Assembly (NCBI GenBank): GCA_028716165.1
Contig: JAQUQI010000007.1
Span: 1,191 to 65,190, forward strand
Length of the DNA stretch: 64,000 bases
Origin: Candidatus Omnitrophota bacterium
GTDB lineage: Bacteria; Omnitrophota; Gorgyraeia; JABMRG01
Direction of reading: 5' to 3'
Shown: one piece after another, positions 1 through 64,000 of the stretch
How the letters are laid out: the number at the start of each line of letters is the position of its first letter
Numbering within the stretch: position 1 is the stretch's first letter
Position numbers and translations under genes: made by a program
The notes under the pieces: generated by a model
The model's database searches: none
Seen by the model: only the letters and a program-made list of their open reading frames with translations
What the model was told of the DNA's origin: nothing

Positions 1-1026
1 GGCCCTGATAAGGCATCAGCACGTCTTGAGTCAAGCAAGGTATTTGCCAAAAAAGCAATGAAACGGTTTGGCATCAAAACCGCGGATTTTGCTATTTTCA
101 ATGATCCCGCCCTTGCCGAGAAGCATATACAATCATCGCCGCTTCCCATTGTTATCAAAGCTGACGGGCTTTGCGCCGGCAAGGGTGTTATCGTAGCCGG
201 CACGAAACAGCAGGCACTGTCCGCCGTAAAGTCCATTATGCTGGATAAAGAATTCGGCCCTGCCGGAGAAAATGTTATAATTGAACAGTGCCTGAAAGGG
301 GAAGAGGCCTCTATTATCCTTGTAAGCGACGGCAGGGATTATGTATTGTTTCCGACCAGCCAAGACCATAAAAGGGTTTTTGATAATGATAAAGGCCCTA
401 ATACCGGCGGCATGGGAGCCTATTCCCCGGCGCCTGTCGCGACAGATGGAATTATTAAAAAAGTAGAAAATGATATAATACGTCCTTTGCTTGACGGGCT
501 TAGATCTGAAGGAAACCCTTATAAAGGTGTTCTGTATATAGGCCTGATGATAATAGGCGAAACGCCCTATGTGCTTGAATTTAATGTCAGGTTTGGAGAC
601 CCGGAGACGCAGGCGATACTGCCGAGATTGAAGACGGACTTAGTGGATATTTTTGAGGCGGCGCTTGATAATAAACTCGGTAATTTTAAGATTGATTTTG
701 ACCCGCGCCCGTGTGTAAGCGTAGTATTGGCATCCGGCGGGTATCCTGGCCCGTATAAACAAGGTTTACCGGTATCAGGGTTAAATAAGGCAGGCACTAT
801 AAAGGATGTTTTTATTTTTCATGCCGGCACAAGGTTATCTTCCACCGACGGGCAATCTTTTGTTATTACAACAAGCGGCGGACGCGTTTTAGGCGTAACG
901 GCAATGGCTGACACTATTGATGCGGCGATAAGAAAGTCCTATGCCGCGGCTGGCCTTATTGCTTTTGAGGGAATGCACTTTAGAAAAGATATCGGGTTTA
1001 AAGCGGTTTCGCGAGGGGCTGAATAA
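1..1026 (+). CDS. purD: phosphoribosylamine--glycine ligase (PurD), 5'-truncated by the window edge
   Basis: The reading frame is open from base 1 (…ARLESSKVFAKKAMKRFGIKTADF…). ATP-grasp signature IVIKADGLCAGKGV is present. The PurD C-domain ends at 1026. Confidence 0.9.
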   Translation, partial: GPDKASARLESSKVFAKKAMKRFGIKTADFAIFNDPALAEKHIQSSPLPIVIKADGLCAGKGVIVAGTKQQALSAVKSIMLDKEFGPAGENVIIEQCLKGEEASIILVSDGRDYVLFPTSQDHKRVFDNDKGPNTGGMGAYSPAPVATDGIIKKVENDIIRPLLDGLRSEGNPYKGVLYIGLMIIGETPYVLEFNVRFGDPETQAILPRLKTDLVDIFEAALDNKLGNFKIDFDPRPCVSVVLASGGYPGPYKQGLPVSGLNKAGTIKDVFIFHAGTRLSSTDGQSFVITTSGGRVLGVTAMADTIDAAIRKSYAAAGLIAFEGMHFRKDIGFKAVSRGAE

Positions 1027-1049
1027 AGCAAGGCCGGAGGGCGGATAAA

Positions 1050-1529
1050 ATGGCGCAAAAACACAAAGTAGCCGTGGTAATGGGAAGCAATTCGGATATG
1101 GAAATTATGAAGAATTGCGTTGATACATTAAAAGGATTTGGTATTAATGCCGATGTCAGGATACTATCGGCCCATAGGACGCCTAAGCGGACGATAGAAT
1201 TTGCCTCTAATGCCCGGAAGAACAATTATCAGCTGATAATAGCGGCGGCAGGGGGTGCGGCCCACCTTGCCGGAGTTGCGGCCGCTCATACAACATTACC
1301 GGTTATAGGTGTGCCCATGGATACGAAAGCCCTGGGGGGGCTGGATTCTTTGTTTTCTACCGTGCAGATGCCCTCGGGCATTCCTGTCGCGTGCATGGCG
1401 ATAGGCAGAGCGGGCGCTATAAACGCCGCTGTGCTCGCGATAGAGATATTAGCTTTAAACGACAATAGTTTAAGAACCAAATTGGATGGCCATAAGATTG
1501 CTTTGGCAAAGTCTGCTTTGAAAAAATGA
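1050..1529 (+). CDS. purE: N5-carboxyaminoimidazole ribonucleotide mutase
   Basis: Translation VAVVMGSNSDMEIMKNCVDTLKGFGINADVRILSAHRTP matches PurE. A GGAGG Shine-Dalgarno lies upstream. Confidence 0.9.
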   Translation: MAQKHKVAVVMGSNSDMEIMKNCVDTLKGFGINADVRILSAHRTPKRTIEFASNARKNNYQLIIAAAGGAAHLAGVAAAHTTLPVIGVPMDTKALGGLDSLFSTVQMPSGIPVACMAIGRAGAINAAVLAIEILALNDNSLRTKLDGHKIALAKSALKK

Positions 1530-2137
1530 TTACCAGGACGATAGATTTAAACGGCAAAAGCGATTATGGACGTAAAACGCGCGAAATCGCCTTGCTTTTA
1601 AAATCAGGCGCGATAGCGGCAATTCCGACGGAGACCGTGTTTGGGCTGGCTTGCAGTGGCGCCAATAAAGAGGCTGTCAGGAGATTGTATAAACTTAAAC
1701 GCAGGCCTTTAGACAAGCCGTTTGTTGTTCAGGTTGACAAGATAGCCAAGCTTTTAGGCTATGGCATAAGCCTTGACGGCAAAATTAACCGTGTGTTAAA
1801 TAGATTCTGGCCCGGGCCACTTACAGTTCTTTTGGAAACTTCCGCCGGCAAAACAGGTTTTCGTATGCCCGATAATAAGGCCGCGCTTTCAATTATTGCC
1901 GCGTCCGATTTTCCTGTTTTTGTCACAAGCGCGAATATGTCCGGCAAAAAAGAGCTCGTTTCCGCCGAAGAAGTAGGCAATACATTTGACGGGCTTATAG
2001 ATATTATCGTAGACGATGGCACAATAGCCGAAGGCACGGCCTCAACCGTTCTTGACTGTACGCGTTCACATTTTAAGATATTACGTCACGGTGCCTTGTC
2101 CCGGCAGCTAACCCGGTTTTTAGGTTATGACAAATGA
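1526..2137 (+). CDS. tsaC: L-threonylcarbamoyladenylate synthase (YrdC/Sua5 family)
   Basis: YrdC domain motifs are present (PTETVFGLAC, FPVFVTSAN). The start overlaps the purE stop. Confidence 0.8.
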   Translation: MITRTIDLNGKSDYGRKTREIALLLKSGAIAAIPTETVFGLACSGANKEAVRRLYKLKRRPLDKPFVVQVDKIAKLLGYGISLDGKINRVLNRFWPGPLTVLLETSAGKTGFRMPDNKAALSIIAASDFPVFVTSANMSGKKELVSAEEVGNTFDGLIDIIVDDGTIAEGTASTVLDCTRSHFKILRHGALSRQLTRFLGYDK

Positions 2138-2603
2138 TATTAAAAAGGTCCTTATAGTCTGCACAGGAAACGCCTGCCGGTCCCCTATGGCGGAAGGGTT
2201 TTTAAAAAAATATCTTGATCCCAAAGAAGGATTTATGGTTTTTTCAGCGGGGTTATCCGCTATTGACGGCATGCCTCCTACCAGAACTGCTGTTGAGGCC
2301 ATGCGCGAAGAGGGTATTGATATATCTTTTTATCTTACAAAATCTTTTTCGCAGGCCCTGGCAAGGTCGGCGGATATTATTCTTGTCATGACCTCTTCGC
2401 ATAAAGAAGGCGTGTTAAAAAAAGCTCCTTATGCTGAAGGCAGGGTGTTTCTTTATAATGAATTTGCGGGTATCGGAAATGGTGTTTCTGATATTGATGA
2501 CCCGATAGGCCAACCGCTTGATGTGTATAGGGCCGTCCGGGATAACATAAAGAAAGCCACAAAAAAAGTGGCCGAGCGTGTAAGAGGTGGCATATGCGGA
2601 TAG
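2127..2603 (+). CDS. low-molecular-weight protein-tyrosine phosphatase
   Basis: The N-terminal CTGNACRSPMAEG P-loop is typical of LMW-PTP/ArsC-like enzymes. Confidence 0.8.
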   Translation: MTNDIKKVLIVCTGNACRSPMAEGFLKKYLDPKEGFMVFSAGLSAIDGMPPTRTAVEAMREEGIDISFYLTKSFSQALARSADIILVMTSSHKEGVLKKAPYAEGRVFLYNEFAGIGNGVSDIDDPIGQPLDVYRAVRDNIKKATKKVAERVRGGICG

Positions 2604-3043
2604 CGATAGGTTCGGACCATGGCGGTTTTGAGTTGAAAAAAGATATCATTGAATACCTCAAAAAGAGGAATTACTGTGTTGTGGATGTGGGCTGTTTCAA
2701 CCCGGATGACTGCGATTATCCGCAGTATAGTTTTGCCGTAGCAGGCCTTGTCGGCGCGAAGAAAGTGGACAGGGGTATAGCGATATGCAAAAGCGGAATA
2801 GGCAATTCAATAGTTGCTAATAAAGTAAAAGGTGTCCGCGCCGCATTATGTTTTAATGTTGCCCAGGCCAGGTCCAGCCGCGAACACAATGACGCCAATA
2901 TGCTTGTGCTGGGCGCTTTATATGTTAAAAAAAGCACTGTCAGATCAATGCTTTGCGCCTGGCTTAAGACAAGCGCGTTAGCGGGAAGGCATGCCCGGCG
3001 CGTCAGGCAGATAAAAAAGATTGAGACGAAGGTTTTTAAGTAA
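2594..3043 (+). CDS. rpiB: ribose-5-phosphate isomerase B
   Basis: MRIAIGSDHGGFELK… and …ICKSGIGNSIVANK match the RpiB/LacAB signature. Confidence 0.85.
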   Translation: MRIAIGSDHGGFELKKDIIEYLKKRNYCVVDVGCFNPDDCDYPQYSFAVAGLVGAKKVDRGIAICKSGIGNSIVANKVKGVRAALCFNVAQARSSREHNDANMLVLGALYVKKSTVRSMLCAWLKTSALAGRHARRVRQIKKIETKVFK

Positions 3044-3087
3044 TGGGTCCGGTCACTTTGATTTTATAACAAGGGAGAACGCGCGAG

Positions 3088-4335
3088 ATGGGGTTTATAA
3101 AAAATACGGACAGACAGGTATATAATGCTATTATTAATGAACGCGAAAGACAGCAGGACAATCTTGAGCTTATAGCCAGCGAGAATTATGCCACGCAGGC
3201 TGTTATGGAGGCGCAGGGCTCGGTTCTTACGAACAAATATGCCGAAGGTTATCCGGGCAGGCGGTGGTATGGTGGTTGCGAGCATGTTGATGTTGTAGAG
3301 TCTCTTGCCATTGAGCGGGCAAAGAGCCTCTATAAAGCTGAACATGCCAATGTTCAGCCGCATTCAGGCTCAAGCGCCAATATGGCTGTTTTGTTCAGCC
3401 AGCTAAAATTCGGTGATACTATTTTGGCAATGGACCTTGCCTGCGGCGGGCATCTGACACACGGACATCCTTTGAATTTTTCAGGCAAGTATTTTAATAT
3501 AATACCTTACGGAGTGGATAGGAAAACCGAAAGGCTTGATTATGATAATATATTGTCCCTTGCCGAAAAACACAAACCAAGGCTCTTGATAGCAGGTGCC
3601 AGCGCGTATCCAAGAACCATACATCCTGACAGGTTAAGGCATATATGCGATAAAACAGGGGCCTTGCTTATGGTTGATATGGCGCATATTGCAGGGCTTA
3701 TAGCAGGCGGTTGCCATCCCAATCCCGTAGAATACGCGGAGTTTGTCACAAGCACCACCCATAAGACACTTTGCGGGCCAAGGAGCGGATTTATACTTTG
3801 CAGAAAAGACTTTGCCAAACAGGTGGATTATACTGTTTTTCCGGGATTGCAGGGAGGGCCGTTGATGCACATAATCGCGGCTAAGGCCATTGCTTTTAAA
3901 GAGGCCTCCACACAAAGGTTTAAGCGCAAGCAGATACAAACTTTGAAAAATGCCTTTGTTCTGTCCGAAGAGTTAAAAAATCTTGGATACAGGATAGTTT
4001 CAGGCGGCACAGATAATCATATGGTTTTAGTTGATGTTTATTGTTCAAGACAGGTAACAGGTAAAGATGCTTCCGCTGCTCTTGACAGGGCGGGTATCAC
4101 GGTTAATAAAAACCTGATACCATACGACTCCCAGCCCCCTCTCGTGGCCAGCGGCATAAGATTAGGAAGCCCAGCCCTTACGTCAAGGGGAATGAAAGAG
4201 CCGCAGATGAAAAAAATCGCGCGCTTGATAGATGATGTCTTATCCCACATTACAAATGAAGCCAGGATCAAGGATATCAAAGAAGAGGTATCAAGGCTTA
4301 CAAAAAAATTCCCTGTGTATAAGGTGAAAAAATGA
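3088..4335 (+). CDS. glyA: serine hydroxymethyltransferase
   Basis: Full-length SHMT with the PLP lysine motif [14 protein letters not shown]. Confidence 0.95.
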
Positions 4336-4850
4336 AAAGAAAAGGTAAAAAACACGACAGGATAAGAGCTGTTAGTGATATGAGGCCTGATTGGGATACG
4401 TATTTTATGGATTTGGCAATACTTGCTTCCAGAAGGGCGACATGTTTAAGGCGTAAAGTCGGCGCGGTAATTGTTCAGAACAAACATATACTCTCAACAG
4501 GTTATAATGGCGCGCCCAAAGGCATCAAGCATTGCCGCCAGGCAGGTTGTATACGCGAAAAGCTCAACATAGCGTCAGGGCAAAGGCACGAATTATGCAG
4601 AGGATTGCACGCGGAACAGAACGCGATTATACAGGCGGCCTTGCACGGGGTTAGCCTTAAAGGCTCTATTTTATATTGCACGAATATGCCCTGTGCCATA
4701 TGCGCGAAGATGCTTATTAATGCCGGCATAAAAAAAATAGTTGCTGCTGACAGTTATTCCGACCAGATGGCGGAAGGTTTTTTGAAAGAGGCCGGTATCA
4801 AGATAGCTCATATTAAAAAACAGAGAAAACAGAAGATTTTGGGTGTTTAA
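4332..4850 (+). CDS. dCMP deaminase (ComEB-like cytidine/deoxycytidylate deaminase)
   Basis: Zinc-binding deaminase motifs HAEQNAI and [16 protein letters not shown] are present. Confidence 0.8.
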
Positions 4851-4896
4851 GGGCAATTTCCGCATTAAATTACTATAATCAGCCTTATCACGGTAT

Positions 4897-4925
4897 TTGA
4901 CAATACAATATATAGGGTGTATATT
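4897..4925 (+). promoter_or_regulatory. sigma70-like promoter upstream of nrdR (TTGACA-17 bp-TATATT)
   Basis: TTGACA at 4897–4902, a 17-nt spacer, then TATATT at 4920–4925. A palindromic AT-rich box (cacactactatataatgtgt, 4931–4951) follows and resembles an NrdR box. Confidence 0.5.
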
Positions 4926-4983
4926 TTCTCACACTACTATATAATGTGTTTTTTAATTAACGGTTTTTATGCCAGGCGGGAAA

Positions 4984-5448
4984 ATGAAGTGCCCTTATTG
5001 CGGTTATAAAGAAGACAAGGTAGTGGATTCAAGGGCGAGTTCGGAAAATGACGCCATACGAAGGAGAAGGGAATGCGCCAGGTGCCAAAGGCGTTTTACC
5101 ACGTATGAGCATATAGAAGATATGCCTTTGATAGTGGTGAAAAAAAACGGCCAAAGACAGGTTTTTGACCGTAATAAACTTATATCGGGCATATTGAAAT
5201 CCTGCGAGAAAAGGCCTGTTAGCGCGGACAGGATTGAAAGCCTCGTGGATAACATTGAAAGACAGCTCCAGCGAAAAAATGAAAAAGAAATAAAATCATC
5301 GCATATAGGAGAGATGGTCATGAGCAGGCTCCATGAGATTGATGAAGTGGCCTATGTGCGATTTGCTTCTGTTTACAGAGAATTCAAGGATGTTACGGAA
5401 TTTATGAAGGAACTAAAATATGTCTTGGCAAAAGGGGGTAAGGGATGA
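4984..5448 (+). CDS. nrdR: transcriptional repressor NrdR
   Basis: MKCPYCG…[12 protein letters not shown] is the zinc ribbon and the ATP-cone follows. The start was chosen at the MKCPYC methionine rather than the ORF-track start at 4969. Confidence 0.9.
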
Positions 5449-7871
5449 GCGTAGAGCAGTCAAGCAGTGCGGGTGTCCGGCAAGGGTATTTTGACGTTAT
5501 ATCCAAAAGAGACGGTAGATTGGTTGCTTTTGACAAAAGCAAAATCGCGGACGCTATTTTTAAAGCGGCTCTTTCAGTCGGGGGAGAGGACAGGGAAATG
5601 GCAGAAGAACTTGCCTCGGCCGTTACACTATACTTAAGAAAAAAATTTACCTCTCAAATACCGGCCATAGAACAGATACAGGATGCTGTTGAAAAGGTGC
5701 TTATTGAAACAGGCCACGCCAAGACAGCGAAGGCTTATATACTATACAGGGAAAACAGGGCCCGGGCCAGGGAAAACCTGCGCGTAAGAAAAAAAGTGCG
5801 GCAGGAAAATAATTCCACTGATATATCTTTAATGGTTACGCCCCTGGCAAAAGATGAAGTAGTGCTATGGGATAAGAATAAGGTTGCTGAAGCTCTCCGG
5901 AAAGAAGCTGGTTTGAGCATGGAACTGTCCAATGAGATAGCGTCAGCGGTTGAGCATAAAATAGTCAATTCGGATATCAGCCAAATATCAACAAGCCTTA
6001 TAAGGGAATTGGTAGATAATGAGCTTTTTACCAGAGGATTAAATAAGACCCTTAAGAAACAGGCCGCGATAGGTATGCCTGTGTATGACCTGGAGACGCT
6101 TATATTCTCCAAGAGTAATGAAAACGCTAATATTAATTCAAATAATCCCGAGGCCATAAACCTGGCCATAGCCGAAACGGTACTTAAGCAATACGCTCTT
6201 GAAAGGATATTCTCACAGGATATAGCGGATTCCCATCTGAAAGGGGAGATACACCTGCACGATCTCGGTTATCCAACCAGGGTTTATTGTTCTTCACATT
6301 CCCTTGAATACCTGAAAAAATACGGACTGCATCTGGGTAATCTTGACACGCAAAGCGCGCCCGCGAAACACGCCAGGACGCTTACCGGCCATCTCAATAC
6401 GTTTTTAGCCAGTATGCAGGCATATTATGCCGGAGCTCTGGGTGTTGCCTATGTTAATATTATGTACGCGCCCTATGTCGGAGACATGACCGATAAACAG
6501 ATGCGCCAGGAGGCCCAGCATCTTATATTTTCAGCTTCCCAAAACGCTTTTTCCAGGGGCGGGCAGAGCCTTTTTATAGACCATAACATACATACGGGTG
6601 TGCCTAATTACCTGAAAAATATACCGGCTATCGGGCCGGATGGAAAATATACCGGTAAAACATATGGTTATTATGAAGAAATCGCGCAGCGTTTTGCCAG
6701 GGCCATGCTTAGCGTTTGGCGTGACGGTGATGAATTTGGCAGGCCTTTCGCTTTTCCTAAATGCGATTTGCATATCAGCGCCGACACGTTTAGTGATCCC
6801 AGTCAGAGACAGCTGTTGGAATACGCCTGCCAGATAGCAAGCGAAAACGGCGCGCCCTATTTTGTTTTTGACAGAGACGAGGTAACGCTTTCCGCTTGCT
6901 GCCGTTTGAGAACGCAAATAAGAGACAATTATATGATAGAGCACCCGGAATCCATGCGATTTTGCGGTTTCCAAAACATAACAATAAACCTTCCGCAGGC
7001 CGCGTATCGTTCAGGCAGAGGCAATTTAGAAGCGTTTTACAAAGAAGTGGACAGGTGTATGGAACTTGCCATAAAAGCGCATGTCCAGAAAAAAGATTTT
7101 ATAAGCCGGCTAATGTCAAAACCGCATTTGCCTATGTGGGAAGTAGGAAAACTCGCTCTTGACGGCAGGCCGTATATAGACCTTGATAAGGCCACATATA
7201 TAATAGGCCTGGTGGGTCTTAATGAATGTCTTCAACACTTGACCGGTAAACAGCTTCACGATGATGAGGAGATTTTTAAGCTCGGCATCAAAATAGTATC
7301 GTATATGTATTTCAAGGCAAAAGAAGCGGAGAAGAGGCTTGGTTTGAAATTTTCACTTGAAGAATCACCGGCGGAAAGCGCGGCAAGAAGATTGGCCAAG
7401 GTGGATTTGAGGCAATATCCTGAAGAAGCGGCCAATGTCATAAAAGGCGATATGGCAAACGACATGTATTATTATACTAATTCCATACACTTTGCGGCAA
7501 ACGCTCCCGTAGACCTGATCACAAGGATACAGAAACAATCAAAATTCCACACGCTTATAGAGTCAGGCGCTATTATACACGCTTTCGTGGGGGAAAGATT
7601 GCCTTCCCCGCAGGCAATAATGAAGCTTCTGGAAAAGACATTTCAGAAGACCCAGGCGGCCCAGCTTACCATATCGCCGGAATTTACCATATGCAATTCC
7701 TGCCATAAAAGGGACAATGGCCTGCGCGATGCCTGCAGGGCCTGCGGTTCAGATGATGTTTACGGTATGACGCGTATAGTAGGTTATTATAGCCGTATAA
7801 ATAATTGGAATAAATCTAAATTGGGAGAGCTTGAGGACAGAAGGCAGAACCCGGCAAACTACGCGGTGTAA
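5445..7871 (+). CDS. nrdD: anaerobic ribonucleoside-triphosphate reductase (class III)
   Basis: N-terminal ATP-cone, a C-terminal Cys cluster (CNSCH…CRACG) and the glycyl-radical motif TRIVGYYS. Confidence 0.9.
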
Positions 7872-7879
7872 GGAAAGGC

Positions 7880-8155
7880 GTGACGATTATGAAGATAAAA
7901 GTTTTTGGAAAAAATAACTGTGCCAAATGCGAGACAACAAAAAATAAAATAAACCATTATCTTAAAAAAAATAATAACCCTTCAAACGCCGCGTTGGAAT
8001 TCCACGATCTTGATACTGTGGAAGGCATGACGGAAGGCGCCTACAACAATGTCTTGAAAATTCCCACTACTCTTATAGAAAAAGAAGACCAGGTGCTGGC
8101 CAGGTGGGACGGGGAAGTTCCCAGGACGGAAGACTTTGCCGCTTACCTGCGATAG
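7880..8155 (+). CDS. glutaredoxin/NrdH-like small redoxin
   Basis: A 91-aa protein whose N-terminus KVFGKNNCAKCETTK carries a CxxC motif. It lies between nrdD and nrdG. Confidence 0.55.
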   Translation: MTIMKIKVFGKNNCAKCETTKNKINHYLKKNNNPSNAALEFHDLDTVEGMTEGAYNNVLKIPTTLIEKEDQVLARWDGEVPRTEDFAAYLR

Positions 8156-8179
8156 GCAGAGTTTCGGACGCTTATTTTT

Positions 8180-8905
8180 ATGTTTCATACCAGGCCCCAG
8201 GCCCTTATAAAGGGTTTTCAGGAATCCACTCTTACGGATTGGGACGGAAATATAGCCTGTATAATATTTTTAGGCAGGTGTAATTTCAGGTGCGGTTTTT
8301 GCCATTCCAAAATGCTTGTGGATGGTTTTGACGATATAGATACAATACCGTTTGAGCGCATCGCGGAGTATCTGTCTAAAAAATCAGGCTGGATAGACGG
8401 GGTTGTCATAACGGGAGGAGAGCCGTGCCTCCATCAGCAGGCCCTTATAGACCTTATCAATCAAATAAAAGAACTCCGGTTTCCGGTCAAACTGGATACG
8501 AACGGTTCAAACCCGGTATTGCTTGAAAAGATCATAAAAAACGGCCTTATTGAATATGTGGCAATGGATATTAAGGCGCCATTGCGCGGGAAAGAATACA
8601 GCCGCGCGGTAAATGTCAATGTAAATATAGATGATATAATTCTGTCAAAAGATATTATAATAAATTCCGGCCTTGAGCACGAATTCCGGACAACCGTAGT
8701 CCCGGGAATAATTGATAAAAATAATATTCTTGATATAGCAAGAGAAATCAGAAAAGCGCGGAAATACTGCATCCAGCAATTTGTGCCAAGAGACACTCTC
8801 AACCCCGGCTTCATGTCACTTAAGCCATATAAAGCCGAAGACCTCTATGAGATGGCGGATTCCGTTAAACATTATATAAAAAATACAATAGTAAGGCCGA
8901 ATTAA
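8180..8905 (+). CDS. nrdG: anaerobic ribonucleotide reductase activating protein (radical SAM)
   Basis: The radical-SAM cluster motif CNFRCGFC is present and the gene sits in nrdD context. Confidence 0.85.
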   Translation: MFHTRPQALIKGFQESTLTDWDGNIACIIFLGRCNFRCGFCHSKMLVDGFDDIDTIPFERIAEYLSKKSGWIDGVVITGGEPCLHQQALIDLINQIKELRFPVKLDTNGSNPVLLEKIIKNGLIEYVAMDIKAPLRGKEYSRAVNVNVNIDDIILSKDIIINSGLEHEFRTTVVPGIIDKNNILDIAREIRKARKYCIQQFVPRDTLNPGFMSLKPYKAEDLYEMADSVKHYIKNTIVRPN

Positions 8906-9155
8906 GCGTTTTAAATAACCGTCTCCTGCCGGTTTTTTTAAGGGGTTTAGCGCAGTCGCGGCAATATTGCCGCGATACCAGGCTTAGACAGGCCCACTAA
9001 GCGTTGTTATTTTCCATATATTCTCTCAAGTTTTTGGTGTTTTGGGCATTTGGCTCGACAAGCCCAAATAGCTATGATAAAATACACTGATTTGTTTAGA
9101 AAAAAATAAAATTATCAGCCGCGTTAGTAATCCGTTTCGCCAAGGGCAAACCGAT

Positions 9156-10973
9156 ATGAAGAGTTATTTAAGGCTTATAGGATATGTAAGGTCGCATTTA
9201 TGGGTATTAGCCTATGCTACCGTATTCATGATATTGTCGTCATTGATTCAGCCCCTGTCATTAGGAGGGTTTATACCGTTCATTGATAAGGTGATGATGG
9301 GCAAGGATATAGTGCTTACCGGTAAGAATATACCAAATTTTATATCAGAGGCGGTATTATGGGTGAACAATATGCCGAGAATGAGGCTTTTTGAAATTCT
9401 TATTGTTTTTTATATAGTCTCTTTTACCCTAAGGGCCGTGTTTCTTTATTGCCAGCAATATCTTATGCGGGAGGTAAGCCAGAGGGTTACCCGCGATATA
9501 AGAAATCTCTTGTATGATAAGCTCTTAAGGCTTTCAATGAATTTTTACAGCAATTCGCGCACGGGCACTCTTGTTTCACGCATTACCCATGACACGACGA
9601 TTATCCAGGATGCCGCCTCGGAAGGATTAACCGACCTTATCTGGCAGTCACTGCAGTTTGTCTTCTCTCTTATCATGGTAATCTATATAGCGATTTTTTT
9701 CCGGATCAATATGATGTTTATATTTTTTGCTTTTGTTGTAATACCCGTTATAATCGTTCCCTTGATATATATCGGCAAGCGCGTCAGGCAGATAAGCAGA
9801 AAACACCAGGAATCCATGGCGGGTATGAGTAATATATTATATGAGGCCATATCCGGGATAAGAGTGATAAAAGGTTTTTCTATGGAAGAATATGAAAGGG
9901 AAAAATTCAGGCAAGAGAATGAGCGCCTGAAGAGAATGGTAATGAAATCCAATAAGAGGATACTGGCAGTAAGCCCATTGTCAGAATTAGTGACAATGGT
10001 ATCGGCTATGGGCATACTGTGGCTCGGAGGACAGCAGGTAATCACAGGCAGTATGAGCATAGGGACATTGACAGCCTTTGCTTTGGCGGTCCTGTCACTA
10101 TCAAAGCCTATTAATAGGTTGAGCAGGGTCCATAATATTAACCAGCAGGCCCTGGCCGCGGCCCATAGGGTGTATGAAATCCTTGATGAAAAGATCGCCG
10201 TGGAAGATAAAAAAGATGCTCGTGCGCTCGGTGACATCAAAGGCGAGATTGTTTTTTCCGATATCTGGTTTAGATACTCTGATAAGCAGGCTGATGCCTT
10301 AAAAGGCATTTCATTTAAAGCCAGAGTTGGCGAAGTGATAGCTTTTGTGGGGCCAAGCGGGTCTGGCAAGACTACCCTTGTTAATCTTCTGCCGCGTTTT
10401 TATGATCCTAACCGGGGCAGGGTATCTATAAACGGGATTGATATAAGGGACATAAAATTGCGGTCTCTCATAGATAATATAGGCCTGGTGACCCAGGATA
10501 CAATACTTTTTAACGACACGGTCCTGGCAAATATAGCTTACGGCAAAAAGGATGCCGACATTAACGCGGCAATAGAGGCGGCGAAGACCGCCAATGCCCA
10601 TGATTTTATAATGAAGATGCCTGATAAATACAATACGGTAATTGGCGAAAAAGGATTTAAGCTTTCAGGCGGCGAAAAACAACGGCTGGCAATAGCAAGA
10701 GCGGTTTTTAAAAATCCGCCTATACTTATATTTGACGAAGCCACATCACAGCTTGATTCCGAATCAGAAAAATTGGTGCAGGAGGCCATAGATAGGTTAA
10801 TGCGCGGCCGAACGGTTTTTGTCGTTGCCCACAGGCTCTCTACAATAAAGCACGCGGATAAGATTATTGTTATGCAGGCCGGCAGGATAGAGGACGCGGG
10901 AAAGCACGAAGAACTTATCGCCAGAAAAGGCCTTTATAGTAAACTTTATAACATGCAGTTTGCCGGTTTTTAA
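9156..10973 (+). CDS. ABC transporter permease/ATPase (MsbA-like lipid exporter)
   Basis: Six TM helices at the N-terminus, then Walker A GPSGSGKTT, the signature LSGGEKQR and Walker B ILIFDEATS. Confidence 0.85.
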   Translation: MKSYLRLIGYVRSHLWVLAYATVFMILSSLIQPLSLGGFIPFIDKVMMGKDIVLTGKNIPNFISEAVLWVNNMPRMRLFEILIVFYIVSFTLRAVFLYCQQYLMREVSQRVTRDIRNLLYDKLLRLSMNFYSNSRTGTLVSRITHDTTIIQDAASEGLTDLIWQSLQFVFSLIMVIYIAIFFRINMMFIFFAFVVIPVIIVPLIYIGKRVRQISRKHQESMAGMSNILYEAISGIRVIKGFSMEEYEREKFRQENERLKRMVMKSNKRILAVSPLSELVTMVSAMGILWLGGQQVITGSMSIGTLTAFALAVLSLSKPINRLSRVHNINQQALAAAHRVYEILDEKIAVEDKKDARALGDIKGEIVFSDIWFRYSDKQADALKGISFKARVGEVIAFVGPSGSGKTTLVNLLPRFYDPNRGRVSINGIDIRDIKLRSLIDNIGLVTQDTILFNDTVLANIAYGKKDADINAAIEAAKTANAHDFIMKMPDKYNTVIGEKGFKLSGGEKQRLAIARAVFKNPPILIFDEATSQLDSESEKLVQEAIDRLMRGRTVFVVAHRLSTIKHADKIIVMQAGRIEDAGKHEELIARKGLYSKLYNMQFAGF

Positions 10974-11055
10974 CAAGCTCTTTTTCCGGAAAAAAGCGCG
11001 TAAGCTATCGGAAGAATATCACAGGCGCGGGCAAGGGGCCAAGCGGTTATGGCGT

Positions 11056-11089
11056 AATCCCGGCATTTAAGCCGGGATTTTATTTTTTT
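11056..11089 (+). terminator. rho-independent terminator after the ABC transporter gene
   Basis: A cccggc…gccggg hairpin is followed by a run of T residues. Confidence 0.6.
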
Positions 11090-11126
11090 GCCATACGATA
11101 TAGATATGCCAAAAAGGAGGGTTTGA

Positions 11127-11846
11127 ATGAAAGGAGTCAAAGCGGCAGTTAAGCTGTTGGCAGTTACCCCCGACGCGCTGTCGGTTATTTATTCCGCGGC
11201 CAGACAGTGTTATTCAAAAAAATACGCGGCGGACATATATAATGATAAGAGTATTTCAAGCCCGCAAAAGAGAGATTTTATCAAAAGAATAGTGTCTTCG
11301 GGCCACGAAAGCCCGCTTGAACACGTTACATTAACTTTTTCAATAAAAGGCGTGTCGCGGGCATTATCACATCAGCTTGTCCGGCACAGGCTGGCTTCGT
11401 ATTCACAGCAGAGCCAAAGGTATGTGCCTGGCCGGGACTTTAATTTTATTATGCCGGCTTCCATTGAAAAAACCGCCGTGGCCAAGAAAATATTTATAAG
11501 GTCAATGAAAAATGCCCAAAGAGATTATGGCAAAATAATCAAATTATTACAAGGCCGCGTTGAAAAAGGAAAAGCCTCGGAAGATGCCAGGTTTGTTCTT
11601 CCTCAAGCGGCAGAAACCATGATAGTCTTTTCCATGAACTGCAGGCAGCTTTTGCATTTTTTCAGTCAGCGTTGCTGCGCAAGGGCCCAATGGGAGATAA
11701 GGGCTTTGGCAAACGCCATGCTTGCAATATGCAGGAAAAACATCCCCGAGATATTCGCAAAGGCGGGCGCAGTATGTGAAAGACTGGGTTATTGCCCGGA
11801 AGGTAAAAATTATACTTGCGGCAGATACCCGGTGAGTTTAAAATAA
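11127..11846 (+). CDS. thyX: flavin-dependent thymidylate synthase
   Basis: The ThyX motif RHRLASYSQQSQRY (RHRx7S) is present. Confidence 0.9.
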   Translation: MKGVKAAVKLLAVTPDALSVIYSAARQCYSKKYAADIYNDKSISSPQKRDFIKRIVSSGHESPLEHVTLTFSIKGVSRALSHQLVRHRLASYSQQSQRYVPGRDFNFIMPASIEKTAVAKKIFIRSMKNAQRDYGKIIKLLQGRVEKGKASEDARFVLPQAAETMIVFSMNCRQLLHFFSQRCCARAQWEIRALANAMLAICRKNIPEIFAKAGAVCERLGYCPEGKNYTCGRYPVSLK

Positions 11847-11964
11847 GCGCGATAGGCCAAAAGCAAATGCGTTGTTTAAAAATATAGTTGAAGCCGCAAA
11901 ACACGCCGATATGCCCTTAAAACAACCCTTTTTAATGGTTGGCAGTTCAATTTTGACATTTTTG

Positions 11965-11992
11965 TTGCAAGTTATGTATTTTGTGATATAAT
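11965..11992 (+). promoter_or_regulatory. candidate sigma70 promoter of the rpsB-tsf-pyrH-frr operon
   Basis: TTGCAA at 11965–11970, a 16-nt spacer, then a perfect TATAAT at 11987–11992. An alternative TTGACA lies at 11953. Confidence 0.45.
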
Positions 11993-12154
11993 CTATCTCC
12001 GATTTCAATATTCTGGCAAAACGCCAGGCGCAATTGCCGGTAAATAAATCTATCCCCTTAAATGATTGCGTCTTAATGAAAAATGGGGATAATACAAGCG
12101 CTATGTTCCGATTGAAAAGGAATTTGTAATAGCGCAGGAGCGAGGAGGCTTATT

Positions 12155-12886
12155 TTGGTTACGGATTTAATGAAACAGCTTTTAGAGGCAGGGGTCCATT
12201 TTGGGCATCAGACAAAAAGGTGGAATCCCAAGATGGCGCCGTTTATATTTGGACAGCGTAACGGTATCTATATTATTAACCTTGAAAGGACGGCTGAAAG
12301 GCTTGAAGACGCGTGTAAATTTATAAATGAAGCCGTAGCGCGCGGCGAAAATGTCCTGTTTGTCGGAACAAAGAAACAGGCCAAAGAGGCCGTTTTGTCC
12401 GAAGCGCAAAGATGTGGGATGTTTTCCGTAACGGAAAGATGGCTTGGCGGGCTGATGACCAATTTTACGACTGTTCGCAGCAGCGTAAAGCGGATGAAGG
12501 AAATAGAGGCCATGAAGGAAGGCCTCGGCATGGACGCGCTTACGAAGAAGGAGAGATCAGCCCTTGAAAAAGAGTGGGCCAAGCTTAATAAAAACCTTTC
12601 CGGCGTAGCTGATATGAAAAAACTGCCCGGTGTTGTTATTGTAATTGATCCTAAAAAAGAGGAGACGGCCGTTAGGGAGGCCCGGAGGCTGGGTATACCT
12701 ATTGTAGCTTTGATAGATACAAATTCTGATCCAGACAGCGTGGATTTTCCCATACCGGGTAATGACGATGCTATCAGGGCGATACAATTGGTCCTTACAG
12801 TGCTGACCGATAGCGTTATGGAAGGCAGGAAGAAACAGGCTAATGCTAAAGCTAAAGCTGAAGAAAAGAGCGAAGACGATAAATAG
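12155..12886 (+). CDS. rpsB: 30S ribosomal protein S2
   Basis: TTG start 6 nt after AGGAGCGAGGAGG. Translation LLEAGVHFGHQTKRWNPKM matches S2. Confidence 0.95.
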   Translation: MVTDLMKQLLEAGVHFGHQTKRWNPKMAPFIFGQRNGIYIINLERTAERLEDACKFINEAVARGENVLFVGTKKQAKEAVLSEAQRCGMFSVTERWLGGLMTNFTTVRSSVKRMKEIEAMKEGLGMDALTKKERSALEKEWAKLNKNLSGVADMKKLPGVVIVIDPKKEETAVREARRLGIPIVALIDTNSDPDSVDFPIPGNDDAIRAIQLVLTVLTDSVMEGRKKQANAKAKAEEKSEDDK

Positions 12887-12906
12887 TTCTGGAAAGGAAT
12901 GTCAAA

Positions 12907-13491
12907 ATGCTGGATAAAGTAAAACAACTTAGAGAAAAAACAAGCGCTGGAATGATGGAATGCAAGAAGGCCTTGTCTGAAGCCGGCGGAGATATGGAAA
13001 AGGCGATAGAGATACTGCGCAAAAAAGGCATCAGCCTTGCAAGCAAAAGGTCGTCACGAGCGGCAAAAGAAGGCCTGATAGTTTCTTATATACATACAAA
13101 CAATAAAATAGGTGTTCTGCTTGAGGTTAATTGTGAAACGGATTTTGTCGCGCGGAACAGCGATTTTAAAAATTTCGTAAAAGAACTTTCCATGCAGATA
13201 GCCGCCACCGCGCCAAGTTATATATCAAGGGACGATGTGCCCGGTGATATCCTGGAAAAAGAGAAGGACATAATACAGGAACAGAACAAAACCAAACCGG
13301 CTGCCGCTTTGCAAAAAATAATAGAAGGCAAACTGAACAGCTATTATCAGGAAGTATGTTTACTTGAACAGCCGTATATAAAAGACCAGAAAATTTTTAT
13401 TAAAGACCTGCTTACCGGATTAATAGCTAAAACCGGCGAAAACATTGTTGTCAAAAGGTTTACCCGGTATCAACTGGGCCAGGTCGCATGA
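12907..13491 (+). CDS. tsf: elongation factor Ts (short form)
   Basis: The UBA-like N-terminus [16 protein letters not shown] is typical of EF-Ts. Confidence 0.9.
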
Positions 13492-14219
13492 AAAAGGATG
13501 CCAAGCTTACTTATAAAAGAATAGTTCTTAAGCTTAGCGGTGAGTCATTACAGGGCAAGAGCGGTTATGGTATTGATATTCCGACGACCCGCTCAATAGC
13601 ATCGCAGATAAAGCAAGTCCACGATATGGGCATTGAAACCGCCATTGTTATCGGAGGAGGCAATATATTGCGGGGCGCGCAGGCGTCCAAAAGCGGCATG
13701 GATAAATCAACAGCTGATTATATGGGCATGCTTGCCACGGCTATAAACGGCATGGCATTACAGGACGCGCTTGAAAAGCAGGGCGTATTTACGCGGCTGC
13801 AGACAGCCATTGAGATACGCCAAATAGCCGAATTGTATATAAGAAGGCGGGCCATCAGGCATTTGGAAAAGAAAAGGGTTGTTATCTTTGTCTGCGGCAT
13901 CGGGAACCCTTATTTTACCACGGATACAACAGCAGCGTTAAGGGCAACAGAGATAGGGGCTGATATTATATTTAAGGCGACAAAAGTAGACGGTATATAT
14001 TCTGCCGATCCGCTGAAAGACAAATCAGCTAAAAGATACGCGCGTTTGGATTATATAGACCTTTTGAACAAACAACTCAAGGTTATGGATGCCACCGCTG
14101 TTAGCTTATGCATGGACAATAAAATACCTATAGTTGTTTTTGATTTATTTAAGGAAGGCAATCTCAAGAGAGCCGTAAAAGGGGAAGAGATAGGAACTGT
14201 TGTCAGGGGGGCAGAATAG
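13488..14219 (+). CDS. pyrH: UMP kinase
   Basis: Translation [11 protein letters not shown]…VIGGGN matches UMP kinase. Confidence 0.95.
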
Positions 14220-14783
14220 ATGAATACCGTAAAAGAGGTCGTGAAAAGCGCTGAAGATAAGATGAAGAAAGCGGTTGAAGCGGCAAAGAGGGAGTTTGCC
14301 TCTGTCAGGACCGGCAGGGCATCCGTTTCTCTTGTAGAAGGCATACACGTGGATTATTACGGCACGCAGACGCCGCTGAAACAGCTTGCCAATATATCAG
14401 CACCTGATGTAAAGCTTATAATAATTCAGCCATGGGATCCGGCAAGCCTGCCTGAAATAGCTAAAGCCATTCAGCAGAGTAATATTGGTTCTATGCCTGT
14501 CAATGATGGTAAAGTCATACGTGTCAGTATACCGCCTCTTTCAGAAGAAAGACGTGAAGAGCTGATAAAGATCACAAAAAAAATGGCTGAAGACAGCAGA
14601 GTGTCTATACGCACGATAAGACGCGATGCTAATGAGTCTGCCAAAAAGCTTGAAAAAGATAAGCTTGCTTCAGAAGACGAGGCCTTTAAGGCGCAGGAAG
14701 ATGTGCAAAGGCTTACGGATAAATATATAAAGGAAATAGAAAATATCCTTCAACAAAAGGATAAGGAATTATTAGAGGTTTGA
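14220..14783 (+). CDS. frr: ribosome recycling factor
   Basis: Full-length RRF homolog. Confidence 0.9.
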   Translation: MNTVKEVVKSAEDKMKKAVEAAKREFASVRTGRASVSLVEGIHVDYYGTQTPLKQLANISAPDVKLIIIQPWDPASLPEIAKAIQQSNIGSMPVNDGKVIRVSIPPLSEERREELIKITKKMAEDSRVSIRTIRRDANESAKKLEKDKLASEDEAFKAQEDVQRLTDKYIKEIENILQQKDKELLEV

Positions 14784-14830
14784 GGGCTGTAAAAGTAACA
14801 CTTAAGAAGATTGACTATATAACTGTATAT

Positions 14831-14906
14831 GCCCCGCTAACTCAGATGGTAGAGTAACGCTCTTTTAAGGCGTGAGTCGTTGGTTCGAGTCCAACGCGGG
14901 GTACCA
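14831..14906 (+). tRNA. tRNA-Lys: tRNA-Lys (anticodon TTT)
   Basis: Cloverleaf fold: acceptor stem gccccgc/gcggggt, anticodon loop cuUUUaa, T-arm GGTTCGAGTCC, CCA encoded. Confidence 0.85.
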
Positions 14907-14913
14907 TTTATAA

Positions 14914-14970
14914 AGATGCGAAATATGGGCAGGGATATTGTGACACGGCCTATATCTCGCATCTATTTTT
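14914..14970 (+). terminator. imperfect hairpin plus T-run after tRNA-Lys
   Basis: agatgcgaaatatggg…cctatatctcgcatct forms an inverted repeat and is followed by attttta. Confidence 0.4.
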
Positions 14971-15144
14971 ATGATACCGCGTAAATAATGATATATTTTA
15001 TGGCGTGCCTTGACATTAATATGAAACAATTTGGTATTGACTTTGTACATTAGTTATGATATACTTTTAAAAACATATTCTAATCATTTATTTTAACCCA
15101 TTATCCAAAAATAGCTATCTGTATAATCCTCTAAGGTTTTATTT

Positions 15145-18100
15145 ATGCTAAAACGTATATTTGTATTATTCGTAGTAATTGTTTTTTTGACCGATAACCA
15201 TATTCATTATATCAGCGGCAGTTATCAATATTCTGCCGGTATCAATACCCTTCGTCCGATATCTTCTCATGCGGCCAATGAAGACTTAGGTTTGCGGCAG
15301 GAGCAGATTCCATCAGCGTATAACCGAACCGATAAACAATCCGAACTTTTTACCTCTATTTTAAAAAGGCTTGACAAGGAAATGCCCCGTGATGAGATGT
15401 CCCGTCAGGCGTTAGGGAAAGAGATAGGCAGTTTATCAGCTGTTTTTAGAAGCATAAGCGAAAGCCTGCAGAGAGGTTTTTATAATCACGCGGCCCTATT
15501 GACGATTGAAGCAATAAAAAATAATATTCCGGGTATTACGCCTGGACAGATTAACAAGTGGATTGCCGAATGTTTTTGCGCGGATTCCGCGTTTCATTCA
15601 GGATATATAGCTATTGAAGCTTTTAAGAAAAATTACCGCGTTGACACAGACTATGTGCAAAAGAGCATAGAAGGCTGTTTGCAAAGTAACTTGTTTTCTG
15701 TTGCCGGCCAAATGACATTAGAGGCGTTAAAGGCAAAAATACCCGGGATATCGCCTGATAATATACGCAGATCAATAGAAGTGTGTCTTAAACAAAATCA
15801 GGTGGCATTTGCCCGCAAGTTTATAATAGATTCCATGCGAGAACCTGCCGCGGCCATAAAAAGCGATGAGATAATAAATTGGATTGAGATGTCCTTTGAG
15901 TATGGTTCCCCTTTTGACGCCGGCATGATAGCGCTTGAAGCTCAAAAAAATAATATGCCCGGTGATTTTTGGCCTTATATAAAGAAAGGCATCCAAGGTT
16001 GTATTGATGAAGATTTTAGCGCGAGCCAGTTAATTATTTATATACTGACTAATAAAATGGGCAATGTGACGGCAAAAGAGATTGATAGTGTTGTCGCGGG
16101 ATGCCGTAAGAAGCAAATGTCTTATGATGCCGGAATGGTTGCTATTGAGGCTTTTAATAATAGTATACCCGGCGTAACGGCTGACAGCGTAAGGGATATT
16201 ATTGAATATGATTTTTCGTTGGGTAAATACTACTCCGCGGGCCTTCTAGCGGTAGAGGCTATTAAACGCGGCGTGCCGGGGGTAGAGGATGATTATGTCA
16301 GTAAGTGTGTATCCGGATGTTTCCGCGGCAGAGAATATTTTGATGGTGGAATTATCGCTATGCAGGCAGTAAAAAACGGTATATCATCCGTAAGTATTGA
16401 TGATATTAAAACAAGTATTTCCGAAATGTTTTCTATGGGTCTTTTATATAGTGCGGGGCGTCTATTGTCTCTGTTGGTAGATAGCGGCATAACGGGCATT
16501 ACCGCACGCGAGCTGAAAGATGCTATTGACATATGTTTTATGGAAAAAAATTCTTATGCCATTTTGCCGGTTATCCAATCTATTATAAATAAAAATCTTC
16601 CCGGAATAGGCTATGATGATATATTAAGTTATATAAACAAATGTTATATTTTTGACGATTTAAATGACGCGGGTTATATCGCGCTGGATATGTTAAAAGA
16701 CAGCACCTGCTATAAAAGAATAAATAAGATAGCCTTTATATTAAATGATATGACGCAGGCCCGGGATGAAAAAACGCTGTATTTTATCTATTCCGGACTG
16801 TCTTGTGCGTTAAAAAATAATAAAACAGATTATCTGGATATTATTTTATCCGCGGTAGACGAGAGAGAGCATTTTGTCAGGGCCCTTATCAGGCTTATGG
16901 ATGCCTTAACCCCGGATATGGTGTGGAGCAATATAATCGCGCAAAAAGGTTTTAGCAAAATCCGGCAAACATATGATAATCTTTATAGCTGTATATTCAG
17001 CGATACCCTGCCCGAAGGTGTTGATATAAGTCAAAAAGAGACAAGCATTCTTTTGAAAGCGATCACAAGATTTGATATAAGTGATTTTGCTGGAAGAGGT
17101 AAAAAAGGATTTGAAGAAATTTATTATGATTTTAAAAAAAACCGGGATGACGGAAAGATAAAACCCCTGGCACGGAATATTCCCGCGCCTATTACTATAG
17201 AGGTATTGACCAATAGTGCGCAATCCTTTTCCCCGCCGGCACGAAAATATTATAAGGATATGATAGATGCCGCGCATACCGCTATATCCGCCGCAAGCAA
17301 TATGAATAATGCCGGCGGCCCTTATTCCGGGATTATCAGCTTACTTATTGAGCTTGCTGATGATGAAATCAGCAAGCTGTCCGACAAGGCGCGCGGGGAA
17401 TTAATTAACCAACAGGCTTTATCAAACATCAGGCAAAGACTGGATTTATTTAATAAAGCCAAACAACACCTTATTCATTACCAACACAACCCGGTTCTGC
17501 CCCTGATTTTTTTAGAAGCCCCTGAACTCAATGTGTTAAGTGATATAAAGCCTGCCAGGCCGTTATTCAGGCAGGCACTGTTTATGGCGGCATTTTATAA
17601 TAATGCCAAGTGGGAAAAATATTTCAGCCTTCCGAATGTGTCCGTTCTGACGCTTGATAACATAATTAGATTTGTTGAATTTACGGATATATTTCTCAAG
17701 CAGGATTTGCTTTCTAACGCTGATATTGAAGTCGGCAAGGCACTGCTCAAGCACCTTAATCCCGCGACTTTTAAAGATGAAATAAACCGGTTTAACAGAA
17801 ATAGTCCGTGTTTTAAGAAAAGGATTGGGGTATATCCATGCCGCGGCTGGATAGCCGAATATATAGGTTATTACTCGGATATGTGCTGGGTAGACACTCC
17901 CGATATCATCAAAAACAATCCCGACGTGATACCGCTTTTTTTTGTAGATGAAGACCTGGGAGAAATTTTAGGCGGGACATTATTAATGTTTAATTCTATT
18001 GACGGTGAAAAGGTAATGATTGACAGGGGATTATCCCCGCGGGTTGAATTTACGCGCAATATAAATGTGGGGGATTTTGTAGAAAAAGTCCTGGATTATG

Positions 18101-18396
18101 AGGAAAAGATAGCTGTTTCTATGGGGGCAGGAAAGATAATAGTTCCTTTAAGAATGTACGAAGAAGGCCTTGGCACCAACAATCCCGATATTATACAGTA
18201 CTATGAAAAGAGCGTAAAAAATAAACAGCCCGTTGATCTTGATAAGAAAAACATATTTAACAGCCATGATATTACCAAAGGCTGTTGCGCCGTCATCAGA
18301 AACATTGACAATGTTAAAAATGCCAACCCAAAAGTTTCCTTCGCGCGCATAAAATCTATTTTTAAAGTTATAAAAGCCATAGGTAATGCCGCGTAG
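15145..18396 (+). CDS. large secreted protein with about ten tandem 36-aa repeats of unknown function
   Basis: Hydrophobic N-terminus. The repeat consensus is roughly AG(Y/M)IA(I/L)EA(F/I)K(N/K)N(I/M)PG(I/V)(T/S)xDx(I/V)xxxIExC. The C-terminal about 500 aa are non-repetitive. Confidence 0.6.
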   Translation: MLKRIFVLFVVIVFLTDNHIHYISGSYQYSAGINTLRPISSHAANEDLGLRQEQIPSAYNRTDKQSELFTSILKRLDKEMPRDEMSRQALGKEIGSLSAVFRSISESLQRGFYNHAALLTIEAIKNNIPGITPGQINKWIAECFCADSAFHSGYIAIEAFKKNYRVDTDYVQKSIEGCLQSNLFSVAGQMTLEALKAKIPGISPDNIRRSIEVCLKQNQVAFARKFIIDSMREPAAAIKSDEIINWIEMSFEYGSPFDAGMIALEAQKNNMPGDFWPYIKKGIQGCIDEDFSASQLIIYILTNKMGNVTAKEIDSVVAGCRKKQMSYDAGMVAIEAFNNSIPGVTADSVRDIIEYDFSLGKYYSAGLLAVEAIKRGVPGVEDDYVSKCVSGCFRGREYFDGGIIAMQAVKNGISSVSIDDIKTSISEMFSMGLLYSAGRLLSLLVDSGITGITARELKDAIDICFMEKNSYAILPVIQSIINKNLPGIGYDDILSYINKCYIFDDLNDAGYIALDMLKDSTCYKRINKIAFILNDMTQARDEKTLYFIYSGLSCALKNNKTDYLDIILSAVDEREHFVRALIRLMDALTPDMVWSNIIAQKGFSKIRQTYDNLYSCIFSDTLPEGVDISQKETSILLKAITRFDISDFAGRGKKGFEEIYYDFKKNRDDGKIKPLARNIPAPITIEVLTNSAQSFSPPARKYYKDMIDAAHTAISAASNMNNAGGPYSGIISLLIELADDEISKLSDKARGELINQQALSNIRQRLDLFNKAKQHLIHYQHNPVLPLIFLEAPELNVLSDIKPARPLFRQALFMAAFYNNAKWEKYFSLPNVSVLTLDNIIRFVEFTDIFLKQDLLSNADIEVGKALLKHLNPATFKDEINRFNRNSPCFKKRIGVYPCRGWIAEYIGYYSDMCWVDTPDIIKNNPDVIPLFFVDEDLGEILGGTLLMFNSIDGEKVMIDRGLSPRVEFTRNINVGDFVEKVLDYEEKIAVSMGAGKIIVPLRMYEEGLGTNNPDIIQYYEKSVKNKQPVDLDKKNIFNSHDITKGCCAVIRNIDNVKNANPKVSFARIKSIFKVIKAIGNAA

Positions 18397-18449
18397 TTTT
18401 ATCCCCGCCGCGATTGACTTGAGCGCCTTGATTTTGATATACTTACTGC

Positions 18450-18866
18450 ATGAAATGCTATAAGTATATAGAGCATACGTCGGATTTAGGTATAAGAGTT
18501 TGGGGGCGTGATATCAAAAGCCTCTTTACTAATTCCGCGTTTGCCATGTATGACATCATATCCGATGTCAGCCTGGTCCGGCCGGTAAGGTCTTTTTTTA
18601 TAAGGTCTAAAGGTATGGACAGGGATGAACTTTTAAGGAATTGGCTGTCTGAACTTTTGTATTGTTTTCACGGCAAAGGCCTGTTACTTGCCGAATTTAA
18701 TGTTATCAGGTTAAATAAGACAGATATATTATCCAGGGTCAGCGGAGAGAGGTGCTTGAGCTCCCGTCACCGTTTAAAACGCGAGATCAAAGCGGTCACC
18801 TACCACAACTTAAAAATAATTAAAAGAAACAACAAATTTCATACGGATATTATATTTGATGTATAA
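18450..18866 (+). CDS. archease
   Basis: The N-terminal YKYIEHTSDLGIRVWG matches the archease signature. It lies immediately upstream of rtcB. Confidence 0.75.
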   Translation: MKCYKYIEHTSDLGIRVWGRDIKSLFTNSAFAMYDIISDVSLVRPVRSFFIRSKGMDRDELLRNWLSELLYCFHGKGLLLAEFNVIRLNKTDILSRVSGERCLSSRHRLKREIKAVTYHNLKIIKRNNKFHTDIIFDV

Positions 18867-18929
18867 TATGTTCAAGGATGATTATTTTTTAAGTAAAAAT
18901 AAGCGCAATAAGGCCTTCAAAGGGTATTT

Positions 18930-20393
18930 ATGATTTCACGCTATGACGGGCCTCTTAGAAGGATAGACAGTAATCGTTGGCTTATACCGCAAGACAGTAT
19001 CAAGGGGATGCGTGTAGACGGCTTGGTATATGCCGGCGCTAAATTGATTGAGGCGGCCAAAAACGACAATGCTCTGCGGCAAGTTGCTAATGTAGCTATG
19101 CTGCCGGGTATTGTCAAATATTCATTGGCTATGCCCGATATACACTGGGGTTATGGGTTTAGCATAGGCGGTATAGCCGCGACAGATATTGACGCGGGAG
19201 GAATAATATCGCCAGGCGGGGTAGGTTTTGATATAAATTGCGGTATAAGGCTTTTAAAGACCTCGCTTTTTGAGAATGATATAAGGCCGAAACTGTGTGA
19301 TATTGTCAATGGACTTTATCGCGCTATACCATTAGGCATAGGCTCAAAAGGCGATATCAAGGTAACGGCAAAAGAAGAAGCACAGATATTTGAAAAGGGT
19401 TTGCAGTGGGCGCTTTGCAAGGGCTATGCTATTGAATCGGATATTGCCCGTACGGAGGAAAATGGCTGTATGCCGGGCGCCAACCCGGATGCCGTATCCC
19501 CCAGAGCTTATGAACGCGGCAAGCCGCAAATGGGCACGCTTGGTTCCGGCAACCATTTTATAGAGATACAGGCGGTTGATGAGATATACGACGCGCATGC
19601 CGCGGGCATATTCGGCCTTTCAAAAAATCAGATAACCATAATGATACATTCCGGTTCGCGGGGTTTAGGTTATCAGATATGCGATGATTATTCGCGCGAG
19701 ATGGTAAAAGTTCTTGCTAAATACAATATCCAGATACCCGACCGTCAGCTTGCCTGCGCGCCTTTTGGTTCAACAGAAGGCAAGCTTTATTTTGGGGCTA
19801 TGAAGTGCGCCGCGAACTATGCCTGGAATAACAGGCAGTGTATAGCGCATCTTATACGGCTTGTATTTGAAAAAGTTTTTGCCCAGACATTTAAGTCATT
19901 AGGGATATTTGCCGTATATGACATTGCCCATAATATAGCAAAGGTTGAAAAGCATATCGTAGACGGAGTTGAGAAAATGCTTTGCGTGCACCGGAAAGGC
20001 GCGACAAGAGCTTTTGGCCCATCGCGGCCCGAGGAAATGCCCGCGGAGTATAGAAAAATCGGCCAGCCGGTTATTATACCGGGAAGCATGGGCTCATATT
20101 CATATTTATTGCTTGGCACTGATAAGGCTGTAGATGATACATTTGCTACCACCTGCCACGGAGCGGGCAGGGCATTATCAAGGAAAGCCGCTTCAGAGCT
20201 TTATGTATCGGAAAAGATTATCTCAAAACTTAATAAAAAAGGTATTGTGCTAATGGCATCTGATAAAAATACTATATCAGAAGAGGCGCCCGATGCCTAT
20301 AAAAATATAGATGATGTTATCTCGGTTGTGGTCCAGTCCGGTATATCAAAAAAAGTTTGCAGGATGAGGCCTTTAGGCGTAGTCAAAGGATAA
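18930..20393 (+). CDS. rtcB: RNA-splicing ligase RtcB
   Basis: The GSGNHFIE metal-binding motif and the catalytic His region are present. Confidence 0.9.
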   Translation: MISRYDGPLRRIDSNRWLIPQDSIKGMRVDGLVYAGAKLIEAAKNDNALRQVANVAMLPGIVKYSLAMPDIHWGYGFSIGGIAATDIDAGGIISPGGVGFDINCGIRLLKTSLFENDIRPKLCDIVNGLYRAIPLGIGSKGDIKVTAKEEAQIFEKGLQWALCKGYAIESDIARTEENGCMPGANPDAVSPRAYERGKPQMGTLGSGNHFIEIQAVDEIYDAHAAGIFGLSKNQITIMIHSGSRGLGYQICDDYSREMVKVLAKYNIQIPDRQLACAPFGSTEGKLYFGAMKCAANYAWNNRQCIAHLIRLVFEKVFAQTFKSLGIFAVYDIAHNIAKVEKHIVDGVEKMLCVHRKGATRAFGPSRPEEMPAEYRKIGQPVIIPGSMGSYSYLLLGTDKAVDDTFATTCHGAGRALSRKAASELYVSEKIISKLNKKGIVLMASDKNTISEEAPDAYKNIDDVISVVVQSGISKKVCRMRPLGVVKG

Positions 20394-20435
20394 GTTGTTA
20401 ATTAATATTATTTTTAGAGAAAGGCGGGATGGAAA

Positions 20436-21719
20436 ATGCTTGACATCAAGTTTATAAGAGAGAATACGGATAAGGTAAAAGAGGCATTAAAGAACAGAAA
20501 TTGCCGTTTAGATATAGACCATCTTATGTGCCTTGACAAAGAACAAAGGGCTCTTGTGGCTGAAGCTGACAGGTTAAAGAATGTCCGCAATATTGAATCT
20601 GAAGAGATAGCGATATTAAAAAGGTCAGGCAAGGACACAGCGGCTAAAGTTTCCGAAATGAAGATTGTATCCCAAAAAATAAAAGAATTAGACCAAAAAG
20701 TGGGGGATTTGACACTTCGTATAGCGGATATTATTATGCAAATCCCAAATATCCCCCATACTAGTCTACCCATTGGCTTGGACGCGAGTTCTAATAAGAC
20801 AGTTAAGCAATGGGGCAAACTGCCTAATTTTAGATTTAAACCATTAAATCATATGGAGTTAGCCGAGAGTTTGAATATTATGGATTTTGTCCGATCAACC
20901 AAGCTTTCGGGAGCCGGATTCTCACTTTTTATAGGTGATGGCGCGAAAATGGTAAGGGCATTAATAAACTTTATGCTGGATATGCATACCCAAAAGCATG
21001 GGTATAAAGAGATATGGCCCCCCGCCCTGGTGAATCGTCAAAGCATGACCGCCACAGGTCAATTACCCAAATTAGAAGATGATATGTACAGGTTAAAAGA
21101 TGAGGATCTTTTTTTAATACCAACAGCTGAAGTGCCTGTTACTAATATACACAGGGACTCTGTATTAAACGGCAGTGATTTGCCTGTATATTACACGGCT
21201 TATACGCCTTGTTTCAGAAGAGAAGCGGGTTCCTACGGCAAAGATACCAAAGGCCTTTCAAGAGTGCATCAATTTGACAAGGTTGAAATGGTAAAATTTG
21301 TCAGGCCTGAAACATCATATGACGAGCTTGAAAAACTTTTGAATAATGCCGAAGATGTTTTACAGGCGCTTAAGCTTCCTTACAGGGTCCAGCTTTTATG
21401 CACCGGCGATATAAGTTTTGCGGCAAGTAAATGTTATGATATTGAGTTGTGGGCGCCCGGCGCGGGGGCATGGCTTGAGGTATCAAGTTGTTCTAATTTT
21501 GAAAGCTTCCAGGCGCGAAGAGGCAATATCAAATTCAAAGACCCTGAAACCGATAAACTTAATTTTGTGCACACATTAAACGGTTCAGGCGTGGCCCTGG
21601 CAAGGCTCATCATCGCTATATTAGAAAATTATCAGCGCAAAGACGGCTGTGTGGATGTCCCTGCCGCGCTTAGGCCTTACTTGGGGAAAAAGAGGCTTTT
21701 AAAGCCCGACAAAAAATAA
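20436..21719 (+). CDS. serS: seryl-tRNA synthetase
   Basis: MLDIKFIRENTDKV opens the coiled-coil N-arm. Class II aaRS motifs are present. Confidence 0.95.
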   Translation: MLDIKFIRENTDKVKEALKNRNCRLDIDHLMCLDKEQRALVAEADRLKNVRNIESEEIAILKRSGKDTAAKVSEMKIVSQKIKELDQKVGDLTLRIADIIMQIPNIPHTSLPIGLDASSNKTVKQWGKLPNFRFKPLNHMELAESLNIMDFVRSTKLSGAGFSLFIGDGAKMVRALINFMLDMHTQKHGYKEIWPPALVNRQSMTATGQLPKLEDDMYRLKDEDLFLIPTAEVPVTNIHRDSVLNGSDLPVYYTAYTPCFRREAGSYGKDTKGLSRVHQFDKVEMVKFVRPETSYDELEKLLNNAEDVLQALKLPYRVQLLCTGDISFAASKCYDIELWAPGAGAWLEVSSCSNFESFQARRGNIKFKDPETDKLNFVHTLNGSGVALARLIIAILENYQRKDGCVDVPAALRPYLGKKRLLKPDKK

Positions 21720-21722
21720 GGC

Positions 21723-22388
21723 ATGTTAACCAGGATATTGAAGATATCGCTCGGGGTATTGGCACTGCCGGTCTGCTTCGGGGTATCATTAAGTTTATAC
21801 CGCCACGTTGCAACCTTAAGTATTTTTTCATTGTATCAGCAAAAATATTTTTTATTTGGTATTATCGCGTATTTTGTATTTCATGCCTTGGTCATTAAGC
21901 CTCTGTATCCTTTTGTTTTAAGCCATGAACTGACGCATGCCATAGCCGCTTTGCTTACAGGGGCGAAAGTCAGGTCCATACAAATATCATCCAAAGGCGG
22001 CAGTGTGTCGGTTTCCAAGAATAATGTGTTTATCGCGTTAAGCCCTTATTTTGTTCCTTTATATACGATAATAATAATTTTATTATGGTTTGCCGCGGAA
22101 CGGGTTTTAGGCAGTGGGCCTTATCAGGGATGGTTTCTTTTTGCCGCCGGTTTTACGCTGGCTTTTCATATAGTTCTTACCGTTGATTTTTTGAAAACCA
22201 GGCAGACAGATCTCCAGTATGCCGGTTACCCGTTGTCGGCATGTTTGATTTATATTATTAATCTGGTTGTAGTGGGTTTTGTATTAAGTTTTTTATTTCA
22301 GGGCCTTGTATTTTCCAATTTTTTAAAAGACTCTTATATGATATCCGCGGACGCATATAAGGAGATATTCAAACAACTGTTCTTGTAA
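21723..22388 (+). CDS. polytopic membrane protein with an HExxH motif (putative membrane metalloprotease)
   Basis: Five to six predicted TM helices. SHELTHAIAALLTG contains HExxH. Confidence 0.45.
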   Translation: MLTRILKISLGVLALPVCFGVSLSLYRHVATLSIFSLYQQKYFLFGIIAYFVFHALVIKPLYPFVLSHELTHAIAALLTGAKVRSIQISSKGGSVSVSKNNVFIALSPYFVPLYTIIIILLWFAAERVLGSGPYQGWFLFAAGFTLAFHIVLTVDFLKTRQTDLQYAGYPLSACLIYIINLVVVGFVLSFLFQGLVFSNFLKDSYMISADAYKEIFKQLFL

Positions 22389-22475
22389 TTTGCATAGCAG
22401 GCTTTCCCGGGATTGGGTTTGACAACAATTTGAGCCTTTGGTATATTATAAAGGCTAAATATCAGATTATCACGC

Positions 22476-22564
22476 GGAGGAGTGGCAGAGCTGGTTGATC
22501 GCGGCGGTCTTGAAAACCGTTGTACCGAAAGGTACCGTGGGTTCGAATCCTACCTCCTCCGCCA
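22476..22564 (+). tRNA. tRNA-Ser: tRNA-Ser (anticodon TGA)
   Basis: Acceptor ggaggag/ctcctcc, anticodon loop cuUGAaa, a long variable arm and CCA. Confidence 0.8.
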
Positions 22565-22840
22565 GCATATTTGATTGCAAAGCGAGGATTTTGTCAGCGA
22601 ACCCGCGATTTGCCTAGTGAGAGGCCTATCCGCGTAAAGTATCCTCAAAACTTTCAGTCAGGTATTCACTAATAATGCGCGGGCCGGAATTCGTTTGCTT
22701 TTTGAGCTATTTTTTGGTATAAATACATTGCCGGACGGGCATACCCTACCCTTGCGATCAAATTAATGGGGATGAACCTTATTATACTGATGCCGTTTGG
22801 CATCAGTTTTTTATTTGATGCTTAAAAAGGTATGCGTTGC

Positions 22841-22930
22841 GGAGAGATGGCTGAGTGGTTGAAAGCGGTCGCCTCGAAAGCGATTAGGCCTTTACGGGTC
22901 TCGGGGGTTCGAATCCTCCTCTCTCCGCCA
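22841..22930 (+). tRNA. tRNA-Ser: tRNA-Ser (anticodon CGA)
   Basis: Acceptor ggagaga/tctctcc, anticodon loop cuCGAaa, a long variable arm and CCA. Confidence 0.8.
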
Positions 22931-22990
22931 TTCTGCTTCGCTCAAAGCTTTTCAGCTTTGAGCTTCGCAGGAATTGGCGAAGCAGAATGT
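22931..22990 (+). terminator. nested inverted repeats immediately after tRNA-Ser(CGA)
   Basis: ttctgcttcg…cgaagcagaa encloses gctcaaagc…gctttgagc. Confidence 0.35.
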
Positions 22991-23048
22991 CTCTGCGTAG
23001 CCCTACCGGCTATTGCTTGTTGAAGGGCGAAGTAGGACAATAACGAAT

Positions 23049-23291
23049 ATGTATATAGTTTATATACTTATCAGTAAAAAATATCCAGATAGAATTTATA
23101 TCGGCCTGACTGAAGATATTTCCCGTCGAGTAGAGGAGCATAATGCCGATAAATCATCTTATAGTCGTAAATATGGGCCTTGGGAATTAACGACATATAT
23201 AACTTTCAGTCAGAAGAAAAAAGCTGTTGAATTTGAAAGATATTTAAAATCCGGATCAGGATTTGCGTTTTTAAAAAAACGGTTTATTTGA
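23049..23291 (+). CDS. GIY-YIG domain nuclease (small stand-alone)
   Basis: Translation MYIVYILISKK…IYIGLTEDISRRVEEHN matches GIY-YIG. It lies adjacent to tRNA genes. Confidence 0.7.
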   Translation: MYIVYILISKKYPDRIYIGLTEDISRRVEEHNADKSSYSRKYGPWELTTYITFSQKKKAVEFERYLKSGSGFAFLKKRFI

Positions 23292-23308
23292 AATGCCAGT
23301 TTTTGAAG

Positions 23309-23532
23309 TATTGCAGGCGTCCTATTTGGAGACACCCTGCGTGCTCAATCACGTTCAATGGAAATACCTCACGTGTCATCCAGAGCGGCAGGAGGCGAGG
23401 CCAGAATAAGCCGCGAAGGATCTGGAAGTGAAGTCAGTATTAGATTCCTCGCTTCGCTCGGAATGACAAGGTGGACGCTCGGAATGACAAGGTGGACGAT
23501 CGGAATGACAAAGGCGGCGCTTGAAATGACAA
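23309..23532. repeat. mosaic palindromic repeat cluster A
   Basis: Left module attgcaggcgtcctatttggagacaccct…, then a tgtcatccagagcgg…gcgaaggatctggaagtga unit, then attagattcctcgcttcgctcggaatgaca and 3–4 further (c)ggaatgaca repeats. Confidence 0.85.
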
Positions 23533-23609
23533 GTCTTAAAAAGTTACACCGTGTCTTACAAGATAGGGGCAACGGTTCTTACAAAAATCAAAACGTCTGT
23601 AATAATAAA

Positions 23610-24182
23610 ATGCCGGAAAAACAAAAAAAATATATAAGCAGTTTTGATTTGCATGATTCGGCCATTGTTTTTAAGTGCCTTGGTCTTAAGATAGGGGATG
23701 GTTTTCTTGATATTGGCTGCGGCGAGGGCGATTATTCTATGCAAGCCGCTAAATATGTGGGCACAAAAGGGACTGTTTTTGCCCTTGATAAGCGGGCCGA
23801 TATCGCGGACCATGTTTTAGAAAAAGCCCGGGAACAGGGGTTTGCAAATCTGAAACCTTTAGTTTCCGATACAGCGCATGTCCTGCCTGTCGCGGATGCT
23901 ATTATTGACGTATGCCTGCTCGCTATGGTTTTACATATACCGGACGTAAGACGGCACTACAAAGAGATGTTCAAACAAATAAATCGGGTATTAAAGCCGT
24001 CCGGCAGGTTGGCGGTTATTGAGATGAAAAAAGAACAAACACCCTTTGGCCCGCCGCGCGCCCTGCGATTGTCCGTTGAAGATATTGAGGGCATGGCGTC
24101 CCCGTTCGGGTTTTTAAAGACATCTTATGCTGACTTGGGTTACAGCTATATTGTTAAGTTCGCATTGAAGGAAAGGCCATAG
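23610..24182 (+). CDS. class I SAM-dependent methyltransferase
   Basis: The SAM-binding motif LDIGCGEGDY is present. The ORF-track N-terminal extension from 23358 is read through repeat cluster A, so the start is placed at MPEKQKK. Confidence 0.7.
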   Translation: MPEKQKKYISSFDLHDSAIVFKCLGLKIGDGFLDIGCGEGDYSMQAAKYVGTKGTVFALDKRADIADHVLEKAREQGFANLKPLVSDTAHVLPVADAIIDVCLLAMVLHIPDVRRHYKEMFKQINRVLKPSGRLAVIEMKKEQTPFGPPRALRLSVEDIEGMASPFGFLKTSYADLGYSYIVKFALKERP

Positions 24183-24245
24183 CCTGTTTTTTGGATTATT
24201 TTTGTCAGTTATTCGCGGAACCTGTCTTAAGAGGCAACAGCTTAA

Positions 24246-25121
24246 ATGAAAAAGATATTTATATTAATTCCAATTTTAATATTAGTAAGCCTTTGGATAT
24301 TTTATTTTTTTAACATAAACTTTAATGCCCGCACAGATAAAATATCGCTTGCTGATAGAGAGCAATACGAGCATGGTTTTGTCCTGCCAAACGAACAAAG
24401 TGTTGGGCCCAGCTCTTCAGAGGATACTATGGAGGCTGAAAATTTTTCAGATACCCCTGCCGCGCCCGAGACCGAAGAGCATGCCGTGCTGTTGCCCTTT
24501 GCTCCGAGTGAAACGCTTGTTTATGATGTGTATTGCGCCGGCGTTAAGGCAGGCAGTTCGGTTCTTAAATTTCTTGGCGAAGAAGAACTTGACGGCGAAA
24601 GGGTTTATCATATGACCTTTGAAACGGAACTGCCTTTTTTAAAAGATTATGAAGATATATACGCGCATAAAGGTTCTTTTTTGCCTCTTAAAATAAAAAG
24701 AATAGTCCATAAGATGGGGGGCATATCAACCGAGGAGATTGAAGAAGAGTATGACCAGGATAAATTCACGGTCACGATAAAGAAGAAAAGCGCGTTTTTA
24801 TCCGGCAAAGACATTATGCAGAAAGAAGGTTATATACACAACGCGATACTGCTGACATATCTTTGCCGTTCCGGCGAGGATATAAACATGAACGAATATT
24901 CAAAAGTTATTTTACCAACGCAGGAATTTAGAATCCGCTTATCCGGACAAAGCGAAGAAGACACGCCTTCAGGCCGGTATATTGCCGATATATTTACAAG
25001 TGAACCTTCCAAATTCACATTCTATCTTAGCAGAGACAGCCAAAGACTGCCTGTTAAGGTTACCAGCCACACTTCCCTGGGCTACACAATGACACTGCGT
25101 TCGGTTGAAAACCGCCCATAA
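24246..25121 (+). CDS. secreted hypothetical protein (DUF3108-like)
   Basis: Signal/TM N-terminus. Weak similarity to the downstream DUF3108-like ORF. Confidence 0.45.
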   Translation: MKKIFILIPILILVSLWIFYFFNINFNARTDKISLADREQYEHGFVLPNEQSVGPSSSEDTMEAENFSDTPAAPETEEHAVLLPFAPSETLVYDVYCAGVKAGSSVLKFLGEEELDGERVYHMTFETELPFLKDYEDIYAHKGSFLPLKIKRIVHKMGGISTEEIEEEYDQDKFTVTIKKKSAFLSGKDIMQKEGYIHNAILLTYLCRSGEDINMNEYSKVILPTQEFRIRLSGQSEEDTPSGRYIADIFTSEPSKFTFYLSRDSQRLPVKVTSHTSLGYTMTLRSVENRP

Positions 25122-25138
25122 GGATACGGTTATTTTTT

Positions 25139-27022
25139 ATGCGCAAAATACCATTGATCGGTTTTTTAAAAGATGCCTGCCGGCAGGAAAACTTTGTTTT
25201 TTTTGACACAGGCCGTTTTGACAAAGATAACAGGCGAAGTTACCTGTTTGAAAAACCTATTGATATTATTTCCTGCTACGACAGCAAGCTGTTAAGGTTA
25301 AGCATAGACAAAATTGAAAAAATGCTTAAAAACGGATACTATGCCGCGGGTTTTTTATCATATGAAGCCGGCCTTGCCCTGGAGCCCTCACTTTGGCGGA
25401 ACAGGGTCTACGATTTTCCTCTGCTTTGGTTCGGCGTGTTTAAAAAGCCGGTTATTTATGACGGCAAAAAGGCGCGGTTTAGCGATGAAGGCTTTGCCGG
25501 CCAAGGTTTGGGGCTTTCTGATATAAAAGCAGATACCGCAAAGAAAGAATACATACGTTCAATAGCAGATATCAAGCGCCGCATAGAGGAAGGCCTGACG
25601 TATCAGGTAAACAGAACGTTTAAGCTAAAAAGCCGTTTTAAGGGCTCTGTTCCCAAGCTGTATGCCGGCCTGCGCCAAAAACAGAAGGTTTCCTACGCGG
25701 CTTTTATTAAATTCGGCAAAGGGCATATACTTTCTTTTTCGCCGGAACTTTTTTTTAGATTAAATAACGGGCTTATAACTGTAAGGCCCATGAAAGGCAC
25801 CATGCCCAGAGGCAGGTCACTGAAAGAAGATACCCGTAATGCCCGCCTGCTTTACGGGTGTCCCAAGAATAGAAGTGAAAATATAATGATAGTTGATCTT
25901 TTAAGAAATGATCTTGGCAGGATATCGCGCGAAGGTTCTGTCCGGGCGCGTGATATTTTTGAAATAGAAAAATATGAAACGTTATTTCAAATGACATCAA
26001 CGGTGAAGGCGAGGATAAGGCCGGAAATTTCATTATACGAATTTTTTGCCGCGGTATTTCCATCAGGCTCTGTTACCGGCGCTCCGAAGATACGCACCAT
26101 GCGCATAATAGACGAAATAGAATCGTCTGAAAGAGGAATATATACAGGCGGCATAGGCTTTCTTACGCCGGATAACAGCGGTATTTTTAATGTGGCTATA
26201 CGCACCATGTTTCTGAACAAGGCAACCGGCAAAGCGGAGATGGGCATAGGCAGTGGTATCGTGTATGATTCAGACGGTGATAATGAATACGAAGAATGTA
26301 TTCTGAAGGCAAGTTTTCTTACGGAACGGCCGGCCGGTTTTAGCCTGATAGAGACCATGCTATGGCGGCCCGCGCGCGGTTTTACACTTTTAGGCTTGCA
26401 CTTAAAGAGGCTTTCGGAATCAGCCCGTTATTTTGATTTTATATACGAAAGAAGGGCTATCGTAAAGTATCTTAAAGACATATCAAGCTCATTTGACAGA
26501 ACAAAAGATTACCGTGTTAGACTGCTTCTGGCCAAAGACGGCAGGCCAAGAGCGGACTATTCAATTATACGCGAAGATAATGCCCCCAAGCAGGTTATTA
26601 TATCGGCAATAAAGACAAGGTCATCCGATAAGTGGCTGTTCCACAAGACAACAAACAGGAATGTTTATGAAAGTGAATACAACAAGCATAAAAAGCTCGG
26701 TTACTATGATGTTTTGTTTTTGAACGAAAAAGGCCAGGTCACTGAAGGGGCCATATCTAATGTATTCATTGAAAAAAACAACACCTATTATACGCCGCCT
26801 CTTGAATGCGGCGTTCTCAACGGAGTATACAGGCGTTTTCTCATCGCAAAAAGCGGGTTAGATATTAAAGAAAAGGTTATGTATCCGGAAGATCTTTTAA
26901 AGGCTGACAATATCTATTTGACAAATGCCGTAAGAGGCATGGCAAAAGTTTGTCTTAACGTTAAACCTAAAGGTGTTTGCGATAGGCTTCGCCAAACGGA
27001 TAAGGAGTGTGCCTGTGTTTAA
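25139..27022 (+). CDS. pabB: aminodeoxychorismate synthase component I fused to an aminotransferase class IV (ADC lyase-like) domain
   Basis: Chorismate-binding motifs SPELFF and GSVTGAPK are present. The C-terminal about 250 aa resemble PabC/IlvE. Confidence 0.8.
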   Translation: MRKIPLIGFLKDACRQENFVFFDTGRFDKDNRRSYLFEKPIDIISCYDSKLLRLSIDKIEKMLKNGYYAAGFLSYEAGLALEPSLWRNRVYDFPLLWFGVFKKPVIYDGKKARFSDEGFAGQGLGLSDIKADTAKKEYIRSIADIKRRIEEGLTYQVNRTFKLKSRFKGSVPKLYAGLRQKQKVSYAAFIKFGKGHILSFSPELFFRLNNGLITVRPMKGTMPRGRSLKEDTRNARLLYGCPKNRSENIMIVDLLRNDLGRISREGSVRARDIFEIEKYETLFQMTSTVKARIRPEISLYEFFAAVFPSGSVTGAPKIRTMRIIDEIESSERGIYTGGIGFLTPDNSGIFNVAIRTMFLNKATGKAEMGIGSGIVYDSDGDNEYEECILKASFLTERPAGFSLIETMLWRPARGFTLLGLHLKRLSESARYFDFIYERRAIVKYLKDISSSFDRTKDYRVRLLLAKDGRPRADYSIIREDNAPKQVIISAIKTRSSDKWLFHKTTNRNVYESEYNKHKKLGYYDVLFLNEKGQVTEGAISNVFIEKNNTYYTPPLECGVLNGVYRRFLIAKSGLDIKEKVMYPEDLLKADNIYLTNAVRGMAKVCLNVKPKGVCDRLRQTDKECACV

Positions 27023-27836
27023 AAAACCCATCATATTTTTAATTGTCATATTAAACTGCGCGGATATTTTCGCGGGCCAGAATTTTACCCCCGCCAATAT
27101 AAAACAGGAACAGTTTTATGACAATGAAATAATAATTGAACCTGCCGCGTTAAAGTTTCCTGAATATGAGAAATTATTTTACACGGTAAGATGGCTCGGC
27201 ATACCCGTAGGGGCTATCACCGCCTCTATAAACGGCATAAAGCAGATAAACGGCAGACAGGCGTATGAATTAGAATTGACAGCAAAGACAAATGGTTTTT
27301 GTTCGGCTATATACAGGATAAATGACAGATTTGTTTCTTATGTGGACACGGAAAAATTTTATACATTGCGCCATGAAGTTTATAGAGAAGAGGGAAGATA
27401 TAGAAAAGACGCTGTCACTGATTTTGACTATACCGCCAAAAAAGCCCGCTTCAAAAATATGCTGGATAAGTCGGAAAAGGTATTTGATATACCTGACGGC
27501 ACGCAGGACACATTAAGCGCCTGCTATTATTTCAGGCTTTTAAATATTGATCTCGGCACAAGAGTCGGGTATCAGGTATGCAGTAATGAAGATATGTATG
27601 AGCTTTTTGGTGTGGTAGAGTCAAAAAGATACGTAAGAGTCCCCTGCATCGGTAAAGTGCCGGCTTTTTATATACAGCCTTATGCCCGTATAAATGAAGA
27701 AGAAGTCAGGAAGGGAAGAGTAAGCGGATATTTTAGCGCTGACTCCAGAAGAATCCCTCTTCTGGCGGCGGTCCAAGCCCCTGTTTTTACCGAGATTACG
27801 GCCCAGCTTGAGCGCGCGGACTATGGACAAAAATAA
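26973..27836 (+). CDS. DUF3108-like secreted protein
   Basis: Signal peptide, then YELELTAKTNGF…YTLRHEVYREEGRYRKDAVTDFDY typical of DUF3108. Confidence 0.5.
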   Translation: MFAIGFAKRIRSVPVFKKPIIFLIVILNCADIFAGQNFTPANIKQEQFYDNEIIIEPAALKFPEYEKLFYTVRWLGIPVGAITASINGIKQINGRQAYELELTAKTNGFCSAIYRINDRFVSYVDTEKFYTLRHEVYREEGRYRKDAVTDFDYTAKKARFKNMLDKSEKVFDIPDGTQDTLSACYYFRLLNIDLGTRVGYQVCSNEDMYELFGVVESKRYVRVPCIGKVPAFYIQPYARINEEEVRKGRVSGYFSADSRRIPLLAAVQAPVFTEITAQLERADYGQK

Positions 27837-27918
27837 GAATGGGTTGTATAATATGCCGTATAATGAGACGGTCATTTAGGAGCAATAAGTTTTGGATAAA
27901 GTTTTTTAAGATAATCGC

Positions 27919-28008
27919 GGAGAGGTCGCATAGCCCGGTTGAGTGCGCCTGCTTGGAGAGCAGGTAGGCCGCAAGGCCTCCAGGGTTCGAATCCCTGCCT
28001 CTCCGCCA
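27919..28008 (+). tRNA. tRNA-Ser: tRNA-Ser (anticodon GGA)
   Basis: Acceptor ggagagg/cctctcc, anticodon loop uuGGAga, a long variable arm and CCA. Confidence 0.8.
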
Positions 28009-28072
28009 TTGTTGACGCTCAGGCGAACCTTACGAGTGGAAATAGCAGGGTTCGCTAAGAGCATAAGGTGGT

Positions 28073-28660
28073 GTGTTAATGAAAAATAAGGCAGTTTATA
28101 TTATTGCTGGGCCTAATGGGTCAGGAAAGACAACTTTTGCGAAATTGTTTTTGCCTGATTATGTGAATTGCCCTAATTTTGTAAATGCTGACCTTATTGC
28201 TCTGGGGTTGGCTCCATTTGAGCCGCGAGCAGCCGCTATTAAGGCTGGCAATCTTGTACTGTAGCAAATTGATGAATATGCCAATCGAGGCGTTGCTTTT
28301 GCGTTTGAGACGACTTTGTCTGGCAAATCCTACGCAAGTCTACTTGCCGAATTAAAAAAGAAAGGTTATGCGCTTCATCTTTTTTTTCTTTGGGTACCCA
28401 GCCCGGAATTGGCGATAGCTCGTATTAAAGATAGAGTTGCAGAGGGCGGGCACAATGTTCCCGTTGAAGATGTGCGCAGGCGATTCTCGCGCGGCATCAA
28501 TAATTTCTTCGCGCTATACGAATCATTATTTGATTCTTGGATGTTGTTTGATAATTCAAAGGCAAAACCTATATTAATCGCGAAAAGACGAAATGGGCAT
28601 ACCGAAGTGCTTAACAACGAATTATTTGCCCATGTTCAGGAAAGTAGAGGTAATAAGTGA
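28073..28660 (+). pseudogene. zeta-toxin/AAA-family P-loop kinase interrupted by an in-frame TAG
   Basis: ORFs 28073–28264 and 28316–28660 share one frame. The P-loop GPNGSGKTT lies N-terminal and a zeta-toxin-like C-terminus follows. The single TAG is at 28262–28264. Confidence 0.65.
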
Positions 28661-28668
28661 AAAAACGA

Positions 28669-28809
28669 ATGTCTTTACAAGATAAAGCCGAAGCGGCATT
28701 GAAAAAAGCGGTACGGGGGGTTGTGGAGCGGCACAGAAAGTCAGGTCGTCCGCTTGTGGTATGGGCAAATGGAAAAACTGTTCGCATTTCTCCAAATGCG
28801 GTAAAGTAG
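28669..28809 (+). CDS. small basic ORF (46 aa) overlapping the end of the zeta-like gene
   Basis: Translation MSLQDKAEAALKKAVRGVVERHRKSGRPLVVWANGKTVRISPNAVK. Not in the ORF track. Function unknown. Confidence 0.3.
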   Translation: MSLQDKAEAALKKAVRGVVERHRKSGRPLVVWANGKTVRISPNAVK

Positions 28810-28899
28810 CCATCGGAGAACGTATATGAATTTTGAAAATATTGGCAGTATGCTAACTTTGTTAGGAGTTGGCGGTTTGTTGGGTAGTATCTTAGGATT

Positions 28900-29247
28900 T
28901 TGTGGGAACGAAGAAACACGGCTTTGCTTCAGAAGCAAGAATTTAAAGAGACTCGCTATAAGTGCATAATCATTCTCATGCTTTCATACTTGGATTTCGA
29001 TAAGAATAAAGCAATGTTGCAGAAACATGGCCGTGAATATATCCGAACGCCTCAGGATTTAAAGGATGAGCTTATAATGGAACTAAATAACATGATTCTT
29101 TTTGCTTCCGGAGAAGTTCTTGATTCTATGCAAAGATTTATTAAAATGCCTTCTCAGCAATATTTTCATCACGTGGCAATTGCTATGCGAAAAGATTTGT
29201 GGGGTGGTAGCATTTCAATGAGGCAATTGGAAGGAATCAGCTTATAA
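28900..29247 (+). CDS. hypothetical protein
   Basis: ORF only; no recognisable motif. The real start may be internal. Confidence 0.3.
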   Translation: MWERRNTALLQKQEFKETRYKCIIILMLSYLDFDKNKAMLQKHGREYIRTPQDLKDELIMELNNMILFASGEVLDSMQRFIKMPSQQYFHHVAIAMRKDLWGGSISMRQLEGISL

Positions 29248-29438
29248 GCATGATTCGGCGTGAATTTATTTGACTTTGACATTTTGCTGTTTTCACAAGT
29301 AGTTGTATTTCTTGATGTTGTAGGGTTCGCCTACCGTCCACGACTGCCCGCCAGATCTTAGGCAAACCCTTCCGACGGGGATGGCGGGTAAAAACGCCCA
29401 CACTAATTATAGACGCGAAACCTAGAAAGGATGAGAAG

Positions 29439-29774
29439 ATGATTGCTTACTGCGGATTAGATTGTTCAAAGTGTATTGGTTTTCTTGCAACACAATCATG
29501 CGATGCGGGAAAAATTGCTGAAGCTGCCAAGGCTTGGTCTGTACAATTTAAAGCTGATGTCAAGCCGGAGCACGTTTTATGTGATGGATGCAAAGAGGGC
29601 GGGAGAAAATCTTATTATTGCGGGAATCTGTGTAAAATAACCAAATGCTGCCGGGCAAAGAAGATAGAAACGTGTGCTGAATGCAAAGATTATTCTTGCG
29701 CGGATCTCAACTTTGTTTTAGAGCATTCTGTTGAAGCAAAAAATAACCTTGAACAGTTAAAAAAACATGTTTGA
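29439..29774 (+). CDS. Cys-rich DUF3795-like protein
   Basis: CGLDCSKC…CDGCKEGG…CAECKDYSC follows the DUF3795 cysteine pattern. Confidence 0.55.
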   Translation: MIAYCGLDCSKCIGFLATQSCDAGKIAEAAKAWSVQFKADVKPEHVLCDGCKEGGRKSYYCGNLCKITKCCRAKKIETCAECKDYSCADLNFVLEHSVEAKNNLEQLKKHV

Positions 29775-30268
29775 TGAATAAGGAAAGAAACTACAAATTG
29801 AAGCCGGTACAAATTGTGGAAGCATCAATTGAAGATGCCGAAAGAATATTGGATTTGCAGAAATTGGCTTTCCAGAGAGAAGCCGATCTTTATGGCGATT
29901 ATGATATCGCTCCGCTCAAACAGACGTTGGATGAAATACGCGCAGAATTTAAAACACACGTGTTTCTCAACGCTGTTGACGCTGGAGAGATTGTTGGGAC
30001 AGTCCGGGCTTATGAAAAAGAAGGGACGTGTTATATCGGAAGACTTGCTGTCGTTGCCAATACGCAGAATCTGGGCATTGGCACAACTCTTATGAAAGCG
30101 ATCGAAGGTTGTTTCAAGCCCAAACGATTTGAACTCTTCGTCGGTTCAAAGAGTGAAAAAAATAAGCATCTTTATCAAAAATTGGGGTATTCGTTTTTTA
30201 AGAAAAAGCCGTACGGTTGCGGCAGTGCGATAGAAATATTTTATATGGAAAAGAACCTTAAGTCTTAA
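29771..30268 (+). CDS. GNAT family N-acetyltransferase
   Basis: The acetyl-CoA motif RLAVVANTQNLGIGTTLM is present. Confidence 0.7.
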   Translation: MMNKERNYKLKPVQIVEASIEDAERILDLQKLAFQREADLYGDYDIAPLKQTLDEIRAEFKTHVFLNAVDAGEIVGTVRAYEKEGTCYIGRLAVVANTQNLGIGTTLMKAIEGCFKPKRFELFVGSKSEKNKHLYQKLGYSFFKKKPYGCGSAIEIFYMEKNLKS

Positions 30269-30386
30269 GGTATAATTCTTGACAGTTGGCAATGGGTTTA
30301 TCTAAATACAAAAAGAAGCGTAAAGCCTGTAAGAGTAATTTTGGCAGACGGCATTATAACGGATCTTAAAGCTTTAAGGAAAAATA

Positions 30387-30818
30387 ATGACTGTAAAATT
30401 TAAGAAGATTACTCCTGATCTGATGGTCAATGATGTGGCTAAAGCGGTAAAGTTTTATGTTGATAAACTTGGCTTTAAACTTGACATGCTTGTCCCGGAA
30501 CACGAAAAAACTATTGTGACAAGTATCATTGAAGGCAAAAAATATGCTTATGCAATGGTCAGCCGGAATGAGGTGTTTGTGATGTTTATGCGTAAGGATG
30601 AGTATGAGATAGATATCCCGGCGCTCAAAGGCGCGGCTATTGGCGCATCCGCGGCTTTTTATTGCGATGTAGATAATGTTAAAACGCTTCGGGATTCCTT
30701 TAAAGAGAAAGGAGTCTCTATTATTAAAGATATTTCCATAACCTGGTATGGGATGAAAGAATTTTATATTAGGGATTGCAATGGTTATATTCTCGGTTTC
30801 GCCGAGCAAGCTAAATAA
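30387..30818 (+). CDS. VOC/glyoxalase-bleomycin resistance family protein
   Basis: A 143-aa protein with the VOC fold pattern at the N-terminus (DVAKAVKFYVDKLGFK). Confidence 0.6.
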   Translation: MTVKFKKITPDLMVNDVAKAVKFYVDKLGFKLDMLVPEHEKTIVTSIIEGKKYAYAMVSRNEVFVMFMRKDEYEIDIPALKGAAIGASAAFYCDVDNVKTLRDSFKEKGVSIIKDISITWYGMKEFYIRDCNGYILGFAEQAK

Positions 30819-31029
30819 TTTTAAAAATGATTAAGGCGCGGGAATAGCTCCTTTTATCATCCGGAGTGGCGGAAGGCAAGTCAAGCTTCGTTAGAGAGGG
30901 ATCTAATCAGGTCGGTAGACGTCTATACAAATCTTCACTTGCGTTTCCAACACGTAGGGTATTGCCAAATAGGAGGATTGCATGAACCTGTGATACATCA
31001 TGAGTATGGGGGTGCGGGAGAAAATATTC

Positions 31030-31058
31030 TTGACAGGAATAAATTTACATGTTATTAT
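31030..31058 (+). promoter_or_regulatory. candidate promoter of the toxin–antitoxin pair (TTGACA-17 bp-TATTAT)
   Basis: TTGACA at 31030–31035, a 17-nt spacer, then TATTAT at 31053–31058. Confidence 0.45.
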
Positions 31059-31115
31059 TCTGATTAAGAATTGGTAATTTAACATTATAGGCGAAAATGA
31101 AGAAGGATATTATCA

Positions 31116-31487
31116 ATGGAGGAATGGGCAATAGAAACGACGGATGTTTATGAGCGTAAGTATGAGCAGTATGAAAAGAAGCATCCTCATGAGCTCGCAG
31201 CGGTAATTGGAAACTTAGATACTTATTTCAAAACCTTAAACGAAGTCAATAACCCTCTCCAGGCGAGAGGCGGATTTGTTCACGGTGAGCCGGACGGTAT
31301 AAAGGCAATTGATCAAAAAGGTGGCGGACAGAAGATAAAATTGCAGCAAACCCGGCTTTATGTTTATCCGGATATTACGAATAAAATACTTTATTTAATT
31401 ACGATTGGGGATAAGGGTACACAACGAGATGATATCAATCTTTGCCGGGAATTTGTTAAGAAAGAAATAAGAAAAAGGGTTGAATAG
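31116..31487 (+). CDS. HigB-like toxin (RelE/ParE superfamily, Gp49/DUF891-like)
   Basis: The C-terminal RLYVYPD…ILYLITIGDKGTQRDDI matches the Gp49-like toxin signature. Confidence 0.55.
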   Translation: MEEWAIETTDVYERKYEQYEKKHPHELAAVIGNLDTYFKTLNEVNNPLQARGGFVHGEPDGIKAIDQKGGGQKIKLQQTRLYVYPDITNKILYLITIGDKGTQRDDINLCREFVKKEIRKRVE

Positions 31488-31534
31488 GAAAAGTAAATAT
31501 AAATTATTTGAAGTAAAAAAATAAGCGAAAGAAG

Positions 31535-32134
31535 GTGAGGATTATGGGCACAAAATATAAGAACGTATTAGAGATGGTGAAAGGAATTTCAAAAGACGAT
31601 ACTTTTAAAGACTTAGCTACGAAGCAAATTAAAGGTAAAACGTTGGCAAAATTTCTTTTTTATTTACGATGCGACCATAATCTTTCGCAGAAGCATCTTG
31701 CAACAAAAATCGGTTGTACCCAAAGCAGAATTTCTAAAATTGAAAGTGCTTTTGATAAAAATTTGACAATACAGGATCTGTTGGATTATGCGAAAGCATT
31801 AAATCTCCACCTAGAAATTGGTTACAGGCACCCTTCTGTCAAAATTGTTGATTTGATAAAATATCATGCTTTTAAGATTAAGGCATATCTTAATGAGTTA
31901 AGTGGGTTAGCCAAAGAAGATTCAACATTGAAAGAAGGGGTAGGAAAATTCTGCGTAGAAGTATTATTTAACATTGGGAAGTTTGTTTCGGATAACCTTG
32001 TAAAATTGGACCTTAAATTTAAAGAACAAAAGAGAGAGCCTGATGCTATTCATATTTCTGCACCATTAGAGAAAACCAAGTTAGAGCAACTATTAGAAAA
32101 AAATAGCGGTAAATTAGCGTCTTGCGCAAAATAA
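31535..32134 (+). CDS. XRE-family HTH antitoxin (HigA-like)
   Basis: The HTH segment LSQKHLATKIGCTQSRISKIES is present. It lies immediately downstream of the toxin. Confidence 0.55.
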   Translation: MRIMGTKYKNVLEMVKGISKDDTFKDLATKQIKGKTLAKFLFYLRCDHNLSQKHLATKIGCTQSRISKIESAFDKNLTIQDLLDYAKALNLHLEIGYRHPSVKIVDLIKYHAFKIKAYLNELSGLAKEDSTLKEGVGKFCVEVLFNIGKFVSDNLVKLDLKFKEQKREPDAIHISAPLEKTKLEQLLEKNSGKLASCAK

Positions 32135-32140
32135 TTTATG

Positions 32141-32500
32141 TATTGCAGGCGTCCTATTTGGAGACACCCTACGTGCTCAATCGTGTTCAATGGAAGTACT
32201 TCGTGCGTCATCCAGAGTGGTATAGTCGCGGTAGGGGTCGTTAGCGAAGGATCCGGGAGTGGCCCGTCTGTCATCCAGAGCGGAACAATCGAGGTAGAAG
32301 TCGTTAGCGGAGGATCTGGGCGTGACCCCGCTTGTCATCCAGAGCGACGGAAGGCGGAGCACATCTCGGTCGCGAAGGATCTGGGAGGGAAATGAGTATT
32401 AGATTCTTCGTCGCGCCTTCGGCGCTCCTCTTAAATGACAAGAAGGACGTTCGCAATGACAGAAGTGATGCTTGAAATGACAGCGAGGCCGCTTGGAATG
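32141..32500. repeat. mosaic repeat cluster B
   Basis: Same left module as cluster A, three tgtcatccagagcgg…gcgaaggatctggg units, then agtattagattcttcgtcgcgccttcggcgctcct and further aatgaca repeats. Confidence 0.85.
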
Positions 32501-32566
32501 GTAAAATTGACGGCCCGGGTGAAATTTAAAACGTCCGCGGTTAGCAGGTAGATACCATAAATAAAT

Positions 32567-32899
32567 ATGCGAATATATGTTTTGAAAATATTCTTAATAT
32601 TGTTCCTGACATTATCCCTGTCAATGAACGTGTTTGCGCGGCAGTTAAGTCTTTGCGAAGTGTCTTTCGCGGACTGGATATCCTTTTCCGATATGGAGAA
32701 AGAGGTCTTTATTGCCGAATCATGCAAGCATATGGTTGAGATTGAGCAAGAAAAATTTGTCATGATACCTGATGTGAAAATGATAGTCAGGGTTCTTGAT
32801 GCAGGCATTAAAGGCGTAGATATTGATCAATCAGATATTCCAGTGTTTAAGCTGTTATATAGGTGCCTCAAAGATACCGGATATTTTGCCCCCCGTTAG
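32567..32899 (+). CDS. small secreted protein (paralog of 45287–45616)
   Basis: Signal peptide with predicted cleavage after …VFA. About 85 % identical to the 45287 ORF. Flanked by repeat clusters B and C. Confidence 0.6.
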   Translation: MRIYVLKIFLILFLTLSLSMNVFARQLSLCEVSFADWISFSDMEKEVFIAESCKHMVEIEQEKFVMIPDVKMIVRVLDAGIKGVDIDQSDIPVFKLLYRCLKDTGYFAPR

Positions 32900-32946
32900 C
32901 AAACATTTTATCCATATATAGTCCATATGCAGATATTTTGAATCCT

Positions 32947-33281
32947 TTAAGCGCTATACTGCCTTGTATGTCGTCCGGAGTGACAGTATTAGATTCCTCG
33001 CTTCGCTCCCAATGACAGGCGCACTTTGCCTGTCACCCAGAGCGGTATTAGCGAGGCACGAGTCATACGCCTGTCATCCAGAGCGGCAATAATCGGGGCC
33101 AGAGTAAGCCGCGAAGGATCCGGGAGTGACCCCGCTTGTCATCCAGAGCGACGGAAGGCGGAGCACGTCTCGGTCGCGAAGGATCTGGGAGTGAGACGAG
33201 TATTAGATTTCTCGCTTCGCTCGGAATGACAGAAGCTTCACTCGGGATGACAGAAGTGACGACCCAAATAAAAGCCAAAAC
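32947..33281. repeat. mosaic repeat cluster C
   Basis: Left module ttaagcgctatactg…gtcgtccggagtgacagtattagattcctcgc…, shared with cluster D. Right end gacgacccaaat.aaa.ccaaaac. Confidence 0.85.
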
Positions 33282-33410
33282 GACTATGATGTGGTTTAGC
33301 GCGGAATCAGGGGGGTTAGCCTGTTGTTAATAAATAGTTAACGCGTTAAATCATACTTGACAGATATGATTTCTTGAGGTATTCTTGTTGACATAAGACA
33401 TAGAGAGAAG

Positions 33411-33962
33411 ATGAAGATAGTTGGTGTAAATATAAAAAGGCTACGGGAAGAACAAGGCTTGACTTTAAGGCGTCTGGCGAATAACCTCGGTATCAGTGCC
33501 AGTTTCTTATCCCAGTTGGAAAGCGGCAAATCTTCACCTTCTTTGGCGACCCTCAAGCATATTGCGGACACTCTCTCTACAACCATTGGCGAACTAATAG
33601 GGGAAGGGCAGAAAGCGGAAACCAACCCAGTGGTTAGGTCCGATGAGAGAAAACATGTCCATGAAGTAAGCAAGGGGATAAGTCTTTATCTTTTGACATC
33701 GCGCGACGCAAATAAGCAGATGGAACCTCTACTTTTTAAACTCAAGGAAGGTGCGTCTTCCGGCTCCAGAGCATATAAACATTTTGGGCAGGAATTTGTG
33801 CTGGTTTTAAAAGGCTCCATAGAAATAACGCTCAATGAGATATCTTACATACTAAAGAAAGGCGACAGCATATATTTTAATTCAAGCATTCCGCATGACT
33901 TTAAAAATGCGGGCAAAGATGAGACGGAAGTTGTCTGGGTCATAACCCCCCCGACCTTTTAA
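33411..33962 (+). CDS. XRE-family transcriptional regulator with a C-terminal cupin domain
   Basis: HTH segment LTLRRLANNLGISASFLSQLE. C-terminal cupin segment GDSIYFNSSIPHDFKN. Confidence 0.7.
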   Translation: MKIVGVNIKRLREEQGLTLRRLANNLGISASFLSQLESGKSSPSLATLKHIADTLSTTIGELIGEGQKAETNPVVRSDERKHVHEVSKGISLYLLTSRDANKQMEPLLFKLKEGASSGSRAYKHFGQEFVLVLKGSIEITLNEISYILKKGDSIYFNSSIPHDFKNAGKDETEVVWVITPPTF

Positions 33963-34041
33963 AATAGGGATATTTTTTTTGGGAAAAATGTTAACTATAA
34001 GTTAAAACTGTTAACTTAAACAAAACAAAAGGAGGTTCTCC

Positions 34042-35259
34042 GTGAAAGAACTGATAAGATTAAAATCCAGGGGGCTTAAAGAGGCGCTGATTAAATTTTA
34101 TGCGAAACTCGGAAGCATTGAAGTCAAACCGGGTTGTATAGGCGAGTTTATGGATATTGTTACCGGCGAAATGAAGGCTCTTAATTTTGACAAGGTAACC
34201 AAGGATAAATCCGGTAACCTGATAGGGATAATAAAAGGCTATCGGAATAAGGAATCCCTGGTGCTATTGTCTCATGTCAGTGCTGTTTCCGCAACTCGGC
34301 AAAAAATAGAGGGTTTGCACGGTAACGATATGGTGAGGTTTAAGTCCGGTATTATTACCAGCATTTATACAGGAGCCTTGCTCAAAAGGGCTATGCTTCC
34401 GTTGGAAGGTGATTTGATAGTTTGTTGTATTCCGCGGATGGAATGTTGCGCTTTTGGAATCAAATATCTCTTTGACAATTTTTTGAAAGATAAAACCAAG
34501 AAGATTAAAGGCGTTATTCTTTGCGAACCTACCGGTTTTAACATAAATCTCGGGCACAAGGGCAGGATGGAGTACGAGATCGTGGTAAAAGGCAAATTAA
34601 ATAAGAATTTTTTGGAGAACCGCGGAATCAACATGCTGGGCACGATGTTTCCTTTGATAAACGAACTGGAGAAAATTTCTAAAGAATTACCAAGTGATTT
34701 TAATCTTGGGCGTTCTGACTTAAGGATAAAAGATGTGCGTTACAGCGGTTATCGGCCGCAGGAGGAAATGAACGAATTCCGGATAGTGGTAGACAGGGGT
34801 TTTGTCCCGGAGGAAACCAAAAGGTTTATTCTGGATAAGGCCAAAAATTTGGCCAAGGCGGTATACAAACAGGAAACAGATATTACTGTAAATGCCCTCT
34901 TGGTTAAAGAGAAGATCAGGACTTACACAGGGCTTAAACTTTTATCTAAAAAGGAATTTAAGCCATGGGCTATGGATGGCCATCGCCCTTTTGCTTTAAA
35001 CTCGCTTAAGAGTATAACCGAAAGCGGGTTTAAGTCGGATTTCGGGTATTGGCAGGATATTGTTACCGAAGGCTCTTATACGTATGCCCAGCTTGGGATA
35101 CCCACTATAGGTTTTGGCCCGGGCTCGGAAAATGATCTGGATCCCGCGGAGAAGACGCTGGGCATAGATAAACTGGAAAAGGCGGTTTACGGCCAGGCGC
35201 TGATAATCCATCGCAACATAGGCATGCCGATATTCGGCTGGAGCACCGATGAGATTTAA
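34042..35259 (+). CDS. divergent M20/ArgE-DapE-like protein (putative deacylase)
   Basis: …ILCEPTGFNINLGHKGRMEYEIVVKGK resembles the M20 catalytic domain. No canonical HxD metal motif was seen. Confidence 0.35.
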   Translation: MKELIRLKSRGLKEALIKFYAKLGSIEVKPGCIGEFMDIVTGEMKALNFDKVTKDKSGNLIGIIKGYRNKESLVLLSHVSAVSATRQKIEGLHGNDMVRFKSGIITSIYTGALLKRAMLPLEGDLIVCCIPRMECCAFGIKYLFDNFLKDKTKKIKGVILCEPTGFNINLGHKGRMEYEIVVKGKLNKNFLENRGINMLGTMFPLINELEKISKELPSDFNLGRSDLRIKDVRYSGYRPQEEMNEFRIVVDRGFVPEETKRFILDKAKNLAKAVYKQETDITVNALLVKEKIRTYTGLKLLSKKEFKPWAMDGHRPFALNSLKSITESGFKSDFGYWQDIVTEGSYTYAQLGIPTIGFGPGSENDLDPAEKTLGIDKLEKAVYGQALIIHRNIGMPIFGWSTDEI

Positions 35260-36484
35260 AAAAAATACGGTAAACATACTGGTGCTTAATTGCGGCAGTT
35301 CGTCCTTGAAGTATAAGATAATAAAAATGCCGGGCGGCACCGAACTTGTGCGTGGAGAAGCCGAGAGGGTGGGCATAAAGACCCAGGGTGTTTCCCGCAT
35401 TACACATTTTTCTTGTGGGAAAAAAACGGTGGTGGAAGTACCGCTTGCCAATCATGCGGCCGCGCTTAAAAAATCCCTGGAGCTCATAGCACGAGACAGC
35501 GCGGAAAACTCTGATATATGTTTTGATGTTTTCGCGCACCGCTATGTTCATCCGGGGACATTGTTTTCCAAGACTATGAAAGTTGACAAAGTGGTTTTAC
35601 GCAAGTTAAAAGATACACTGCCGCTCGCGCCTATACATAATCCTATAATTTACCGTTTGATTGAATTCTGCTACGATGAATATTACAACATAAGACAGTT
35701 TATAGTGTTTGATACTTCTTTTCATAGATCCATTCCCCCGGAATTTTCCACTTACGCTTTACCGTTAAAGATTATTAAAAAGTATCATATCCGCAGGATA
35801 GGTTTCCACGGCCTGTCCCATCAGTATGTTATGGAGGAGGCCTGTAAATTTTTGGGGAAAGACAAATCTTCGCAGAGAATAATAAGCTGTCATCTGGGGA
35901 CCGGCGGTTCAAGCGTTTGCGCTATTAATAACGGCAAATCCGTAAACAATTCCATGGGGTATACCCCGCTTGAGGGCTTGATGATGAATACCCGCTGTGG
36001 CAATATTGATCCTGGCATAATATTCTACATAATGTTTAAAGAACGGTTTTCCCCTGAAGAGACCGAAAGTGTTTTTAACAACAAAAGCGGGATTTTGGGT
36101 GTGTTAAATTTTTCGTCCGATTTACGGGACGCTATCAGGGATATGAGGAATAATCCCAGGGCCCGGATGGTATTTGATATGTATATACGCCGGGTAAGGT
36201 CGTATGTAGGTTTTTATTCGTTGATATTGAAAAAAGCGGATATGTTGATTTTTACGGATTCGTTGGGGGTGTCCTGTCCGGATTTGCGCCAGGGTGTTTG
36301 CAGAGGCATGGAGTTATTGGGCATCCGGCTGGATGAAGGTAAAAACGCGGGCTGCCGAGGTAATATAGGAGATATCTCATCTGTTAGGTCGGAGACGAAA
36401 GTTCTCGTTATCCCTACGGACGAGGAAATTATGATCGCCCGGCAAGCATACAGGGAGTTGATGAAAAATGATACTGGTTGTTGA
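35249..36484 (+). CDS. ackA: acetate kinase
   Basis: Motifs ILVLNCGSSSLKYKI, FDTSFH and GFHGLSH are present. Confidence 0.85.
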   Translation: MRFKKNTVNILVLNCGSSSLKYKIIKMPGGTELVRGEAERVGIKTQGVSRITHFSCGKKTVVEVPLANHAAALKKSLELIARDSAENSDICFDVFAHRYVHPGTLFSKTMKVDKVVLRKLKDTLPLAPIHNPIIYRLIEFCYDEYYNIRQFIVFDTSFHRSIPPEFSTYALPLKIIKKYHIRRIGFHGLSHQYVMEEACKFLGKDKSSQRIISCHLGTGGSSVCAINNGKSVNNSMGYTPLEGLMMNTRCGNIDPGIIFYIMFKERFSPEETESVFNNKSGILGVLNFSSDLRDAIRDMRNNPRARMVFDMYIRRVRSYVGFYSLILKKADMLIFTDSLGVSCPDLRQGVCRGMELLGIRLDEGKNAGCRGNIGDISSVRSETKVLVIPTDEEIMIARQAYRELMKNDTGC

Positions 36485-37559
36485 TTATAATCTTAAAGAG
36501 ATTAAGGTCTGGGGATTCAAAGGAGAGCATGGTTCTTTGCCGCCGGTTTTTACGAAGGATGCTGATGAGATAACCGACGACAATGTTCTCCGGGATTTTA
36601 TTCGCGCTGTTTCCTGCATGGATACCGTTGAAGCTATTTCTTTCAGGATATTGTTTGGAGGCGATTATTTTAAAAATCCGGCGCATTTATGTCCTGGGTT
36701 TTTCTCCAGGTTCTCAAAACTTACGGATCTTTTTCCTTTTTATGTCCCCTTGACTGTTGAGATGTTGAAAAGATTTTACAGGGTATTTAAGAATGCCCGG
36801 CTCATTGCTTTTTTTGAGACGTCGTTTTTTTTGAGGTTACCGGATAAAGAAAGATATTACCCGCTGCCTTTTGAGTATTACCGGAATAATAAAATAAAAA
36901 AGCGGGGGTTTCACGGAATATTTCATGAAGCAAACGCCGGCATATTCCCGGAAAGCGGGAAAAACATATCAATGGTTTTTGACAAACAAACGACTATATG
37001 CGCTATTCGTAATAAGAGCCCGCTGTCCATAAGTCTGGGGTATACGCCGCTGGAAGGCATTATGTCCCGGACGCACTGCGGAGACTTGGATGCCGGGATA
37101 ATATTTTATCTCATGAATGTCCAGCATTTTTCGAGCTATAAAATTGACGAGATGATGAAGCAGGAGAGCGGATTCCTCGGCCTTACCGGTTATGACATTG
37201 AATTAAAAGATATGCTCAAGCTTAAAGGTAAAGACCCTAAGGTTGACTTGGCGTTTAATGTGTATAGCGCCCAGATAATGAAATATATAGGGGAGACGAT
37301 ATCTGTTATGGGAGGATTGAATAATATAATTATAGCTGGCGACAATATTGATATATTCATTCCTGTAATTTACGATGTCCTCAAAAAAATATCTTTTTTG
37401 GGTATAAACTTATTGCGATTACCGTGGGACAATAAGACAAGTTTAATTAATATAACTTCCGAAGAATCCGGAATAGGAGTCTATCTTAACCGAATGAGCT
37501 TTCCGGAAATATTATCGCTTTGGACCAGGAATCTGATTTTTGCGCCTGTCAAACTGTAA
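36468..37559 (+). CDS. acetate-kinase-like degenerate paralog
   Basis: It aligns to AckA (FETSFF, GFHGIFH, GYTPLEGIM) but lacks the N-terminal NCGSSS and HLGNGAS catalytic motifs. Confidence 0.6.
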   Translation: MILVVDYNLKEIKVWGFKGEHGSLPPVFTKDADEITDDNVLRDFIRAVSCMDTVEAISFRILFGGDYFKNPAHLCPGFFSRFSKLTDLFPFYVPLTVEMLKRFYRVFKNARLIAFFETSFFLRLPDKERYYPLPFEYYRNNKIKKRGFHGIFHEANAGIFPESGKNISMVFDKQTTICAIRNKSPLSISLGYTPLEGIMSRTHCGDLDAGIIFYLMNVQHFSSYKIDEMMKQESGFLGLTGYDIELKDMLKLKGKDPKVDLAFNVYSAQIMKYIGETISVMGGLNNIIIAGDNIDIFIPVIYDVLKKISFLGINLLRLPWDNKTSLINITSEESGIGVYLNRMSFPEILSLWTRNLIFAPVKL

Positions 37560-37599
37560 GATACTGAACTAATAGATATTATAGTGCGTTTTGAACCTT

Positions 37600-37876
37600 T
37601 TAAGCACCATACTGTCTCGTGTGTCGTCCGGAGTGACAGTATTAGATTCCTCGCTTCGCTCGGAATGACAGGCGCACTTTGCCTGTCATCCAGAGCGGTA
37701 TCAGCGAAGCACGAGTCATACGCCTGTCATCCAGAGCGGAACCGGCGAGGCCAGAGTCGTTAGCGAAGGATCTGGTACTGCCCCACCCTGTTGTCCGGAG
37801 TGGCAGAATTGACGCTCGCAACGACAGAGGTGGCACTTGGAATGGCAGAAGTTACGACCCAAATCAAATCCAAAAC
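37600..37876. repeat. mosaic repeat cluster D
   Basis: Same architecture as cluster C, including the gacaggcgcactttgcctgtc hairpin. Confidence 0.85.
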
Positions 37877-38151
37877 ATCTACATGACTGTATAATAAAAA
37901 AAGTTTTAAAAAAGCTCTTAATTCCTTGACAAAAAGTTTATTTTGATATAAAATACCATTTAATAGACATTCTCACTACACCATTAGATATGTATGCCTA
38001 TAAATAATCCTTTCATAAATATCGTTTTTTCAAACGCTAAATATAATAACTATCAATTCGGTTGTTTAATCAATTCTAATAATAATCAAAGCGCGCGGTA
38101 ATATGTTTATCCGAGGGAAAAGTAACGGTTGTTAAAAATAAGGAGAACATT

Positions 38152-41100
38152 GTGAAGACAGTATTGAGAAGAGCTGTAGTTTTCATTGTTTTGCTTAGTT
38201 TTGTGTTTCCGAATACTATTTATGCCAATGATCTCAAAATTCACACCTTAAGGCAGATGTCAGCAGCTTTAAGCAATTTCAACAGCCGGTTTATTGATAA
38301 AGATTTCTTTTACGGAGAATTCAGTGATATAAAAAAAATATTAGACAGGGATATGTTCAGGGATTATGATTACCGGACAAGAGGCCGCGAAATTGACCCC
38401 CGCATAGCTTTTAGGATGGGGATTATCTGGGCGAGAATGGCCCTGGACAACATGTCCAGTTTTCATGTAGACAATAAAACTGTTATTTTTGCCCGGGATT
38501 GCCGTGACGTTAATCCCGAAATAGCCGAGGCTGTTATCGCGGGAGTAAGATATTGCGGGCTTAATGTAATTGATATTTCACAAACTATGCGTAACAGCGC
38601 CGCCGCTTATTCATGGTCTGTGATACAGCATAAGCCGCTTATGGGTATTTTTATGACCTCAAGTCATGTAACAGGCGATGGTGTATCAGGATTTAAAGTT
38701 AGCATAATGGGCAGAAACGGTAAACTGCAAAGCCTCACCACCAGAGAGATAAAAGATGTAAGTTATGGCCTGTTGACCCTGATGATAGAAGAGCCCGATA
38801 TTATAAACGCGTATAAAAGCCAGGATATGGGCAGTCTGAATGCCTGCCATGGCACAGAAACTGAAGCCGCGGATTTTATCACTTTATTAGGCAGGATAGT
38901 TTCAGGTGAACACAACAAAGAGCTGGCTGTCCGGGCAAGGACTGTTATGCGGTCAAAAGACCCGGCGGCAATGACCAGGCTGATGAACAATAGTATGGCA
39001 GGGCAACAGCCGTTGAAAGGCATGACGGTTGTTATAGATTCTGCCCATACACCAAGCGGTGTTATAGCTGAAAAGACGTTTGCTGATTTGGGGGCCGCGA
39101 TAATATCATTGCATGCCGAACCCATGCTTTTAAAAGGAAATCATAAGGCAGACCCGTCAAAGCCTGAAAATTTAGAAGACCTGAAAGCCGAGATGCTTAA
39201 ATCCGGAGCAGGCCTTGGCCTTGCTTTTGACCTTGACGGCGACAGAGGGGCTATTTGCGTGCCTGACGGAAGAGGCGGTGTAGACGTATTGTCACCGGAC
39301 AATGTTATGGCGGCTATATTGAAATTTCTCATTAAAGGGTGCGGTTATGAACAGACCGGACCGATTGCCGTGGTGCGTGATGTCTTGTCAACGCGGGGCG
39401 TTGACGACGAGGCAGAGCTGTATGGAGTGCGCGCGGAACAGACCGATGCCGGCTACGTCTTTTTAAAGGAAAGAGTCCGTTTTCTTCAGACCAACGGATT
39501 TACCGTCCCAATTTATGGAGAACGTTCCGGTCATATCTGGCTTGATGCCGCGGGCGAGTTTGAAAATCCAATAGCTGTAGCAGTGTTATTTGCCGTAATG
39601 AACTCTGACCTTCTTTTTAAATATAAACCCGTGGCCTATAAGCAGTCTCCCCGTTTTCAGCCGGAGTTTTCACAGCCGCTATTGGCCGTTCTTTCTTCTC
39701 ATAAGCACAACGATACGGGATGGAATTATAAAGAAGCGGTAGAATATCTTGTCAACGGAACCGGCCACAAGCCGCCGCAGAAGATTATAGCGCTTGGCAG
39801 GGACCACGCGATAAAAATTTTGTCAGAAGTGTTTAAAAAAGGCGCGGAGTTCAAGACTCCTATAGGTAAAATCAGCGTTGAGAGTTATGATACGTATAAA
39901 GACGACGAATCCGCGGGCGGGTTGTTTAGATACGCGGATATAGGTTTTTCAAGAAATGGAGAATATATAGGCAGATTCGTATTTCGCGCCTCATCCAATG
40001 ACCCTACGTTTGTTTGTTCTTTTGAAGCTGCTCATGGCAGTGGAGAGATTGGGGAAACTGTCAGCCTAAGATATATTTCCGTGGGAGGACTTGTTCTTGA
40101 TAGCCTGGAACAGCTTAAGTTAGCCTCTATTACCGGCGTGCCACAAGGCGTGCGCCAGACACTCGAAGACTATAGAAGCCTTATGAAGATACCGGCTGTT
40201 TCGGCCAATAATCCTATCTTCTTTGAATTTGTTTCAGCAGGGCAGACGCTCAACGGCGGGGTTGATTTTGAACCTATTCAAAAGCCCGGTTTTTTTCAAT
40301 CTATAAGCGAGGAGATGCTTGATAATATGGCTTTTGATCTTGCGTTCAGGACGGGAAAACCGGAAAGGCTTAAGATGCTGAATGAGATATTTGAAATAGC
40401 ATCTGTAAAAAAAATATTTCCCGCCTCAATACATAATCTATACATGGTAATGGGCAAAGGCTGGACAGGCGGTTTTACTGTTCCCGCCATAAATATTAGA
40501 GGGCTAACCTATTATACCGCCCGGGCGGCATTCAAAGCCGCTGTTAAGCGCAATGTCGGGGTAATGATATTTGAAATAGCAAGAAGCGAGTTAGGTTATA
40601 CCGGACAGGACGTATTGGAATACGCTGGCCAGATTACCTTGGCTGCAATGAGAGAAGGTTATGAAGGGCCTTTGTATTTCCAGATAGATCACGGCCAGGT
40701 CAATGCCAAAAAAGATTACGATTCAGAGATAAAGGCATTGAAAGACCTGTTCAGAGAAGCTATCGTTGACGCTAAATTCGGAAATATTGATGTGGATACA
40801 TCCACGCTGGCCCTGACAGAAGGCAGTCTCAAGGAACAGCAAATGCCGAACGCGCGCGCTATTGCTGAATTGATAAAAAATATCAGGTCTATAGAACCTG
40901 AAAACACCACCATATCTATAGGAGGCGAGGTAGGAGAAGTCGGCAACAGGAACACCACGCTTGATGACGTGGAGGCTTTCATGGACATATTAAACGGCAT
41001 GCTTACCGCCGATAATATATCCGTTGGTTTAAGCAAGTTGAGCATACAGACAGGAACGGCTCATGGAGGGGTCCCATTGCCGGACGGCAGTCTCGCGCAG

Positions 41101-42279
41101 GTAAACATTGATTTTGATATAATTGAAAAGGTAAGCGCATTAGTAAAAAAGAAATACGGCATGTCCGGGGCTGTCCAGCACGGCGCGTCCACCTTGCCTG
41201 ATGAGGCGTTTCATCATTTTGTTGATAAAAAAGCTTCTGAAATTCATCTTGCGACAGGATTTCAGAATATAATATTTGACAGCAAATATTTTCCGAAGGA
41301 ACTGCTCAACAGAATATATGAGATACTTCTGACGGATCCGGCCTTTGCCTCTGACAGGGCCAAGCTGGAATCCGGCAAACAGACAAAAGAGCAGTTTTTG
41401 TATTCAACAAGAAAAAAAGCGTTTGGAATACCGGAAATAAAGCTTGCAATGTGGACACTACCCGAAGAAACTATAGATAATATACTCAAGGAACTTGAGG
41501 AAAAATTCGGGTTTTTATTTGAACAATTGAATGTTGTTAATACTCTTAATCTGCGAAGATATGCCGTCAAAATACCTATCGGCAAATCCTCCTCCGCAGG
41601 TATCCTTGAACTCGACAAGCCTTATACCCTTACAGAGTACAACTTATTATCAGTCATAGATGAGTCTATACGCGAGAATAACGGTGTCCTGGCGAATACA
41701 CTTATTGAGTCCAAGCTCTCGGCAGAGCTTATCAGGCTTTGCCCTAAGTTTTTAGCAGATCAGGCCGGCCTTGAAAGAAACCACATTGTTGCCATTGATG
41801 ATAAGATGCTTCCCGAAGGCCATATATTCAATAAGTATCTTTTAAAAGATACGGCACAGCATCAGGCCCTGGAAGAGTCTCATGGCTGTATGATACGCTT
41901 GTTGTCCCAGCTGACAACAGATGAGTTGACAGGCAGAAACCTTATAATCATATCGGACCGCAGGAGCATAGAAGGATATGAAAAGGCCCTATATCTCAAT
42001 GTTGATAAACAAAGGATAGATGCCGGACTCCTGCTCGCCCCGTATATCGGTATAGCAAGGCTTTTGCTTTCCGCAAGAGAGGACATAGTAATTGACATAA
42101 CAAACGCCTTAAACAAGGACAACCTTTACAGTATGCTTTTTGGCAGGCCTGCCAAGGAAGATGATATAAGGAAATTCCTTATTGAAGGTATATATGAACT
42201 TCCGGCCCCTGCCATTGTCAATTATCAGCAGGCAGAGGACATGCACCGCGCCTCATTGGCCGCGTTGATAGCAGCTTAA
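38152..42279 (+). CDS. 1375-aa secreted multidomain protein: phosphomannomutase/phosphoglucomutase-like domain, class II fructose/tagatose-bisphosphate aldolase domain and a shared 233-aa C-terminal domain
   Basis: Signal peptide. PGM/PMM-like motifs TSSHVTGDG and LAFDLDGDRGAI. Class II aldolase motifs FTVPAINIRG, YFQIDHG, SIGGEVGEVG, TGTAHGG and VQHGAST. The C-terminus is identical to that of the next gene. Confidence 0.7.
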   Translation: MKTVLRRAVVFIVLLSFVFPNTIYANDLKIHTLRQMSAALSNFNSRFIDKDFFYGEFSDIKKILDRDMFRDYDYRTRGREIDPRIAFRMGIIWARMALDNMSSFHVDNKTVIFARDCRDVNPEIAEAVIAGVRYCGLNVIDISQTMRNSAAAYSWSVIQHKPLMGIFMTSSHVTGDGVSGFKVSIMGRNGKLQSLTTREIKDVSYGLLTLMIEEPDIINAYKSQDMGSLNACHGTETEAADFITLLGRIVSGEHNKELAVRARTVMRSKDPAAMTRLMNNSMAGQQPLKGMTVVIDSAHTPSGVIAEKTFADLGAAIISLHAEPMLLKGNHKADPSKPENLEDLKAEMLKSGAGLGLAFDLDGDRGAICVPDGRGGVDVLSPDNVMAAILKFLIKGCGYEQTGPIAVVRDVLSTRGVDDEAELYGVRAEQTDAGYVFLKERVRFLQTNGFTVPIYGERSGHIWLDAAGEFENPIAVAVLFAVMNSDLLFKYKPVAYKQSPRFQPEFSQPLLAVLSSHKHNDTGWNYKEAVEYLVNGTGHKPPQKIIALGRDHAIKILSEVFKKGAEFKTPIGKISVESYDTYKDDESAGGLFRYADIGFSRNGEYIGRFVFRASSNDPTFVCSFEAAHGSGEIGETVSLRYISVGGLVLDSLEQLKLASITGVPQGVRQTLEDYRSLMKIPAVSANNPIFFEFVSAGQTLNGGVDFEPIQKPGFFQSISEEMLDNMAFDLAFRTGKPERLKMLNEIFEIASVKKIFPASIHNLYMVMGKGWTGGFTVPAINIRGLTYYTARAAFKAAVKRNVGVMIFEIARSELGYTGQDVLEYAGQITLAAMREGYEGPLYFQIDHGQVNAKKDYDSEIKALKDLFREAIVDAKFGNIDVDTSTLALTEGSLKEQQMPNARAIAELIKNIRSIEPENTTISIGGEVGEVGNRNTTLDDVEAFMDILNGMLTADNISVGLSKLSIQTGTAHGGVPLPDGSLAQVNIDFDIIEKVSALVKKKYGMSGAVQHGASTLPDEAFHHFVDKKASEIHLATGFQNIIFDSKYFPKELLNRIYEILLTDPAFASDRAKLESGKQTKEQFLYSTRKKAFGIPEIKLAMWTLPEETIDNILKELEEKFGFLFEQLNVVNTLNLRRYAVKIPIGKSSSAGILELDKPYTLTEYNLLSVIDESIRENNGVLANTLIESKLSAELIRLCPKFLADQAGLERNHIVAIDDKMLPEGHIFNKYLLKDTAQHQALEESHGCMIRLLSQLTTDELTGRNLIIISDRRSIEGYEKALYLNVDKQRIDAGLLLAPYIGIARLLLSAREDIVIDITNALNKDNLYSMLFGRPAKEDDIRKFLIEGIYELPAPAIVNYQQAEDMHRASLAALIAA

Positions 42280-42431
42280 AATGTATTACGGAGACTAGTA
42301 TCAGATTCCTCGCTTCGCTCGGAATGACAGGCGTACTTTGCCTGTCATCCAGAGCGGCAGAAGGCGAAGCCAGAGTAGGCCGCGAAGGATCTGGGAGTGA
42401 CCCATGTGTCATCCAGAGCGGCGGAAGGCGA
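41580..42431 (+). repeat. copy 1 of an 852-bp, 100 %-identical direct repeat (coding C-terminus plus start of a repeat cluster)
   Basis: Identical to 44119–44970 by direct comparison. Confidence 0.9.
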
Positions 42432-42636
42432 GGCATGCATCGTTAGCGAAGGATCTGGGAGTGAAATGAGTATTAGATTCCTCGCTTCGCTTGGAATGAC
42501 AAAAGCTTCGCTCGGAATGACAGCGAGGGGCGCTTGAAATGACAGAAGCAGTGCCCCCAATGACAGGCGCACTTTGCCTGTCATCCAGAGCGGCACAAGT
42601 CGGGGCCAGAGTAAGCCGCGAAGGATCTGGGAGTGA
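42295..42636. repeat. mosaic repeat cluster E
   Basis: attagattcctcgcttcgctcggaatgaca…tgtcatccagagcgg… units. It overlaps the spurious N-terminal extension of the 42539 ORF. Confidence 0.85.
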
Positions 42637-42661
42637 AAGCAGTAAAACCCGGAGGGTTATT

Positions 42662-44818
42662 ATGAAAAAGATTATTATTAAAGCAATAAACATTGCTATG
42701 GCTATTGTTTTTTCTGCCTCGTCAATTGTTTCCGCGCAGGTTCTTGATAATAGCAATACGCAGTATTTACGCGCCCCTGCCGCGGCAGGTAATGTTACAG
42801 CGGATTTAACGCACGCGCTTTCCGCGCCGCCGGTAGAGACTTTTCCCTGGTGGCATATCACCGAGCGTAAAGTAGCAAAGTATATAGCCGAATTAAGCGG
42901 TACACGGGATGAACGTTATCGCGCGGCAATAGAGCTTGGCAGGCTTGGTAAGCATGCCGAACCTTCCATTCCGTATCTTATAAAGGTGATGCTTTCTGAT
43001 GAAGAAAAAGGCCTGCGGACTGCAAGCGCGGCTTCACTTGGGGCTATTGGTATTCCTTCGCAAGAGGTTGTGTCCGCATTAAACAAGGCCTTGGAGGACA
43101 GCGAATACGATGTGCGTGTCAAGGCCATGCGTTCTTTGGCGGCATTAGATAAGCTTACCGTTGAGATGAAAGTCAAAAGATATATAATGGACATGGGTGA
43201 TGCCGATCCTAATGTTCGCGCTAATGCAAGCAAAGAATTGTATAATATCGGCTACCCCGCCATTCCTATTATAGAGGCCAGGAAAAATTCGAATGAGGTT
43301 TTAGCTAAAGCCGTGGATTCATTATATTGGCGCATTCTCCGCGGCAAATTATTTGATGTAGAAAATTTGATGAGACAGTTAGAGGGTGAAAATAAGGCCG
43401 CGCAGGAAAGGGCATCTGATATATTCTTCCGGCTCGGTAATGAAGCGGTACCTATATTAATAGAGGCATTAGGTTCTAATAAGCATAAACTGCGTTTGCG
43501 GGTATCCGAGATACTTTTCCGGATAGGGCTTATCGCTGCCGATGACCTTGCAAACGCTTTAAAAGAAGACGATCTATACATAAGGACATATTCCGCTGAT
43601 GTCTTAACCAGGCTTGGCATTAAGTCCGCGCCGTTTGTTATTAGAGAGCTTGGCAATCGCACAAGTAATGCGCGTTTTTATGTAAAATCAATTCTTTTAA
43701 GATTAGGCCCCGAAGTTATTCCGATGCTTTCGGATGTACTGAATATAGGTGATAATTCAGCGTGTGAAGACGCTATTGATATTCTAGAAGAGTTTTCCAA
43801 ACAGCTTCCGGAAAGAAATATTGTTTTAATAAGGGCGTTAGGGCACAATAACTGGTTTGTAAGAGAGCAGGCATTGAAAGCGATTAAACGGATTGGGTTA
43901 TTGACAAAAGATATGGAGCTATTCAAATACAGCAAAGACTTAAAGGATGAAGCCTGCCCGGGATTTATTAAGCAGGATGCCTTGAGAGGGTTAAGCGTTT
44001 TGCCGGGTCCTGGATCACACAAGATTGTAACGGCGTTTAAAACTTTTGATCCAGATCTGGGTCATATGCGTGAAAACGCATTAGATGACCTTGCTCCCGG
44101 AGTTGATGAAGATAAAGGCGGCAAATCCTCCTCCGCAGGTATCCTTGAACTCGACAAGCCTTATACCCTTACAGAGTACAACTTATTATCAGTCATAGAT
44201 GAGTCTATACGCGAGAATAACGGTGTCCTGGCGAATACACTTATTGAGTCCAAGCTCTCGGCAGAGCTTATCAGGCTTTGCCCTAAGTTTTTAGCAGATC
44301 AGGCCGGCCTTGAAAGAAACCACATTGTTGCCATTGATGATAAGATGCTTCCCGAAGGCCATATATTCAATAAGTATCTTTTAAAAGATACGGCACAGCA
44401 TCAGGCCCTGGAAGAGTCTCATGGCTGTATGATACGCTTGTTGTCCCAGCTGACAACAGATGAGTTGACAGGCAGAAACCTTATAATCATATCGGACCGC
44501 AGGAGCATAGAAGGATATGAAAAGGCCCTATATCTCAATGTTGATAAACAAAGGATAGATGCCGGACTCCTGCTCGCCCCGTATATCGGTATAGCAAGGC
44601 TTTTGCTTTCCGCAAGAGAGGACATAGTAATTGACATAACAAACGCCTTAAACAAGGACAACCTTTACAGTATGCTTTTTGGCAGGCCTGCCAAGGAAGA
44701 TGATATAAGGAAATTCCTTATTGAAGGTATATATGAACTTCCGGCCCCTGCCATTGTCAATTATCAGCAGGCAGAGGACATGCACCGCGCCTCATTGGCC
44801 GCGTTGATAGCAGCTTAA
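42662..44818 (+). CDS. secreted HEAT/PBS-lyase-repeat protein carrying the same 233-aa C-terminal domain
   Basis: Start placed at MKKIIIKAINIAMAIVFSASS (signal peptide; GGAGGG Shine-Dalgarno). HEAT-like repeats (AAIELGRLGK…, VRVKAMRSLAAL…). The C-terminus from GKSSSAGILELD… is identical to that of 38152–42279. Confidence 0.7.
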   Translation: MKKIIIKAINIAMAIVFSASSIVSAQVLDNSNTQYLRAPAAAGNVTADLTHALSAPPVETFPWWHITERKVAKYIAELSGTRDERYRAAIELGRLGKHAEPSIPYLIKVMLSDEEKGLRTASAASLGAIGIPSQEVVSALNKALEDSEYDVRVKAMRSLAALDKLTVEMKVKRYIMDMGDADPNVRANASKELYNIGYPAIPIIEARKNSNEVLAKAVDSLYWRILRGKLFDVENLMRQLEGENKAAQERASDIFFRLGNEAVPILIEALGSNKHKLRLRVSEILFRIGLIAADDLANALKEDDLYIRTYSADVLTRLGIKSAPFVIRELGNRTSNARFYVKSILLRLGPEVIPMLSDVLNIGDNSACEDAIDILEEFSKQLPERNIVLIRALGHNNWFVREQALKAIKRIGLLTKDMELFKYSKDLKDEACPGFIKQDALRGLSVLPGPGSHKIVTAFKTFDPDLGHMRENALDDLAPGVDEDKGGKSSSAGILELDKPYTLTEYNLLSVIDESIRENNGVLANTLIESKLSAELIRLCPKFLADQAGLERNHIVAIDDKMLPEGHIFNKYLLKDTAQHQALEESHGCMIRLLSQLTTDELTGRNLIIISDRRSIEGYEKALYLNVDKQRIDAGLLLAPYIGIARLLLSAREDIVIDITNALNKDNLYSMLFGRPAKEDDIRKFLIEGIYELPAPAIVNYQQAEDMHRASLAALIAA

Positions 44819-44970
44819 AATGTATTACGGAGACTAGTATCAGATTCCTCGCTTCGCTCGGAATGACAGGCGTACTTTGCCTGTCATCCAGAGCGGCAGA
44901 AGGCGAAGCCAGAGTAGGCCGCGAAGGATCTGGGAGTGACCCATGTGTCATCCAGAGCGGCGGAAGGCGA
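44119..44970 (+). repeat. copy 2 of the 852-bp perfect direct repeat
   Basis: Identical to 41580–42431. Confidence 0.9.
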
Positions 44971-45232
44971 AGTACGCTTCGTTAGCGAAGGATCTGGAAG
45001 TGACCCATGTGTCATCCAGAGCGGCATAATCGGGGTAGAAGTCGTTAGCGAAGGATCTGGAAGTGACCCATGTGTCATCCAGAGCGGAACCGGCGAAGCA
45101 AGCTTCGTTAGCGAAGGATCTGGGAGTGAAATCAGTATTAGATTCTTCGTCGCGCCTTCGGCGCTCCTCTGAATGACAAGGAGGACGCTCGGAATGACAA
45201 TGAGAGGCTCGCAATGACAAGGGTGAGGCTCG
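44834..45232. repeat. mosaic repeat cluster F
   Basis: Three regularly spaced copies of a gttagcgaaggatctggaagtgacccatgtgtcatccagagcgg unit with about 20-nt variable cores. The right end matches cluster B. Confidence 0.85.
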
Positions 45233-45286
45233 GTCACCAAAACGTAAAAATCAAAATGTCTGTAATTATAATTTGTAGCCACTAAT

Positions 45287-45616
45287 ATGCGTCTGTTAAT
45301 AATATTTTTAATGTTGTCTTTGGTATTGTCTCCAGCGATAAACGTGGTTGCGCGACAGTTAAGTCTGCACGAAGTGTCTTTAGCAGACTGGATATCCTTT
45401 TCCGATATGGAAAAAGAGGTTTTTATTGCCGAAGCATGCAAGCATATGGTTGAGATTGAGAAAGAAAAATTTGTCATGATACCTGATGTAAAAATGATAG
45501 CCAGGGTCCTTGATTCGGGCATTAAAGGTGTAGACATTGATAAATCGGATATTTCAGTGTTCAGGCTTTTATATAGATGCCTCAAAGATACCGGATATTT
45601 TGCCCCCCGTTTATAG
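45287..45616 (+). CDS. small secreted protein (paralog of 32567–32899)
   Basis: Signal peptide. Conserved …ADWISFSDMEKEVFIAE.CKHMVEIE.EKFVMIPDVKMI… segment shared with its paralog. Confidence 0.6.
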   Translation: MRLLIIFLMLSLVLSPAINVVARQLSLHEVSLADWISFSDMEKEVFIAEACKHMVEIEKEKFVMIPDVKMIARVLDSGIKGVDIDKSDISVFRLLYRCLKDTGYFAPRL

Positions 45617-45667
45617 CCTATCCATATATTTCTATTAATTCTCTATATCACCCAATTATGCATTTGA

Positions 45668-45890
45668 ATGACAGGTGTTGTTCATGTGTCATCCAGAGCG
45701 GCATAAGCAAAGCAGGAGTCGTTAGCGAAGGATCTGGGAGGGATCCGTCTGTCATCCAGAGCGGCGGAAGGCGAGGCCAGAGTCGGCCGCGAAGGATCTG
45801 GGAGTGAAATGAGTATCAGATTCCTCGCTTCGCTCGGAATGACAAGGGCTTCGCTAAGGATGACAAGTTATCCGGAATGACAAAAGTGAC
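45668..45890. repeat. mosaic repeat cluster G
   Basis: tgtcatccagagcgg / gcgaaggatctggga units, then attcctcgcttcgctcggaatgaca. Confidence 0.8.
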
Positions 45891-46127
45891 ACCGTGCCTT
45901 GCAAAATGGGGACAGCGGCTTTCATAAAAATCAAAACGTTTGCGGTTGTTTTTATAAAAAATATAAATAATGTGTTGACACCCTGTCTTTGTATGCGGTA
46001 AAATGTTTTCAAATGAAAAAAATCATATAGCATGTCATCTAACATTCAAATTCTTAATTCGTTTTTATCTTTTTGGGTGAAGTGCCGCCAATCTTACATT
46101 ATAAATTATCAAAAAAGAGGAGGAGGT

Positions 46128-49100
46128 ATGAAAAAGCTGTGCGCTGTTTTATTGGTGTTTTCCATGATTGGCCTTATGCCTGTCAACAGTTTCGCGGCAA
46201 GCGCGACATGGGATGGCAGTGATAGCGGGCTTTGGGTCACAGGAGGAAACTGGGTAGGTGATTCGGCTCCCGGTATTGCCGACGGAACGATCGTCAGCAC
46301 CGACGTAGCGACATTTACAGGTGTGCTCAATAATGCTGTTACGGTTGATGATACCAGAAACGTTTCCGGTATCACCTTTGATGCCGCGGCAGGCGCTTTT
46401 ACGTTAAGCGGCAGTACTCTTTACCTTACAGCGAGCGGCACCGTGCAAAATCATGCCGACATTGCAACCACCCAGACAATTAATTCCAATATACTGTTAG
46501 GTGGTGATTACACCTTTACCAACATTGCCACAGACAATAGCAAGCTTATGAATTTTGGCGGAACAATAACAGGCTTTGCGGATACCGCGCAAACTCTTAC
46601 TCTTAGCGGCGGCAACACGGGATCAAATACATTAAGCGGTGTAATAAGTAACGGCAGCGGAACGGGTGTTTTAGGTATAACCAAGTCAGGCGCCGGCACA
46701 TGGATACTTTCAGGAAATAATACCTATACAGGAACAACTACTATCAGCGCCGGGACACTTACCGCGACAAACAGCGCAAATGCTCTCGGCGCCGGCGCGG
46801 TAGCAATCTCAGGCGGCACACTTAATCTTGCCAATGACACCGGGCTGGCTTTTGGCCGTAACGTGACTGTAAGCGGTGACGCGACTATTAATTCCGATAC
46901 ACTTACCGGTGTAGCCGGTGTCACACATACTTTGGGTACATTAAGCATAGGTGCTAATACTTTAACTGTCGGTCTTGCTACTACAGCCGCCAGCGGTGAG
47001 CAAGCACTTACCTTTGGCGATGTTACATTGACCGGTGCCGCTACTATTAACGCGAATACCGGTGTTGGCGGAGCAACCGGATTGCTGACTCTTGGCGCGG
47101 TAGGCGGTGACGGGCAAAATCTTACTATAGGTGGTTCGGCAGGTACCAATATAACCGGTATTATCGGAACAGGCGCAGGGACGCTTACCAAAAATGGCAC
47201 AGGCACACTTACCTTATCAGGCGTTAATACTTACAGCGGCGGCACAACAATCAGCGCCGGTGTTGTAAGCGCTACAACGTCAGCGGAAGCTTTGGGTACA
47301 GGCGCTATTACCGTTGCGGACGGCGCGGCACTTCAGGTGACAGGCGCTCTTGATTTTGATGAAGCGCTTACAATAAGCGGCACCGGTATAAGTTCAGGAG
47401 GTGCTCTTAGAAATATCAGCGGTAATACAAACTGGTCAGGCGTTGTAACTTTAGGCGCGAATGCCAGGATCAATTCGGATGCGGACACCCTGACATTAAG
47501 CGGCGCTACTATTGACGAGGCCTTTGACATAACCGTAGGCGGAGCGGGCAATACCGCTATAACAGGCATCATTGCCACAGGCGCTAATACAATTACAAAG
47601 GACGGCACAGGCACACTTACCTTATCAGGCGTTAATACTTACAGCGGCGGCACAACAATCAGCGCCGGGACACTGCAGGTAGGCAATAATTCAGCCTTAG
47701 GTGCCGGAGCTGTGAACAATAACGCGACATTAAATATAGGAACATATACAGTTGATATAGGAGCCGGTGTTTATACTCAAGGCGCCGGCAGCAGCCTGCA
47801 ATTGACTGCCAATTCTTCAACTGAATACGGCAGTATTGTGTCAACAGGCGACGCCGCGGATGCAGCCGCGGCAAGCACGGTTGATGTCACGGTAGGCGGT
47901 TACATACCCCATAGCACCGTGCTGACGGTCCTTAATACCGGCGCCGGCAGTACCATTGACGATACCTTGATTACGACTACATCAACCAGTTCAAAAATAA
48001 GTTTTACACCTTCAATGTCAAGCGGAAAACTTATCCTGACAGCAAACCGCTCGGCAACAGGTTTTTCCAGTAATGGCACGGATTCCAATGCTAAGGCCTT
48101 GGGTTATGTCCTTGACAATGTCACCAATCCCACGTCGGATATGACCACCGTGTTAAATACCCTTGAGGGACTTTCGGCAGCAAACGTTGATACCGCGCTC
48201 CAGACCCTTGAGCCATCAGTTGATGCCGGTGTTATAGGCGCCAGCAATCTTGCCGCCGGACAGTTTATACAGACTATCATAAGCCGTTTCGGAGTAGATA
48301 GAGGACCTTCGGGCGTTGCCACAGGAGACCCCAATATAAAGACAAAAGATATATGGGCAAAAGGTTTCGGAACATATGCCAAACAGGACAAGAGAAAGGG
48401 CATTGAAGGTTACAGGGCTGATGTCATAGGTGCTGCCGTCGGCGTGGATTTTGTCGCCACGGAAAAGGCCACTCTCGGTATCAGTGCGGGCTACGCGTAT
48501 AGCAAGATAAAACCCAAAAAGACAAGCCTCGGCAGAACGGAATCAGATAGTATGCAGGGTTCTTTATACTACAGCTATAATAATGAATTAAATTATATAG
48601 GTAAAGACGCCTTGTATTTTGATCTTATCGGTTCATTCGCTTGGAATATGTATGAAGGAAAGCGTAATGTGTCCGCAGGCAGTATAAGCAGGCAGGCAAA
48701 GTCCGATTATGACGGCCAGCAGTATACTGCATATGCTGAATCAGGCTACTATATCCCATCGGGCAACATAGATTTTGTCCCGCTCGCCTCTTTGCAGTAT
48801 AGCCGTCTTGAGATTGAAAAATACACCGAAAGCGGGGCTGATTCGCTGAACCTTACGGTTAATAAACAGCATTACGACCTTCTGGAATTAGGGCTCGGCG
48901 TAAAGGTCTCTTCAATAATGAAAAACGAAGGTTACGATGTCATCCCTTCGGTAAGGGGCAAATGGCTCTATGACTTCATAGGCGACAAAATGGAGACAAC
49001 CTCAAGATTTACCGGAGGAGGCGCTTCATTTAGCACAACAGGCGCCGAACCTGCAAAGAGTTCTTTTGACATAGGAGCCAGCCTTACGTTTTTGGGTAAA

Positions 49101-49193
49101 AACAATGTAAAGGTTGACTTTGATTATGACTTTAATTTTAGGGATGATTTTAATTCCCACAACGGTGCTATAACGGTTAAATATAGTTTTTAA
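46128..49193 (+). CDS. autotransporter outer-membrane protein with PATR-type passenger repeats
   Basis: Start at MKKLCAVLL after AAGAGGAGGAGG. Signal peptide. Repeated [20 protein letters not shown] motifs. The C-terminal beta-barrel ends …ITVKYSF. Confidence 0.8.
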
Positions 49194-49279
49194 ATAATGA
49201 GGTTTTAAAAAAGGGGCGCGGATGATAAAAGGCAGATCATCCGCGTCTTTTATTTTACAGACGTTTTAAGGCACGGTGT

Positions 49280-49560
49280 TGTAGGCGTCCTATGAGGTAA
49301 CACCCTGTAAATGACAGAGGAGGCGAGTATTGGATTCCTCGCTTCGCTCGGAATGACAGGCGTACTTTGCCTGTCATCCAGAGCGGCGGAAGGCGAGGCA
49401 GGAGTAAGCCGCGAAGGATCTGGAAGTGAAAGAAGTATTGGATTCTTCGTCGCGCCTTCGGCGCTCCTCTGAATGACAAGGAAAACGAGTACCAGATTCC
49501 TCGCTTCGCTCGGAATGACAATAAGAGGCTCGGAATGACAAGGGCTTCGCTAATGACGAC
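49280..49560. repeat. mosaic repeat cluster H
   Basis: Mosaic units ending 4 nt before the ATG of the nucleotidyltransferase gene. Confidence 0.85.
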
Positions 49561-49563
49561 AAA

Positions 49564-50763
49564 ATGAATATAAAAAATATAAACATTAGAAACAACCGCG
49601 AATTCACATTAATCAGTCATGCCCTGCGCTATATTGTCAATGGACAGTTATCTTCAGAATTTGAGAGCTTATTGAGTGATAAAAATATTGATTGGCATTT
49701 ATTAAATAATTTATTATTCTATCATGAGATTGCCCCGTTTTTTTATGTAGCGGCAAAACATTATAAATGCCTGTTACCCTCTGACATGGAAAAAGTCCTG
49801 TCCTGGATTTATTGCCGGACAGCCCTGCAAAACCAGCTTATCCTTGAAACATATTCGGACATATATGACGCGTTTAGATCAAACGGGGTTGGATTACTGC
49901 CGATCAAGGGGGCGGCCCTCTTGCAAGACCTTTATGAAAAATTTCCCGTAAGGCCTATGTCCGACATAGATTGTCTTGTCCGCGAAACTGATTATGAAAA
50001 ATCAAAAGATATTTTAAAGAGCGCGAATTATGACATTGATCTTAGGGGGTTAAGCGAGTCTTATTGGATAATGAAACAGTGCCATGTCCCTTTCAGCGCC
50101 CGGCAGAAAAAAGCAATGGTCAATCCCGCCGTTGAACTGCATCTAAGGCTTGATTTTAAGCGATATGGCAGGGAACCTTTGCCCTATGTCTGGCAGAGGG
50201 CAAGAGACATTAATATAAACGGAAAGAATTTTCTCCGGCTTTCACCCGAAGACAGCCTGTTTAGCCTGGCACTGCACCAGAGGAGATTCGGCAAGCCGCT
50301 TTGCCTTAAATACGCTCTTGATACCGCGCTTCTTTTTAAAAAATATGAGAATGATTTTGACTGGGATTACGTTATCAATATGTGCGTGAAGGAACGTATG
50401 CGCAACTGCGTGTATTTTTTGCTGTTTCAGGCGGAAGTCCTTCTGCCGGGACATTCCGGTATCGCGAAAGGCCTGCGGCTGTTAAGGCCCGATTTTCTAA
50501 AGCGCAAGATGATGGAAAGATTTATCTTGGATAATACAGCTTCAGGGTATTTATTTGAAAGGATAAGACCCAATTATCTCCGCAGCCATTTTTTGCTGTA
50601 TGACAGTCTTGTAGAGCCCGTTATGTATATCATTAATATACCGAAAGAACAGTTCGCCAAATATTATTGCCTGCCGTTTGACGATAAAAAAACGGAAATA
50701 GCTTATAGGTTTAGGACGGCATATATCATAGGACGGTTTTTAAAGAAAAAACGCAAGAATTGA
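49564..50763 (+). CDS. uncharacterised nucleotidyltransferase (NTP_transf_5-like), convergent with the RiPP operon
   Basis: The …LLPIKGAALLQDLYEKFPVRPMSDIDCLVRETDYEKSKDIL pattern recalls lasso-peptide-associated nucleotidyltransferases. Assignment from memory; no database was run. Confidence 0.5.
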   Translation: MNIKNINIRNNREFTLISHALRYIVNGQLSSEFESLLSDKNIDWHLLNNLLFYHEIAPFFYVAAKHYKCLLPSDMEKVLSWIYCRTALQNQLILETYSDIYDAFRSNGVGLLPIKGAALLQDLYEKFPVRPMSDIDCLVRETDYEKSKDILKSANYDIDLRGLSESYWIMKQCHVPFSARQKKAMVNPAVELHLRLDFKRYGREPLPYVWQRARDININGKNFLRLSPEDSLFSLALHQRRFGKPLCLKYALDTALLFKKYENDFDWDYVINMCVKERMRNCVYFLLFQAEVLLPGHSGIAKGLRLLRPDFLKRKMMERFILDNTASGYLFERIRPNYLRSHFLLYDSLVEPVMYIINIPKEQFAKYYCLPFDDKKTEIAYRFRTAYIIGRFLKKKRKN

Positions 50764-50804
50764 TGTCGCGCGGGGAATGAAAATCCTTTGCCAAAGCGCG
50801 CAGA

Positions 50805-51095
50805 TTACGCATATTTAATGATATTATGTTTAAGCAGATTGTCGGTAAATTCTAATACGTCTTTTTCTATGTTTTCCGGTGAAGCATCAAATTCAGCTCC
50901 GATAAGGCCGATAATGTCCGACAGGTTTTTTTGACCGTCTATCCGGTCCCATATGTATAATCCCATGGGATTTAATCTGTATACCTTGTTTGAAGGTATG
51001 TGCACTATTATCAATTCTCCGTCAATTGCCCGCCATGCCAGCTGTCGTTTATTTATTATAGGTTTATGGTTGTGTTCAGGTTGATTTTTTAGCAT
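50805..51095 (-). CDS. PqqD-family RiPP recognition/chaperone protein
   Basis: Translation …YRLNPMGLYIWDRIDGQKNLSDIIGLIGAEFDASPENIEKDVLEFTDNLLKHNII matches the PqqD pattern. Confidence 0.75.
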   Translation of the reverse strand: MLKNQPEHNHKPIINKRQLAWRAIDGELIIVHIPSNKVYRLNPMGLYIWDRIDGQKNLSDIIGLIGAEFDASPENIEKDVLEFTDNLLKHNIIKYA

Positions 51096-51125
51096 ATGTT
51101 TCCTTTCTTCAATGAGGAATATTAT

Positions 51126-51296
51126 TTATCTACAAACAACACTTCCCGTGCATACCACGGGCGAGACGGTACATCTTGCGGCATGCGCTATAGTGCCCTC
51201 TTCGGGATGTTCTATTGCCTCAATCTCCGGTATTTGATAGTTCTTTTTAGTGTTTTTTTTGGCAAAATGTTTAAAATCTTTCGCATCATTTTTCAT
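51126..51296 (-). CDS. RiPP precursor peptide 1 (56 aa)
   Basis: Manual minus-strand translation: MKNDAKDFKHFAKKNTKKNYQIPEIEAIEHPEEGTIAHAARCTVSPVVCTGSVVCR. The Shine-Dalgarno GGAGGAG lies 6 nt upstream. Below the ORF-track size cut-off. Confidence 0.7.
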   Translation of the reverse strand: MKNDAKDFKHFAKKNTKKNYQIPEIEAIEHPEEGTIAHAARCTVSPVVCTGSVVCR

Positions 51297-51312
51297 AGTT
51301 TTCTCCTCCAGT

Positions 51313-51486
51313 TTATCCGTCGCAAACTATAAATGAAGGGCATTCCGCGGGCGATACAGGGCATCCCGCGGCATGCGCTATAGTGCCCTCTTCGGGATGT
51401 TCTATTGCCTCAATCTCCGGTATTTGATAGTTTTTTTTAGTGTTTTTTTTGGCAAAATGTTTAAAATCTTTCGCATCATTTTTCAT
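51313..51486 (-). CDS. RiPP precursor peptide 2 (57 aa)
   Basis: Translation MKNDAKDFKHFAKKNTKKKYQIPEIEAIEHPEEGTIAHAAGCPVSPAECPSFIVCDG. Same Shine-Dalgarno. Its stop overlaps the Shine-Dalgarno of peptide 1. Confidence 0.7.
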   Translation of the reverse strand: MKNDAKDFKHFAKKNTKKNYQIPEIEAIEHPEEGTIAHAAGCPVSPAECPSFIVCDG

Positions 51487-51502
51487 AGTTTTCTCCTCCA
51501 GT

Positions 51503-51655
51503 TTATCCGTCGCAAACTATAAATGAAGGGCATTCCGCGGCATGCGCTATAGTGCCCTCTTCGGGATGCTCTATTGCCTCAATCTCCGGTATTTGGTATT
51601 TCTTCTTGGTTTTTTCGCGGTTAAGAATTTTATCTTTTGCATTCGTATTTTTCAT
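51503..51655 (-). CDS. RiPP precursor peptide 3 (50 aa)
   Basis: Translation MKNTNAKDKILNREKTKKKYQIPEIEAIEHPEEGTIAHAAECPSFIVCDG. It lies 21 nt downstream of the rSAM stop. The Shine-Dalgarno is weaker. Confidence 0.6.
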   Translation of the reverse strand: MKNTNAKDKILNREKTKKKYQIPEIEAIEHPEEGTIAHAAECPSFIVCDG

Positions 51656-51676
51656 GTTTGGGTTTTATATTATTCA

Positions 51677-52678
51677 TTATAATTCTTTCCAAAAATCGTG
51701 CAGAGCCTTGATACTGGTATAAGCTTGTTCGGGGCATTTTACAAAGGTATTTGTCACAGCCTGTGATTGAGCGGGGCATCTGAACATACATGTTTTTTTG
51801 AATTCACATACCTTGCAGTCAATATAATCCTCACACTTTAATTTTCTAAGAGCGTTAAAACATTCAGATTTACGCCATATCTCTTTAAGCGGCTGTTTAT
51901 ATATATTACCCGCTTCCATAGGAAATACGGCGCATGGAAAAACTTTTCCGTCAGCGGCGATATAGCATCTTTCAGTGCCGGCATGGCACGGTAAGGGGTC
52001 AACTGATTTAGGAGACGGCTCAACCGGTTTTTCATATGATTTTATTATAACACCCCACTGCTTTAATTTCGGAAGTATCTGCTCCAGCGGTATTTTACAT
52101 TTGGTAAGCGTCTGGTCGCAGTGCCTGCCGGCGGAAACGCCTGTTGAAAATTTTAGTTCTACATCGCGCCTATTCACGAAAAGACTATTAATAAGCGGGG
52201 TATCATTGCAGGTAACGGCATTTATATTATAAGCAATGTATACCTTAATACCCGCGGCAAGGAGATTCTCTATCCCTTCAACCGCTTTTTTGAACATTCT
52301 TTTGCCGGTAAACGCCTCATAAGTTTCTTCGCTTGCTCCATATAGGCTTACTCCAGCTTCATTGATGCCGTAATCATAAAGTTTTTTGGCCATGCCCTGA
52401 TTTATCAGCGTCCCATTGCTTAATATATCTACCCTAAAGCCCCTGTCGCGGGCCTGTTCTATATAATAAAATATTTTTTTTAAGGTAAACGGCTCGCCTC
52501 CGGTAAATGTAATATGAAAAGCCCCTGCATCGGCGAGCTCATCCAGCAGTTTTATCAGCCTTTCGTGTTTTAATTCGGCACCGTCTTTTTTATTGATGCA
52601 ATACATGCAGTTAAGATTGCAGAAACGGGTGAGTTCTATGTGAACCTTTTTTATATAATTTTTTGCAAGTCCTTCCAC
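51677..52678 (-). CDS. radical SAM/SPASM-domain peptide maturase
   Basis: N-terminal CNLNCMYC (CX3CX2C) cluster. The C-terminus has 7 or more Cys in a SPASM-like arrangement (…CKVCEFKKTCMFRCPAQ…VKCPEQ). Confidence 0.8.
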   Translation of the reverse strand: MEGLAKNYIKKVHIELTRFCNLNCMYCINKKDGAELKHERLIKLLDELADAGAFHITFTGGEPFTLKKIFYYIEQARDRGFRVDILSNGTLINQGMAKKLYDYGINEAGVSLYGASEETYEAFTGKRMFKKAVEGIENLLAAGIKVYIAYNINAVTCNDTPLINSLFVNRRDVELKFSTGVSAGRHCDQTLTKCKIPLEQILPKLKQWGVIIKSYEKPVEPSPKSVDPLPCHAGTERCYIAADGKVFPCAVFPMEAGNIYKQPLKEIWRKSECFNALRKLKCEDYIDCKVCEFKKTCMFRCPAQSQAVTNTFVKCPEQAYTSIKALHDFWKEL

Positions 52679-53577
52679 AATGACCCTCTTTTCAAGAGTT
52701 CTTTTTTGATATTTTCACAGCCTATTGTTAATATGCCGCTTTTTACCTGAAGTGCCAAGCTGTTTAATCGGTTGAACATGTTTTTTACAGCGCGGTTGTT
52801 TACAATCTCCATATTAAAGGTATTAACGCTTGATGTCAATAGTTTTATCGCGGCTTCCGGTTTTGAGATGGCCTGCCAGCGCAAATTCCACCCCGTGGCT
52901 TTTTCAAGAAATATAAGCAGAGACGGCACGCGGTAGCTTTCCCATGAGCCGGCATTTAAGAGATTTAGCGTGTCTTTGCGGTTATTTCTTCTGCTTAGTC
53001 CTTCAATATAGGGAAATGTGACAGATATGGTGTTACGGCCTTTTTTACCTATCATGGTATGGGAATCGCTTATTATCTTAAATCCGTTGACCGCGGCGCT
53101 TATCAGAAGGGTTGTTTTGCCGTAACCCGAAGGCCCTGTGGCAATTACGCAATGCCTGTCCTTTGCCCAGCATGAGGCGTGCAGAAACGCGAAACCGTCA
53201 ATTTTTAACAATGTCTTTAAAGTATTTTGAAACAGCGCGTAATAACCTATAGTCTGCTGGTTTCTGTAAACAAGGCCAACCCATGATCTGTTTTTAAGGT
53301 TAAATAACGATTCATAGTGGTCATTGTTTTGAATTTTACCGCCGGATGCCAGTATATCCTGCCGCAGTGTCTTGTATGTTTCTTTACCGCGCAACAGGGT
53401 TATGGTAATGTTTTTTGGGTTTTTTACAGTAGGGGTATTTATATAATGATTTTTTATGTAATTGACCAGAACGGGGACATCGGTTATCAGGTTGATCTTG
53501 TAATCATATATGGAAAAATCATAGGTCAATAACCGTTTTGCGTGAATGTCATTCAGAGCGTATGCTGTTTTTGGCAT
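52651..53577 (-). CDS. HPr-kinase-related (HprK C-domain-like) P-loop protein
   Basis: VIATGPSGYGKTTLLISAAVNGFKIISDSHTMI parallels the HprK Walker A region. An AGGAG Shine-Dalgarno precedes it. The start overlaps the rSAM gene. Confidence 0.65.
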   Translation of the reverse strand: MPKTAYALNDIHAKRLLTYDFSIYDYKINLITDVPVLVNYIKNHYINTPTVKNPKNITITLLRGKETYKTLRQDILASGGKIQNNDHYESLFNLKNRSWVGLVYRNQQTIGYYALFQNTLKTLLKIDGFAFLHASCWAKDRHCVIATGPSGYGKTTLLISAAVNGFKIISDSHTMIGKKGRNTISVTFPYIEGLSRRNNRKDTLNLLNAGSWESYRVPSLLIFLEKATGWNLRWQAISKPEAAIKLLTSSVNTFNMEIVNNRAVKNMFNRLNSLALQVKSGILTIGCENIKKELLKRGSLWKDLQKII

Positions 53578-53684
53578 CAGGTCTCCTGTTGGGAAGCTTA
53601 ATAAAATAATTATATCTCATATGGCTGTTGTTATCAACAAGTATTACAGACGTTTTGAAAGTTACGAGGCAAGCGTTTTCACGC

Positions 53685-54215
53685 ATCATCCGGGGCGGCA
53701 GTATTAGATTCCTCGCTTCGCTCGGAATGACAGACGCACTTTGCCTGTCATCCAGAGCGGCAGGAGGCGAGGCAAGTGTCAGCCGCGAAGGATCTGGGAG
53801 TGAGCCCTGTGTCATCCAGAGCGGAACCGGCGAAGCAAGTTTCGTTAGCGAAGGATCTGGGAGGGAAATCAGTATTGGATTCTTCGTCGCGCCTTCGGCG
53901 CTCCTCTTAAATGACAAGGAAGCCCACGGCGCTCCTCTGAATGACAAAAGGAGGCGAGTACCAGATTCCTCGCTTCGCTCGGAATGACAGGCGTACTCTG
54001 CCTGTCATCCAGAGCGGAACCGGCGAGGCACGGGTCATACGCCTGTCATCCAGAGCGGAACCGGCGAGGCACGGGTCATACGCCTGTCATCCAGAGCGGC
54101 AGGAGTCGGGGTCAGTGTGAGCCGCGAAGGATCTGGGAGTGAAGTCAGTATTGGATTCTTCGTCGCGCCTTCGGCGCTCCTCTGAATGACAACGATAGCC
54201 TTCGGCGCTCAAGGT
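53685..54215. repeat. mosaic repeat cluster I (longest, about 530 bp)
   Basis: At least seven units. It contains an exact tandem duplication of a 41-bp unit, cctgtcatccagagcggaaccggcgaggcacgggtcatacg, at 54001–54082. Confidence 0.85.
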
Positions 54216-54377
54216 TTAAAACGTTTACAGCCGCTTAATACGCTTGACAAAGGATATAATATCTCATATGATTATATATGATATGACAAGAGATGCTATA
54301 ATTTACTATAATAACATTCGGGCAATTTCTGTTATAAGCCCTGATGCGCGGCTTATCTTTTATGGAGGAAAAACACG

Positions 54378-54608
54378 ATGGCAAAATCCCTTATTACACC
54401 GGCAGAAATAAGCAAGATGCACGATATTTCATATCAGACTGTTAATTATTATACCAATCTCGGGCTTTTAAAAGTGGAAAAGAAAATAGCCAACAGCCGT
54501 CTGTATAATTCAAAAGACGTCAACTCGCGGCTTAAAAAACTATCCGACCTTAAAAGCCAGGGGTATTCCCTAAGGCTTATATGCGGCCTGTTGAGGGAGA
54601 ATAGATGA
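54378..54608 (+). CDS. small MerR-like HTH protein
   Basis: HTH segment ISKMHDISYQTVNYYTNLGLL. Confidence 0.5.
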   Translation: MAKSLITPAEISKMHDISYQTVNYYTNLGLLKVEKKIANSRLYNSKDVNSRLKKLSDLKSQGYSLRLICGLLRENR

Positions 54609-55429
54609 GCTATTATACCGCGCTGGGCTTAAAGAAAGAGCCTTTTTCAAACAGCCCTGACCCGGAGTTTTTCTTTGAATCCAGCGAGCACAAGGCCGCT
54701 CTTACAAGGCTGTTGATAGAGATACGCCTTAGGCGGGGCTTGAGTGTGATATTAGGCGATGTGGGTGTCGGCAAAACCACCCTTTCGCGCAAGCTTTTTC
54801 AGATGCTCAAGGAGCGCGAGGACGTTTTATTTTACATGATAATGGACCCCACTTCCGGCAGTGAGGAGCTTTTCCTGCAGTCGCTTGTTCGCACGTTTAA
54901 CCTGCAGGAGCAGATAGAAGGCCTGCCGACGATACTTGACTATAAGGAAACGATAAAGAAATTTTTATTCCAGAAAGGCGTTGAAGAAAACAAAACCATT
55001 GTCCTTGTCGTTGATGAGGCGCAGAAGCTTAATCCTGCCTCGCTTGAGACCTTGCGCGTTCTGTTAAATTATGAGACAAATGATTTTAAACTGCTTCAGC
55101 TTGTATTATTTTCCCAGATGGAGCTTTTGCCGCGCATTAAGGAGATGAAAAATTTTTTTGACAGGATAGTGCTGAAATACGTTGTGAATTCTTTAGACGA
55201 GGCGGAAACAAAGGATTTTATCAATTTTCGCATGGAACATTCAGGGTTTAATCCCGGGACTTTATTGTTTACCGATGAGGCGGTAAGCGAAATTTACAGG
55301 CACAGCCAGGGATATCCGCGCAGGATAAATCTTATATGCCACAATGCCCTAAGAAACCTTCTCGTAAGCGATAAGATGCTTATAGACGGCGTTGACGTAA
55401 GAGAGGTTATAGCAAGGAGCGTGATTTAA
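54605..55429 (+). CDS. ExeA/GspA/MshM-like AAA ATPase
   Basis: Walker A GDVGVGKTT and Walker B VLVVDEAQ. Upstream of the secretin genes. Confidence 0.7.
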   Translation: MSYYTALGLKKEPFSNSPDPEFFFESSEHKAALTRLLIEIRLRRGLSVILGDVGVGKTTLSRKLFQMLKEREDVLFYMIMDPTSGSEELFLQSLVRTFNLQEQIEGLPTILDYKETIKKFLFQKGVEENKTIVLVVDEAQKLNPASLETLRVLLNYETNDFKLLQLVLFSQMELLPRIKEMKNFFDRIVLKYVVNSLDEAETKDFINFRMEHSGFNPGTLLFTDEAVSEIYRHSQGYPRRINLICHNALRNLLVSDKMLIDGVDVREVIARSVI

Positions 55430-55432
55430 GAT

Positions 55433-56098
55433 ATGGACAAGCAGACCTCGGATGAAAGACTGCTGAAATTGCTTGAAGGCCAGTATTCTTCAACCCATGG
55501 CCCGTTAGCGCCATCACAGCCCGCGCAGCACCCTAAGCCGGCAAAGCGACTGGGCATAAAACCCGTTTCCAGGCTCAATATCCTAAAGCCTTTTTTAAGG
55601 CTAAAAATAGCAAAATTTGACCTGGCATATATTAACAAGTCTCTTTTCGCGCTGGCATTCTTATTAAGCGCTGTCTTTTTTTACATACTGTTTGTGTCCC
55701 CCGCATTATCGGGTGCCGCGGGCGCTATCCTTCATCCTGCCGATATTACCCAGATACAAAGGCTGATAAAGGCAAGCCACAACCAGCTTGAAATGCGCGG
55801 CAATATTTCTGAAGCGGAATCAGAAAGGGACATCTTCCTGCCTTTCGGCGTTAAAAGCGCTTACGAGGAAGAACAGGAGATAAACATAGAAGATGAGCTT
55901 GGCATATATAAGCTGGTTGGGATTATATGGTCTCAAGTGCCCGAGGCGATAATTGAAAGCGAAATGGACACCAGGACGCTTGTCGTTAAAAAAGGCGATA
56001 CACTTGGTGATAAATGCACGGTAAAAGACGTCCTGCGCAATTCCGTCATACTGCAGGTATCAACAAAAGACGGGCTAAGGGACTATGAATTAAGATGA
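55433..56098 (+). CDS. single-pass membrane protein of the secretin locus
   Basis: One TM helix (LFALAFLLSAVFFYILFV) and no recognised domain. Confidence 0.4.
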   Translation: MDKQTSDERLLKLLEGQYSSTHGPLAPSQPAQHPKPAKRLGIKPVSRLNILKPFLRLKIAKFDLAYINKSLFALAFLLSAVFFYILFVSPALSGAAGAILHPADITQIQRLIKASHNQLEMRGNISEAESERDIFLPFGVKSAYEEEQEINIEDELGIYKLVGIIWSQVPEAIIESEMDTRTLVVKKGDTLGDKCTVKDVLRNSVILQVSTKDGLRDYELR

Positions 56099-57645
56099 GA
56101 GCATGGCCCTGTTTGGTTTTGTGTTGTCTGCTTGCGGCATCAGGCCCCGGCCCGCGCCCGGCGCGGGCAGAAGAAGGGTTGCCTTCCCCTTCTTTAGCGG
56201 AAGAGGCGGTTGAGCAAAGCCGCGAATATACCGATAAGATATATCTTGACCTTAAAGGTATTGATGTAAAAGAGCTTTTCAGGATTTTATCCCAGCGAAG
56301 CGGGATAACAATAATTACCACCCCCGCGGTGCAGGGCCGCGTGACGGTGCTGATAGATAATTTAAGTTTTGAGAACGCCTTGGATGTTATTATGACTACG
56401 CAAAACTTGGCTTACGAAAGAAACGGCAACCTGATGAAGGTCATGACAGCGGATGAATACGAAAAGGCTTTCGGCAGAAAATTCTGGGACAGGAAAGAGA
56501 CCCGCGCGATCAAACTTTCATATGCCAAGCCTGAAAGCGCGATGGGGGTAATAAATTTTTTAAAATCAGACCTCGGCCAGATAGTGTCAGAACCCGCTAC
56601 AGGCACTATTGTTGTCACCGATACCCCGCAGGCTATCAGCGCTATAATGGAGGCGATAAATGAGCTTGATGCCCCGCCCGGAAGCCTTGTGTATAATGTT
56701 AATTACGCGCGCATGGCGGACATAAAAAATTATCTGGAAGGGCTGATTACGCCGGAACTCGGCAAGATAATCATTGATGAAAGGAGCAGTAAGGTCATAA
56801 TATATGACCTGCCGCGCAGGCTTGAGCGCATAGCGGAACTTTTGCAGGAACTTGATGAGCAGTCCCGCCAGGTGCTTATAACGGGTGAGATAGTGGAAGT
56901 TGACATAAGCGATAATTTCCAAAGCGGCATTGAATGGGAGAAGATATTCCGGTCCGCGAATATGGATAACCTTGACCTGACGTCAAAATTTCCCGTAACC
57001 CCGGCGCTTACAAGCTACGGAAAGATAAGCATGGGCACATTATCAAGGGATAATTATAATGTGGTGATGAATATGCTCTCCGAATACGGCAATACAAGGA
57101 TACTCAACAGGCCGAGAATAGTCGCGGTCAATAAGGAAGAGGCGAAGATACTCGTCGGAACACGCGAGGCGTATGTGACGTCCACCCAGAGCCAGAGTGA
57201 GACGACCGTAGTCACTTCCGAAAGCATTAATTTTATTGACGTGGGCGTTAAGCTTGTAGTAGTACCTACTATAGGTGTTGACGGTTTTATAACCATGAGG
57301 ATAAAACCCGAGGTGAGTTCCGTAAAAGAAGTGCTGGAGACTACGGCGGGAACAAGGGTGCCGATAGTAAGGACATCGGAATCGGAGACAGTGGTAAAGG
57401 TAAAAGACGGCAATACGCTTATTATTGCCGGTTTATTGTCAGAGACCGATACAGACGATGCCACAGGCCTTCCTGGTTTCGCGAAAACACCAATATTCGG
57501 GGGATTATTCGCTACAAAGACAAAGGAAAAGCAGAAAACCGAACTGGTCATATTTATTACCCCCAAGATTGTTACGGGCGCTGTAAACTTTTCAGATGAG
57601 AAAACAGATATTTTTGACAATAAGGATGGCAATGAGAAGGGGTAA
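56095..57645 (+). CDS. secretin (GspD/PilQ/MshL family)
   Basis: N-terminal STN-like domain. Secretin C-domain motifs: NRPRIVAVNKEEAKILVG, GLPGFAKTPIFGGLF…LVIFITPKIV. Confidence 0.8.
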   Translation: MRAWPCLVLCCLLAASGPGPRPARAEEGLPSPSLAEEAVEQSREYTDKIYLDLKGIDVKELFRILSQRSGITIITTPAVQGRVTVLIDNLSFENALDVIMTTQNLAYERNGNLMKVMTADEYEKAFGRKFWDRKETRAIKLSYAKPESAMGVINFLKSDLGQIVSEPATGTIVVTDTPQAISAIMEAINELDAPPGSLVYNVNYARMADIKNYLEGLITPELGKIIIDERSSKVIIYDLPRRLERIAELLQELDEQSRQVLITGEIVEVDISDNFQSGIEWEKIFRSANMDNLDLTSKFPVTPALTSYGKISMGTLSRDNYNVVMNMLSEYGNTRILNRPRIVAVNKEEAKILVGTREAYVTSTQSQSETTVVTSESINFIDVGVKLVVVPTIGVDGFITMRIKPEVSSVKEVLETTAGTRVPIVRTSESETVVKVKDGNTLIIAGLLSETDTDDATGLPGFAKTPIFGGLFATKTKEKQKTELVIFITPKIVTGAVNFSDEKTDIFDNKDGNEKG

Positions 57646-60439
57646 TTTATTTATAGCGTTATTATTGTGTTTTTTCTTAACAGGTGCATTGTTTTGCCCT
57701 TATACGGCCCAGGCCCGGCAGGAGAGCGCGCCGCAGTCTATAACTGATCTGCCGGATGACGCTTCGCCCGAAGCTTTTTCGGACGAAGATCAGGCCGGCC
57801 CTGTGCCCGATGAGGCGACAGGCCTTATGCCCGAACAGGCCAAATCCGGCGAAAGCCCGGAATCAGGCTATGCGCCTGTAAACGGCCAGGGGCAGTTTCC
57901 TCCCGAAGAAGGCTTGGCGGGCCCGGAAGACGATATTTCCGTTCTGCCGGACAGTCCGCAAACGCCTTCTGCCGACAGCGGCAAGGTATCGCTTGATTTA
58001 AAGAACATAGATATAGTTGAACTTTTGAGGGTGCTTTCTCTTAAGACCGGCAAGACTATAGTCCCAAGCGCGTTTGTGACAGGGCGCATTACCATTTACC
58101 TTGACAATGTCGCCTTTGAGGACGTCCTGGATATCATAGTGCTTACGCAGAATCTGGCGCTTAACAAGGTGAATAATATTTATTACGTGATGAGCCAGGC
58201 CGAATACAAACAGATGTTCGGAAGGAATTATTCTGACCAGAGAATAATAGAGACGATAAAGGTTTCTTACACGAAACCCTCCGTCGCCTTTGAGACATTC
58301 AATCAGCTAAAGTCGGACATCGGAAAACTCGTCGCTGATGAAGCGAGCGGGACCATTATAGTGATAGATATGCCTGAAAACATAGAGCTGATGAAAACAG
58401 CCCTTGAAGAAATAGACAAACCGTTGTCAACTACGACATATGACCTAAATTATGCCAAAGCCGCGGACATAAAGACGCATATAACATCCGCCCTGACCCC
58501 GGGGACAGGAGAGCTTATTGTGGACGAGAGAAGCGGCAAGGCCATAGTCTCGGACCTGCCTAAAAAGATAGACAGGATAGGCGAGCTTGTCCGCGAGATT
58601 GACGATGAGACCCGCCAGGTATATGTGGAGGCGGACATTATTGAGCTTACCTTAAGCGATAAATTTGAGCGGGGTATTGACTGGGAAAAAGTCTATTCCG
58701 CGGCGGCCATGCACGGCTTGAGTTTCGCCGGCTATTTTCCGGCGGTCCTGGCGCAATACCAGAAGATATCCGTGGGAACGCTTGCCGCGGACAACTACAG
58801 GGCTGTTTTGAATTTTCTTGATACATACGGCAAGACCAATATAATTTCCCAGCCGAGGATAGCGGTGATTAATAATGAAGAGTCTTATATCATGGTAGGG
58901 GTGCGCGAGGCGTATATAACGCAGACCCAGAGCCAGGCGACGTCTACTACCGTTACGTCCGAGACTGTGGAATTTATAGACGTGGGTGTCAAATTCAAGA
59001 TAACGCCCAGGATAGGCGCCGACGGCTTTATCGTCATGAAAATAAAACCCGAAGTAAGCTCGGTCAAAGAGACAATAACGACAACCCTCGGAAGCCGCAT
59101 ACCGATAGTCCAGACGTCGGAATCCGAAACCACGGTAAAGGTAAAAGACGGCACCATGATAATGATATCAGGCATGACAAAAATAGAAAAGATTGATACC
59201 GTTAAGGGCTGGCCTGTTGTCTCAAAGGTGCCTTTTTTGGGGGCCTTATTCAGCAGTCGTTCCACGGAGGATAAAAGAACGGAGGTCATAGTTTTTTTAA
59301 CGCCCAGGCTGATGCGCGGCGAGGCTGACATAAGCGGTGAAGAAATAGCAAAGATATTGGAAAAAGAATACCTGCCCGACGGCCTGAAATCAAGGGTATT
59401 ATATGATGAGGCTATGGACCTAATTAAAAGGGGAGAATATTCGCCTGCCGCCGAAAAACTGCGGCAGGTTGCCGAGGCCAATCCTGAATATCTTAAGACG
59501 CAGTATTACCTTTCCTTGGCAGAGGAAGAGCTGGCCAAAGAGCAGGCCCGTCTTGATGCCGCCCGCGAAAAGGAGCTGGATGACAAAAAACGCGATGAGC
59601 AAAACAGGCAAAAAGAGCTGGAAGGCCTGCGCCGCGCGAAAGAAGAAAAGGCCCGGGTGGAGCTTGCCGAAAAAGAACGCCTGCACAAGTTAAACAAACA
59701 GGCAAAGGCTTTGTATAATGAGGCATTGTCGCTTTATTGGGACAGGAAATTTGAAGCGGCTCTTGAAAAATTTAAAGAAACAGAGTCAATATTACCTGAT
59801 TATCTTAAAGTCAGGTATTATCTTGAACGGTGCTTAAAACATATTGATAAAAACCGGGCTTTGCTTGAAGCTGAAGGCAGTAGGCAAAAGCCCGAGGACG
59901 AGGCCCAGCCTGAACGATTACCCCATAAACCGGCTGAAAATCAGAAGCCCGCGCAGAGGACAGGACAGAGGCAGGTTATCCAAAGCGAAAAGCATGCGCC
60001 CGGCCCTGAAGAATTGGCGCGTGAATATTATGCCAAAGGCCTTGGCGCGCAGAAAGAGTCTAAGAACAAAGAGGCCATAGGCTGGTTTCTTAAGGCTGTT
60101 GAATCAGACAAAAAATTCTCCAAGGCGTATAATAGCCTGGGCCTGGCATATGAAGAAGAATTGATGAAGGATAAGGCTGAACAGGCATATCTTGGTGCTG
60201 TATCCGCCGAGCCGTCATATTGTCCGGCATATTCTAATCTGGCATTGATTTGTGAAGAACGACAGGATTTTAACGAAGCGCTTGAGTATTGGCGTAAGCG
60301 GGTTTTTTACGGGGACCCTGGCTCTGATTGGACAAAACAGGCCGCCGCGCGGGTTAAAGAGTTGGAGGAGATATTAGCATCGGATTCCTCGGTGACAGTA
60401 TCGGATTCTTCGTCGCGCCTTCGGCGCTCCTCTGAATGA
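57632..60439 (+). CDS. second secretin paralog with a C-terminal coiled-coil/TPR extension
   Basis: Secretin motifs NIISQPRIAVINNEESYIMVG and VPFLGALF…VIVFLTPRLM, then a KE-rich coiled coil and TPR-like repeats. The start is uncertain between 57596, 57626 and 57632. The stop codon lies inside repeat cluster J. Confidence 0.7.
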   Translation: MRRGNLFIALLLCFFLTGALFCPYTAQARQESAPQSITDLPDDASPEAFSDEDQAGPVPDEATGLMPEQAKSGESPESGYAPVNGQGQFPPEEGLAGPEDDISVLPDSPQTPSADSGKVSLDLKNIDIVELLRVLSLKTGKTIVPSAFVTGRITIYLDNVAFEDVLDIIVLTQNLALNKVNNIYYVMSQAEYKQMFGRNYSDQRIIETIKVSYTKPSVAFETFNQLKSDIGKLVADEASGTIIVIDMPENIELMKTALEEIDKPLSTTTYDLNYAKAADIKTHITSALTPGTGELIVDERSGKAIVSDLPKKIDRIGELVREIDDETRQVYVEADIIELTLSDKFERGIDWEKVYSAAAMHGLSFAGYFPAVLAQYQKISVGTLAADNYRAVLNFLDTYGKTNIISQPRIAVINNEESYIMVGVREAYITQTQSQATSTTVTSETVEFIDVGVKFKITPRIGADGFIVMKIKPEVSSVKETITTTLGSRIPIVQTSESETTVKVKDGTMIMISGMTKIEKIDTVKGWPVVSKVPFLGALFSSRSTEDKRTEVIVFLTPRLMRGEADISGEEIAKILEKEYLPDGLKSRVLYDEAMDLIKRGEYSPAAEKLRQVAEANPEYLKTQYYLSLAEEELAKEQARLDAAREKELDDKKRDEQNRQKELEGLRRAKEEKARVELAEKERLHKLNKQAKALYNEALSLYWDRKFEAALEKFKETESILPDYLKVRYYLERCLKHIDKNRALLEAEGSRQKPEDEAQPERLPHKPAENQKPAQRTGQRQVIQSEKHAPGPEELAREYYAKGLGAQKESKNKEAIGWFLKAVESDKKFSKAYNSLGLAYEEELMKDKAEQAYLGAVSAEPSYCPAYSNLALICEERQDFNEALEYWRKRVFYGDPGSDWTKQAAARVKELEEILASDSSVTVSDSSSRLRRSSE

Positions 60440-60640
60440 CAGGGGGGGGTGCTCGGAATGACAGGCGCATTTTGCCTGTCATCCAGAGCGGCAGGAAGCG
60501 GGGCCAGAGTCATATTATGTCATCCAGAGCGGAACCGTCGAGGCAAGCTTCGTTAGCGAAGGATCTGGGAGTGACCCGTGTGTCATCCAGAGCGGAACAA
60601 TCGGGGTAGAAGTCGTTAGCGAAGGATCTGGTACTGTGCC
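60380..60640. repeat. mosaic repeat cluster J
   Basis: It contains the last about 20 codons and the TGA stop of the upstream gene. Confidence 0.85.
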
Positions 60641-60732
60641 CCCTATAACTTTCAAAACGCTTGCAATCATACTTGACCGCTCATTTTATGTATTGTATAC
60701 TTGTTAATGGGATGAAACAATAGAAGGCGCAT

Positions 60733-61266
60733 ATGAAAACATCGCGGTTTGTTTTATTATTGTTTGTCATGATGACGGTTTTCTCTTTTACCGTTTTCGC
60801 CCGGGCCGATATGGGCCTTGAGGTAGGCCCCGATGATATCAGCCTTGAAGGCGTCTTGCTTGGAGAAAAGCTGTCGTTTTCAAAGATTGCCGGCAGGCCT
60901 ATCGCTCTTGAAATAAAAAATAAAAGCAATAGGGCCTTTGATTATGAGATAAATATACTTTATAGTTTGAATACAACGGCCGGCCTTTCCTATGGTTATT
61001 CGGATATACCTGATACAGGCTGGATAATACCTGAAAATAAAATGATAAAAGTTGAAGCAGGCCAGACAGGCAGGCTCGAGCTTTATATGGCTGTGCCTGA
61101 TGACGCCTCATACGCGGGCAAGGCATACCAGGCAGTCATTGAGGTAAAAAGCATGAAGGACAATCCCAATGATTTGTTTGTCCTGGCATGCCAGTTAAGG
61201 GTTTTTTTTACGACGCGGGCATTGACCCCTGTGTCATCCGGGGCGGAACCGGCGAAGCAAGAGTAG
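60733..61266 (+). CDS. secreted hypothetical protein (C-terminus encoded by a repeat unit)
   Basis: Signal peptide. The last about 13 codons (…TPVSSGAEPAKQE) lie in repeat cluster K. Confidence 0.5.
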   Translation: MKTSRFVLLLFVMMTVFSFTVFARADMGLEVGPDDISLEGVLLGEKLSFSKIAGRPIALEIKNKSNRAFDYEINILYSLNTTAGLSYGYSDIPDTGWIIPENKMIKVEAGQTGRLELYMAVPDDASYAGKAYQAVIEVKSMKDNPNDLFVLACQLRVFFTTRALTPVSSGAEPAKQE

Positions 61267-61418
61267 GCCGCGAAGGATCTGGAAGGGAAATCAGTATTAG
61301 ATTCCTCGCTTCGCTCGGAATGACAGGGGGGGCTCGGAATGACAGGCGTATTTTCCTGTCATCCAGAGCGGCAGGAGGCGGGGCCAGAGTAGGCCGCGAA
61401 GGATCTGGAGGTGAAGGA
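61228..61418. repeat. mosaic repeat cluster K
   Basis: tgtcatccggggcgg…gcgaaggatctggaagggaa…attagattcctcgcttcgctcggaatgaca…ggatctggaggtga. Confidence 0.85.
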
Positions 61419-61419
61419 C

Positions 61420-62475
61420 ATGAGAAATACTCTTCTAATAATAGCAGGTATGATGCTTTTTATCATGGTTTTCGTAAGCCCTGTTTTTGCCGCGGTATCA
61501 GTATCCGTATCAGGCGGGGCATGGGCGATTGGGACTATTGGGCCAGAGTCCGTCAGCATATCGGATTCCGACAAGTGGACAGTTACCAATAATAGCGGCG
61601 CGGCTGAATATATTTATATTAGCGTTGCCTCAACAGGCTCCTGGACAGCATCAACAGACGGCACGCAGACAGCCAATCAATTTGTTTTAAGAGAAGATGA
61701 CGCCAGCGGCAATCTTATTTCATCAACAGCCTATGTTCTTAAAGGTGAATCGTTTGCTAATAATGAAACTTATTCATTCGGCCTTTATTTTAAAGCGCCG
61801 CCAGAAGGCTCTGAAGAAGGCTCTCATACATTGACAATAACATTAACTGCCTCTACCTTTGCGTGTGGGTCTCTTATGACAGTTATCCATACCGCCGGCT
61901 CTGTTGCCCCTGTTACCAAGACAGTAAACTATGGAACAGTCTTAACAAGTCTTACAGGCACAGAACAATGCTGGATAACACAGAATTTAGGAGCTACTCA
62001 ACAGGCAACATCGGCAACAGATACTACAGAGGCCTCGGCAGGCTGGTATTGGCAGTTTAACAGGCCCCAGGGTTATAAGCATGACGGCACAACACGCACG
62101 CCTTCAACAGGATTTATTACTGGTACAATAAACCAAGACAGCGACTGGACCACTGCCAATGACCCTTGCGCTTTATTACTCGGCTCTGGCTGGCGTTTAC
62201 CTACTTCAACAGAGTGGACTAATGCTGATTCAACAGGCGGCTGGACTAATTATACAACAGCATATGCCTCGGTATTGAAATTACATAGAGCGGGATGTCT
62301 TGTCCGCGCTGATGGGTCATTGGGCGCTGTAGGAACATATGGTTATTATCATTCAAGTAACCAATATAGCGATACATATGAATATTTCCTTTTTATACAG
62401 ACTACAACAGCCTGTGAAATGTATACTACTTATAAATCAAACGCGTTTACTGCAAGATGCCTTAAAGATATTTAA
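61420..62475 (+). CDS. secreted Fib_succ_major (FISUMP)-domain protein
   Basis: Signal peptide. C-terminal CWITQNLGA…GWYWQFNR…GWRLPTSTEWTNA matches the Fibrobacter succinogenes major paralogous domain pattern. The Shine-Dalgarno GGAGGTG is donated by the end of repeat cluster K. Confidence 0.65.
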   Translation: MRNTLLIIAGMMLFIMVFVSPVFAAVSVSVSGGAWAIGTIGPESVSISDSDKWTVTNNSGAAEYIYISVASTGSWTASTDGTQTANQFVLREDDASGNLISSTAYVLKGESFANNETYSFGLYFKAPPEGSEEGSHTLTITLTASTFACGSLMTVIHTAGSVAPVTKTVNYGTVLTSLTGTEQCWITQNLGATQQATSATDTTEASAGWYWQFNRPQGYKHDGTTRTPSTGFITGTINQDSDWTTANDPCALLLGSGWRLPTSTEWTNADSTGGWTNYTTAYASVLKLHRAGCLVRADGSLGAVGTYGYYHSSNQYSDTYEYFLFIQTTTACEMYTTYKSNAFTARCLKDI

Positions 62476-62774
62476 TTTTTAAAAATTTAAAGGTGTAAAA
62501 AATTATTAAAATAAAATTTATCCAAGCGATATCAGTCTTAATATTATTTGTATTTTTTTTAGGCCTTTTTCCCAATCCCTCATTATGCCAGGAGCAGTCC
62601 GGCAGAAAGATTATTGCCCATCTTCAGGGCGTATTCAGCTCGGATTTTTCTCTTATTCCGTTTGAAGGGAGCAGGGCTGTAAAAACCATCGCCAAAATAA
62701 CTGATATAAGAGACGGAAACCCCGCTGTTTTTGATATACCCGCCCAATATATACCCGGAGAATTTGTTTTAAGA

Positions 62775-63971
62775 ATGGATTATCGCTCCAAGGAATCCGA
62801 CCGGCCGTATCCTGCCGAGAAATACATCTTTGTAAACGGAGAGGACATAGAATTATTTATAAATCCTCCATATGGCAATAATAGTGATATTACAAAATTT
62901 ACTTTAGGAGAAAAAGAAAATACCGCCTATGACGCTTTTATGAGAGAAAACAGCTCCAGGCGCCAGCAGATAGACCTTCTCATGCAGGTCCTTTTAGCCT
63001 ATGACAGGCCAGAATCAAAATTCTATAAGCAGGTGGAAAAAGAATATGAAACCCGGCGCGGCCATTATAATAAATGGCTAAAAGAGCAGGCATCAAAGAA
63101 CAAAGGCCTTTTTACGGCAAAGCTTTTTCAATTTGAGCATATACCGTATGTTAAATGGGGCGGAAAAGAGGGTGAATACACTGCCCGCCTGCTGGAAAAT
63201 TATTTTGAAGGCATTGACTTTTCATACCCTGATATAATCCGTTCCAGGCAGTTGGCGGTGTTTATGGACAATTATATGAGACTATACGGAGCGCAAGCAG
63301 ATACAGATGAAGAGCGCTCCCCTTTATTCGTAAAAGCGGCCGGCCTTGCCTGCCATAAGGCATCAAAAGGCCATCCAAAGGTATATGGCTGGATGGTGGA
63401 TTATTTTTATTCAGGCTTTGAAGCATATAATGTAAAAGACGGCATGGCTATGCTTAAAGAGCATATTGAAAACCCCGATTGCCTTACGTCAAAGAAACAG
63501 CAGATAGCAAAACGCGCCGAAGGCATGGCAAAGCTTGTCCCCGGCGCTTTGGCCCCTGATTTTACGCTTACCGGCGCGGACAATACGCCATTCTCTTTTC
63601 ACGGATATAAGGCCCGCGGCAGATATAAACTGCTCTTGTTCTGGACAACAGGATGCAAGGGTTGCCTGGATTTTATAAAAGGCATGAAAGGCTGGTATGA
63701 GCAGGCTGAAAATAAAGAGAAGCTTGACATCATAGCCGTAAATCTTGATGAAACAGAAGGCGGTATCAAAAAGTGGCAAGAGATGTCAAAGACGCTTATA
63801 GGCTGGGCCCATTTTCAGGTAAAAGAGGGCGTTAACAGCCAGCCTGCTAATAATTACTCGGTATTAAGCACGCCTGTTATTTTTTTGGTAAACGCCGCGG
63901 ACAATAAAATTGCGGCAAACCCCGATGATTTTAATGGCTTTATCCGGGTATTGGATGAAAATGGGATTTGA
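62775..63971 (+). CDS. TlpA/ResA-like thiol-disulfide oxidoreductase; the real start is probably upstream
   Basis: Thioredoxin fold with the TGCKGC CxxC motif. The upstream in-frame sequence (from about 62499) encodes a signal-peptide-like segment but has no ATG, GTG or TTG. Confidence 0.65.
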   Translation: MDYRSKESDRPYPAEKYIFVNGEDIELFINPPYGNNSDITKFTLGEKENTAYDAFMRENSSRRQQIDLLMQVLLAYDRPESKFYKQVEKEYETRRGHYNKWLKEQASKNKGLFTAKLFQFEHIPYVKWGGKEGEYTARLLENYFEGIDFSYPDIIRSRQLAVFMDNYMRLYGAQADTDEERSPLFVKAAGLACHKASKGHPKVYGWMVDYFYSGFEAYNVKDGMAMLKEHIENPDCLTSKKQQIAKRAEGMAKLVPGALAPDFTLTGADNTPFSFHGYKARGRYKLLLFWTTGCKGCLDFIKGMKGWYEQAENKEKLDIIAVNLDETEGGIKKWQEMSKTLIGWAHFQVKEGVNSQPANNYSVLSTPVIFLVNAADNKIAANPDDFNGFIRVLDENGI

Positions 63972-64000
63972 GAGGCCCTTATAATATTTTATTATAAAGG

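Follow-up and report, generated by a model that had tools for sequence, protein, structure and literature searches.

The BOX repeats of Streptococcus pneumoniae and S. suis are composites of the form boxA-boxB(n)-boxC (Croucher et al. 2011, PMC3049150). The repeats we describe here, from an uncultured Omnitrophota bacterium, share with BOX an intergenic position and a modular build in which distinct terminal modules enclose a tandem array (of 0-4 H units here, of boxB in BOX). Terminal inverted similarity and a size that varies through gain and loss of internal modules are common to both, and stem-loops predicted from sequence would be strong in both. Related species carry BOX versions reduced to A and C (PMC3049150); here, the elements of L001, a related metagenome-assembled genome, have no H units. 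Unlike BOX, to which they bear no sequence relation, the Omnitrophota elements are GC-rich in a genome of about 43% GC, whereas BOX lies near its genome average. They also possess extra modules (T1, T2 and an AATGACA tail), all copies seen lie in one orientation, a property confounded here with gene orientation and GC skew, and no candidate mobilising IS element was identified.

A second likeness is to the enterobacterial REP/BIME sequences and REPINs, which are also short, GC-rich, imperfect and species-specific palindromes, form mosaic arrays in the space that separates a gene's stop codon from the promoter of its downstream neighbour, and serve as substrates for recombination and duplication (Bertels & Rainey 2011, PMC3116915). 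BIME units, however, alternate in orientation and REPINs are inverted doublets (PMC3116915), whereas the H units are longer (63-64 nt) and run head to tail. As direct repeats all on the + strand, with no RAYT gene among the window ORFs scanned, they do not constitute a REPIN/RAYT system. Composite transposons and MITE-flanked cassettes provide the third point of reference, since here too a gene lies between elements with inverted termini and has a second copy elsewhere on the chromosome.

Within the window (the whole 64-kb stretch of DNA that was analysed) repeat clusters are present in no fewer than 11 intergenic gaps from 23 to 62 kb. Over this interval most gaps between transcription units hold composite elements, which flank at least six unrelated units. 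An earlier note on this DNA had reported mosaic clusters bracketing each of two copies of a small gene. Our module map confirms this at both copies (Table 1), although the clusters are by no means a feature of those four flanking sites only. All lie in gaps between long ORFs, with a single T2 module overlapping the last codons of the gene that ends at 60439. Elements are built in the order L or E(-), T1, 0-4 H units, T1 or T2, tail and E(+). The left terminus is either L or CAGAyGTTTTGAA and the right terminus, AAATCAAAACGTCTG, is an inverted copy of the left; the H units are tandem palindromes, and T1 and T2 are hairpin modules.

Table 1. Coordinates and composition of the features discussed (positions in the window)
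Feature	Position	Strand	Basis	Composition or contents
U1, upstream composite element of copy 1	32135..32550	+	module map, E motif	L (32144-32170), three H units (32207, 32270, 32334), T2 hairpin (32402-32430), AATGACA tail, degenerate E(+) (32523-32537)
T2 module and AATGACA tail, copy 1 side	32394..32461	+	about 91% identical to 45133-45199	
Copy 1, small exported-protein gene	32567..32899	+	ORF call, paralogy with copy 2	110 aa
3' flank of copy 1, homologous to 3' flank of ortholog	32900..32945	+	alignment with L001, three-way alignment	
D1, downstream composite element of copy 1	32929..33293	+	module map	E(-)-like terminus, T1 (32991-33017), half H unit (33032), two H units (33073, 33138), T1 (33205-33231), GATGACA tail, degenerate E(+)-like end
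U2, upstream composite element of copy 2	44819..45262	+	module map, E motif	internally deleted L-like start, T1 (44842-44868), four H units (44883, 44947, 45011, 45074), T2 (45141-45169), AATGACA tail, E(+) motif (45248-45262)
Copy 2, small exported-protein gene	45287..45616	+	ORF call, synteny with ortholog P0001	109 aa
D2, downstream composite element of copy 2	45655..45945	+	module map, E motif; L001 ortholog	two H units (45688, 45751), T1 (45818-45844), GATGACA tail, E(+) motif (45928-45942)
Candidate toxin-antitoxin-like pair 5' of copy 1	31116..32134	+	Pfam HTH_3 E 6e-11	123-aa ORF and 199-aa HTH_3 protein
Sigma-70-like promoter of autotransporter gene	45975..46004	+	conserved in L001	TTGACA, 18-nt spacer, TAAAAT
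Autotransporter gene	46032..49193	+	NCBIfam TIGR02601 autotrns_rpt E 1.1e-28	1053 aa; PATR beta-strand repeats and C-terminal beta-barrel
Perfect 852-bp duplication, first copy	41580..42431	+	exact identity with 44119-44970	3' 700 nt of 1375-aa gene, T1, one H unit, part of next
Perfect 852-bp duplication, second copy	44119..44970	+	exact identity	3' end of 759-aa ORF and start of U2

With many dispersed intergenic copies and terminal modules around a variable tandem array, the repeats appear from their sequence to be a lineage-specific family of BOX/BIME-like composite intergenic elements. The H and T1 motifs were found in none of 12 other fetched loci, a peptide translated from the repeats matched nothing among 5.8 billion proteins, and a literature search for Omnitrophota intergenic repeats returned nothing relevant. 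Searched with Rfam at gathering thresholds, the whole window yielded four tRNAs only and no RNA family on the repeats. A CRISPR array is discounted by this absence of an Rfam match and by the variable centres of the H units, which comprise a few recurring, related subtypes common to several loci. Folding of U2 gave -178.6 kcal/mol (z -7.4) for the + strand and -153 kcal/mol (z -4.9) for the - strand, and the outer stem of the H unit, UCCAGA/UCUGG, is conserved. The stems of the H units show either no variation or variation confined to one side; neither RNAalifold nor pair counting detected compensatory changes in 23 H units, the manual structure used being one column off at the outer helix. 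The elements would probably work in cis, their sense strand forming structures between the stop codon of one gene and the promoter of the following one.

The small genes had been described as 110-aa paralogs about 85% identical. They are indeed true paralogs, with 88 of 106 residues identical by BLASTP (83%, E 4e-65), though the second ORF encodes 109 residues. Nucleotide identity is 86% over 300 nt of coding sequence and 90.6% over the 255 nt of the mature-protein part. Between the copies dS is 0.34 and dN 0.05 (dN/dS 0.15), and dN/dS stays at 0.10-0.16 across the full mature region, including the part 5' of the annotated start; both gene copies are under purifying selection. Since dS from either copy to the ortholog in L001 is 0.66-0.87, the duplication is younger than the split from L001 and both copies have been constrained.

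Exactly two copies were found in the 64-kb window by tblastn, and no additional paralog that could be assigned to the host organism came to light among 5.8 billion and 1.8 billion proteins searched, so that the count of two covers the window and the protein databases that hold the proteins of this assembly. A full scan of 1.84 billion representative proteins recovered only two family members, genome and metagenome scans recovered orthologs in other organisms only, and a scan of genome contigs, a set from which the host organism is absent, recovered one distant ortholog (L005). As found so far, the family is restricted to a few Omnitrophota-type metagenome assemblies. Public gene calls for both copies are truncated versions of 68-69 aa; the annotation is 40 residues short, the signal peptide is lost with them, and the family is unnamed.

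Such truncated calls might raise the suspicion that the small ORFs are not real genes, or that the second copy or the clusters stem from chimeric assembly or collapsed strains. The window is part of a metagenome-assembled genome, repeats break assemblies, and the perfect 852-bp duplication could itself be an assembly artefact. Nevertheless, we judge an artefact highly improbable: the copies, which differ in 9-14% of nucleotides, have distinct unique surroundings within a single contig, the selective constraint extends over the whole mature region, and five homologs keep the signal peptide and core. Furthermore, copy 1, D1 and the downstream operon recur at 100% identity (over 32340-36243) in L004, a JGI assembly made independently, even though its contig ends inside U1.

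Comparison with relatives gives the duplication a direction. In L001-L003 the ortholog (P0001) occupies the equivalent position 5' of a PATR autotransporter gene, and the promoter and 5' leader of that gene are conserved between L001 and the window; for these reasons copy 2 appears to be the ancestral site, directly 5' of the autotransporter gene. The latter is conserved as the gene that follows the ancestral copy, its product also matches autotransporter C-terminal models, and its promoter sits just past the right end of D2. Both orthologous gaps flanking the ortholog in L001 hold short inverted-motif elements without the 63-64-nt H units. D2 can be aligned with L001:6470-6840 throughout, except for its two H units, which amount to about 137 nt of additional sequence. 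The elements flanking copy 2 are orthologous residents of their gaps, and the comparison captures the internal units in the act of expanding within an older and shorter form of the element.

Conversely, two relatives (L010 and L012) possess the conserved HTH-cupin/acetate-kinase operon without the small gene 5' of it, for which reason copy 1, just 5' of this operon, appears to be derived, the later duplicate. Copy 1 is located among miscellaneous small genes 3' of tRNA-Ser (27919-28008), a stretch that we read as an accessory islet. The 199-aa HTH_3 protein encoded 5' of it has weak matches to HipB/Y4mF antitoxins, and the accompanying 123-aa ORF has no family match. An empty site for copy 1 was sought by comparing relatives through their HTH-cupin orthologs, but the upstream neighbourhood differs in every one of them and so gave no precise boundary.

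How much was copied with the gene can be gauged from the flanks. Nucleotide alignment, proposed in the earlier note as a check, places similarity beyond the coding sequence, reaching about 170 nt 5' and about 45 nt 3' of it, and the detectable duplicated segment measures some 0.43-0.55 kb (roughly 32394/32520 to 32945). Upstream, homology runs from T2 through the AATGACA tail to a AAATCAAAACGTCTG-like motif. The right end of the upstream cluster, said to be common to both copies, is so: 6 of 68 aligned positions differ between 32394-32461 and 45133-45199, and U1 and U2 alone carry the AGTATTAGATTC variant and the tail AAGrAGGACGyTCGsAATGACA. The T2 module itself is not exclusive to them, its core recurring in four other window clusters (49433, 53870, 54146 and 60396). 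This is the sole repeat stretch that looks co-duplicated with the gene. In the unique upstream flank, alignment of the two copies gave z 3.0, and that of copy 2 with L001 gave z 3.8. The 3' flank of copy 1 aligned to that of L001 with z 5.2, none of 500 shuffles scoring as well (global alignment with shuffled controls); it ends in the left-terminal inverted motif of D1, GCAGATATTTTGAA, and the match reaches the CAGAyrTTTTGAA motif. Since homology enters each element at its gene-facing end, the duplication, as far as it can be detected, both starts and stops inside the neighbouring repeats.

Beyond these near ends the correspondence between the two sites dissolves into that of the family at large. 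A cluster-by-cluster matrix gave bit scores of 216 for U1-U2 and 129 for D1-D2, against 185-221 for unrelated pairs (D1-c37 221, c42-c53 217, U2-c53 210). By this measure the clusters flanking the two copies appear no more alike than arbitrary pairs of clusters. Individual modules find their best match elsewhere: the left end of U1 is 87-90% identical to 23303-23388; D1 is matched best not by D2 but by the cluster at 37589-37739 (92% over 151 nt, covering its left part), while its H unit at 33131-33198 is near-identical to 32327-32394 in U1; the first 152 nt of U2 (44819-44970) belong to the perfect 852-bp duplication and its last H unit and T2 are 94% identical to 53785-53920. Modules at different loci are 92-95% identical, compared with about 73% expected for neutral sites at the synonymous divergence of the gene copies (pS 0.27), an excess which suggests that exchange or turnover of modules among the elements outpaces divergence of the two genes.

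These comparisons bear directly on the proposal of the earlier note that a repeat-bounded cassette had been copied, the repeats behaving as the ends of a mobile unit. It could be envisaged that repeat, gene and repeat form a cassette resembling a pair of MITEs which, mobilised in trans, inserted the small gene at another locus. In favour of this, each copy stands between complete composite elements with inverted terminal motifs, and the homology does extend past the coding sequence to include the adjoining ends of these elements. Leaving the recent 852-bp duplication out of account, U1 finds its best match in U2 and U2 in U1. Copy 1 occupies a variable region by a tRNA, and homologs elsewhere adjoin HTH_17, Fic and recombinase genes. 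Yet the same terminal elements do not run colinearly to the outer ends, which match different clusters (that at 23.3 kb for U1 and, by way of the 852-bp duplication, that at 42.3 kb for U2). D1 and D2 are alike at the general family level only, the elements at copy 2 are orthologous residents of their gaps, and elements of the same kind bracket at least six unrelated transcription units. Unlike composite transposons and MITE-flanked cassettes, the locus is known in two copies only; the earlier note had itself named a single extra copy as an outcome that would count against a cassette. The left boundaries of both units abut stop codons, no target-site duplication was seen by eye at 32135/33300 or 44819/45945, and no transposase or recombinase was found among the ORFs scanned beside the window clusters. 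We consequently consider a mobile cassette quite unlikely. What stands of the proposal is that a gene-bearing segment extending beyond the coding sequence was copied; the view of the repeats as ends of a mobile unit is not borne out.

Passive copying of the whole block of about 1.1 kb, from upstream to downstream element, with unequal crossing-over and gene conversion with other clusters reshaping the H arrays afterwards and so removing the colinearity, fares a little better and is still improbable. U1 and U2 align colinearly (85% over 226 nt), D1 and D2 have ATGACArAAGTGAC and a degenerate E(+) motif in common at their right ends, and module exchange is evidently active, given the perfect 852-bp duplication and the high identities between loci. 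However, unrelated clusters show the same colinear syntax and level of identity, and of three pairs of H units matched by position, two differ in subtype.

Homology that runs into the near ends of both elements makes another history the likeliest one, and we regard it as probable: that of a plain segmental duplication whose breakpoints fell within repeats of a genome-wide BOX/BIME-like family, copy 2 being ancestral. The duplication would have arisen when dispersed elements recombined, or when replication slipped from one to another. It is possible that a larger part of the upstream element was co-transferred, or both whole elements, followed by module turnover. The nearby 852-bp duplication, by which the C-terminal 233 aa are identical between the 1375-aa and 759-aa ORFs, has its right boundary inside an H unit, and this suggests the same recombination or slippage process as in the duplication of the small gene.

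With regard to the product, the earlier reading of a signal peptide on each copy holds by rule-based inspection. In the copy 1 protein residues 1-24 (MRIYVLKIFLILFLTLSLSMNVFA) precede an 86-aa mature four-helix domain, and all five family members keep the n-h-c pattern (MR or MK, 12-16 hydrophobic residues, then V/T-x-A directly before (R/Q)Q) expected of Sec substrates of SPase I. The mature domain was modelled by AlphaFold as four helices (pLDDT 87). Nothing exceeded threshold in scans of Pfam, NCBIfam, PADLOC and PHROGs, and an HMM profile search against PDB sequences gave no match below E 0.36. Foldseek returned the periplasmic helical chaperones HdeA/HdeB (PDB 1bg8, 1dj8, 2xuv) as the best size-matched folds (TM 0.5-0.6), and these are likewise small, all-helical and signal-peptide-bearing. 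The likeness amounts to resemblance and not membership: Foldseek E values are 0.57-5, probabilities at most 0.57 and sequence identities 5-13%, the two cysteines are not conserved across the small-protein family, and there is no Pfam HdeA match. The model thus describes a predicted orphan four-helix fold, without significant sequence or fold match.

A partner gene of immunity or effector type, suggested earlier as something to be sought in other loci, was not encountered. Neighbours differ in all five contexts of the small gene, namely a HigBA-like pair and the HTH-cupin regulator (copy 1), a HEAT-repeat protein and the autotransporter (copy 2), PEMT and an autotransporter, tRNA-Cys and HTH_17-Doc, and a 325-aa protein and HTH_17. 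Without a conserved adjacent partner in these contexts or a PADLOC match, an effector-immunity or toxin-antitoxin pair was rejected. The small protein would act in the periplasm or extracellularly, possibly together with the adjacent autotransporter.

It is tempting to go further and to view the elements as a new, active BOX-like mobile or recombinogenic family that pairs across gaps to copy and shuffle transcription units, with the small protein as periplasmic partner of the autotransporter. We give this only a slim chance. If true, the repeats would be a lineage-specific engine of gene and domain duplication, accounting both for the copy of the small gene and for the 233-aa C-terminal domain of the 1375-aa enzyme grafted onto the HEAT-repeat protein.

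Taken together, the locus reveals neither a new kind of mobile element nor a new function. Where such elements separate nearly every transcription unit, patterns of repeat, gene and repeat are to be expected by default. With two nearby duplications that end in repeats, the locus can serve as an example of repeat-mediated duplication, and it documents a previously undescribed family of seemingly BOX/BIME-like repeats in a candidate phylum known only from metagenomes.

The two paralogous ORFs reported in the earlier note were confirmed, both on the + strand, although their products are not both 110 aa long: copy 1 (32567-32899) encodes 110 aa and copy 2 (45287-45616) 109 aa. The proteins are identical at 88 of 106 residues (E 4e-65), and the coding sequences share 86% nucleotide identity over 300 nt, or 90.6% over the 255-nt mature part. 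In the window, tblastn revealed neither a third copy nor a remnant. Window positions 32340-36243 are matched at 100% identity by an independent JGI contig (L004), which rules out an assembly quirk for copy 1 and the cluster downstream of it. Searches of 5.8 billion proteins and, with HMMER, of all 1.84 billion representatives recovered only the window's two products, a 74%-identical ortholog (P0001) from a metagenome-assembled Omnitrophota genome and a 60%-identical family member (P0004). Scans of fetched loci added a 62% relative (L005, L007, L008) and a 42% relative (L009), and the family is tiny.

The N-terminus of every member consists of MR/MK, a hydrophobic stretch, V/T-x-A and (R/Q)Q, followed by the conserved core. 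The signal peptide previously read on each copy is borne out by this pattern, and a Sec/SPase I signal peptide is predicted for all members by the -3/-1 rule. Public calls for both copies (P0002, P0003) are truncated to 68-69 aa by an internal Met start (MEKEVF...) and omit the signal peptide along with 18 conserved residues of the mature part; the P0001 call is overlong (157 aa), its start being placed within the upstream repeat element. Purifying selection (dN/dS 0.15 between the copies and 0.10-0.16 against the ortholog) acts across the entire mature region, including the 18 residues 5' of the annotated start. Thus, the long ORFs are real genes.

Both copies are flanked, on either side as the earlier note described, by GC-rich mosaic repeat clusters. 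A motif map and repeat finder located 11 such clusters at 23.3-61.4 kb of the window and none in the first 23 kb, which still has several 300-500-nt intergenic gaps. Each of the 11 occupies a gap between long ORFs, in + strand orientation; they share a common syntax (see table) and begin between a few and ~100 nt beyond the preceding stop codon. In three gaps (33357, 45975, 54245) the next gene has a TTGACA-type promoter just past the right end.

Repeat modules, repeat clusters and the unrelated transcription units that they bracket
Feature	Position	Strand	Description
Repeat clusters	23.3, 32.1, 32.9, 37.6, 42.3-42.65, 44.8, 45.7, 49.3, 53.6-54.2, 60.4, 61.2 kb	+	span 23300-61430
Left terminus			L motif TGCAGGCGTCCTATTTGGAGA or CAGAyGTTTTGAA
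T1 hairpin module			AGATTCCTCGCTTCGCTCGGAATGACA; often next after left terminus
H units			63-64 nt, 0-4 head-to-tail; GTCATCCAGAGCG, variable centre, CGAAGGATCTGGGAGTGA; some 41-nt half units
T1 or T2 module			after H units; T2 = GATTCTTCGTCGCGCCTTCGGCGCTCCTC
Tail			(G)AATGACA repeats, after T1/T2
Right terminus			AAATCAAAACGTCTG; inverted counterpart of left terminus
L001 short elements	5174-5245, 6050-6127, ~6500-6624 (L001)		bounded by CAGAyGTTTTGAAA ... AAATCAAAACGyCTG
Bracketed unrelated units	33411-37559; 38152-42279; ~42660-44818; 46032-49193; 54605-60439; 60733-61266		

The right-terminal motif is over-represented both in the window (8 observed vs 2.5 expected) and in L001, an ortholog-bearing locus (4 vs 0.33). 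There, short elements of ~75-125 nt without H units occupy three consecutive intergenic gaps, including both flanks of the ortholog; their bounding inverted pair also bounds the window's large mosaic clusters (53647-53661 / 54215-54232). Between the small gene and the neighbouring autotransporter gene, the window differs from L001 by two additional H units (~137 nt) within an otherwise alignable element, and GC-rich H arrays appear to have expanded within an older shared palindromic element. None of the 12 other fetched loci contained H or T1 motifs, and a peptide translated from the repeats had no match in the protein database; the H arrays are therefore lineage-specific.

The earlier note took the repeat-gene-repeat unit for a copied cassette in which repeats behave as the ends of a mobile unit. 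All-against-all comparison of the 11 clusters spoke against such ends. The upstream clusters of the two copies (U1, U2) score 216 bits (84% over 226 nt) and the downstream clusters (D1, D2) just 129 bits, against 221, 217 and 210 bits for unrelated pairs (D1 with the cluster at 37 kb, those at 42 and 53 kb, and U2 with the latter). The left end of U1 is a ~90% match to 23308-23385, and its last H unit is near-identical to that of D1; the last H unit and T2 of U2 share 94% identity with 53785-53920, and the left 151 nt of D1 share 92% with 37589-37739. H units matched by position were of a common subtype in only one of three cases. Inter-locus repeat identities of 92-95% exceed the ~73% expected for neutral DNA of the duplication's age (pS 0.27), so exchange or rebuilding of the arrays has gone on after the duplication, and they carry no information on the gene's movement. 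The same bracketing is seen around at least six unrelated transcription units of the window. No target-site duplication was apparent by inspection at the outer boundaries, no transposase was present among the scanned genes neighbouring the clusters, and only two copies of the small gene are known, that is, a single extra copy. Active mobilisation as a cassette is unlikely on this evidence, even though the duplicated segment ends in repeats.

Nucleotide comparison of the two loci showed similarity reaching beyond the coding sequence on both sides, into the repeats. The shared right end of the upstream clusters is present as quoted in the earlier note, 32394-32461 and 45133-45199 differing at 6 of 68 aligned positions; T2 and tail are ~91% identical between U1 and U2, and the AGTATTAGATTC variant with its AAGrAGGACGyTCGsAATGACA tail is common to these two clusters alone. 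From there to the ATG the unique sequence gives a weak alignment, chiefly through the E(+) motif (z 3.0 between the copies; z 3.8 for copy 2 against L001). Downstream, the 3' flank of the ortholog is retained at copy 1 over ~45 nt, up to and including TCCATATsCAGATrTTTTGAA (z 5.2), and has been lost in part at copy 2. These homologies delimit a detectable duplicated segment from ~32394-32520 to 32945, both ends of which lie within repeats.

In L001-L003 the ortholog lies directly 5' of a PATR autotransporter gene, as does copy 2, and the autotransporter promoter (TTGACA, 18-nt spacer, TAAAAT; 45975-46004) and leader are well conserved between the window and the ortholog's genome. Copy 2 has stayed at the original site. 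Since dS between the copies (0.34) is below that against the ortholog (0.66-0.87), the duplication is younger than that split. Copy 1 occupies the right-hand end of a miscellaneous small-ORF stretch that follows tRNA-Ser(GGA) (27919-28008) and includes a candidate toxin-antitoxin-like pair. Immediately 3' is an operon, conserved across many Omnitrophota, of an HTH-cupin regulator, a 405-aa protein and two acetate kinases; L010 and L012 carry other genes upstream of this operon and lack the small gene.

The small-gene duplication is old, dispersed, at least 0.43 kb long and ends in repeats; the ancestral site has resident orthologous elements, and repeat modules have turned over rapidly. We infer that the gene was duplicated through recombination, or a template switch, between dispersed elements and not through transposition. 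The window offers a direct local precedent, a perfect 852-bp duplication (41580-42431 = 44119-44970, 100% identity) that grafts the last 233 codons of a 1375-aa phosphomutase/aldolase-fusion gene onto a HEAT-repeat ORF, with its left boundary in frame within the coding sequence and its right boundary inside an H unit. Very recent recombination or gene conversion involving the repeats would account for this duplication, as would an assembly artefact. The identical C-terminal 233 aa belong to the phosphomutase and class II aldolase fusion (38152-42279) and the 759-aa HEAT-repeat ORF (42539-44818), and the following T1 module and ~1.5 H units are doubled as well. Passive duplication of the whole 1.1-kb block, with the arrays remodelled afterwards, is a possible but rather unlikely alternative. 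The earlier reading is partly supported: a segment ending in repeats was copied, and a mobile unit was not demonstrated.

The surroundings of copy 1 hold further features. The two acetate-kinase-family genes (35249-37559) are tandem and overlapping, the 405-aa protein before them has no Pfam match, and the four-gene order is kept in both related loci examined (L010, L012). A 123-aa ORF (31116-31487), without match in Pfam, NCBIfam, PADLOC or PHROGs, is paired with an HTH_3 (HipB/HigA-like) protein (31535-32134); the two may form a type II toxin-antitoxin pair, with the ORF as an unclassified toxin. Just 3' of tRNA-Ser, adjacent short ORFs MLMKNKAVYIIAGPNGSGKTTFAKLF... (28073-28264) and 28316-28660 look like a single P-loop (zeta-toxin/AAA-like) gene split by a frameshift. 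L001 contains a tRNA-Ser 3' end (…TCCCTGCCTCTCCGCCA; 5050-5134 vs window 27992-28076) and no complete tRNA there; its flank is 83% identical to that of the window tRNA-Ser(GGA), and SpoVG, HTH_17 and Fic genes with several small ORFs lie upstream. The fragment resembles an att site left behind by an element that had integrated at tRNA-Ser.

The small protein is an orphan, with no family in Pfam, NCBIfam, PADLOC or PHROGs and no match among PDB sequences. AlphaFold2 modelled the mature domain as a confident four-helix bundle (pLDDT 87, pTM 0.79), for which Foldseek returned nothing below E 0.4 from PDB and BFVD. The best size-matched fold likeness is to the periplasmic chaperones HdeA and HdeB (TM 0.5-0.6, probability <=0.57); however, the family's two cysteines vary among members, and the modelled resemblance is a lead, short of classification. 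The immunity- or effector-like partner envisaged in the earlier note did not materialise: no partner gene is conserved across the loci compared, leaving an effector-immunity or toxin-antitoxin reading unsupported. The autotransporter linkage is missing in L005 and L009, where the small gene lies beside a tRNA or near HTH_17, Doc and recombinase genes. In L005 (5882-7231) it directly follows tRNA-Cys, ahead of an HTH_17 and Fic/Doc pair; in L009 (5992-9051) it precedes an HTH_17 gene, with a serine recombinase 2 kb downstream. Judged by these contexts, the family tends to border variable or integrative regions. A periplasmic or surface role is tentatively suggested by the signal peptide, by purifying selection and by the ancestral-site autotransporter linkage kept in two lineages, which counts as one evolutionary event.

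One cluster, treated as RNA, folded more stably on the + strand, at -178.6 kcal/mol (z -7.4), than on the - strand, at -153 kcal/mol (z -4.9); the predicted stems of the repeats are never variable on both sides, and covariation is uninformative on structure. Cluster orientation is confounded with gene direction and GC skew: nearly all genes run in the + direction too, and positive GC skew has this direction as well. Divergent genes flank the cluster at 53.6-54.2 kb, yet it has the same orientation, which hints that orientation may follow replication, not transcription. At 60396-60447 a T2 module overlaps the final codons of a 947-aa ORF (57596-60439); hence the element contributed to or intruded on its 3' end. 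A separate tandem repeat (51133-51615; ~2.5 copies of a 190-nt unit, 91-93% identity), unrelated to the H/T modules, lies in the gap from 50763 to the 3' end of a minus-strand radical-SAM/SPASM gene (51677-52678). Pneumococcal BOX elements (PMC3049150) have the same architecture as the clusters: end modules enclose a variable tandem array, and there are A-C-only relatives. BIME and REP clusters (PMC3116915) are similar too. The repeats are a new BOX/BIME-type family in an uncultured phylum.

Follow-up and report, generated by a model that had tools for sequence, protein, structure and literature searches.

Giant proteins of Omnitrophota that unite several sugar-converting enzymes in one polypeptide have been noted in two preprints, as 'Archaeovorins' (West-Roberts et al., 2023) and as 'multi-enzyme metabolic clusters' (a 2026 preprint). 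In the accessible parts of these texts they mix TIM, PGI, FBPase, PGM/PMM and FBA and are predicted to be extracytoplasmic, and the 2023 preprint adds the caution that extracellular predictions for the glycolytic domains may be wrong. The PVC superphylum offers a further precedent in CT295 from Chlamydia trachomatis, an exported phosphoglucomutase of the housekeeping phosphohexomutase type that performs sugar-phosphate conversion outside the bacterial cytoplasm. It is a single enzyme with an N-terminal type III secretion signal and has been experimentally tested (PMC9251005). The protein described here, MDD5504596.1 from a Candidatus Omnitrophota MAG, differs from the giant proteins, as far as these are portrayed in the accessible preprint text, in its length of only 1375 aa, its single N-terminal hydrophobic segment and its lack of SecA_DEAD, C39 and dockerin domains and of internal TM helices. 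Unlike CT295, it bears a signal that resembles the Sec type, its mutase is joined to an aldolase and a C-terminal domain (CTD), and it is known from sequence alone. The gene resides in a stretch of 64,000 nucleotides (the window) and exhibits the following features:

37926..37954, forward strand: promoter-like site TTGACA-17-TAAAAT (11/12), a consensus match only
38140..38145, forward strand: Shine-Dalgarno sequence AAGGAG, 6 nt 5' of GTG 38152, read from the sequence
38152..42279, forward strand: whole gene, 1375 codons plus stop
38152..38226, forward strand: N-terminal leader, residues 1-25, with basic n-region, hydrophobic core and PNTIYA/ND c-region (slash, putative cleavage site)
38245..38271, forward strand: 'TLR box' HTLRQMSAA, residues 32-40, motif [ST]LR[APQ]x[SA]
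38341..40137, forward strand: alpha-D-phosphohexomutase (PGM/PMM-like) module, residues 64-662 (Pfam, alignment, AF2/Foldseek)
40315..41580, forward strand: class II (metal-dependent) ketose-bisphosphate aldolase domain, residues 722-1143 (PF01116, clade alignment)
41581..42276, forward strand: CTD, residues 1144-1375, alpha/beta, from GKSSSAG to the carboxy-terminal SLAALIAA

The open reading frame is real, the NCBI annotation listing the same 1375-aa product under the name 'class II fructose-bisphosphate aldolase', and GTG at 38152 is the earliest possible start downstream of the in-frame stop. The promoter-like site lies within the AT-rich portion of the 590-bp spacer upstream of the gene, where the number of such sites does not exceed shuffled expectation. 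A first-pass annotation had described a secreted two-domain fusion. Its PGM/PMM and class II aldolase assignments hold in Pfam, in PDB alignments and in the fold match of the mutase, and a motif search recovered all quoted motifs at their positions. The count of two does not stand since residues 1144-1375 form a third, separate domain; judged by its sequence, the protein consists of three modules behind a leader, i.e. mutase, aldolase and CTD. The combination had also been called unusual, which is true for bacteria generally but not within Omnitrophota, where fusions of the mutase module recur with transaldolase, UGPase, PGI, TIM, FBPase, GlpX or HAD domains.

Residues 64-662, a block common to 37 homologs that replaces the borders 80-560 originally proposed for this domain, are predicted to form a complete four-domain alpha-D-phosphohexomutase with phosphoserine Ser171, Mg2+ ligands and both loops intact. 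Pfam finds PGM_PMM_I (residues 68-200, E 1e-7), PGM_PMM_II (289-373, E 3e-11) and PGM_PMM_III (382-464, E 5e-6), all above the gathering cut-off. Foldseek with the AF2 model (pLDDT 89.7, pTM 0.88) returned PMM/PGM on top (E 5e-27, TM 0.80-0.84 across the whole target). The enzyme from Pseudomonas aeruginosa (AlgC) shares the four-domain fold (E 5e-27, TM 0.82 on the target), and its Ser108, Asp242/244/246 and Glu325/Ser327/His329 align residue for residue, such that the phosphoserine, the D-x-D-x-D-R metal loop and the GE-x-SGH sugar loop all have counterparts. The R-x-S-x-N/T-x-P phosphate loop of domain IV is likewise common to the module and the alpha-D-phosphohexomutase superfamily. Sequence identity with the P. 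aeruginosa enzyme amounts to just ~19%, and the module is longer (~600 versus ~460 aa), with extra segments between domains I and II and inside domain IV. Its serine loop reads SHV(S/T) instead of SHNP and its metal loop FDLDGDR. The module belongs to a separate clade (E <= 1e-80 among its members versus ~1e-15 to ordinary PMM/PGM) whose labelled members, unlike PMM/PGM, stem from Omnitrophota with one exception and always reside within a longer multi-domain protein, usually after a leader. About a third of the relatives show no leader, which speaks against export, but many of these may be fragments or proteins with misplaced starts.

The divergent serine loop had been taken to indicate a binding module rather than an enzyme, and in a wider version of this idea the mutase and/or aldolase folds would sit on the cell surface and there bind carbohydrate or phosphate or act in adhesion. 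TSSHVTGDG at residue 169 indeed departs from SHNP, every NCBIfam equivalog score is far under cut-off, and Pfam does not detect domain IV (PF00408) in the 1375-aa protein. On the other hand, the AF2 model does show domain IV, in which the phosphate loop RASSNDP is conserved, while T-[AS]-S-H-V is a family-specific variant and not a sign of decay. There is essentially no variation among the 37 relatives in Ser171-His172, the three metal-binding aspartates with Arg365 (Asp360/362/364 in FDLDGDRGA at 359), Glu457/Ser459/His461 and the phosphate loop with Arg612; the set of key residues further comprises Lys182 and, in the latter loop, Ser614 and Asn616. Because the catalytic and ligand positions tested are invariant or nearly so at only ~40% overall identity, selection appears to act on catalysis. 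The claim of a mere binding module is therefore not upheld, and with the aldolase clade equally conserved we regard a non-enzymatic use as very improbable. The module's expected reaction is the reversible conversion of hexose 1-phosphate to hexose 6-phosphate via a bisphosphate intermediate.

The aldolase assignment rests on Pfam F_bP_aldolase (PF01116, residues 772-1042, E 7e-13, above the gathering cut-off) and on the motifs PAINI (778), IDHG (845), GGEVGEVG (924), TAHGG (969) and QHGAS (1009), which contribute Asn781, Asp846-His847, Glu926/Glu929, His971 and His1010. Here, too, the domain proposed earlier is retained while its extent (730-1150) is shifted to 722-1143, in line with the length of free-standing relatives of ~420 aa. 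Sequence comparison places this class II metal-dependent aldolase in a clade of ~420-aa proteins, represented in Chloroflexota and other phyla, whose free-standing members (418-475 aa) are 50-54% identical to the domain and share invariant catalytic columns with it in an alignment of 20 sequences. Genes for these relatives lie immediately 3' of phosphofructokinase (PFK) genes, and the pairs adjoin genes for glycogen phosphorylase and PPDK. No structure has been solved for the clade, and NCBIfam has no equivalog for it; the best PDB profile matches of the domain are AgaY (3e-3), with which it aligns around both C-terminal histidines, and GatZ (1e-2). The FBA-type Asn, Asp-His pair and three-His site resemble those of FbaA and AgaY/GatY, whereas the His/His/Glu site of GatZ/KbaZ epimerases (PMC11907403) is lacking. 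Unlike the free-standing FbaA/AgaY/GatY-type relatives, the domain sits between mutase and CTD. Fructose 1,6-bisphosphate, tagatose bisphosphate and C4 epimerization are all candidates; since Asp846, the three-His metal site and Asn781 are kept, cleavage or synthesis of fructose 1,6-bisphosphate is the most likely activity of the domain. The mutase and aldolase steps are not consecutive, which leaves substrate channelling within the polypeptide unexplained.

The last 232 aa constitute a distinct domain that, according to its sequence distribution and AF2 model (pLDDT 88.8, pTM 0.87), is a lineage-specific alpha/beta domain at the extreme C-terminus. Its sequence has no match in Pfam, NCBIfam or PDB, and the model finds no match among PDB folds (best E 0.34). 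A search of 1.84 billion proteins yielded 36 representatives, in all of which the domain reaches the last residue with a conserved ALIAA tail, and all carriers with a taxonomic label are Omnitrophota. Its cargo is either an enzyme of sugar-phosphate or nucleotide-sugar metabolism, namely aldose 1-epimerase, PGI, UGPase, fucose pyrophosphorylase, NAD-epimerase/dehydratase, FGGY kinase or adenylate kinase, or a scaffold of HEAT/LRR/TPR repeats. Most CTD proteins start with a leader of the same kind; relatives reach 5,400-5,700 aa and adjoin multi-enzyme genes of more than 7,000 aa. With a Sec leader in front, cargo that varies and a single lineage-shared domain closing the protein at its very C-terminus, the architecture is reminiscent of T9SS C-terminal domains and cellulosomal dockerins. 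This is an analogy only, with no similarity in sequence or fold: T9SS CTDs are beta-sandwiches of ~80-100 aa and dockerins are pairs of Ca-binding repeats, whereas the domain found here is an alpha/beta domain of 170-230 aa without PDB or Pfam match. Position and distribution suggest a shared address or docking role, but the domain could also be regulatory or catalytic.

The CTD-coding segment occurs twice in the window:

41580..42431, forward strand: 852-bp exact direct repeat, copy 1, spanning the CTD codons, the stop codon and a further 152 bp on the 3' side
42662..44818, forward strand: neighboring gene with leader, YLRAPAA box, HEAT repeats and identical CTD (718 aa, MDD5504598.1)
44119..44970, forward strand: 852-bp repeat, copy 2, at the 3' end of the neighboring HEAT-repeat gene

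The CTD-coding cassette was probably duplicated not long ago from one of these neighboring genes to the other. A perfect 852-bp duplication 2.5 kb apart on a metagenome-assembled contig, with intergenic repeats dense around both genes, also raises the suspicion that contigs were wrongly joined via this repeat or the abundant 64-nt intergenic repeats and that the open reading frame is chimeric. We consider such an artefact highly unlikely. The identical segment holds the entire CTD and the stop codon and thus the protein sequence is the same under either resolution of the repeat; only the junction from aldolase to GKSSSAG matters, and this coincides exactly with the domain border. No repeat is present at the mutase-to-aldolase junction. 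Furthermore, a leader-mutase-CTD arrangement exists independently in P0001, a 55% identical relative found on four JGI contigs, whose CTD is only 32% identical. As P0001 lacks the aldolase, the latter was probably inserted as a cassette between mutase and CTD.

The leader comprises an n-region with K2, R6 and R7 and a hydrophobic core of 12 residues (AVVFIVLLSFVF) followed by PNTIYA/ND; a hydrophobicity scan detected no segment as strong in the rest of the protein. It is kept from residue 1 in P0001 and occurs in 26 of 35 CTD proteins and 21 of 34 mutase-family proteins that begin with a start codon. When proteins of the same window were put to a simple test of their n- and h-regions, all five obligately exported controls were positive, all seven cytoplasmic housekeeping controls were negative, and the 1375-aa protein was positive with a score similar to that of the window's own autotransporter and secretins. 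The leader-like character of the N-terminus, as first annotated, is thus borne out, and 'secreted' is our inference from it, with an uncleaved signal anchor as a possible alternative. The TLR box follows 5-20 residues past the leader in 19 of the 26 leader-bearing CTD proteins and is further seen in the HEAT-repeat neighbor, in the window ORF 15145-18396 and in three adjacent genes of L010; genes with leader and TLR box cluster together.

As to where the protein works, we rate the chances as about even that this Omnitrophota enzyme with its three modules is directed to a site outside the cytoplasm. The leader would drive Sec-dependent export to the periplasm or beyond, while the CTD, possibly in concert with the TLR box, would be a shared address or docking module that brings the enzymes together with the repeat scaffolds at a single site outside the cytoplasm or hands them on to a second secretion step. 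Together, the CTD proteins may form a carbohydrate-phosphate pathway outside the producer's cytoplasm, with sugar phosphates from a host or prey cell as possible substrates. Several observations speak against export: the FGGY kinase, adenylate kinase, UGPase and epimerase/dehydratase cargoes need ATP, UTP or NAD+, the mutase needs a bisphosphate activator, and none of these compounds is expected in the periplasm.

That the CTD class includes enzymes dependent on ATP, UTP and NAD would fit a cytoplasmic metabolon, in which the hydrophobic segment is merely an inner-membrane anchor or not inserted, ordinary cytoplasmic sugar phosphates are used and the CTD assembles a glycolytic/gluconeogenic and nucleotide-sugar complex with HEAT/LRR scaffolds on the cytoplasmic face. 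This is a possibility to which we assign about one chance in four. Mutase fusion partners cover TIM, FBA, FBPase, PGI, PGM and UGPase, a coherent cytoplasmic route, the 2026 preprint, in its accessible part, groups PGM/PMM by co-occurrence with starch synthase and GT1, and the doubts of West-Roberts et al. about extracellular prediction point the same way. The uncharged stretch 8-26 spans 19 residues, a borderline membrane helix. However, the strictly hydrophobic core is just 12 residues long, and what comes next, a Pro that would break a helix and the small-residue site I-Y-A, recalls signal peptides that are cleaved. The n/h-region test cannot tell the leader from those of the autotransporter and secretins. 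Since basic residues precede the core, the positive-inside rule places the N-terminus inside and the 1350-residue body outside.

An exported protein might even enter or coat a host cell and, with sister CTD enzymes, redirect host sugar-phosphate and nucleotide-sugar pools. The host would then supply the cofactors that enzymes of the CTD class need, and this difficulty would disappear. Omnitrophota have been proposed to be host-dependent or predatory nanobacteria (PMC10066038; accessible part of the West-Roberts et al. preprint); Chlamydia, also of the PVC group, secretes glycogen enzymes into the inclusion (PMC4829429) besides CT295 (PMC9251005), microsporidia secrete hexokinases (PMC6460350), and two secretin genes are located 14 kb downstream. 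Yet a Sec leader by itself leads no further than the periplasm, the gene is not linked to any injection apparatus, no host of the MAG is known and the CTD resembles known secretion signals neither in fold nor in sequence searches, and we deem an effector function unlikely.

Domain mixing as such is already known from Omnitrophota giant proteins, at least from the accessible preprint text. We found no description of the CTD or its small protein class in the literature as far as accessible, nor any mention of CTD or TLR box in the accessible parts of the 2023 and 2026 preprints. In Omnitrophota, this domain apparently marks a set of 'cytoplasmic' sugar enzymes for extracytoplasmic work.

The gene under study reads as 1375 codons from a GTG, the first start after an in-frame stop, with AAGGAG upstream at a 6-nt spacing. 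An identical product is deposited at NCBI as MDD5504596.1, labelled 'class II fructose-bisphosphate aldolase', on a 68.5-kb contig of a Candidatus Omnitrophota metagenome-assembled genome (MAG); its protein-database cluster is represented by a 57-aa fragment, which is why it was missed in the first homology search. The protein is made up as follows:

38152-42279, + strand: whole gene, N-terminal leader first
residues 64-662: mutase module
residues 722-1143: aldolase module
residues 1144-1375: C-terminal domain (CTD)

The first-pass annotation had described a secreted fusion of a phosphomannomutase-like and a class II aldolase domain. This observation is confirmed, since Pfam places PGM_PMM_I, II and III (residues 68-464) and F_bP_aldolase (772-1042) above their gathering thresholds and all of the quoted motifs lie at the residues it named; both enzyme domains are thus present, but the third module, the last 232 residues, had been overlooked. 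On sequence grounds it is firmly established that the protein is tripartite and joins two catalytically intact-looking sugar-phosphate enzymes to a novel tail domain. The remainder of the window is ordinary bacterial chromosome with nearly all genes on the + strand and also encodes NrdD, RtcB, SerRS, SHMT, an ABC exporter, an autotransporter and two secretins. Two tandem acetate-kinase-family genes are situated upstream (35249-36484 and 36468-37559), the second of which covers just profile positions 80-354 of 392 (E 9e-43) and is therefore a divergent or truncated paralog.

The block conserved with mutase relatives in BLAST (residues 64-662) exceeds a canonical PMM/PGM by about 140 residues. 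An AlphaFold2 model built from 18 sequences (pLDDT 89.7, pTM 0.88) displays the four-domain heart-shaped fold, with alpha/beta/alpha domains I-III and a TBP-like domain IV. Its best Foldseek neighbours in the PDB are PMM/PGM enzymes (E 5e-27, TM 0.80-0.84 normalised to 455-aa targets), further matches being GlmM, archaeal PGM/PMM and PGM1 (overall E range 1e-19 to 5e-27). Pfam PF00408, which represents domain IV, does not match; the Foldseek fold match nonetheless spans the whole target structure. In a phmmer comparison with PDB sequences the catalytic motifs pair with those of Pseudomonas aeruginosa PMM/PGM (1K35), Ser171-His172 with Ser108-His109, FDLDGDR with FDGDGDR and GERSGH with GEMSGH. 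Ser171 and His172 of the catalytic phosphoserine loop occur in all 37 informative sequences, and the three Asp and the Arg of the metal loop F-D360-L-D362-G-D364-R365 in 38 of 38. The sugar loop G-E457-R-S459-G-H461 and the phosphate loop R612-A-S-S-N-D-P are nearly invariant in the 37-relative alignment; T-[AS]-S-H-V, Lys182, F-D-L-D-G-D-R, G-E-x-S-G-H and R-A-S-S-N-D-P are all (near-)invariant among relatives that share about 40% identity overall. On the basis of the homology block, the alignment with PMM/PGM, the conserved loops and the modelled fold, the module is a complete four-domain alpha-D-phosphohexomutase with predicted catalytic activity. The divergent 'SHV' serine loop had been taken as a hint that the mutase may be a mere binding module; the invariant catalytic loops and the PMM/PGM-like fold speak against such decay, and judged by the alignment SHV is a clade signature under selection. 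The NCBIfam equivalogs for GlmM, PMM/PGM and PgmG score 66-86 bits against cut-offs of 439-618 and thus point to no particular substrate among Glc, Man and GlcN phosphates. Elsewhere, the mutase module is fused with transaldolase, UGPase, PGI, TIM, FBPase, GlpX, HAD or receiver domains, and comparison of these architectures firmly establishes the protein as part of a wider Omnitrophota habit of shuffling the mutase module among partners.

The aldolase module is recognized by PF01116 with 49.2 bits (cut-off 25.5), and the NCBIfam models remain sub-threshold, those for ketose-bisphosphate aldolases matching weakly and the cbbA subfamily reaching 37-41 bits versus 215.6. Residues 701-1375 as a query retrieve thousands of free-standing proteins of 418-475 aa at 50-54% identity, which carry PF01116 and often a weak PF08013 as well; the named ones stem from Chloroflexota and Binatia. 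This clade of ~420-aa class II aldolases has neither a solved structure nor an NCBIfam equivalog. When residues 722-1143 were aligned with 19 relatives (20 sequences), Asn781 of the PAIN motif, Asp846-His847, Glu926/Glu929, His971 and His1010 proved invariant. A search of the PDB with the clade profile returned just AgaY (3e-3) and GatZ (1e-2), and the GTAHG and HGAS motifs of the clade are paired in the AgaY alignment. Aldolases possess a site of three His and an Asn, as opposed to His/His/Glu plus Cys in the GatZ/KbaZ epimerases (PMC11907403); judged in this way, the module has an FBA-type site with the Asp-His pair, two further metal-binding His and the orienting Asn. On two unrelated contigs, free-standing relatives at 52-53% identity are directly preceded, at 14-18 bp, by a phosphofructokinase (PFK) gene:

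L007, 4868-7284: PFK and ~420-aa aldolase gene pair
L008/L009, 4878-7269: PFK and ~420-aa aldolase gene pair beside glycogen phosphorylase and PPDK

This linkage is supportive for the free-standing clade, which is probably the glycolytic aldolase of those Chloroflexota-like genomes, and not for the fused copy. The invariant three-His and Asn site, the motif pairing with AgaY and the PFK-adjacent relatives together lead us to predict that the domain is a true aldolase of FBP type, from a clade that lacks structural characterisation. Another ketose-bisphosphate or a C4-epimerase specificity is the alternative, and some Chloroflexota 'class II aldolases' may serve as F6P epimerases. A GatZ/KbaZ-type F6P 4-epimerase, considered because relatives touch PF08013, was rejected in favour of the FBP-type aldolase on account of the FBA-type active site (three His, Asn) and of the PFK genes next to which relatives are encoded. 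PF01116 occurs in none of the 37 mutase-family relatives listed, the best 120 of 8000 aldolase matches are all free-standing, the mutase-aldolase combination thus being absent among the matches listed, and a narrower CTD alignment run against the genome collection yielded no mutase-aldolase ortholog.

The top match to residues 701-1375 is not an aldolase but the neighbouring HEAT-repeat protein MDD5504598.1 (P0064, 42662-44818), with which the last 232 residues are 100% identical. When 1.84 billion representatives were scanned exhaustively with HMMER, just 36 proteins, 88 to 5,707 aa in length, proved to carry the CTD, and the match reaches the last residue in every one of them. The family consists of a core of ~170 aa and a tail of the form ...F-x-L-P-x-P...Y...E...R-x-[AS]-L-x-A-[LA]-I-[AS]-A-COOH. 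All taxon-labelled members belong to the Omnitrophota, and the genome-collection scan with the narrower alignment gave two Omnitrophota MAG loci only. The cargo preceding the CTD comprises repeat scaffolds (HEAT, LRR or TPR), UTP-glucose-1-phosphate uridylyltransferase, fucose pyrophosphorylase, NAD-dependent epimerase/GDP-mannose dehydratase, two kinds of glucose-6-phosphate isomerase, PGM_PMM, adenylate kinase with NTP-transferase, FGGY sugar kinase and aldose 1-epimerase. The closest relative of our protein, P0001, is 55% identical over residues 1-701 and has a leader-mutase-CTD architecture without aldolase, which makes it look as if the aldolase had entered as a cassette between the other two modules.

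AlphaFold2 predicts an alpha/beta fold for the CTD (pLDDT 88.8, pTM 0.87), for which Foldseek found no neighbour in the PDB (best E 0.34, TM ~0.2); the sequence has no match in Pfam, NCBIfam or PDB sequences. An assignment as SIS-like phosphosugar-binding domain was dismissed because SIS proteins appear only among the insignificant Foldseek matches (TM 0.19-0.25, E > 0.3). That the CTD is strictly terminal, sits on unrelated cargo and co-occurs with leaders suggests that it may act as an address or docking module. In this architectural logic it resembles the C-terminal sorting domains of type IX secretion (T9SS) and the dockerins, but it lacks any homology to them: neither the TIGR04183/PF18962-type beta-sandwich nor the PF00404 Ca-binding repeats are found by profile, and the model is alpha/beta.

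The identity between the two neighbouring tails extends to the DNA:

41580-42431: first copy of an exact 852-bp direct repeat, spanning the 232 codons, their stop and 152 bp of downstream sequence
44119-44970: second copy, 2,539 bp apart from the first

The adjacent genes are otherwise unrelated, and the repeat begins at the linker GKSSSAG, exactly where aldolase homology stops. The repeat points to a recent event in which the CTD was copied as a cassette or underwent gene conversion. A perfect 852-bp repeat within a MAG is admittedly suspicious and raises the question of whether the reading frame is an assembly chimera. We consider this highly improbable, as the entire CTD and its stop codon lie inside the repeat, the junction coincides with a domain boundary and the mutase-CTD linkage is seen independently in P0001, on four contigs. 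With the whole CTD and stop contained in the repeat, the same protein results however the repeat is resolved. A second, intergenic repeat with a ~64-nt period and the core TGTCATCCAGAGCGG...GCGAAGGATCTGGGAGTGA is present in 27 copies in the window, all on the + strand, where none are expected by chance; no Rfam family matched. Examples are:

37684, 37725, 42343, 42407, 42579, 44882-45087, 45687, 45750, 53746-54099 and 60477-60595, + strand: intergenic repeat sites

These repeats give rise to spurious reading frames and N-terminal extensions, namely the 42539 start of the HEAT gene, ORF 23358-24182 and the minus-strand ORF 44884-45585.

The N-terminus reads M-K-T-V-L-R-R, followed by 12 hydrophobic residues (AVVFIVLLSFVF) and P-N-T-I-Y-A/N-D. 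It thus has the traits of a Sec-type signal peptide, i.e. a basic n-region (K2/R6/R7), an h-region within the 7-15-residue range, a polar c-region and small residues at -1 and -3, and is the sole strongly hydrophobic segment of the protein. A crude n/h-region heuristic calibrated on proteins of the window scored seven housekeeping cytoplasmic proteins negative and five exported or leader-bearing ones positive (the autotransporter, the two secretins and two others), and our protein groups with the positives. Among proteins beginning with a start codon, 26 of the 35 with a CTD and 21 of the 34 from the mutase family have leaders of the same kind, the leaderless exceptions being mostly short or probably truncated. 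The earlier label 'secreted' is plausible, even though the segment may also be an uncleaved signal anchor. The autotransporter (46032-49193, PATR repeats) has a canonical 23-letter signal peptide, followed by A, from codon 33, so its listed ATG is probably too far upstream. The tandem secretin genes (56095-57645 and 57596-60439) lie 14 kb downstream of the fusion gene; both encode Secretin and Secretin_N domains, the second with C-terminal TPRs, and exported proteins might cross the outer membrane through them.

Five to 20 residues past the leader, 19 of the 26 leader-bearing CTD proteins carry a short motif, [ST]-L-R-[APQ]-x-[SA], which we term TLR box (HTLRQMSAA in our protein). It is also found in P0064, in the unannotated 1083-aa ORF 15145-18396 and on a JGI contig (L010, Ga0117909_1000227), where three large genes in a row have it and one of them encodes a CTD protein. 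ORF 15145-18396 (+ strand) has no Pfam match, a leader of the same kind, an NTLRPISS box, internal ~45-aa repeats (...AGxIAxEAxKxxxPGV...) and the C-terminus ...AIGNAA, and may likewise belong to the leader/TLR-box class while ending in another tail. The array on L010 (1-27482) contains, in order:

>7,033 aa, start outside the locus: Glucan_synthase, two ADK, GDPGP1_C, PHP
2,493 aa: NTP_transferase, ADK, CTD
853 aa
>3,631 aa: PGM_PMM_II

Its last three genes begin with a leader and a [SD]TLR[AP] box; such genes therefore cluster. Hydrophobic -x-A-A tails are seen on many of this lineage's leader-bearing proteins (ALIAA, IGNAA and ILAAA in window ORFs 38152-42279, 42662-44818 and 15145-18396 and in L010 17596-20256), and mutase-family relatives end in IEQAA, IAMAA or IEKAA. 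The CTD model detected none of the other '-AA' tails (ORF 15145, proteins P0010, P0011, P0020 and P0021). One idea is that these tails could be reminiscent of the ssrA-type ...LAA tails, which ClpXP or tail-specific proteases recognise.

The reading that the protein works outside the cytoplasm, as its leader-like N-terminus would imply, is favoured by the positive-inside rule, by the shortness of the hydrophobic core and by the controls from the same genome. Against this stands the fact that the CTD class includes nucleotide- and NAD-dependent enzymes. A host-directed role would reconcile leader and cofactor need, and a precedent exists in the PVC superphylum, where the Chlamydia phosphoglucomutase CT295 gained a secretion signal and converts Glc1P to Glc6P in the inclusion lumen (PMC9251005). 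It is conceivable, if rather doubtful at present, that leader, TLR box and ...ALIAA CTD constitute an undescribed, maybe Omnitrophota-specific sorting and assembly system that would export normally cytoplasmic enzymes acting on sugar phosphates and nucleotide sugars, along with HEAT/LRR/TPR scaffolds, and assemble a carbohydrate pathway from them, be it periplasmic, at the cell surface or inside a host cell. Our protein would then be a small member of a system building multi-enzyme proteins of 10-100 kaa.

Domain mixing has already been noted for the giant proteins of this phylum. According to West-Roberts et al. (2023), parts of 'Archaeovorins' predicted to be extracellular contain TIM, PGI, FBPase, PGM/PMM and FBA domains, with the authors' own caution that the localisation may be wrong. 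A 2026 preprint describes a 'multi-enzyme metabolic cluster' class and also a co-occurrence module for sugar metabolism, to which the three PGM/PMM Pfams belong. Archaeovorins are defined by tens of thousands of residues, numerous transmembrane helices and SecA_DEAD plus C39/S8 peptidase domains; our protein has 1375 residues, one hydrophobic segment and, in Pfam, no SecA_DEAD or C39/S8 peptidase, and shares with them the phylum and the enzyme-domain repertoire only. The available text of both preprints makes no mention of the CTD, the TLR box or the small protein class. Of greatest interest are the shared CTD, which was absent from the first-pass annotation, and the leader/TLR-box/CTD class of sugar enzymes that it brings to light.

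Omnitrophota are abundant, uncultured and probably host-dependent nanobacteria, whose huge multi-enzyme proteins are enigmatic in function and location and too large for direct study. The protein described here represents the same phenomenon in miniature, with central-carbon enzymes of intact active sites behind an export-type leader, and its CTD, compact and well-folding in the model, connects such enzymes with repeat scaffolds throughout the phylum. If export by leader and CTD holds true, sugar-phosphate metabolism would take place in an unexpected compartment, much as with the phosphoglucomutase that Chlamydia secretes; a new signal for sorting or docking would have been defined, and a 1375-aa or even a 450-aa CTD protein would offer a tractable handle for localisation, pull-down and activity work. 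Should the enzymes be cytoplasmic instead, the CTD would still define a new module for the assembly of scaffolds and enzymes.

What the first reader, a model, noticed from the sequence alone, without database searches (positions are those of the whole stretch)
41580..44970. 852-bp 100 %-identical direct repeat gives two unrelated secreted proteins the same 233-aa C-terminal domain
Bases 41580–42431 and 44119–44970 are identical, with an offset of 2539 bp. The repeat covers the last 233 codons (GKSSSAGILELDKPYT…ASLAALIAA), the stop, and 152 bp of the following repeat cluster, after which the copies diverge. The N-terminal parts are unrelated: a PMM-like/class-II-aldolase fusion versus a HEAT-repeat protein. 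Both have signal peptides. The shared domain has no motif I can name. Perfect identity over coding and non-coding sequence argues for very recent duplication or gene conversion using the repeat cluster as an anchor. It could also reflect a cassette-like mechanism that places different heads on a common tail, perhaps a surface-anchoring or sorting domain. The two copies could also drive deletion of the intervening 1.7 kb.
Basis: seen in the sequence. Interest (0 to 1): 0.72.

Follow-up and report, generated by a model that had tools for sequence, protein, structure and literature searches.

The report
Shared tail domain copied between genes
Two neighbouring genes of an uncultured Omnitrophota bacterium carry a letter-for-letter identical 852-base end piece, a very recent copy of a previously undescribed protein tail domain that this phylum attaches to many different sugar-metabolism enzymes and scaffold proteins.

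Summary
Bases 41580-42431 and 44119-44970 are identical over exactly 852 bp: 232 codons, the stop codon and 152 bp of a repeat array.

The heads are a phosphohexomutase plus class II aldolase fusion (ORF1) and a HEAT-repeat protein (ORF2). Each has one signal-peptide-like N-terminal segment.

The shared tail is a real domain family with no annotation. It has no Pfam, NCBIfam, PHROGs or PDB match. An exhaustive search of 1.84 billion representatives found 36 relatives. In all of them the domain sits at the extreme C-terminus and ends ...ALIAA. All named members are Candidatus Omnitrophota. The AlphaFold model is confident (pLDDT 88.8) but has no fold match.

The heads of the relatives are sugar and nucleotide-sugar enzymes or HEAT/LRR/TPR scaffolds. 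Modules are separated by a recurring K-S-S-S-A-G motif.

ORF2's orthologue in a relative carries the same tail at 82% identity. That relative also keeps a relic of an ORF1-like gene just upstream, so the adjacency is old and the identity is new.

Best reading: a recent non-reciprocal copy or gene conversion. It is bounded by the limit of homology at the linker and by the intergenic repeat array. The tail is probably a common targeting or assembly module, but this is untested. A programmed cassette mechanism is not supported. An assembly artefact cannot be excluded without reads.

The parts
41580..42431 (+). Copy A of the exact 852-bp direct repeat (3' end of ORF1, the stop codon and 152 bp of the downstream array)
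   Evidence: identical to 44119-44970, maximal exact match. family D3.
44119..44970 (+). Copy B of the exact 852-bp direct repeat (3' end of ORF2, the stop codon and 152 bp of the downstream array)
38152..42279 (+). ORF1, 1375 aa: signal-like N-terminus with an HTLRQ motif, phosphohexomutase domains I-III, class II aldolase, the K-S-S-S-A-G linker and the C-terminal domain
   Evidence: Catalytic motifs are present: TSSH at residue 169, DLDGDR at 360, GERSGH at 456, IDHG at 845, TAHG at 969, QHGAS at 1009.
38152..38226 (+). ORF1 N-terminal signal-peptide-like segment (MKTVLRRAVVFIVLLSFVFPNTIYA)
   Evidence: the only hydrophobic window in the protein. Cleavage is inferred, not predicted with a dedicated tool.
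38353..39543 (+). PGM/PMM domains I-III of ORF1 (aa 68-464)
   Evidence: PF02878, PF02879 and PF02880 are all above their cut-offs.
40465..41277 (+). Class II fructose-bisphosphate aldolase domain of ORF1 (aa 772-1042)
   Evidence: PF01116, 49.2 bits against a cut-off of 25.5.
41584..41601 (+). K-S-S-S-A-G module-boundary motif, copy A (AAA TCC TCC TCC GCA GGT)
   Evidence: The motif occurs 81 times in 51.5 k residues of family proteins and 0 times in 24 k residues of ordinary PMMs.
41581..42279 (+). C-terminal domain (232 aa plus stop), copy A, ending ...ASLAALIAA
   Evidence: 36 relatives, always C-terminal; AF2 pLDDT 88.8.
42297..42656 (+). Intergenic array of 63/64-nt and 21-nt hairpin-forming repeats between ORF1 and ORF2. 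The first part lies inside repeat copy A.
   Evidence: No Rfam match.
42662..44818 (+). ORF2, 718 aa: signal-like N-terminus with a YLRAPAAAG motif, HEAT repeats, the K-S-S-S-A-G linker and the C-terminal domain
   Evidence: The orthologue P0001 / L001:8915-10696 is 72% identical over residues 229-709.
42662..42736 (+). ORF2 N-terminal signal-peptide-like segment (MKKIIIKAINIAMAIVFSASSIVSA)
42896..43894 (+). HEAT-repeat region of ORF2
   Evidence: PF13646 with E 1e-19, plus PF02985 and PF03130.
44123..44140 (+). K-S-S-S-A-G motif, copy B
44120..44818 (+). C-terminal domain (232 aa plus stop), copy B
44836..45240 (+). Intergenic repeat array downstream of ORF2. The first part lies inside repeat copy B.

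Best explanation
The window comes from a Candidatus Omnitrophota genome. Both genes belong to a class of modular proteins specific to this phylum. Each protein has an N-terminal Sec-type signal or anchor followed by a (T)LR...SSAG motif, then one or more modules, then one terminal domain of about 190-230 aa that always ends the protein with ...ALIAA. The modules are sugar or nucleotide-sugar enzymes or HEAT/LRR/TPR scaffolds, and they are separated by a K-[STA]-S-S-[AS]-G punctuation motif.

The 852-bp identity is the footprint of one very recent non-reciprocal transfer, either gene conversion or a short segmental duplication. It copied the whole 3' module (linker motif, terminal domain, stop and the first 152 bp of the downstream array) from one neighbour to the other. 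The direction was most likely from the HEAT gene (ORF2) to the mutase-aldolase gene (ORF1).

On the 5' side the tract stops where homology between the two genes stops, at the start of the linker and tail module. On the 3' side it was resolved inside the REP-like intergenic array, where background homology of 80-90% continues.

The tail itself most likely acts as a non-catalytic targeting or assembly module that brings different heads to the same place or complex.

Shown: the identity, the domain family, its strictly terminal position, the variety of heads, the punctuation motif, and the ancestral adjacency of the two gene types. Inferred: the direction of transfer, the recombination mechanism and the function of the tail.
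For: - The repeat is exact, with a sharp 5' end and a decaying 3' end inside the array.
- Zero differences in 852 bp gives a 95% upper bound of about 0.35% divergence. The orthologous tail in L001 differs by 18.5% at DNA level.
- The ORF2 orthologue in a related Omnitrophota MAG carries the same tail at 82% aa identity and is colinear across the head-tail junction.
- Three independent assemblies of that relative agree.
- L001 8729-8842 encodes a 38-aa relic of ORF1 residues 398-435 (68% identity, E 4e-10) about 70 bp upstream of the open frame that holds the HEAT orthologue (8915-10696). The pairing of the two genes is therefore old while the identity is new.
- The closest homologue of the ORF1 head, P0028, is 55% identical over 704 aa. 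Its tail is only about 28-32% identical and belongs to another tail cluster. The window's tail clusters with tails on HEAT and LRR heads.
- Family level: 36 relatives, all with the domain at the extreme C-terminus. The core and the terminal ALIAA are conserved.
- Heads include PGM/PMM, UDPGP, fucose pyrophosphorylase, cupin and SIS glucose-6-phosphate isomerases, HAD, GDP-mannose dehydratase/epimerase, FGGY, ROK, GHMP and adenylate kinases, aldose epimerase, HEAT, TPR and LRR.
- The punctuation motif is strongly enriched: 81 occurrences against 0 in controls.
- The AF2 model is confident: pLDDT 88.8, pTM 0.88.
- The junction in ORF1 is in frame and sits exactly at the family's module boundary.
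Against: - No reads or second assembly of this genome could be found, so the two-copy state is unverified. Consensus polishing could have erased a few real differences.
- The ancestral tail of ORF1 is unknown. If it was as diverged as P0028's, homologous conversion would have had almost no 5' homology to work with, and the event would be an illegitimate or microhomology-mediated replacement instead.
- Tail clusters may follow lineage rather than head type, which weakens the argument for direction.
- Nothing tests the proposed targeting or assembly role. The tail has no transmembrane segment and no known sorting motif.
- Many heads are ATP- or UTP-dependent enzymes. An extracytoplasmic location, which is what a cleaved signal peptide implies, would be odd for them.
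Confidence: 0.6

Rival explanations
1. Assembly or polishing artefact. The genome has one copy of the tail, or two diverged copies, and the assembler or consensus polisher produced two identical ones.
For: The window's proteins are absent from every collection searched, so there is no independent assembly. The region is full of repeats that confuse assemblers. 100% identity is what mis-mapped polishing reads would produce.
Against: Both junctions are in frame. Both lie exactly at the K-S-S-S-A-G module boundary that the whole family uses. Both genes have the complete family architecture: signal, LR motif, head, linker and tail. A PMM-type head with this kind of tail exists elsewhere (P0028). 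A short-read assembler would normally break at an 852-bp exact repeat rather than resolve two copies 1.7 kb apart.
Confidence: 0.1
2. The copy is real, but the tail is a removable pro-domain: an intramolecular chaperone or self-processing module cleaved off at K-S-S-S-A-G. This would work like the C-terminal chaperone domain of phage tail spikes. It would not be a lasting anchor or docking module.
For: The domain is strictly terminal and occurs once per protein. A conserved Ser-rich motif lies immediately in front of it, and the same motif punctuates all module boundaries. In the model the linker is disordered while the domain is well folded. West-Roberts et al. (10.1101/2023.11.21.568195) already proposed proteolytic processing of Omnitrophota giant proteins.
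Against: There is no Peptidase_S74 or any other protease hit. No fold match was found to known chaperone domains. The only invariant polar residues are R106 and S125, with E219 nearly invariant, and there is no recognisable catalytic dyad or triad.
Confidence: 0.2
3. The tail is a ligand-binding or catalytic domain, for example one that senses a sugar phosphate or nucleotide. It is shared because the heads act in one pathway, not because it targets them anywhere.
Against: All structural scores are below significance. The same tail sits on pure scaffold proteins (HEAT, LRR, TPR) with no enzyme module. The most conserved part is the very C-terminal helix, not a loop-rich pocket.
Confidence: 0.12
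4. Programmed cassette mechanism. A dedicated, recurrent recombination system swaps tails or heads at the linker motif, as in antigenic variation or shufflons.
For: The 5' end of the tract coincides with the linker motif. The family shows extensive module shuffling at that motif. For example, the PMM head is joined to an aldolase here, to a transaldolase, PGI or UDPGP elsewhere, or directly to the tail in P0028.
Against: There are only two copies in 64 kb and no silent cassettes. There is one tail per locus in four other loci. No recombinase lies next to the genes. The motif's codons vary at synonymous positions between genomes, so the conservation is at protein level, not at a DNA site.
Confidence: 0.05

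Closest known systems
Multi-enzyme long proteins of Omnitrophota ('Archaeovorins' and related; West-Roberts et al. 2023, bioRxiv 10.1101/2023.11.21.568195; 2026 preprint 10.64898/2026.06.07.730766)
   Same: The phylum is the same. Both have N-terminal signal or transmembrane segments. The domain content overlaps: PGM/PMM, fructose-bisphosphate aldolase, glucose-phosphate isomerase, ROK, HAD, and HEAT/TPR scaffolding. The same puzzle applies: cytoplasm-type sugar enzymes are predicted to lie outside the membrane.
   Different: ORF1 and ORF2 are ordinary-sized (1375 and 718 aa), not giant. The text searches of those two papers returned no passage describing the terminal ...ALIAA domain or the K-S-S-S-A-G punctuation motif. 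Neither paper was read in full.
C-terminal sorting or secretion domains shared by diverse cargo (T9SS CTD, autotransporter beta-domain, PEP-CTERM, LPXTG)
   Same: The logic is the same: one conserved module at the extreme C-terminus of many unrelated, signal-peptide-bearing proteins, once per protein.
   Different: There is no sequence or fold relationship. The prediction is a 230-aa alpha/beta plus helical domain, not a beta-sandwich, a beta-barrel or a motif followed by a transmembrane helix. No processing enzyme or partner has been identified.
Dockerin-cohesin assembly of cellulosomes
   Same: Different catalytic heads and scaffolds share one small non-catalytic module that could assemble them into a single complex. 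Dockerin-bearing giant proteins do exist in Omnitrophota.
   Different: There is no PF00404 hit and no Ca-binding repeats. The domain is much larger and strictly terminal, and no cohesin-like partner is known.
Ectopic gene conversion or concerted evolution between paralogous gene segments, with tract ends set by the limits of homology
   Same: The tract is perfectly identical and lies in otherwise unrelated neighbouring genes. One end is at the homology boundary and the other end is inside dispersed repeats.
   Different: The recipient's earlier state is unknown, so replacement of a very diverged or absent tail by non-homologous joining cannot be excluded.
C-terminal intramolecular chaperone domain of phage tail spikes and endosialidases (Peptidase_S74)
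   Same: A common, strictly C-terminal module on unrelated heads, preceded by a conserved Ser-containing site.
   Different: There is no Pfam, PHROGs or structural match, and no evidence for cleavage.

Membership tests
New Omnitrophota C-terminal domain family (defined here by alignment A1) | Significant sequence similarity over the roughly 165-aa core (GTIxIND ... LGCxIRL ... IIIS ... LPxP ... ALIAA) | tested here: met
   36 hits, with E-values from 4.6e-114 down to the 1e-3 limit. R106, L107, S125, A159, P210 and A232 are invariant.
New Omnitrophota C-terminal domain family (defined here by alignment A1) | The domain ends exactly at the protein C-terminus and occurs once per protein | tested here: met
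   the match ends at the last residue in 35 of the 36 relatives (P0024: query 55-231 matched to residues 1501-1681 of 1682) and in both window copies. There are no internal copies.
New Omnitrophota C-terminal domain family (defined here by alignment A1) | Restricted to Candidatus Omnitrophota | tested here: inconclusive
   All named cluster members and both GTDB loci are Omnitrophota. One member (P0037) is labelled Margulisiibacteriota, but it comes from the same metagenome as L001. Most members are unnamed metagenome proteins.
T9SS C-terminal sorting domain (Por_Secre_tail) | Match to the Pfam or TIGRFAM model; an 80-100-aa beta-sandwich | tested here: not met
   There are no Pfam or NCBIfam hits. 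The model is alpha/beta plus helical and 232 aa long.
Autotransporter beta-domain | PF03797 match; a C-terminal beta-barrel ending in an aromatic residue | tested here: not met
   There is no hit for the tail. The neighbouring gene 46125-49193 does match (E 2e-57) and ends in ...YSF.
PEP-CTERM / LPXTG / GlyGly-CTERM type sorting signals | A short motif followed by a hydrophobic transmembrane helix and a basic tail at the C-terminus | tested here: not met
   neither protein has a hydrophobic window outside the N-terminus. The C-terminus is an amphipathic helix packed into the domain.
Dockerin type I | PF00404 match with duplicated Ca-binding loops | tested here: not met
   no hit.
Peptidase_S74 intramolecular chaperone | PF13884 match or structural similarity to endosialidase C-terminal domains | tested here: not met
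alpha-D-phosphohexomutase superfamily (ORF1 head) | Domains I-III with the phosphoserine loop (T/S-x-S-H), the metal loop (D-x-D-x-D-R) and the sugar loop (G-E-x-S-G) | tested here: met
   PF02878, PF02879 and PF02880 are above their cut-offs. TSSH at 169, DLDGDR at 360, GERSGH at 456. Domain IV (PF00408) was not detected. The meaning of the motifs rests on established knowledge of the superfamily.
Class II fructose/ketose-bisphosphate aldolase (ORF1 middle module) | PF01116 match with the three Zn-ligand histidines | tested here: met
   49.2 bits against 25.5. IDHG at 845, TAHG at 969, QHGAS at 1009. The assignment of the histidines is by motif analogy; activity is not testable here.
Ectopic gene conversion / recent segmental duplication | An identical tract, far more similar than orthologues or other paralogous repeats, that ends where homology ends | tested here: met
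   100% identity against 81.5% for the orthologue and 78-94% for other repeats. The 5' end is at the head-tail boundary and the 3' end is inside the homologous array.
Ectopic gene conversion / recent segmental duplication | Both copies physically present in one molecule | not testable with these tools
   No reads are available, and no second assembly exists.
Giant 'Archaeovorin'-type proteins | Very long polypeptide (tens of thousands of residues) combining many enzyme and adhesion domains | tested here: not met
   ORF1 is 1375 aa and ORF2 is 718 aa. Some relatives that carry the tail reach 5.4-5.7 k residues.

The most novel reading that the evidence does not exclude
The ...ALIAA terminal domain and the K-S-S-S-A-G punctuation motif together mark an Omnitrophota-specific export and assembly system. 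This system would place catalytically intact, cytoplasm-type sugar-phosphate and nucleotide-sugar enzymes, with HEAT/LRR/TPR scaffolds, outside the cytoplasmic membrane as a modular multi-enzyme complex, for instance to process the contents or envelope of prey or host cells. Its parts would be re-assorted between genes by recombination at module boundaries. The 852-bp identity would then be a tail exchange caught almost as it happened.
Probability: 0.15. Interest if true: 0.85.

Novelty: new variant of a known kind. Interest (0 to 1): 0.6.

Why it matters
Omnitrophota are abundant, uncultured and probably predatory or host-dependent nanobacteria. Their long multi-enzyme proteins are a current puzzle: nobody knows where these proteins act, whether they are processed, or how they are assembled.

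This finding supplies two concrete handles that neither Pfam/NCBIfam nor the passages searched in the two recent Omnitrophota surveys describe. The first is a well-folded terminal domain with no structural relative, shared by dozens of different heads. The second is a short punctuation motif at every module boundary. Both can be used to catalogue the system in genomes. Both can also be tested directly by proteomics for cleavage, by localisation of tail fusions, and by complex prediction.

The identical copy shows that whole modules are still being moved between genes. The exact repeat is also a practical warning for assembly and binning, and it is a potential deletion hotspot.

Tried and rejected
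- Word-index homology search with the tail alone found nothing. With the profile it found only 3 proteins. This was a sensitivity limit of the tool, not true absence, because the exhaustive search found 36.
- Single-sequence AlphaFold was useless (pLDDT 35). The run with the 31-sequence alignment worked.
- A PDB sequence profile search found nothing. PHROGs found nothing.
With the narrow alignment it gave two Omnitrophota loci.
- The metagenome scan returned only the same contig as L001.
- Exact look-ups of ORF1 and ORF2 found no other assembly, so the two-copy state could not be checked independently.
- I looked for a third tail in the window. ORF 15145-18396 has the family's N-terminal style and ends ...GNAA, but profile comparison was negative.
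- I tested whether another Omnitrophota tail type (P0044/53/54, ending ...IE.AA) is a distant relative. hhalign gave E 0.016 in the correct register, which is inconclusive.
- I considered a CRISPR array for the 63/64-nt repeats. This was rejected because the 'spacers' are only about 22 nt long and resemble one another.
- Rfam has no family for the 63/64-nt repeats.
- I looked for a conserved DNA recombination site at the linker. This was rejected because of synonymous variation between genomes.
- A literature search for the motif strings found nothing relevant.

Full report
**1. The observation**

Window 41580-42431 and 44119-44970 are identical. 852 bp is the maximal exact match, and the offset is 2539 bp (repeat family D3). 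Upstream of 41580 the two sequences are no more alike than chance. Downstream of 42431 they stay similar for another 33 bp with 5 mismatches, so BLAST reports 885 bp at 99.4%. They then lose register because the two intergenic arrays differ in unit number.

The tract holds 232 codons (41581-42276), the stop codon and 152 non-coding bases. All other repeats in the window are 78-94% identical. The only corrections are the codon count and the likely ORF2 start at 42662, which is preceded by GGAGGG.

**2. The two genes**

ORF1 (38152-42279, 1375 aa) matches PGM_PMM domains I-III and the class II aldolase family above Pfam cut-offs (NCBIfam agrees). It retains the phosphoserine loop (TSSH at 169), the metal loop (DLDGDR at 360) and the sugar loop (GERSGH at 456) of phosphohexomutases. 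It also retains three histidine motifs of class II aldolases (IDHG at 845, TAHG at 969, QHGAS at 1009). The meaning of these motifs rests on established knowledge of those families. ORF1 therefore looks catalytically competent.

ORF2 (42662-44818, 718 aa) is a HEAT-repeat protein.

Each protein has exactly one hydrophobic segment. It lies at the N-terminus, is preceded by basic residues and is followed by a small-x-small site. This is signal-peptide-like, but no dedicated predictor was available.

**3. The shared tail is a real, unannotated domain family**

- The 232-aa tail has no Pfam, NCBIfam or PHROGs match. A PDB sequence search found no relative.
- A word-indexed search missed everything. 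An exhaustive phmmer scan of 1.84 billion cluster representatives found 36 proteins, 6 of them below E 1e-30.
- In all of them the match lies at the C-terminal end, and in 35 of the 36 it runs to the very last residue (P0024 stops one residue short). The proteins range from 88 to 5707 aa, and all end ...A-[LAF]-I-[AS]-A.
- The alignment shows a conserved core of about 165 aa (GTIxIND, LGCxIRL, IIIS, LPxP and the terminal helix). R106, L107, S125, A159, P210 and the final Ala are invariant.
- With this alignment AlphaFold2 gives a confident model (pLDDT 88.8, pTM 0.88). The linker is disordered. An N-terminal helical part is followed by a small parallel sheet with flanking helices and a C-terminal helix packed into the domain.

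**4. Who has it, and on what**

Both genome loci retrieved are Candidatus Omnitrophota MAGs. Every named cluster member is a 'hypothetical protein' of Omnitrophota. One further member is labelled Margulisiibacteriota, but it comes from the same metagenome as L001.

The heads are strikingly coherent:
- PGM/PMM
- UTP-glucose-1-phosphate uridylyltransferase
- fucose pyrophosphorylase
- cupin-type and SIS-type glucose-6-phosphate isomerase
- HAD phosphatase
- GDP-mannose dehydratase/epimerase
- FGGY, ROK, GHMP and adenylate kinases
- nucleotidyl transferase
- aldose 1-epimerase
- PHP
- pure HEAT, TPR or LRR scaffolds

Nearly all full-length members begin with the same kind of signal-like segment, followed within about 15 residues by (T)LR and a small-residue SSAG-like stretch. 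ORF1 has HTLRQMSAAL and ORF2 has YLRAPAAAG.

**5. A punctuation motif**

K-[STA]-S-S-[AS]-G immediately precedes the tail. It also recurs between modules of the longer proteins. It occurs 81 times in 51.5 k residues of family members, 0 times in 24 k residues of ordinary phosphomannomutases, and 6 times in 49 k residues of Omnitrophota PMM-head proteins. It sits right in front of recognisable domain starts, for example the Rossmann GxGxxG of the epimerase in P0024.

In ORF1 a degenerate copy (EFVSAG, residue 695) marks the mutase/aldolase boundary. This is exactly where the homologue P0028 has RTSSAG followed directly by its tail. The motif's codons differ at synonymous sites between genomes. 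The conservation is therefore at protein level, and there is no fixed DNA site. No paper in the held library mentions the motif.

**6. History of the identical copy**

- The HEAT gene has an orthologue in a related Omnitrophota MAG (L001:8915-10696, P0001). It is 72% identical over residues 229-709, with the tail at 82% aa and 81.5% nt identity, and it is colinear through the head-tail junction. Two more assemblies of that species show the same single-tail arrangement. The tail is therefore native to ORF2.
- About 70 bp upstream of the open frame that holds that orthologue (L001 8915-10696), and about 180 bp before its likely MRKAVIV start, L001 8729-8842 encodes 38 residues that are 68% identical to ORF1 residues 398-435 (E 4e-10). 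This piece is cut off by stops and surrounded by AT-rich non-coding DNA. It is a relic of an ORF1-like gene.
- The mutase gene and the HEAT gene were therefore already neighbours in the common ancestor. The orthologous tails have since diverged by 18.5%, yet the two tails within the window differ at 0 of 852 positions. The Poisson 95% bound is about 0.35%. The identity is therefore recent and secondary.
- The nearest homologue of the ORF1 head (P0028, 55% over 704 aa) carries a tail of a different cluster, at 28-32% identity to the window's. The window's tail clusters with those on HEAT and LRR heads. This favours transfer from ORF2 to ORF1. The caveat is that tail clusters may follow lineage rather than head type.
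- The 5' end of the tract lies where the two genes stop being homologous. The 3' end lies inside the dispersed 63/64-nt repeat array, where background similarity continues. This pattern is what a homology-guided non-reciprocal event resolved in the array would leave. If ORF1's previous tail was very different or absent, the 5' join must have been illegitimate or microhomology-mediated, and it would have been kept because it is in frame at a module boundary.

**7. Why not an artefact or a cassette system**

No reads or second assembly exist in the collections, so an artefact cannot be excluded. However, both junctions are in frame and fall exactly at the family's module boundary, and both genes show the complete family architecture.

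For a programmed cassette system I found no silent copies, one tail per locus in four other loci, no nearby recombinase and no DNA-level site.

**8. What the tail does**

Nothing here tests function. Several features point to a non-catalytic module that gives different heads a common destination or partner, in the manner of sorting tails or dockerins. The domain is strictly terminal and occurs once per protein. It is found on enzymes and on pure scaffolds alike. Its last helix is the most conserved part. It co-occurs with Sec-type N-termini.

It is not a member of any known family of that kind (see the membership table). It has no transmembrane segment.

The main rival is a removable pro-domain or chaperone cleaved at the motif. 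A ligand-binding role is a weaker rival.

A real difficulty for any extracytoplasmic model is that many heads need ATP or UTP. West-Roberts et al. noted the same puzzle for sugar enzymes in Archaeovorins. The 2026 survey describes sugar-metabolism and HEAT modules in membrane-associated long proteins. In the passages my text searches returned, neither paper mentions this tail or the motif.

**9. Verdict**

The repeat is real in the sequence as given, and it is best explained as a very recent copy of a whole 3' gene module between two long-standing neighbours. The mechanism of copying is ordinary. What it exposes is not: an undescribed, structurally unmatched terminal domain and a punctuation motif that organise a modular, Omnitrophota-specific class of signal-bearing sugar-enzyme and scaffold proteins.

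Noticed in passing
L001 8729-8842 (also present in L003, L009, L010): A 38-aa relic of an ORF1-like phosphohexomutase gene (68% identical to ORF1 residues 398-435). It lies about 70 bp upstream of the open frame that holds the HEAT-tail orthologue (L001 8915-10696) and is surrounded by AT-rich non-coding DNA. The mutase gene was lost in that lineage.
   Followed up: yes
window 32207-33256 and 44979-45874: A module of about 1 kb (repeat array, then a small ORF of about 109 aa with a signal-like N-terminus, then another repeat array) occurs twice at 80-88% identity. The small ORFs are at 32587-32897 and 45287-45616. They have no Pfam or PHROGs match. The module could be a mobile or recombinogenic unit.
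   Followed up: partly
window, about 23.4, 32.2, 33.1, 37.6, 42.3, 44.9, 45.7, 49.3, 53.7-54.2, 60.5 and 61.2 kb: Intergenic arrays of hairpin-forming 63/64-nt units (GTCATCCAGAGCGG...GCGAAGGATCTGGGAGTGA) and 21-nt units (CGCTCGGAATGACA...) lie between many genes. They are 78-94% alike and have no Rfam family. They are not CRISPR, because the variable parts are about 22 nt long and resemble one another.
   Followed up: partly
window 15145-18396: A 1083-aa ORF with no Pfam hit. It has the same N-terminal style as the family (a hydrophobic segment followed by NTLRPISS) and ends ...KAIGNAA. Profile comparison with the tail family was negative.
   Followed up: partly
P0039-P0083 (Omnitrophota PMM-head proteins): The ORF1-type mutase head is fused in other genomes to transaldolase, PGI plus a response regulator, UDPGP or HAD. 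It ends in at least three other conserved tail types, for example ...NPW..LP.I...LN.L....IE.AA and GGIDLN...FDPAMIAQFKRGDFSG...PLLG. The first of these aligns weakly with the tail studied here (hhalign E 0.016).
   Followed up: partly
L004 1-9278: The PMM-tail gene P0028 lies downstream of a giant gene (>7000 aa) and a 742-aa gene. Both contain the K/R-[ST]-S-S-A-G motif, but neither ends in this tail.
   Followed up: no
window 51150-51540 and 54000-54099: Two tandem duplications: a 190-nt unit repeated 2.1 times at 95% identity, and a 41-nt unit repeated 2.4 times at 100%. They are further signs of active repeat turnover in this region.
   Followed up: no
window 35249-37559: Two adjacent acetate-kinase-family genes lie just upstream of ORF1. 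The second matches only part of the profile (E 9e-43, positions 80-354).
   Followed up: no
window 46125-49193 and 54605-60439: An autotransporter with PATR repeats lies next to ORF2. About 10 kb further on there is an AAA_22 ATPase and two secretin genes, one of them with a TPR tail. Secretin and pilus loci near long Omnitrophota genes were noted by West-Roberts et al.
   Followed up: no
P0037 / L008 (Ga0265297_10001348): A protein bearing the tail is labelled Candidatus Margulisiibacteriota in NCBI. It comes from the same metagenome as the Omnitrophota contig L001. This may be a binning or label issue, or the family may extend beyond Omnitrophota.
   Followed up: no
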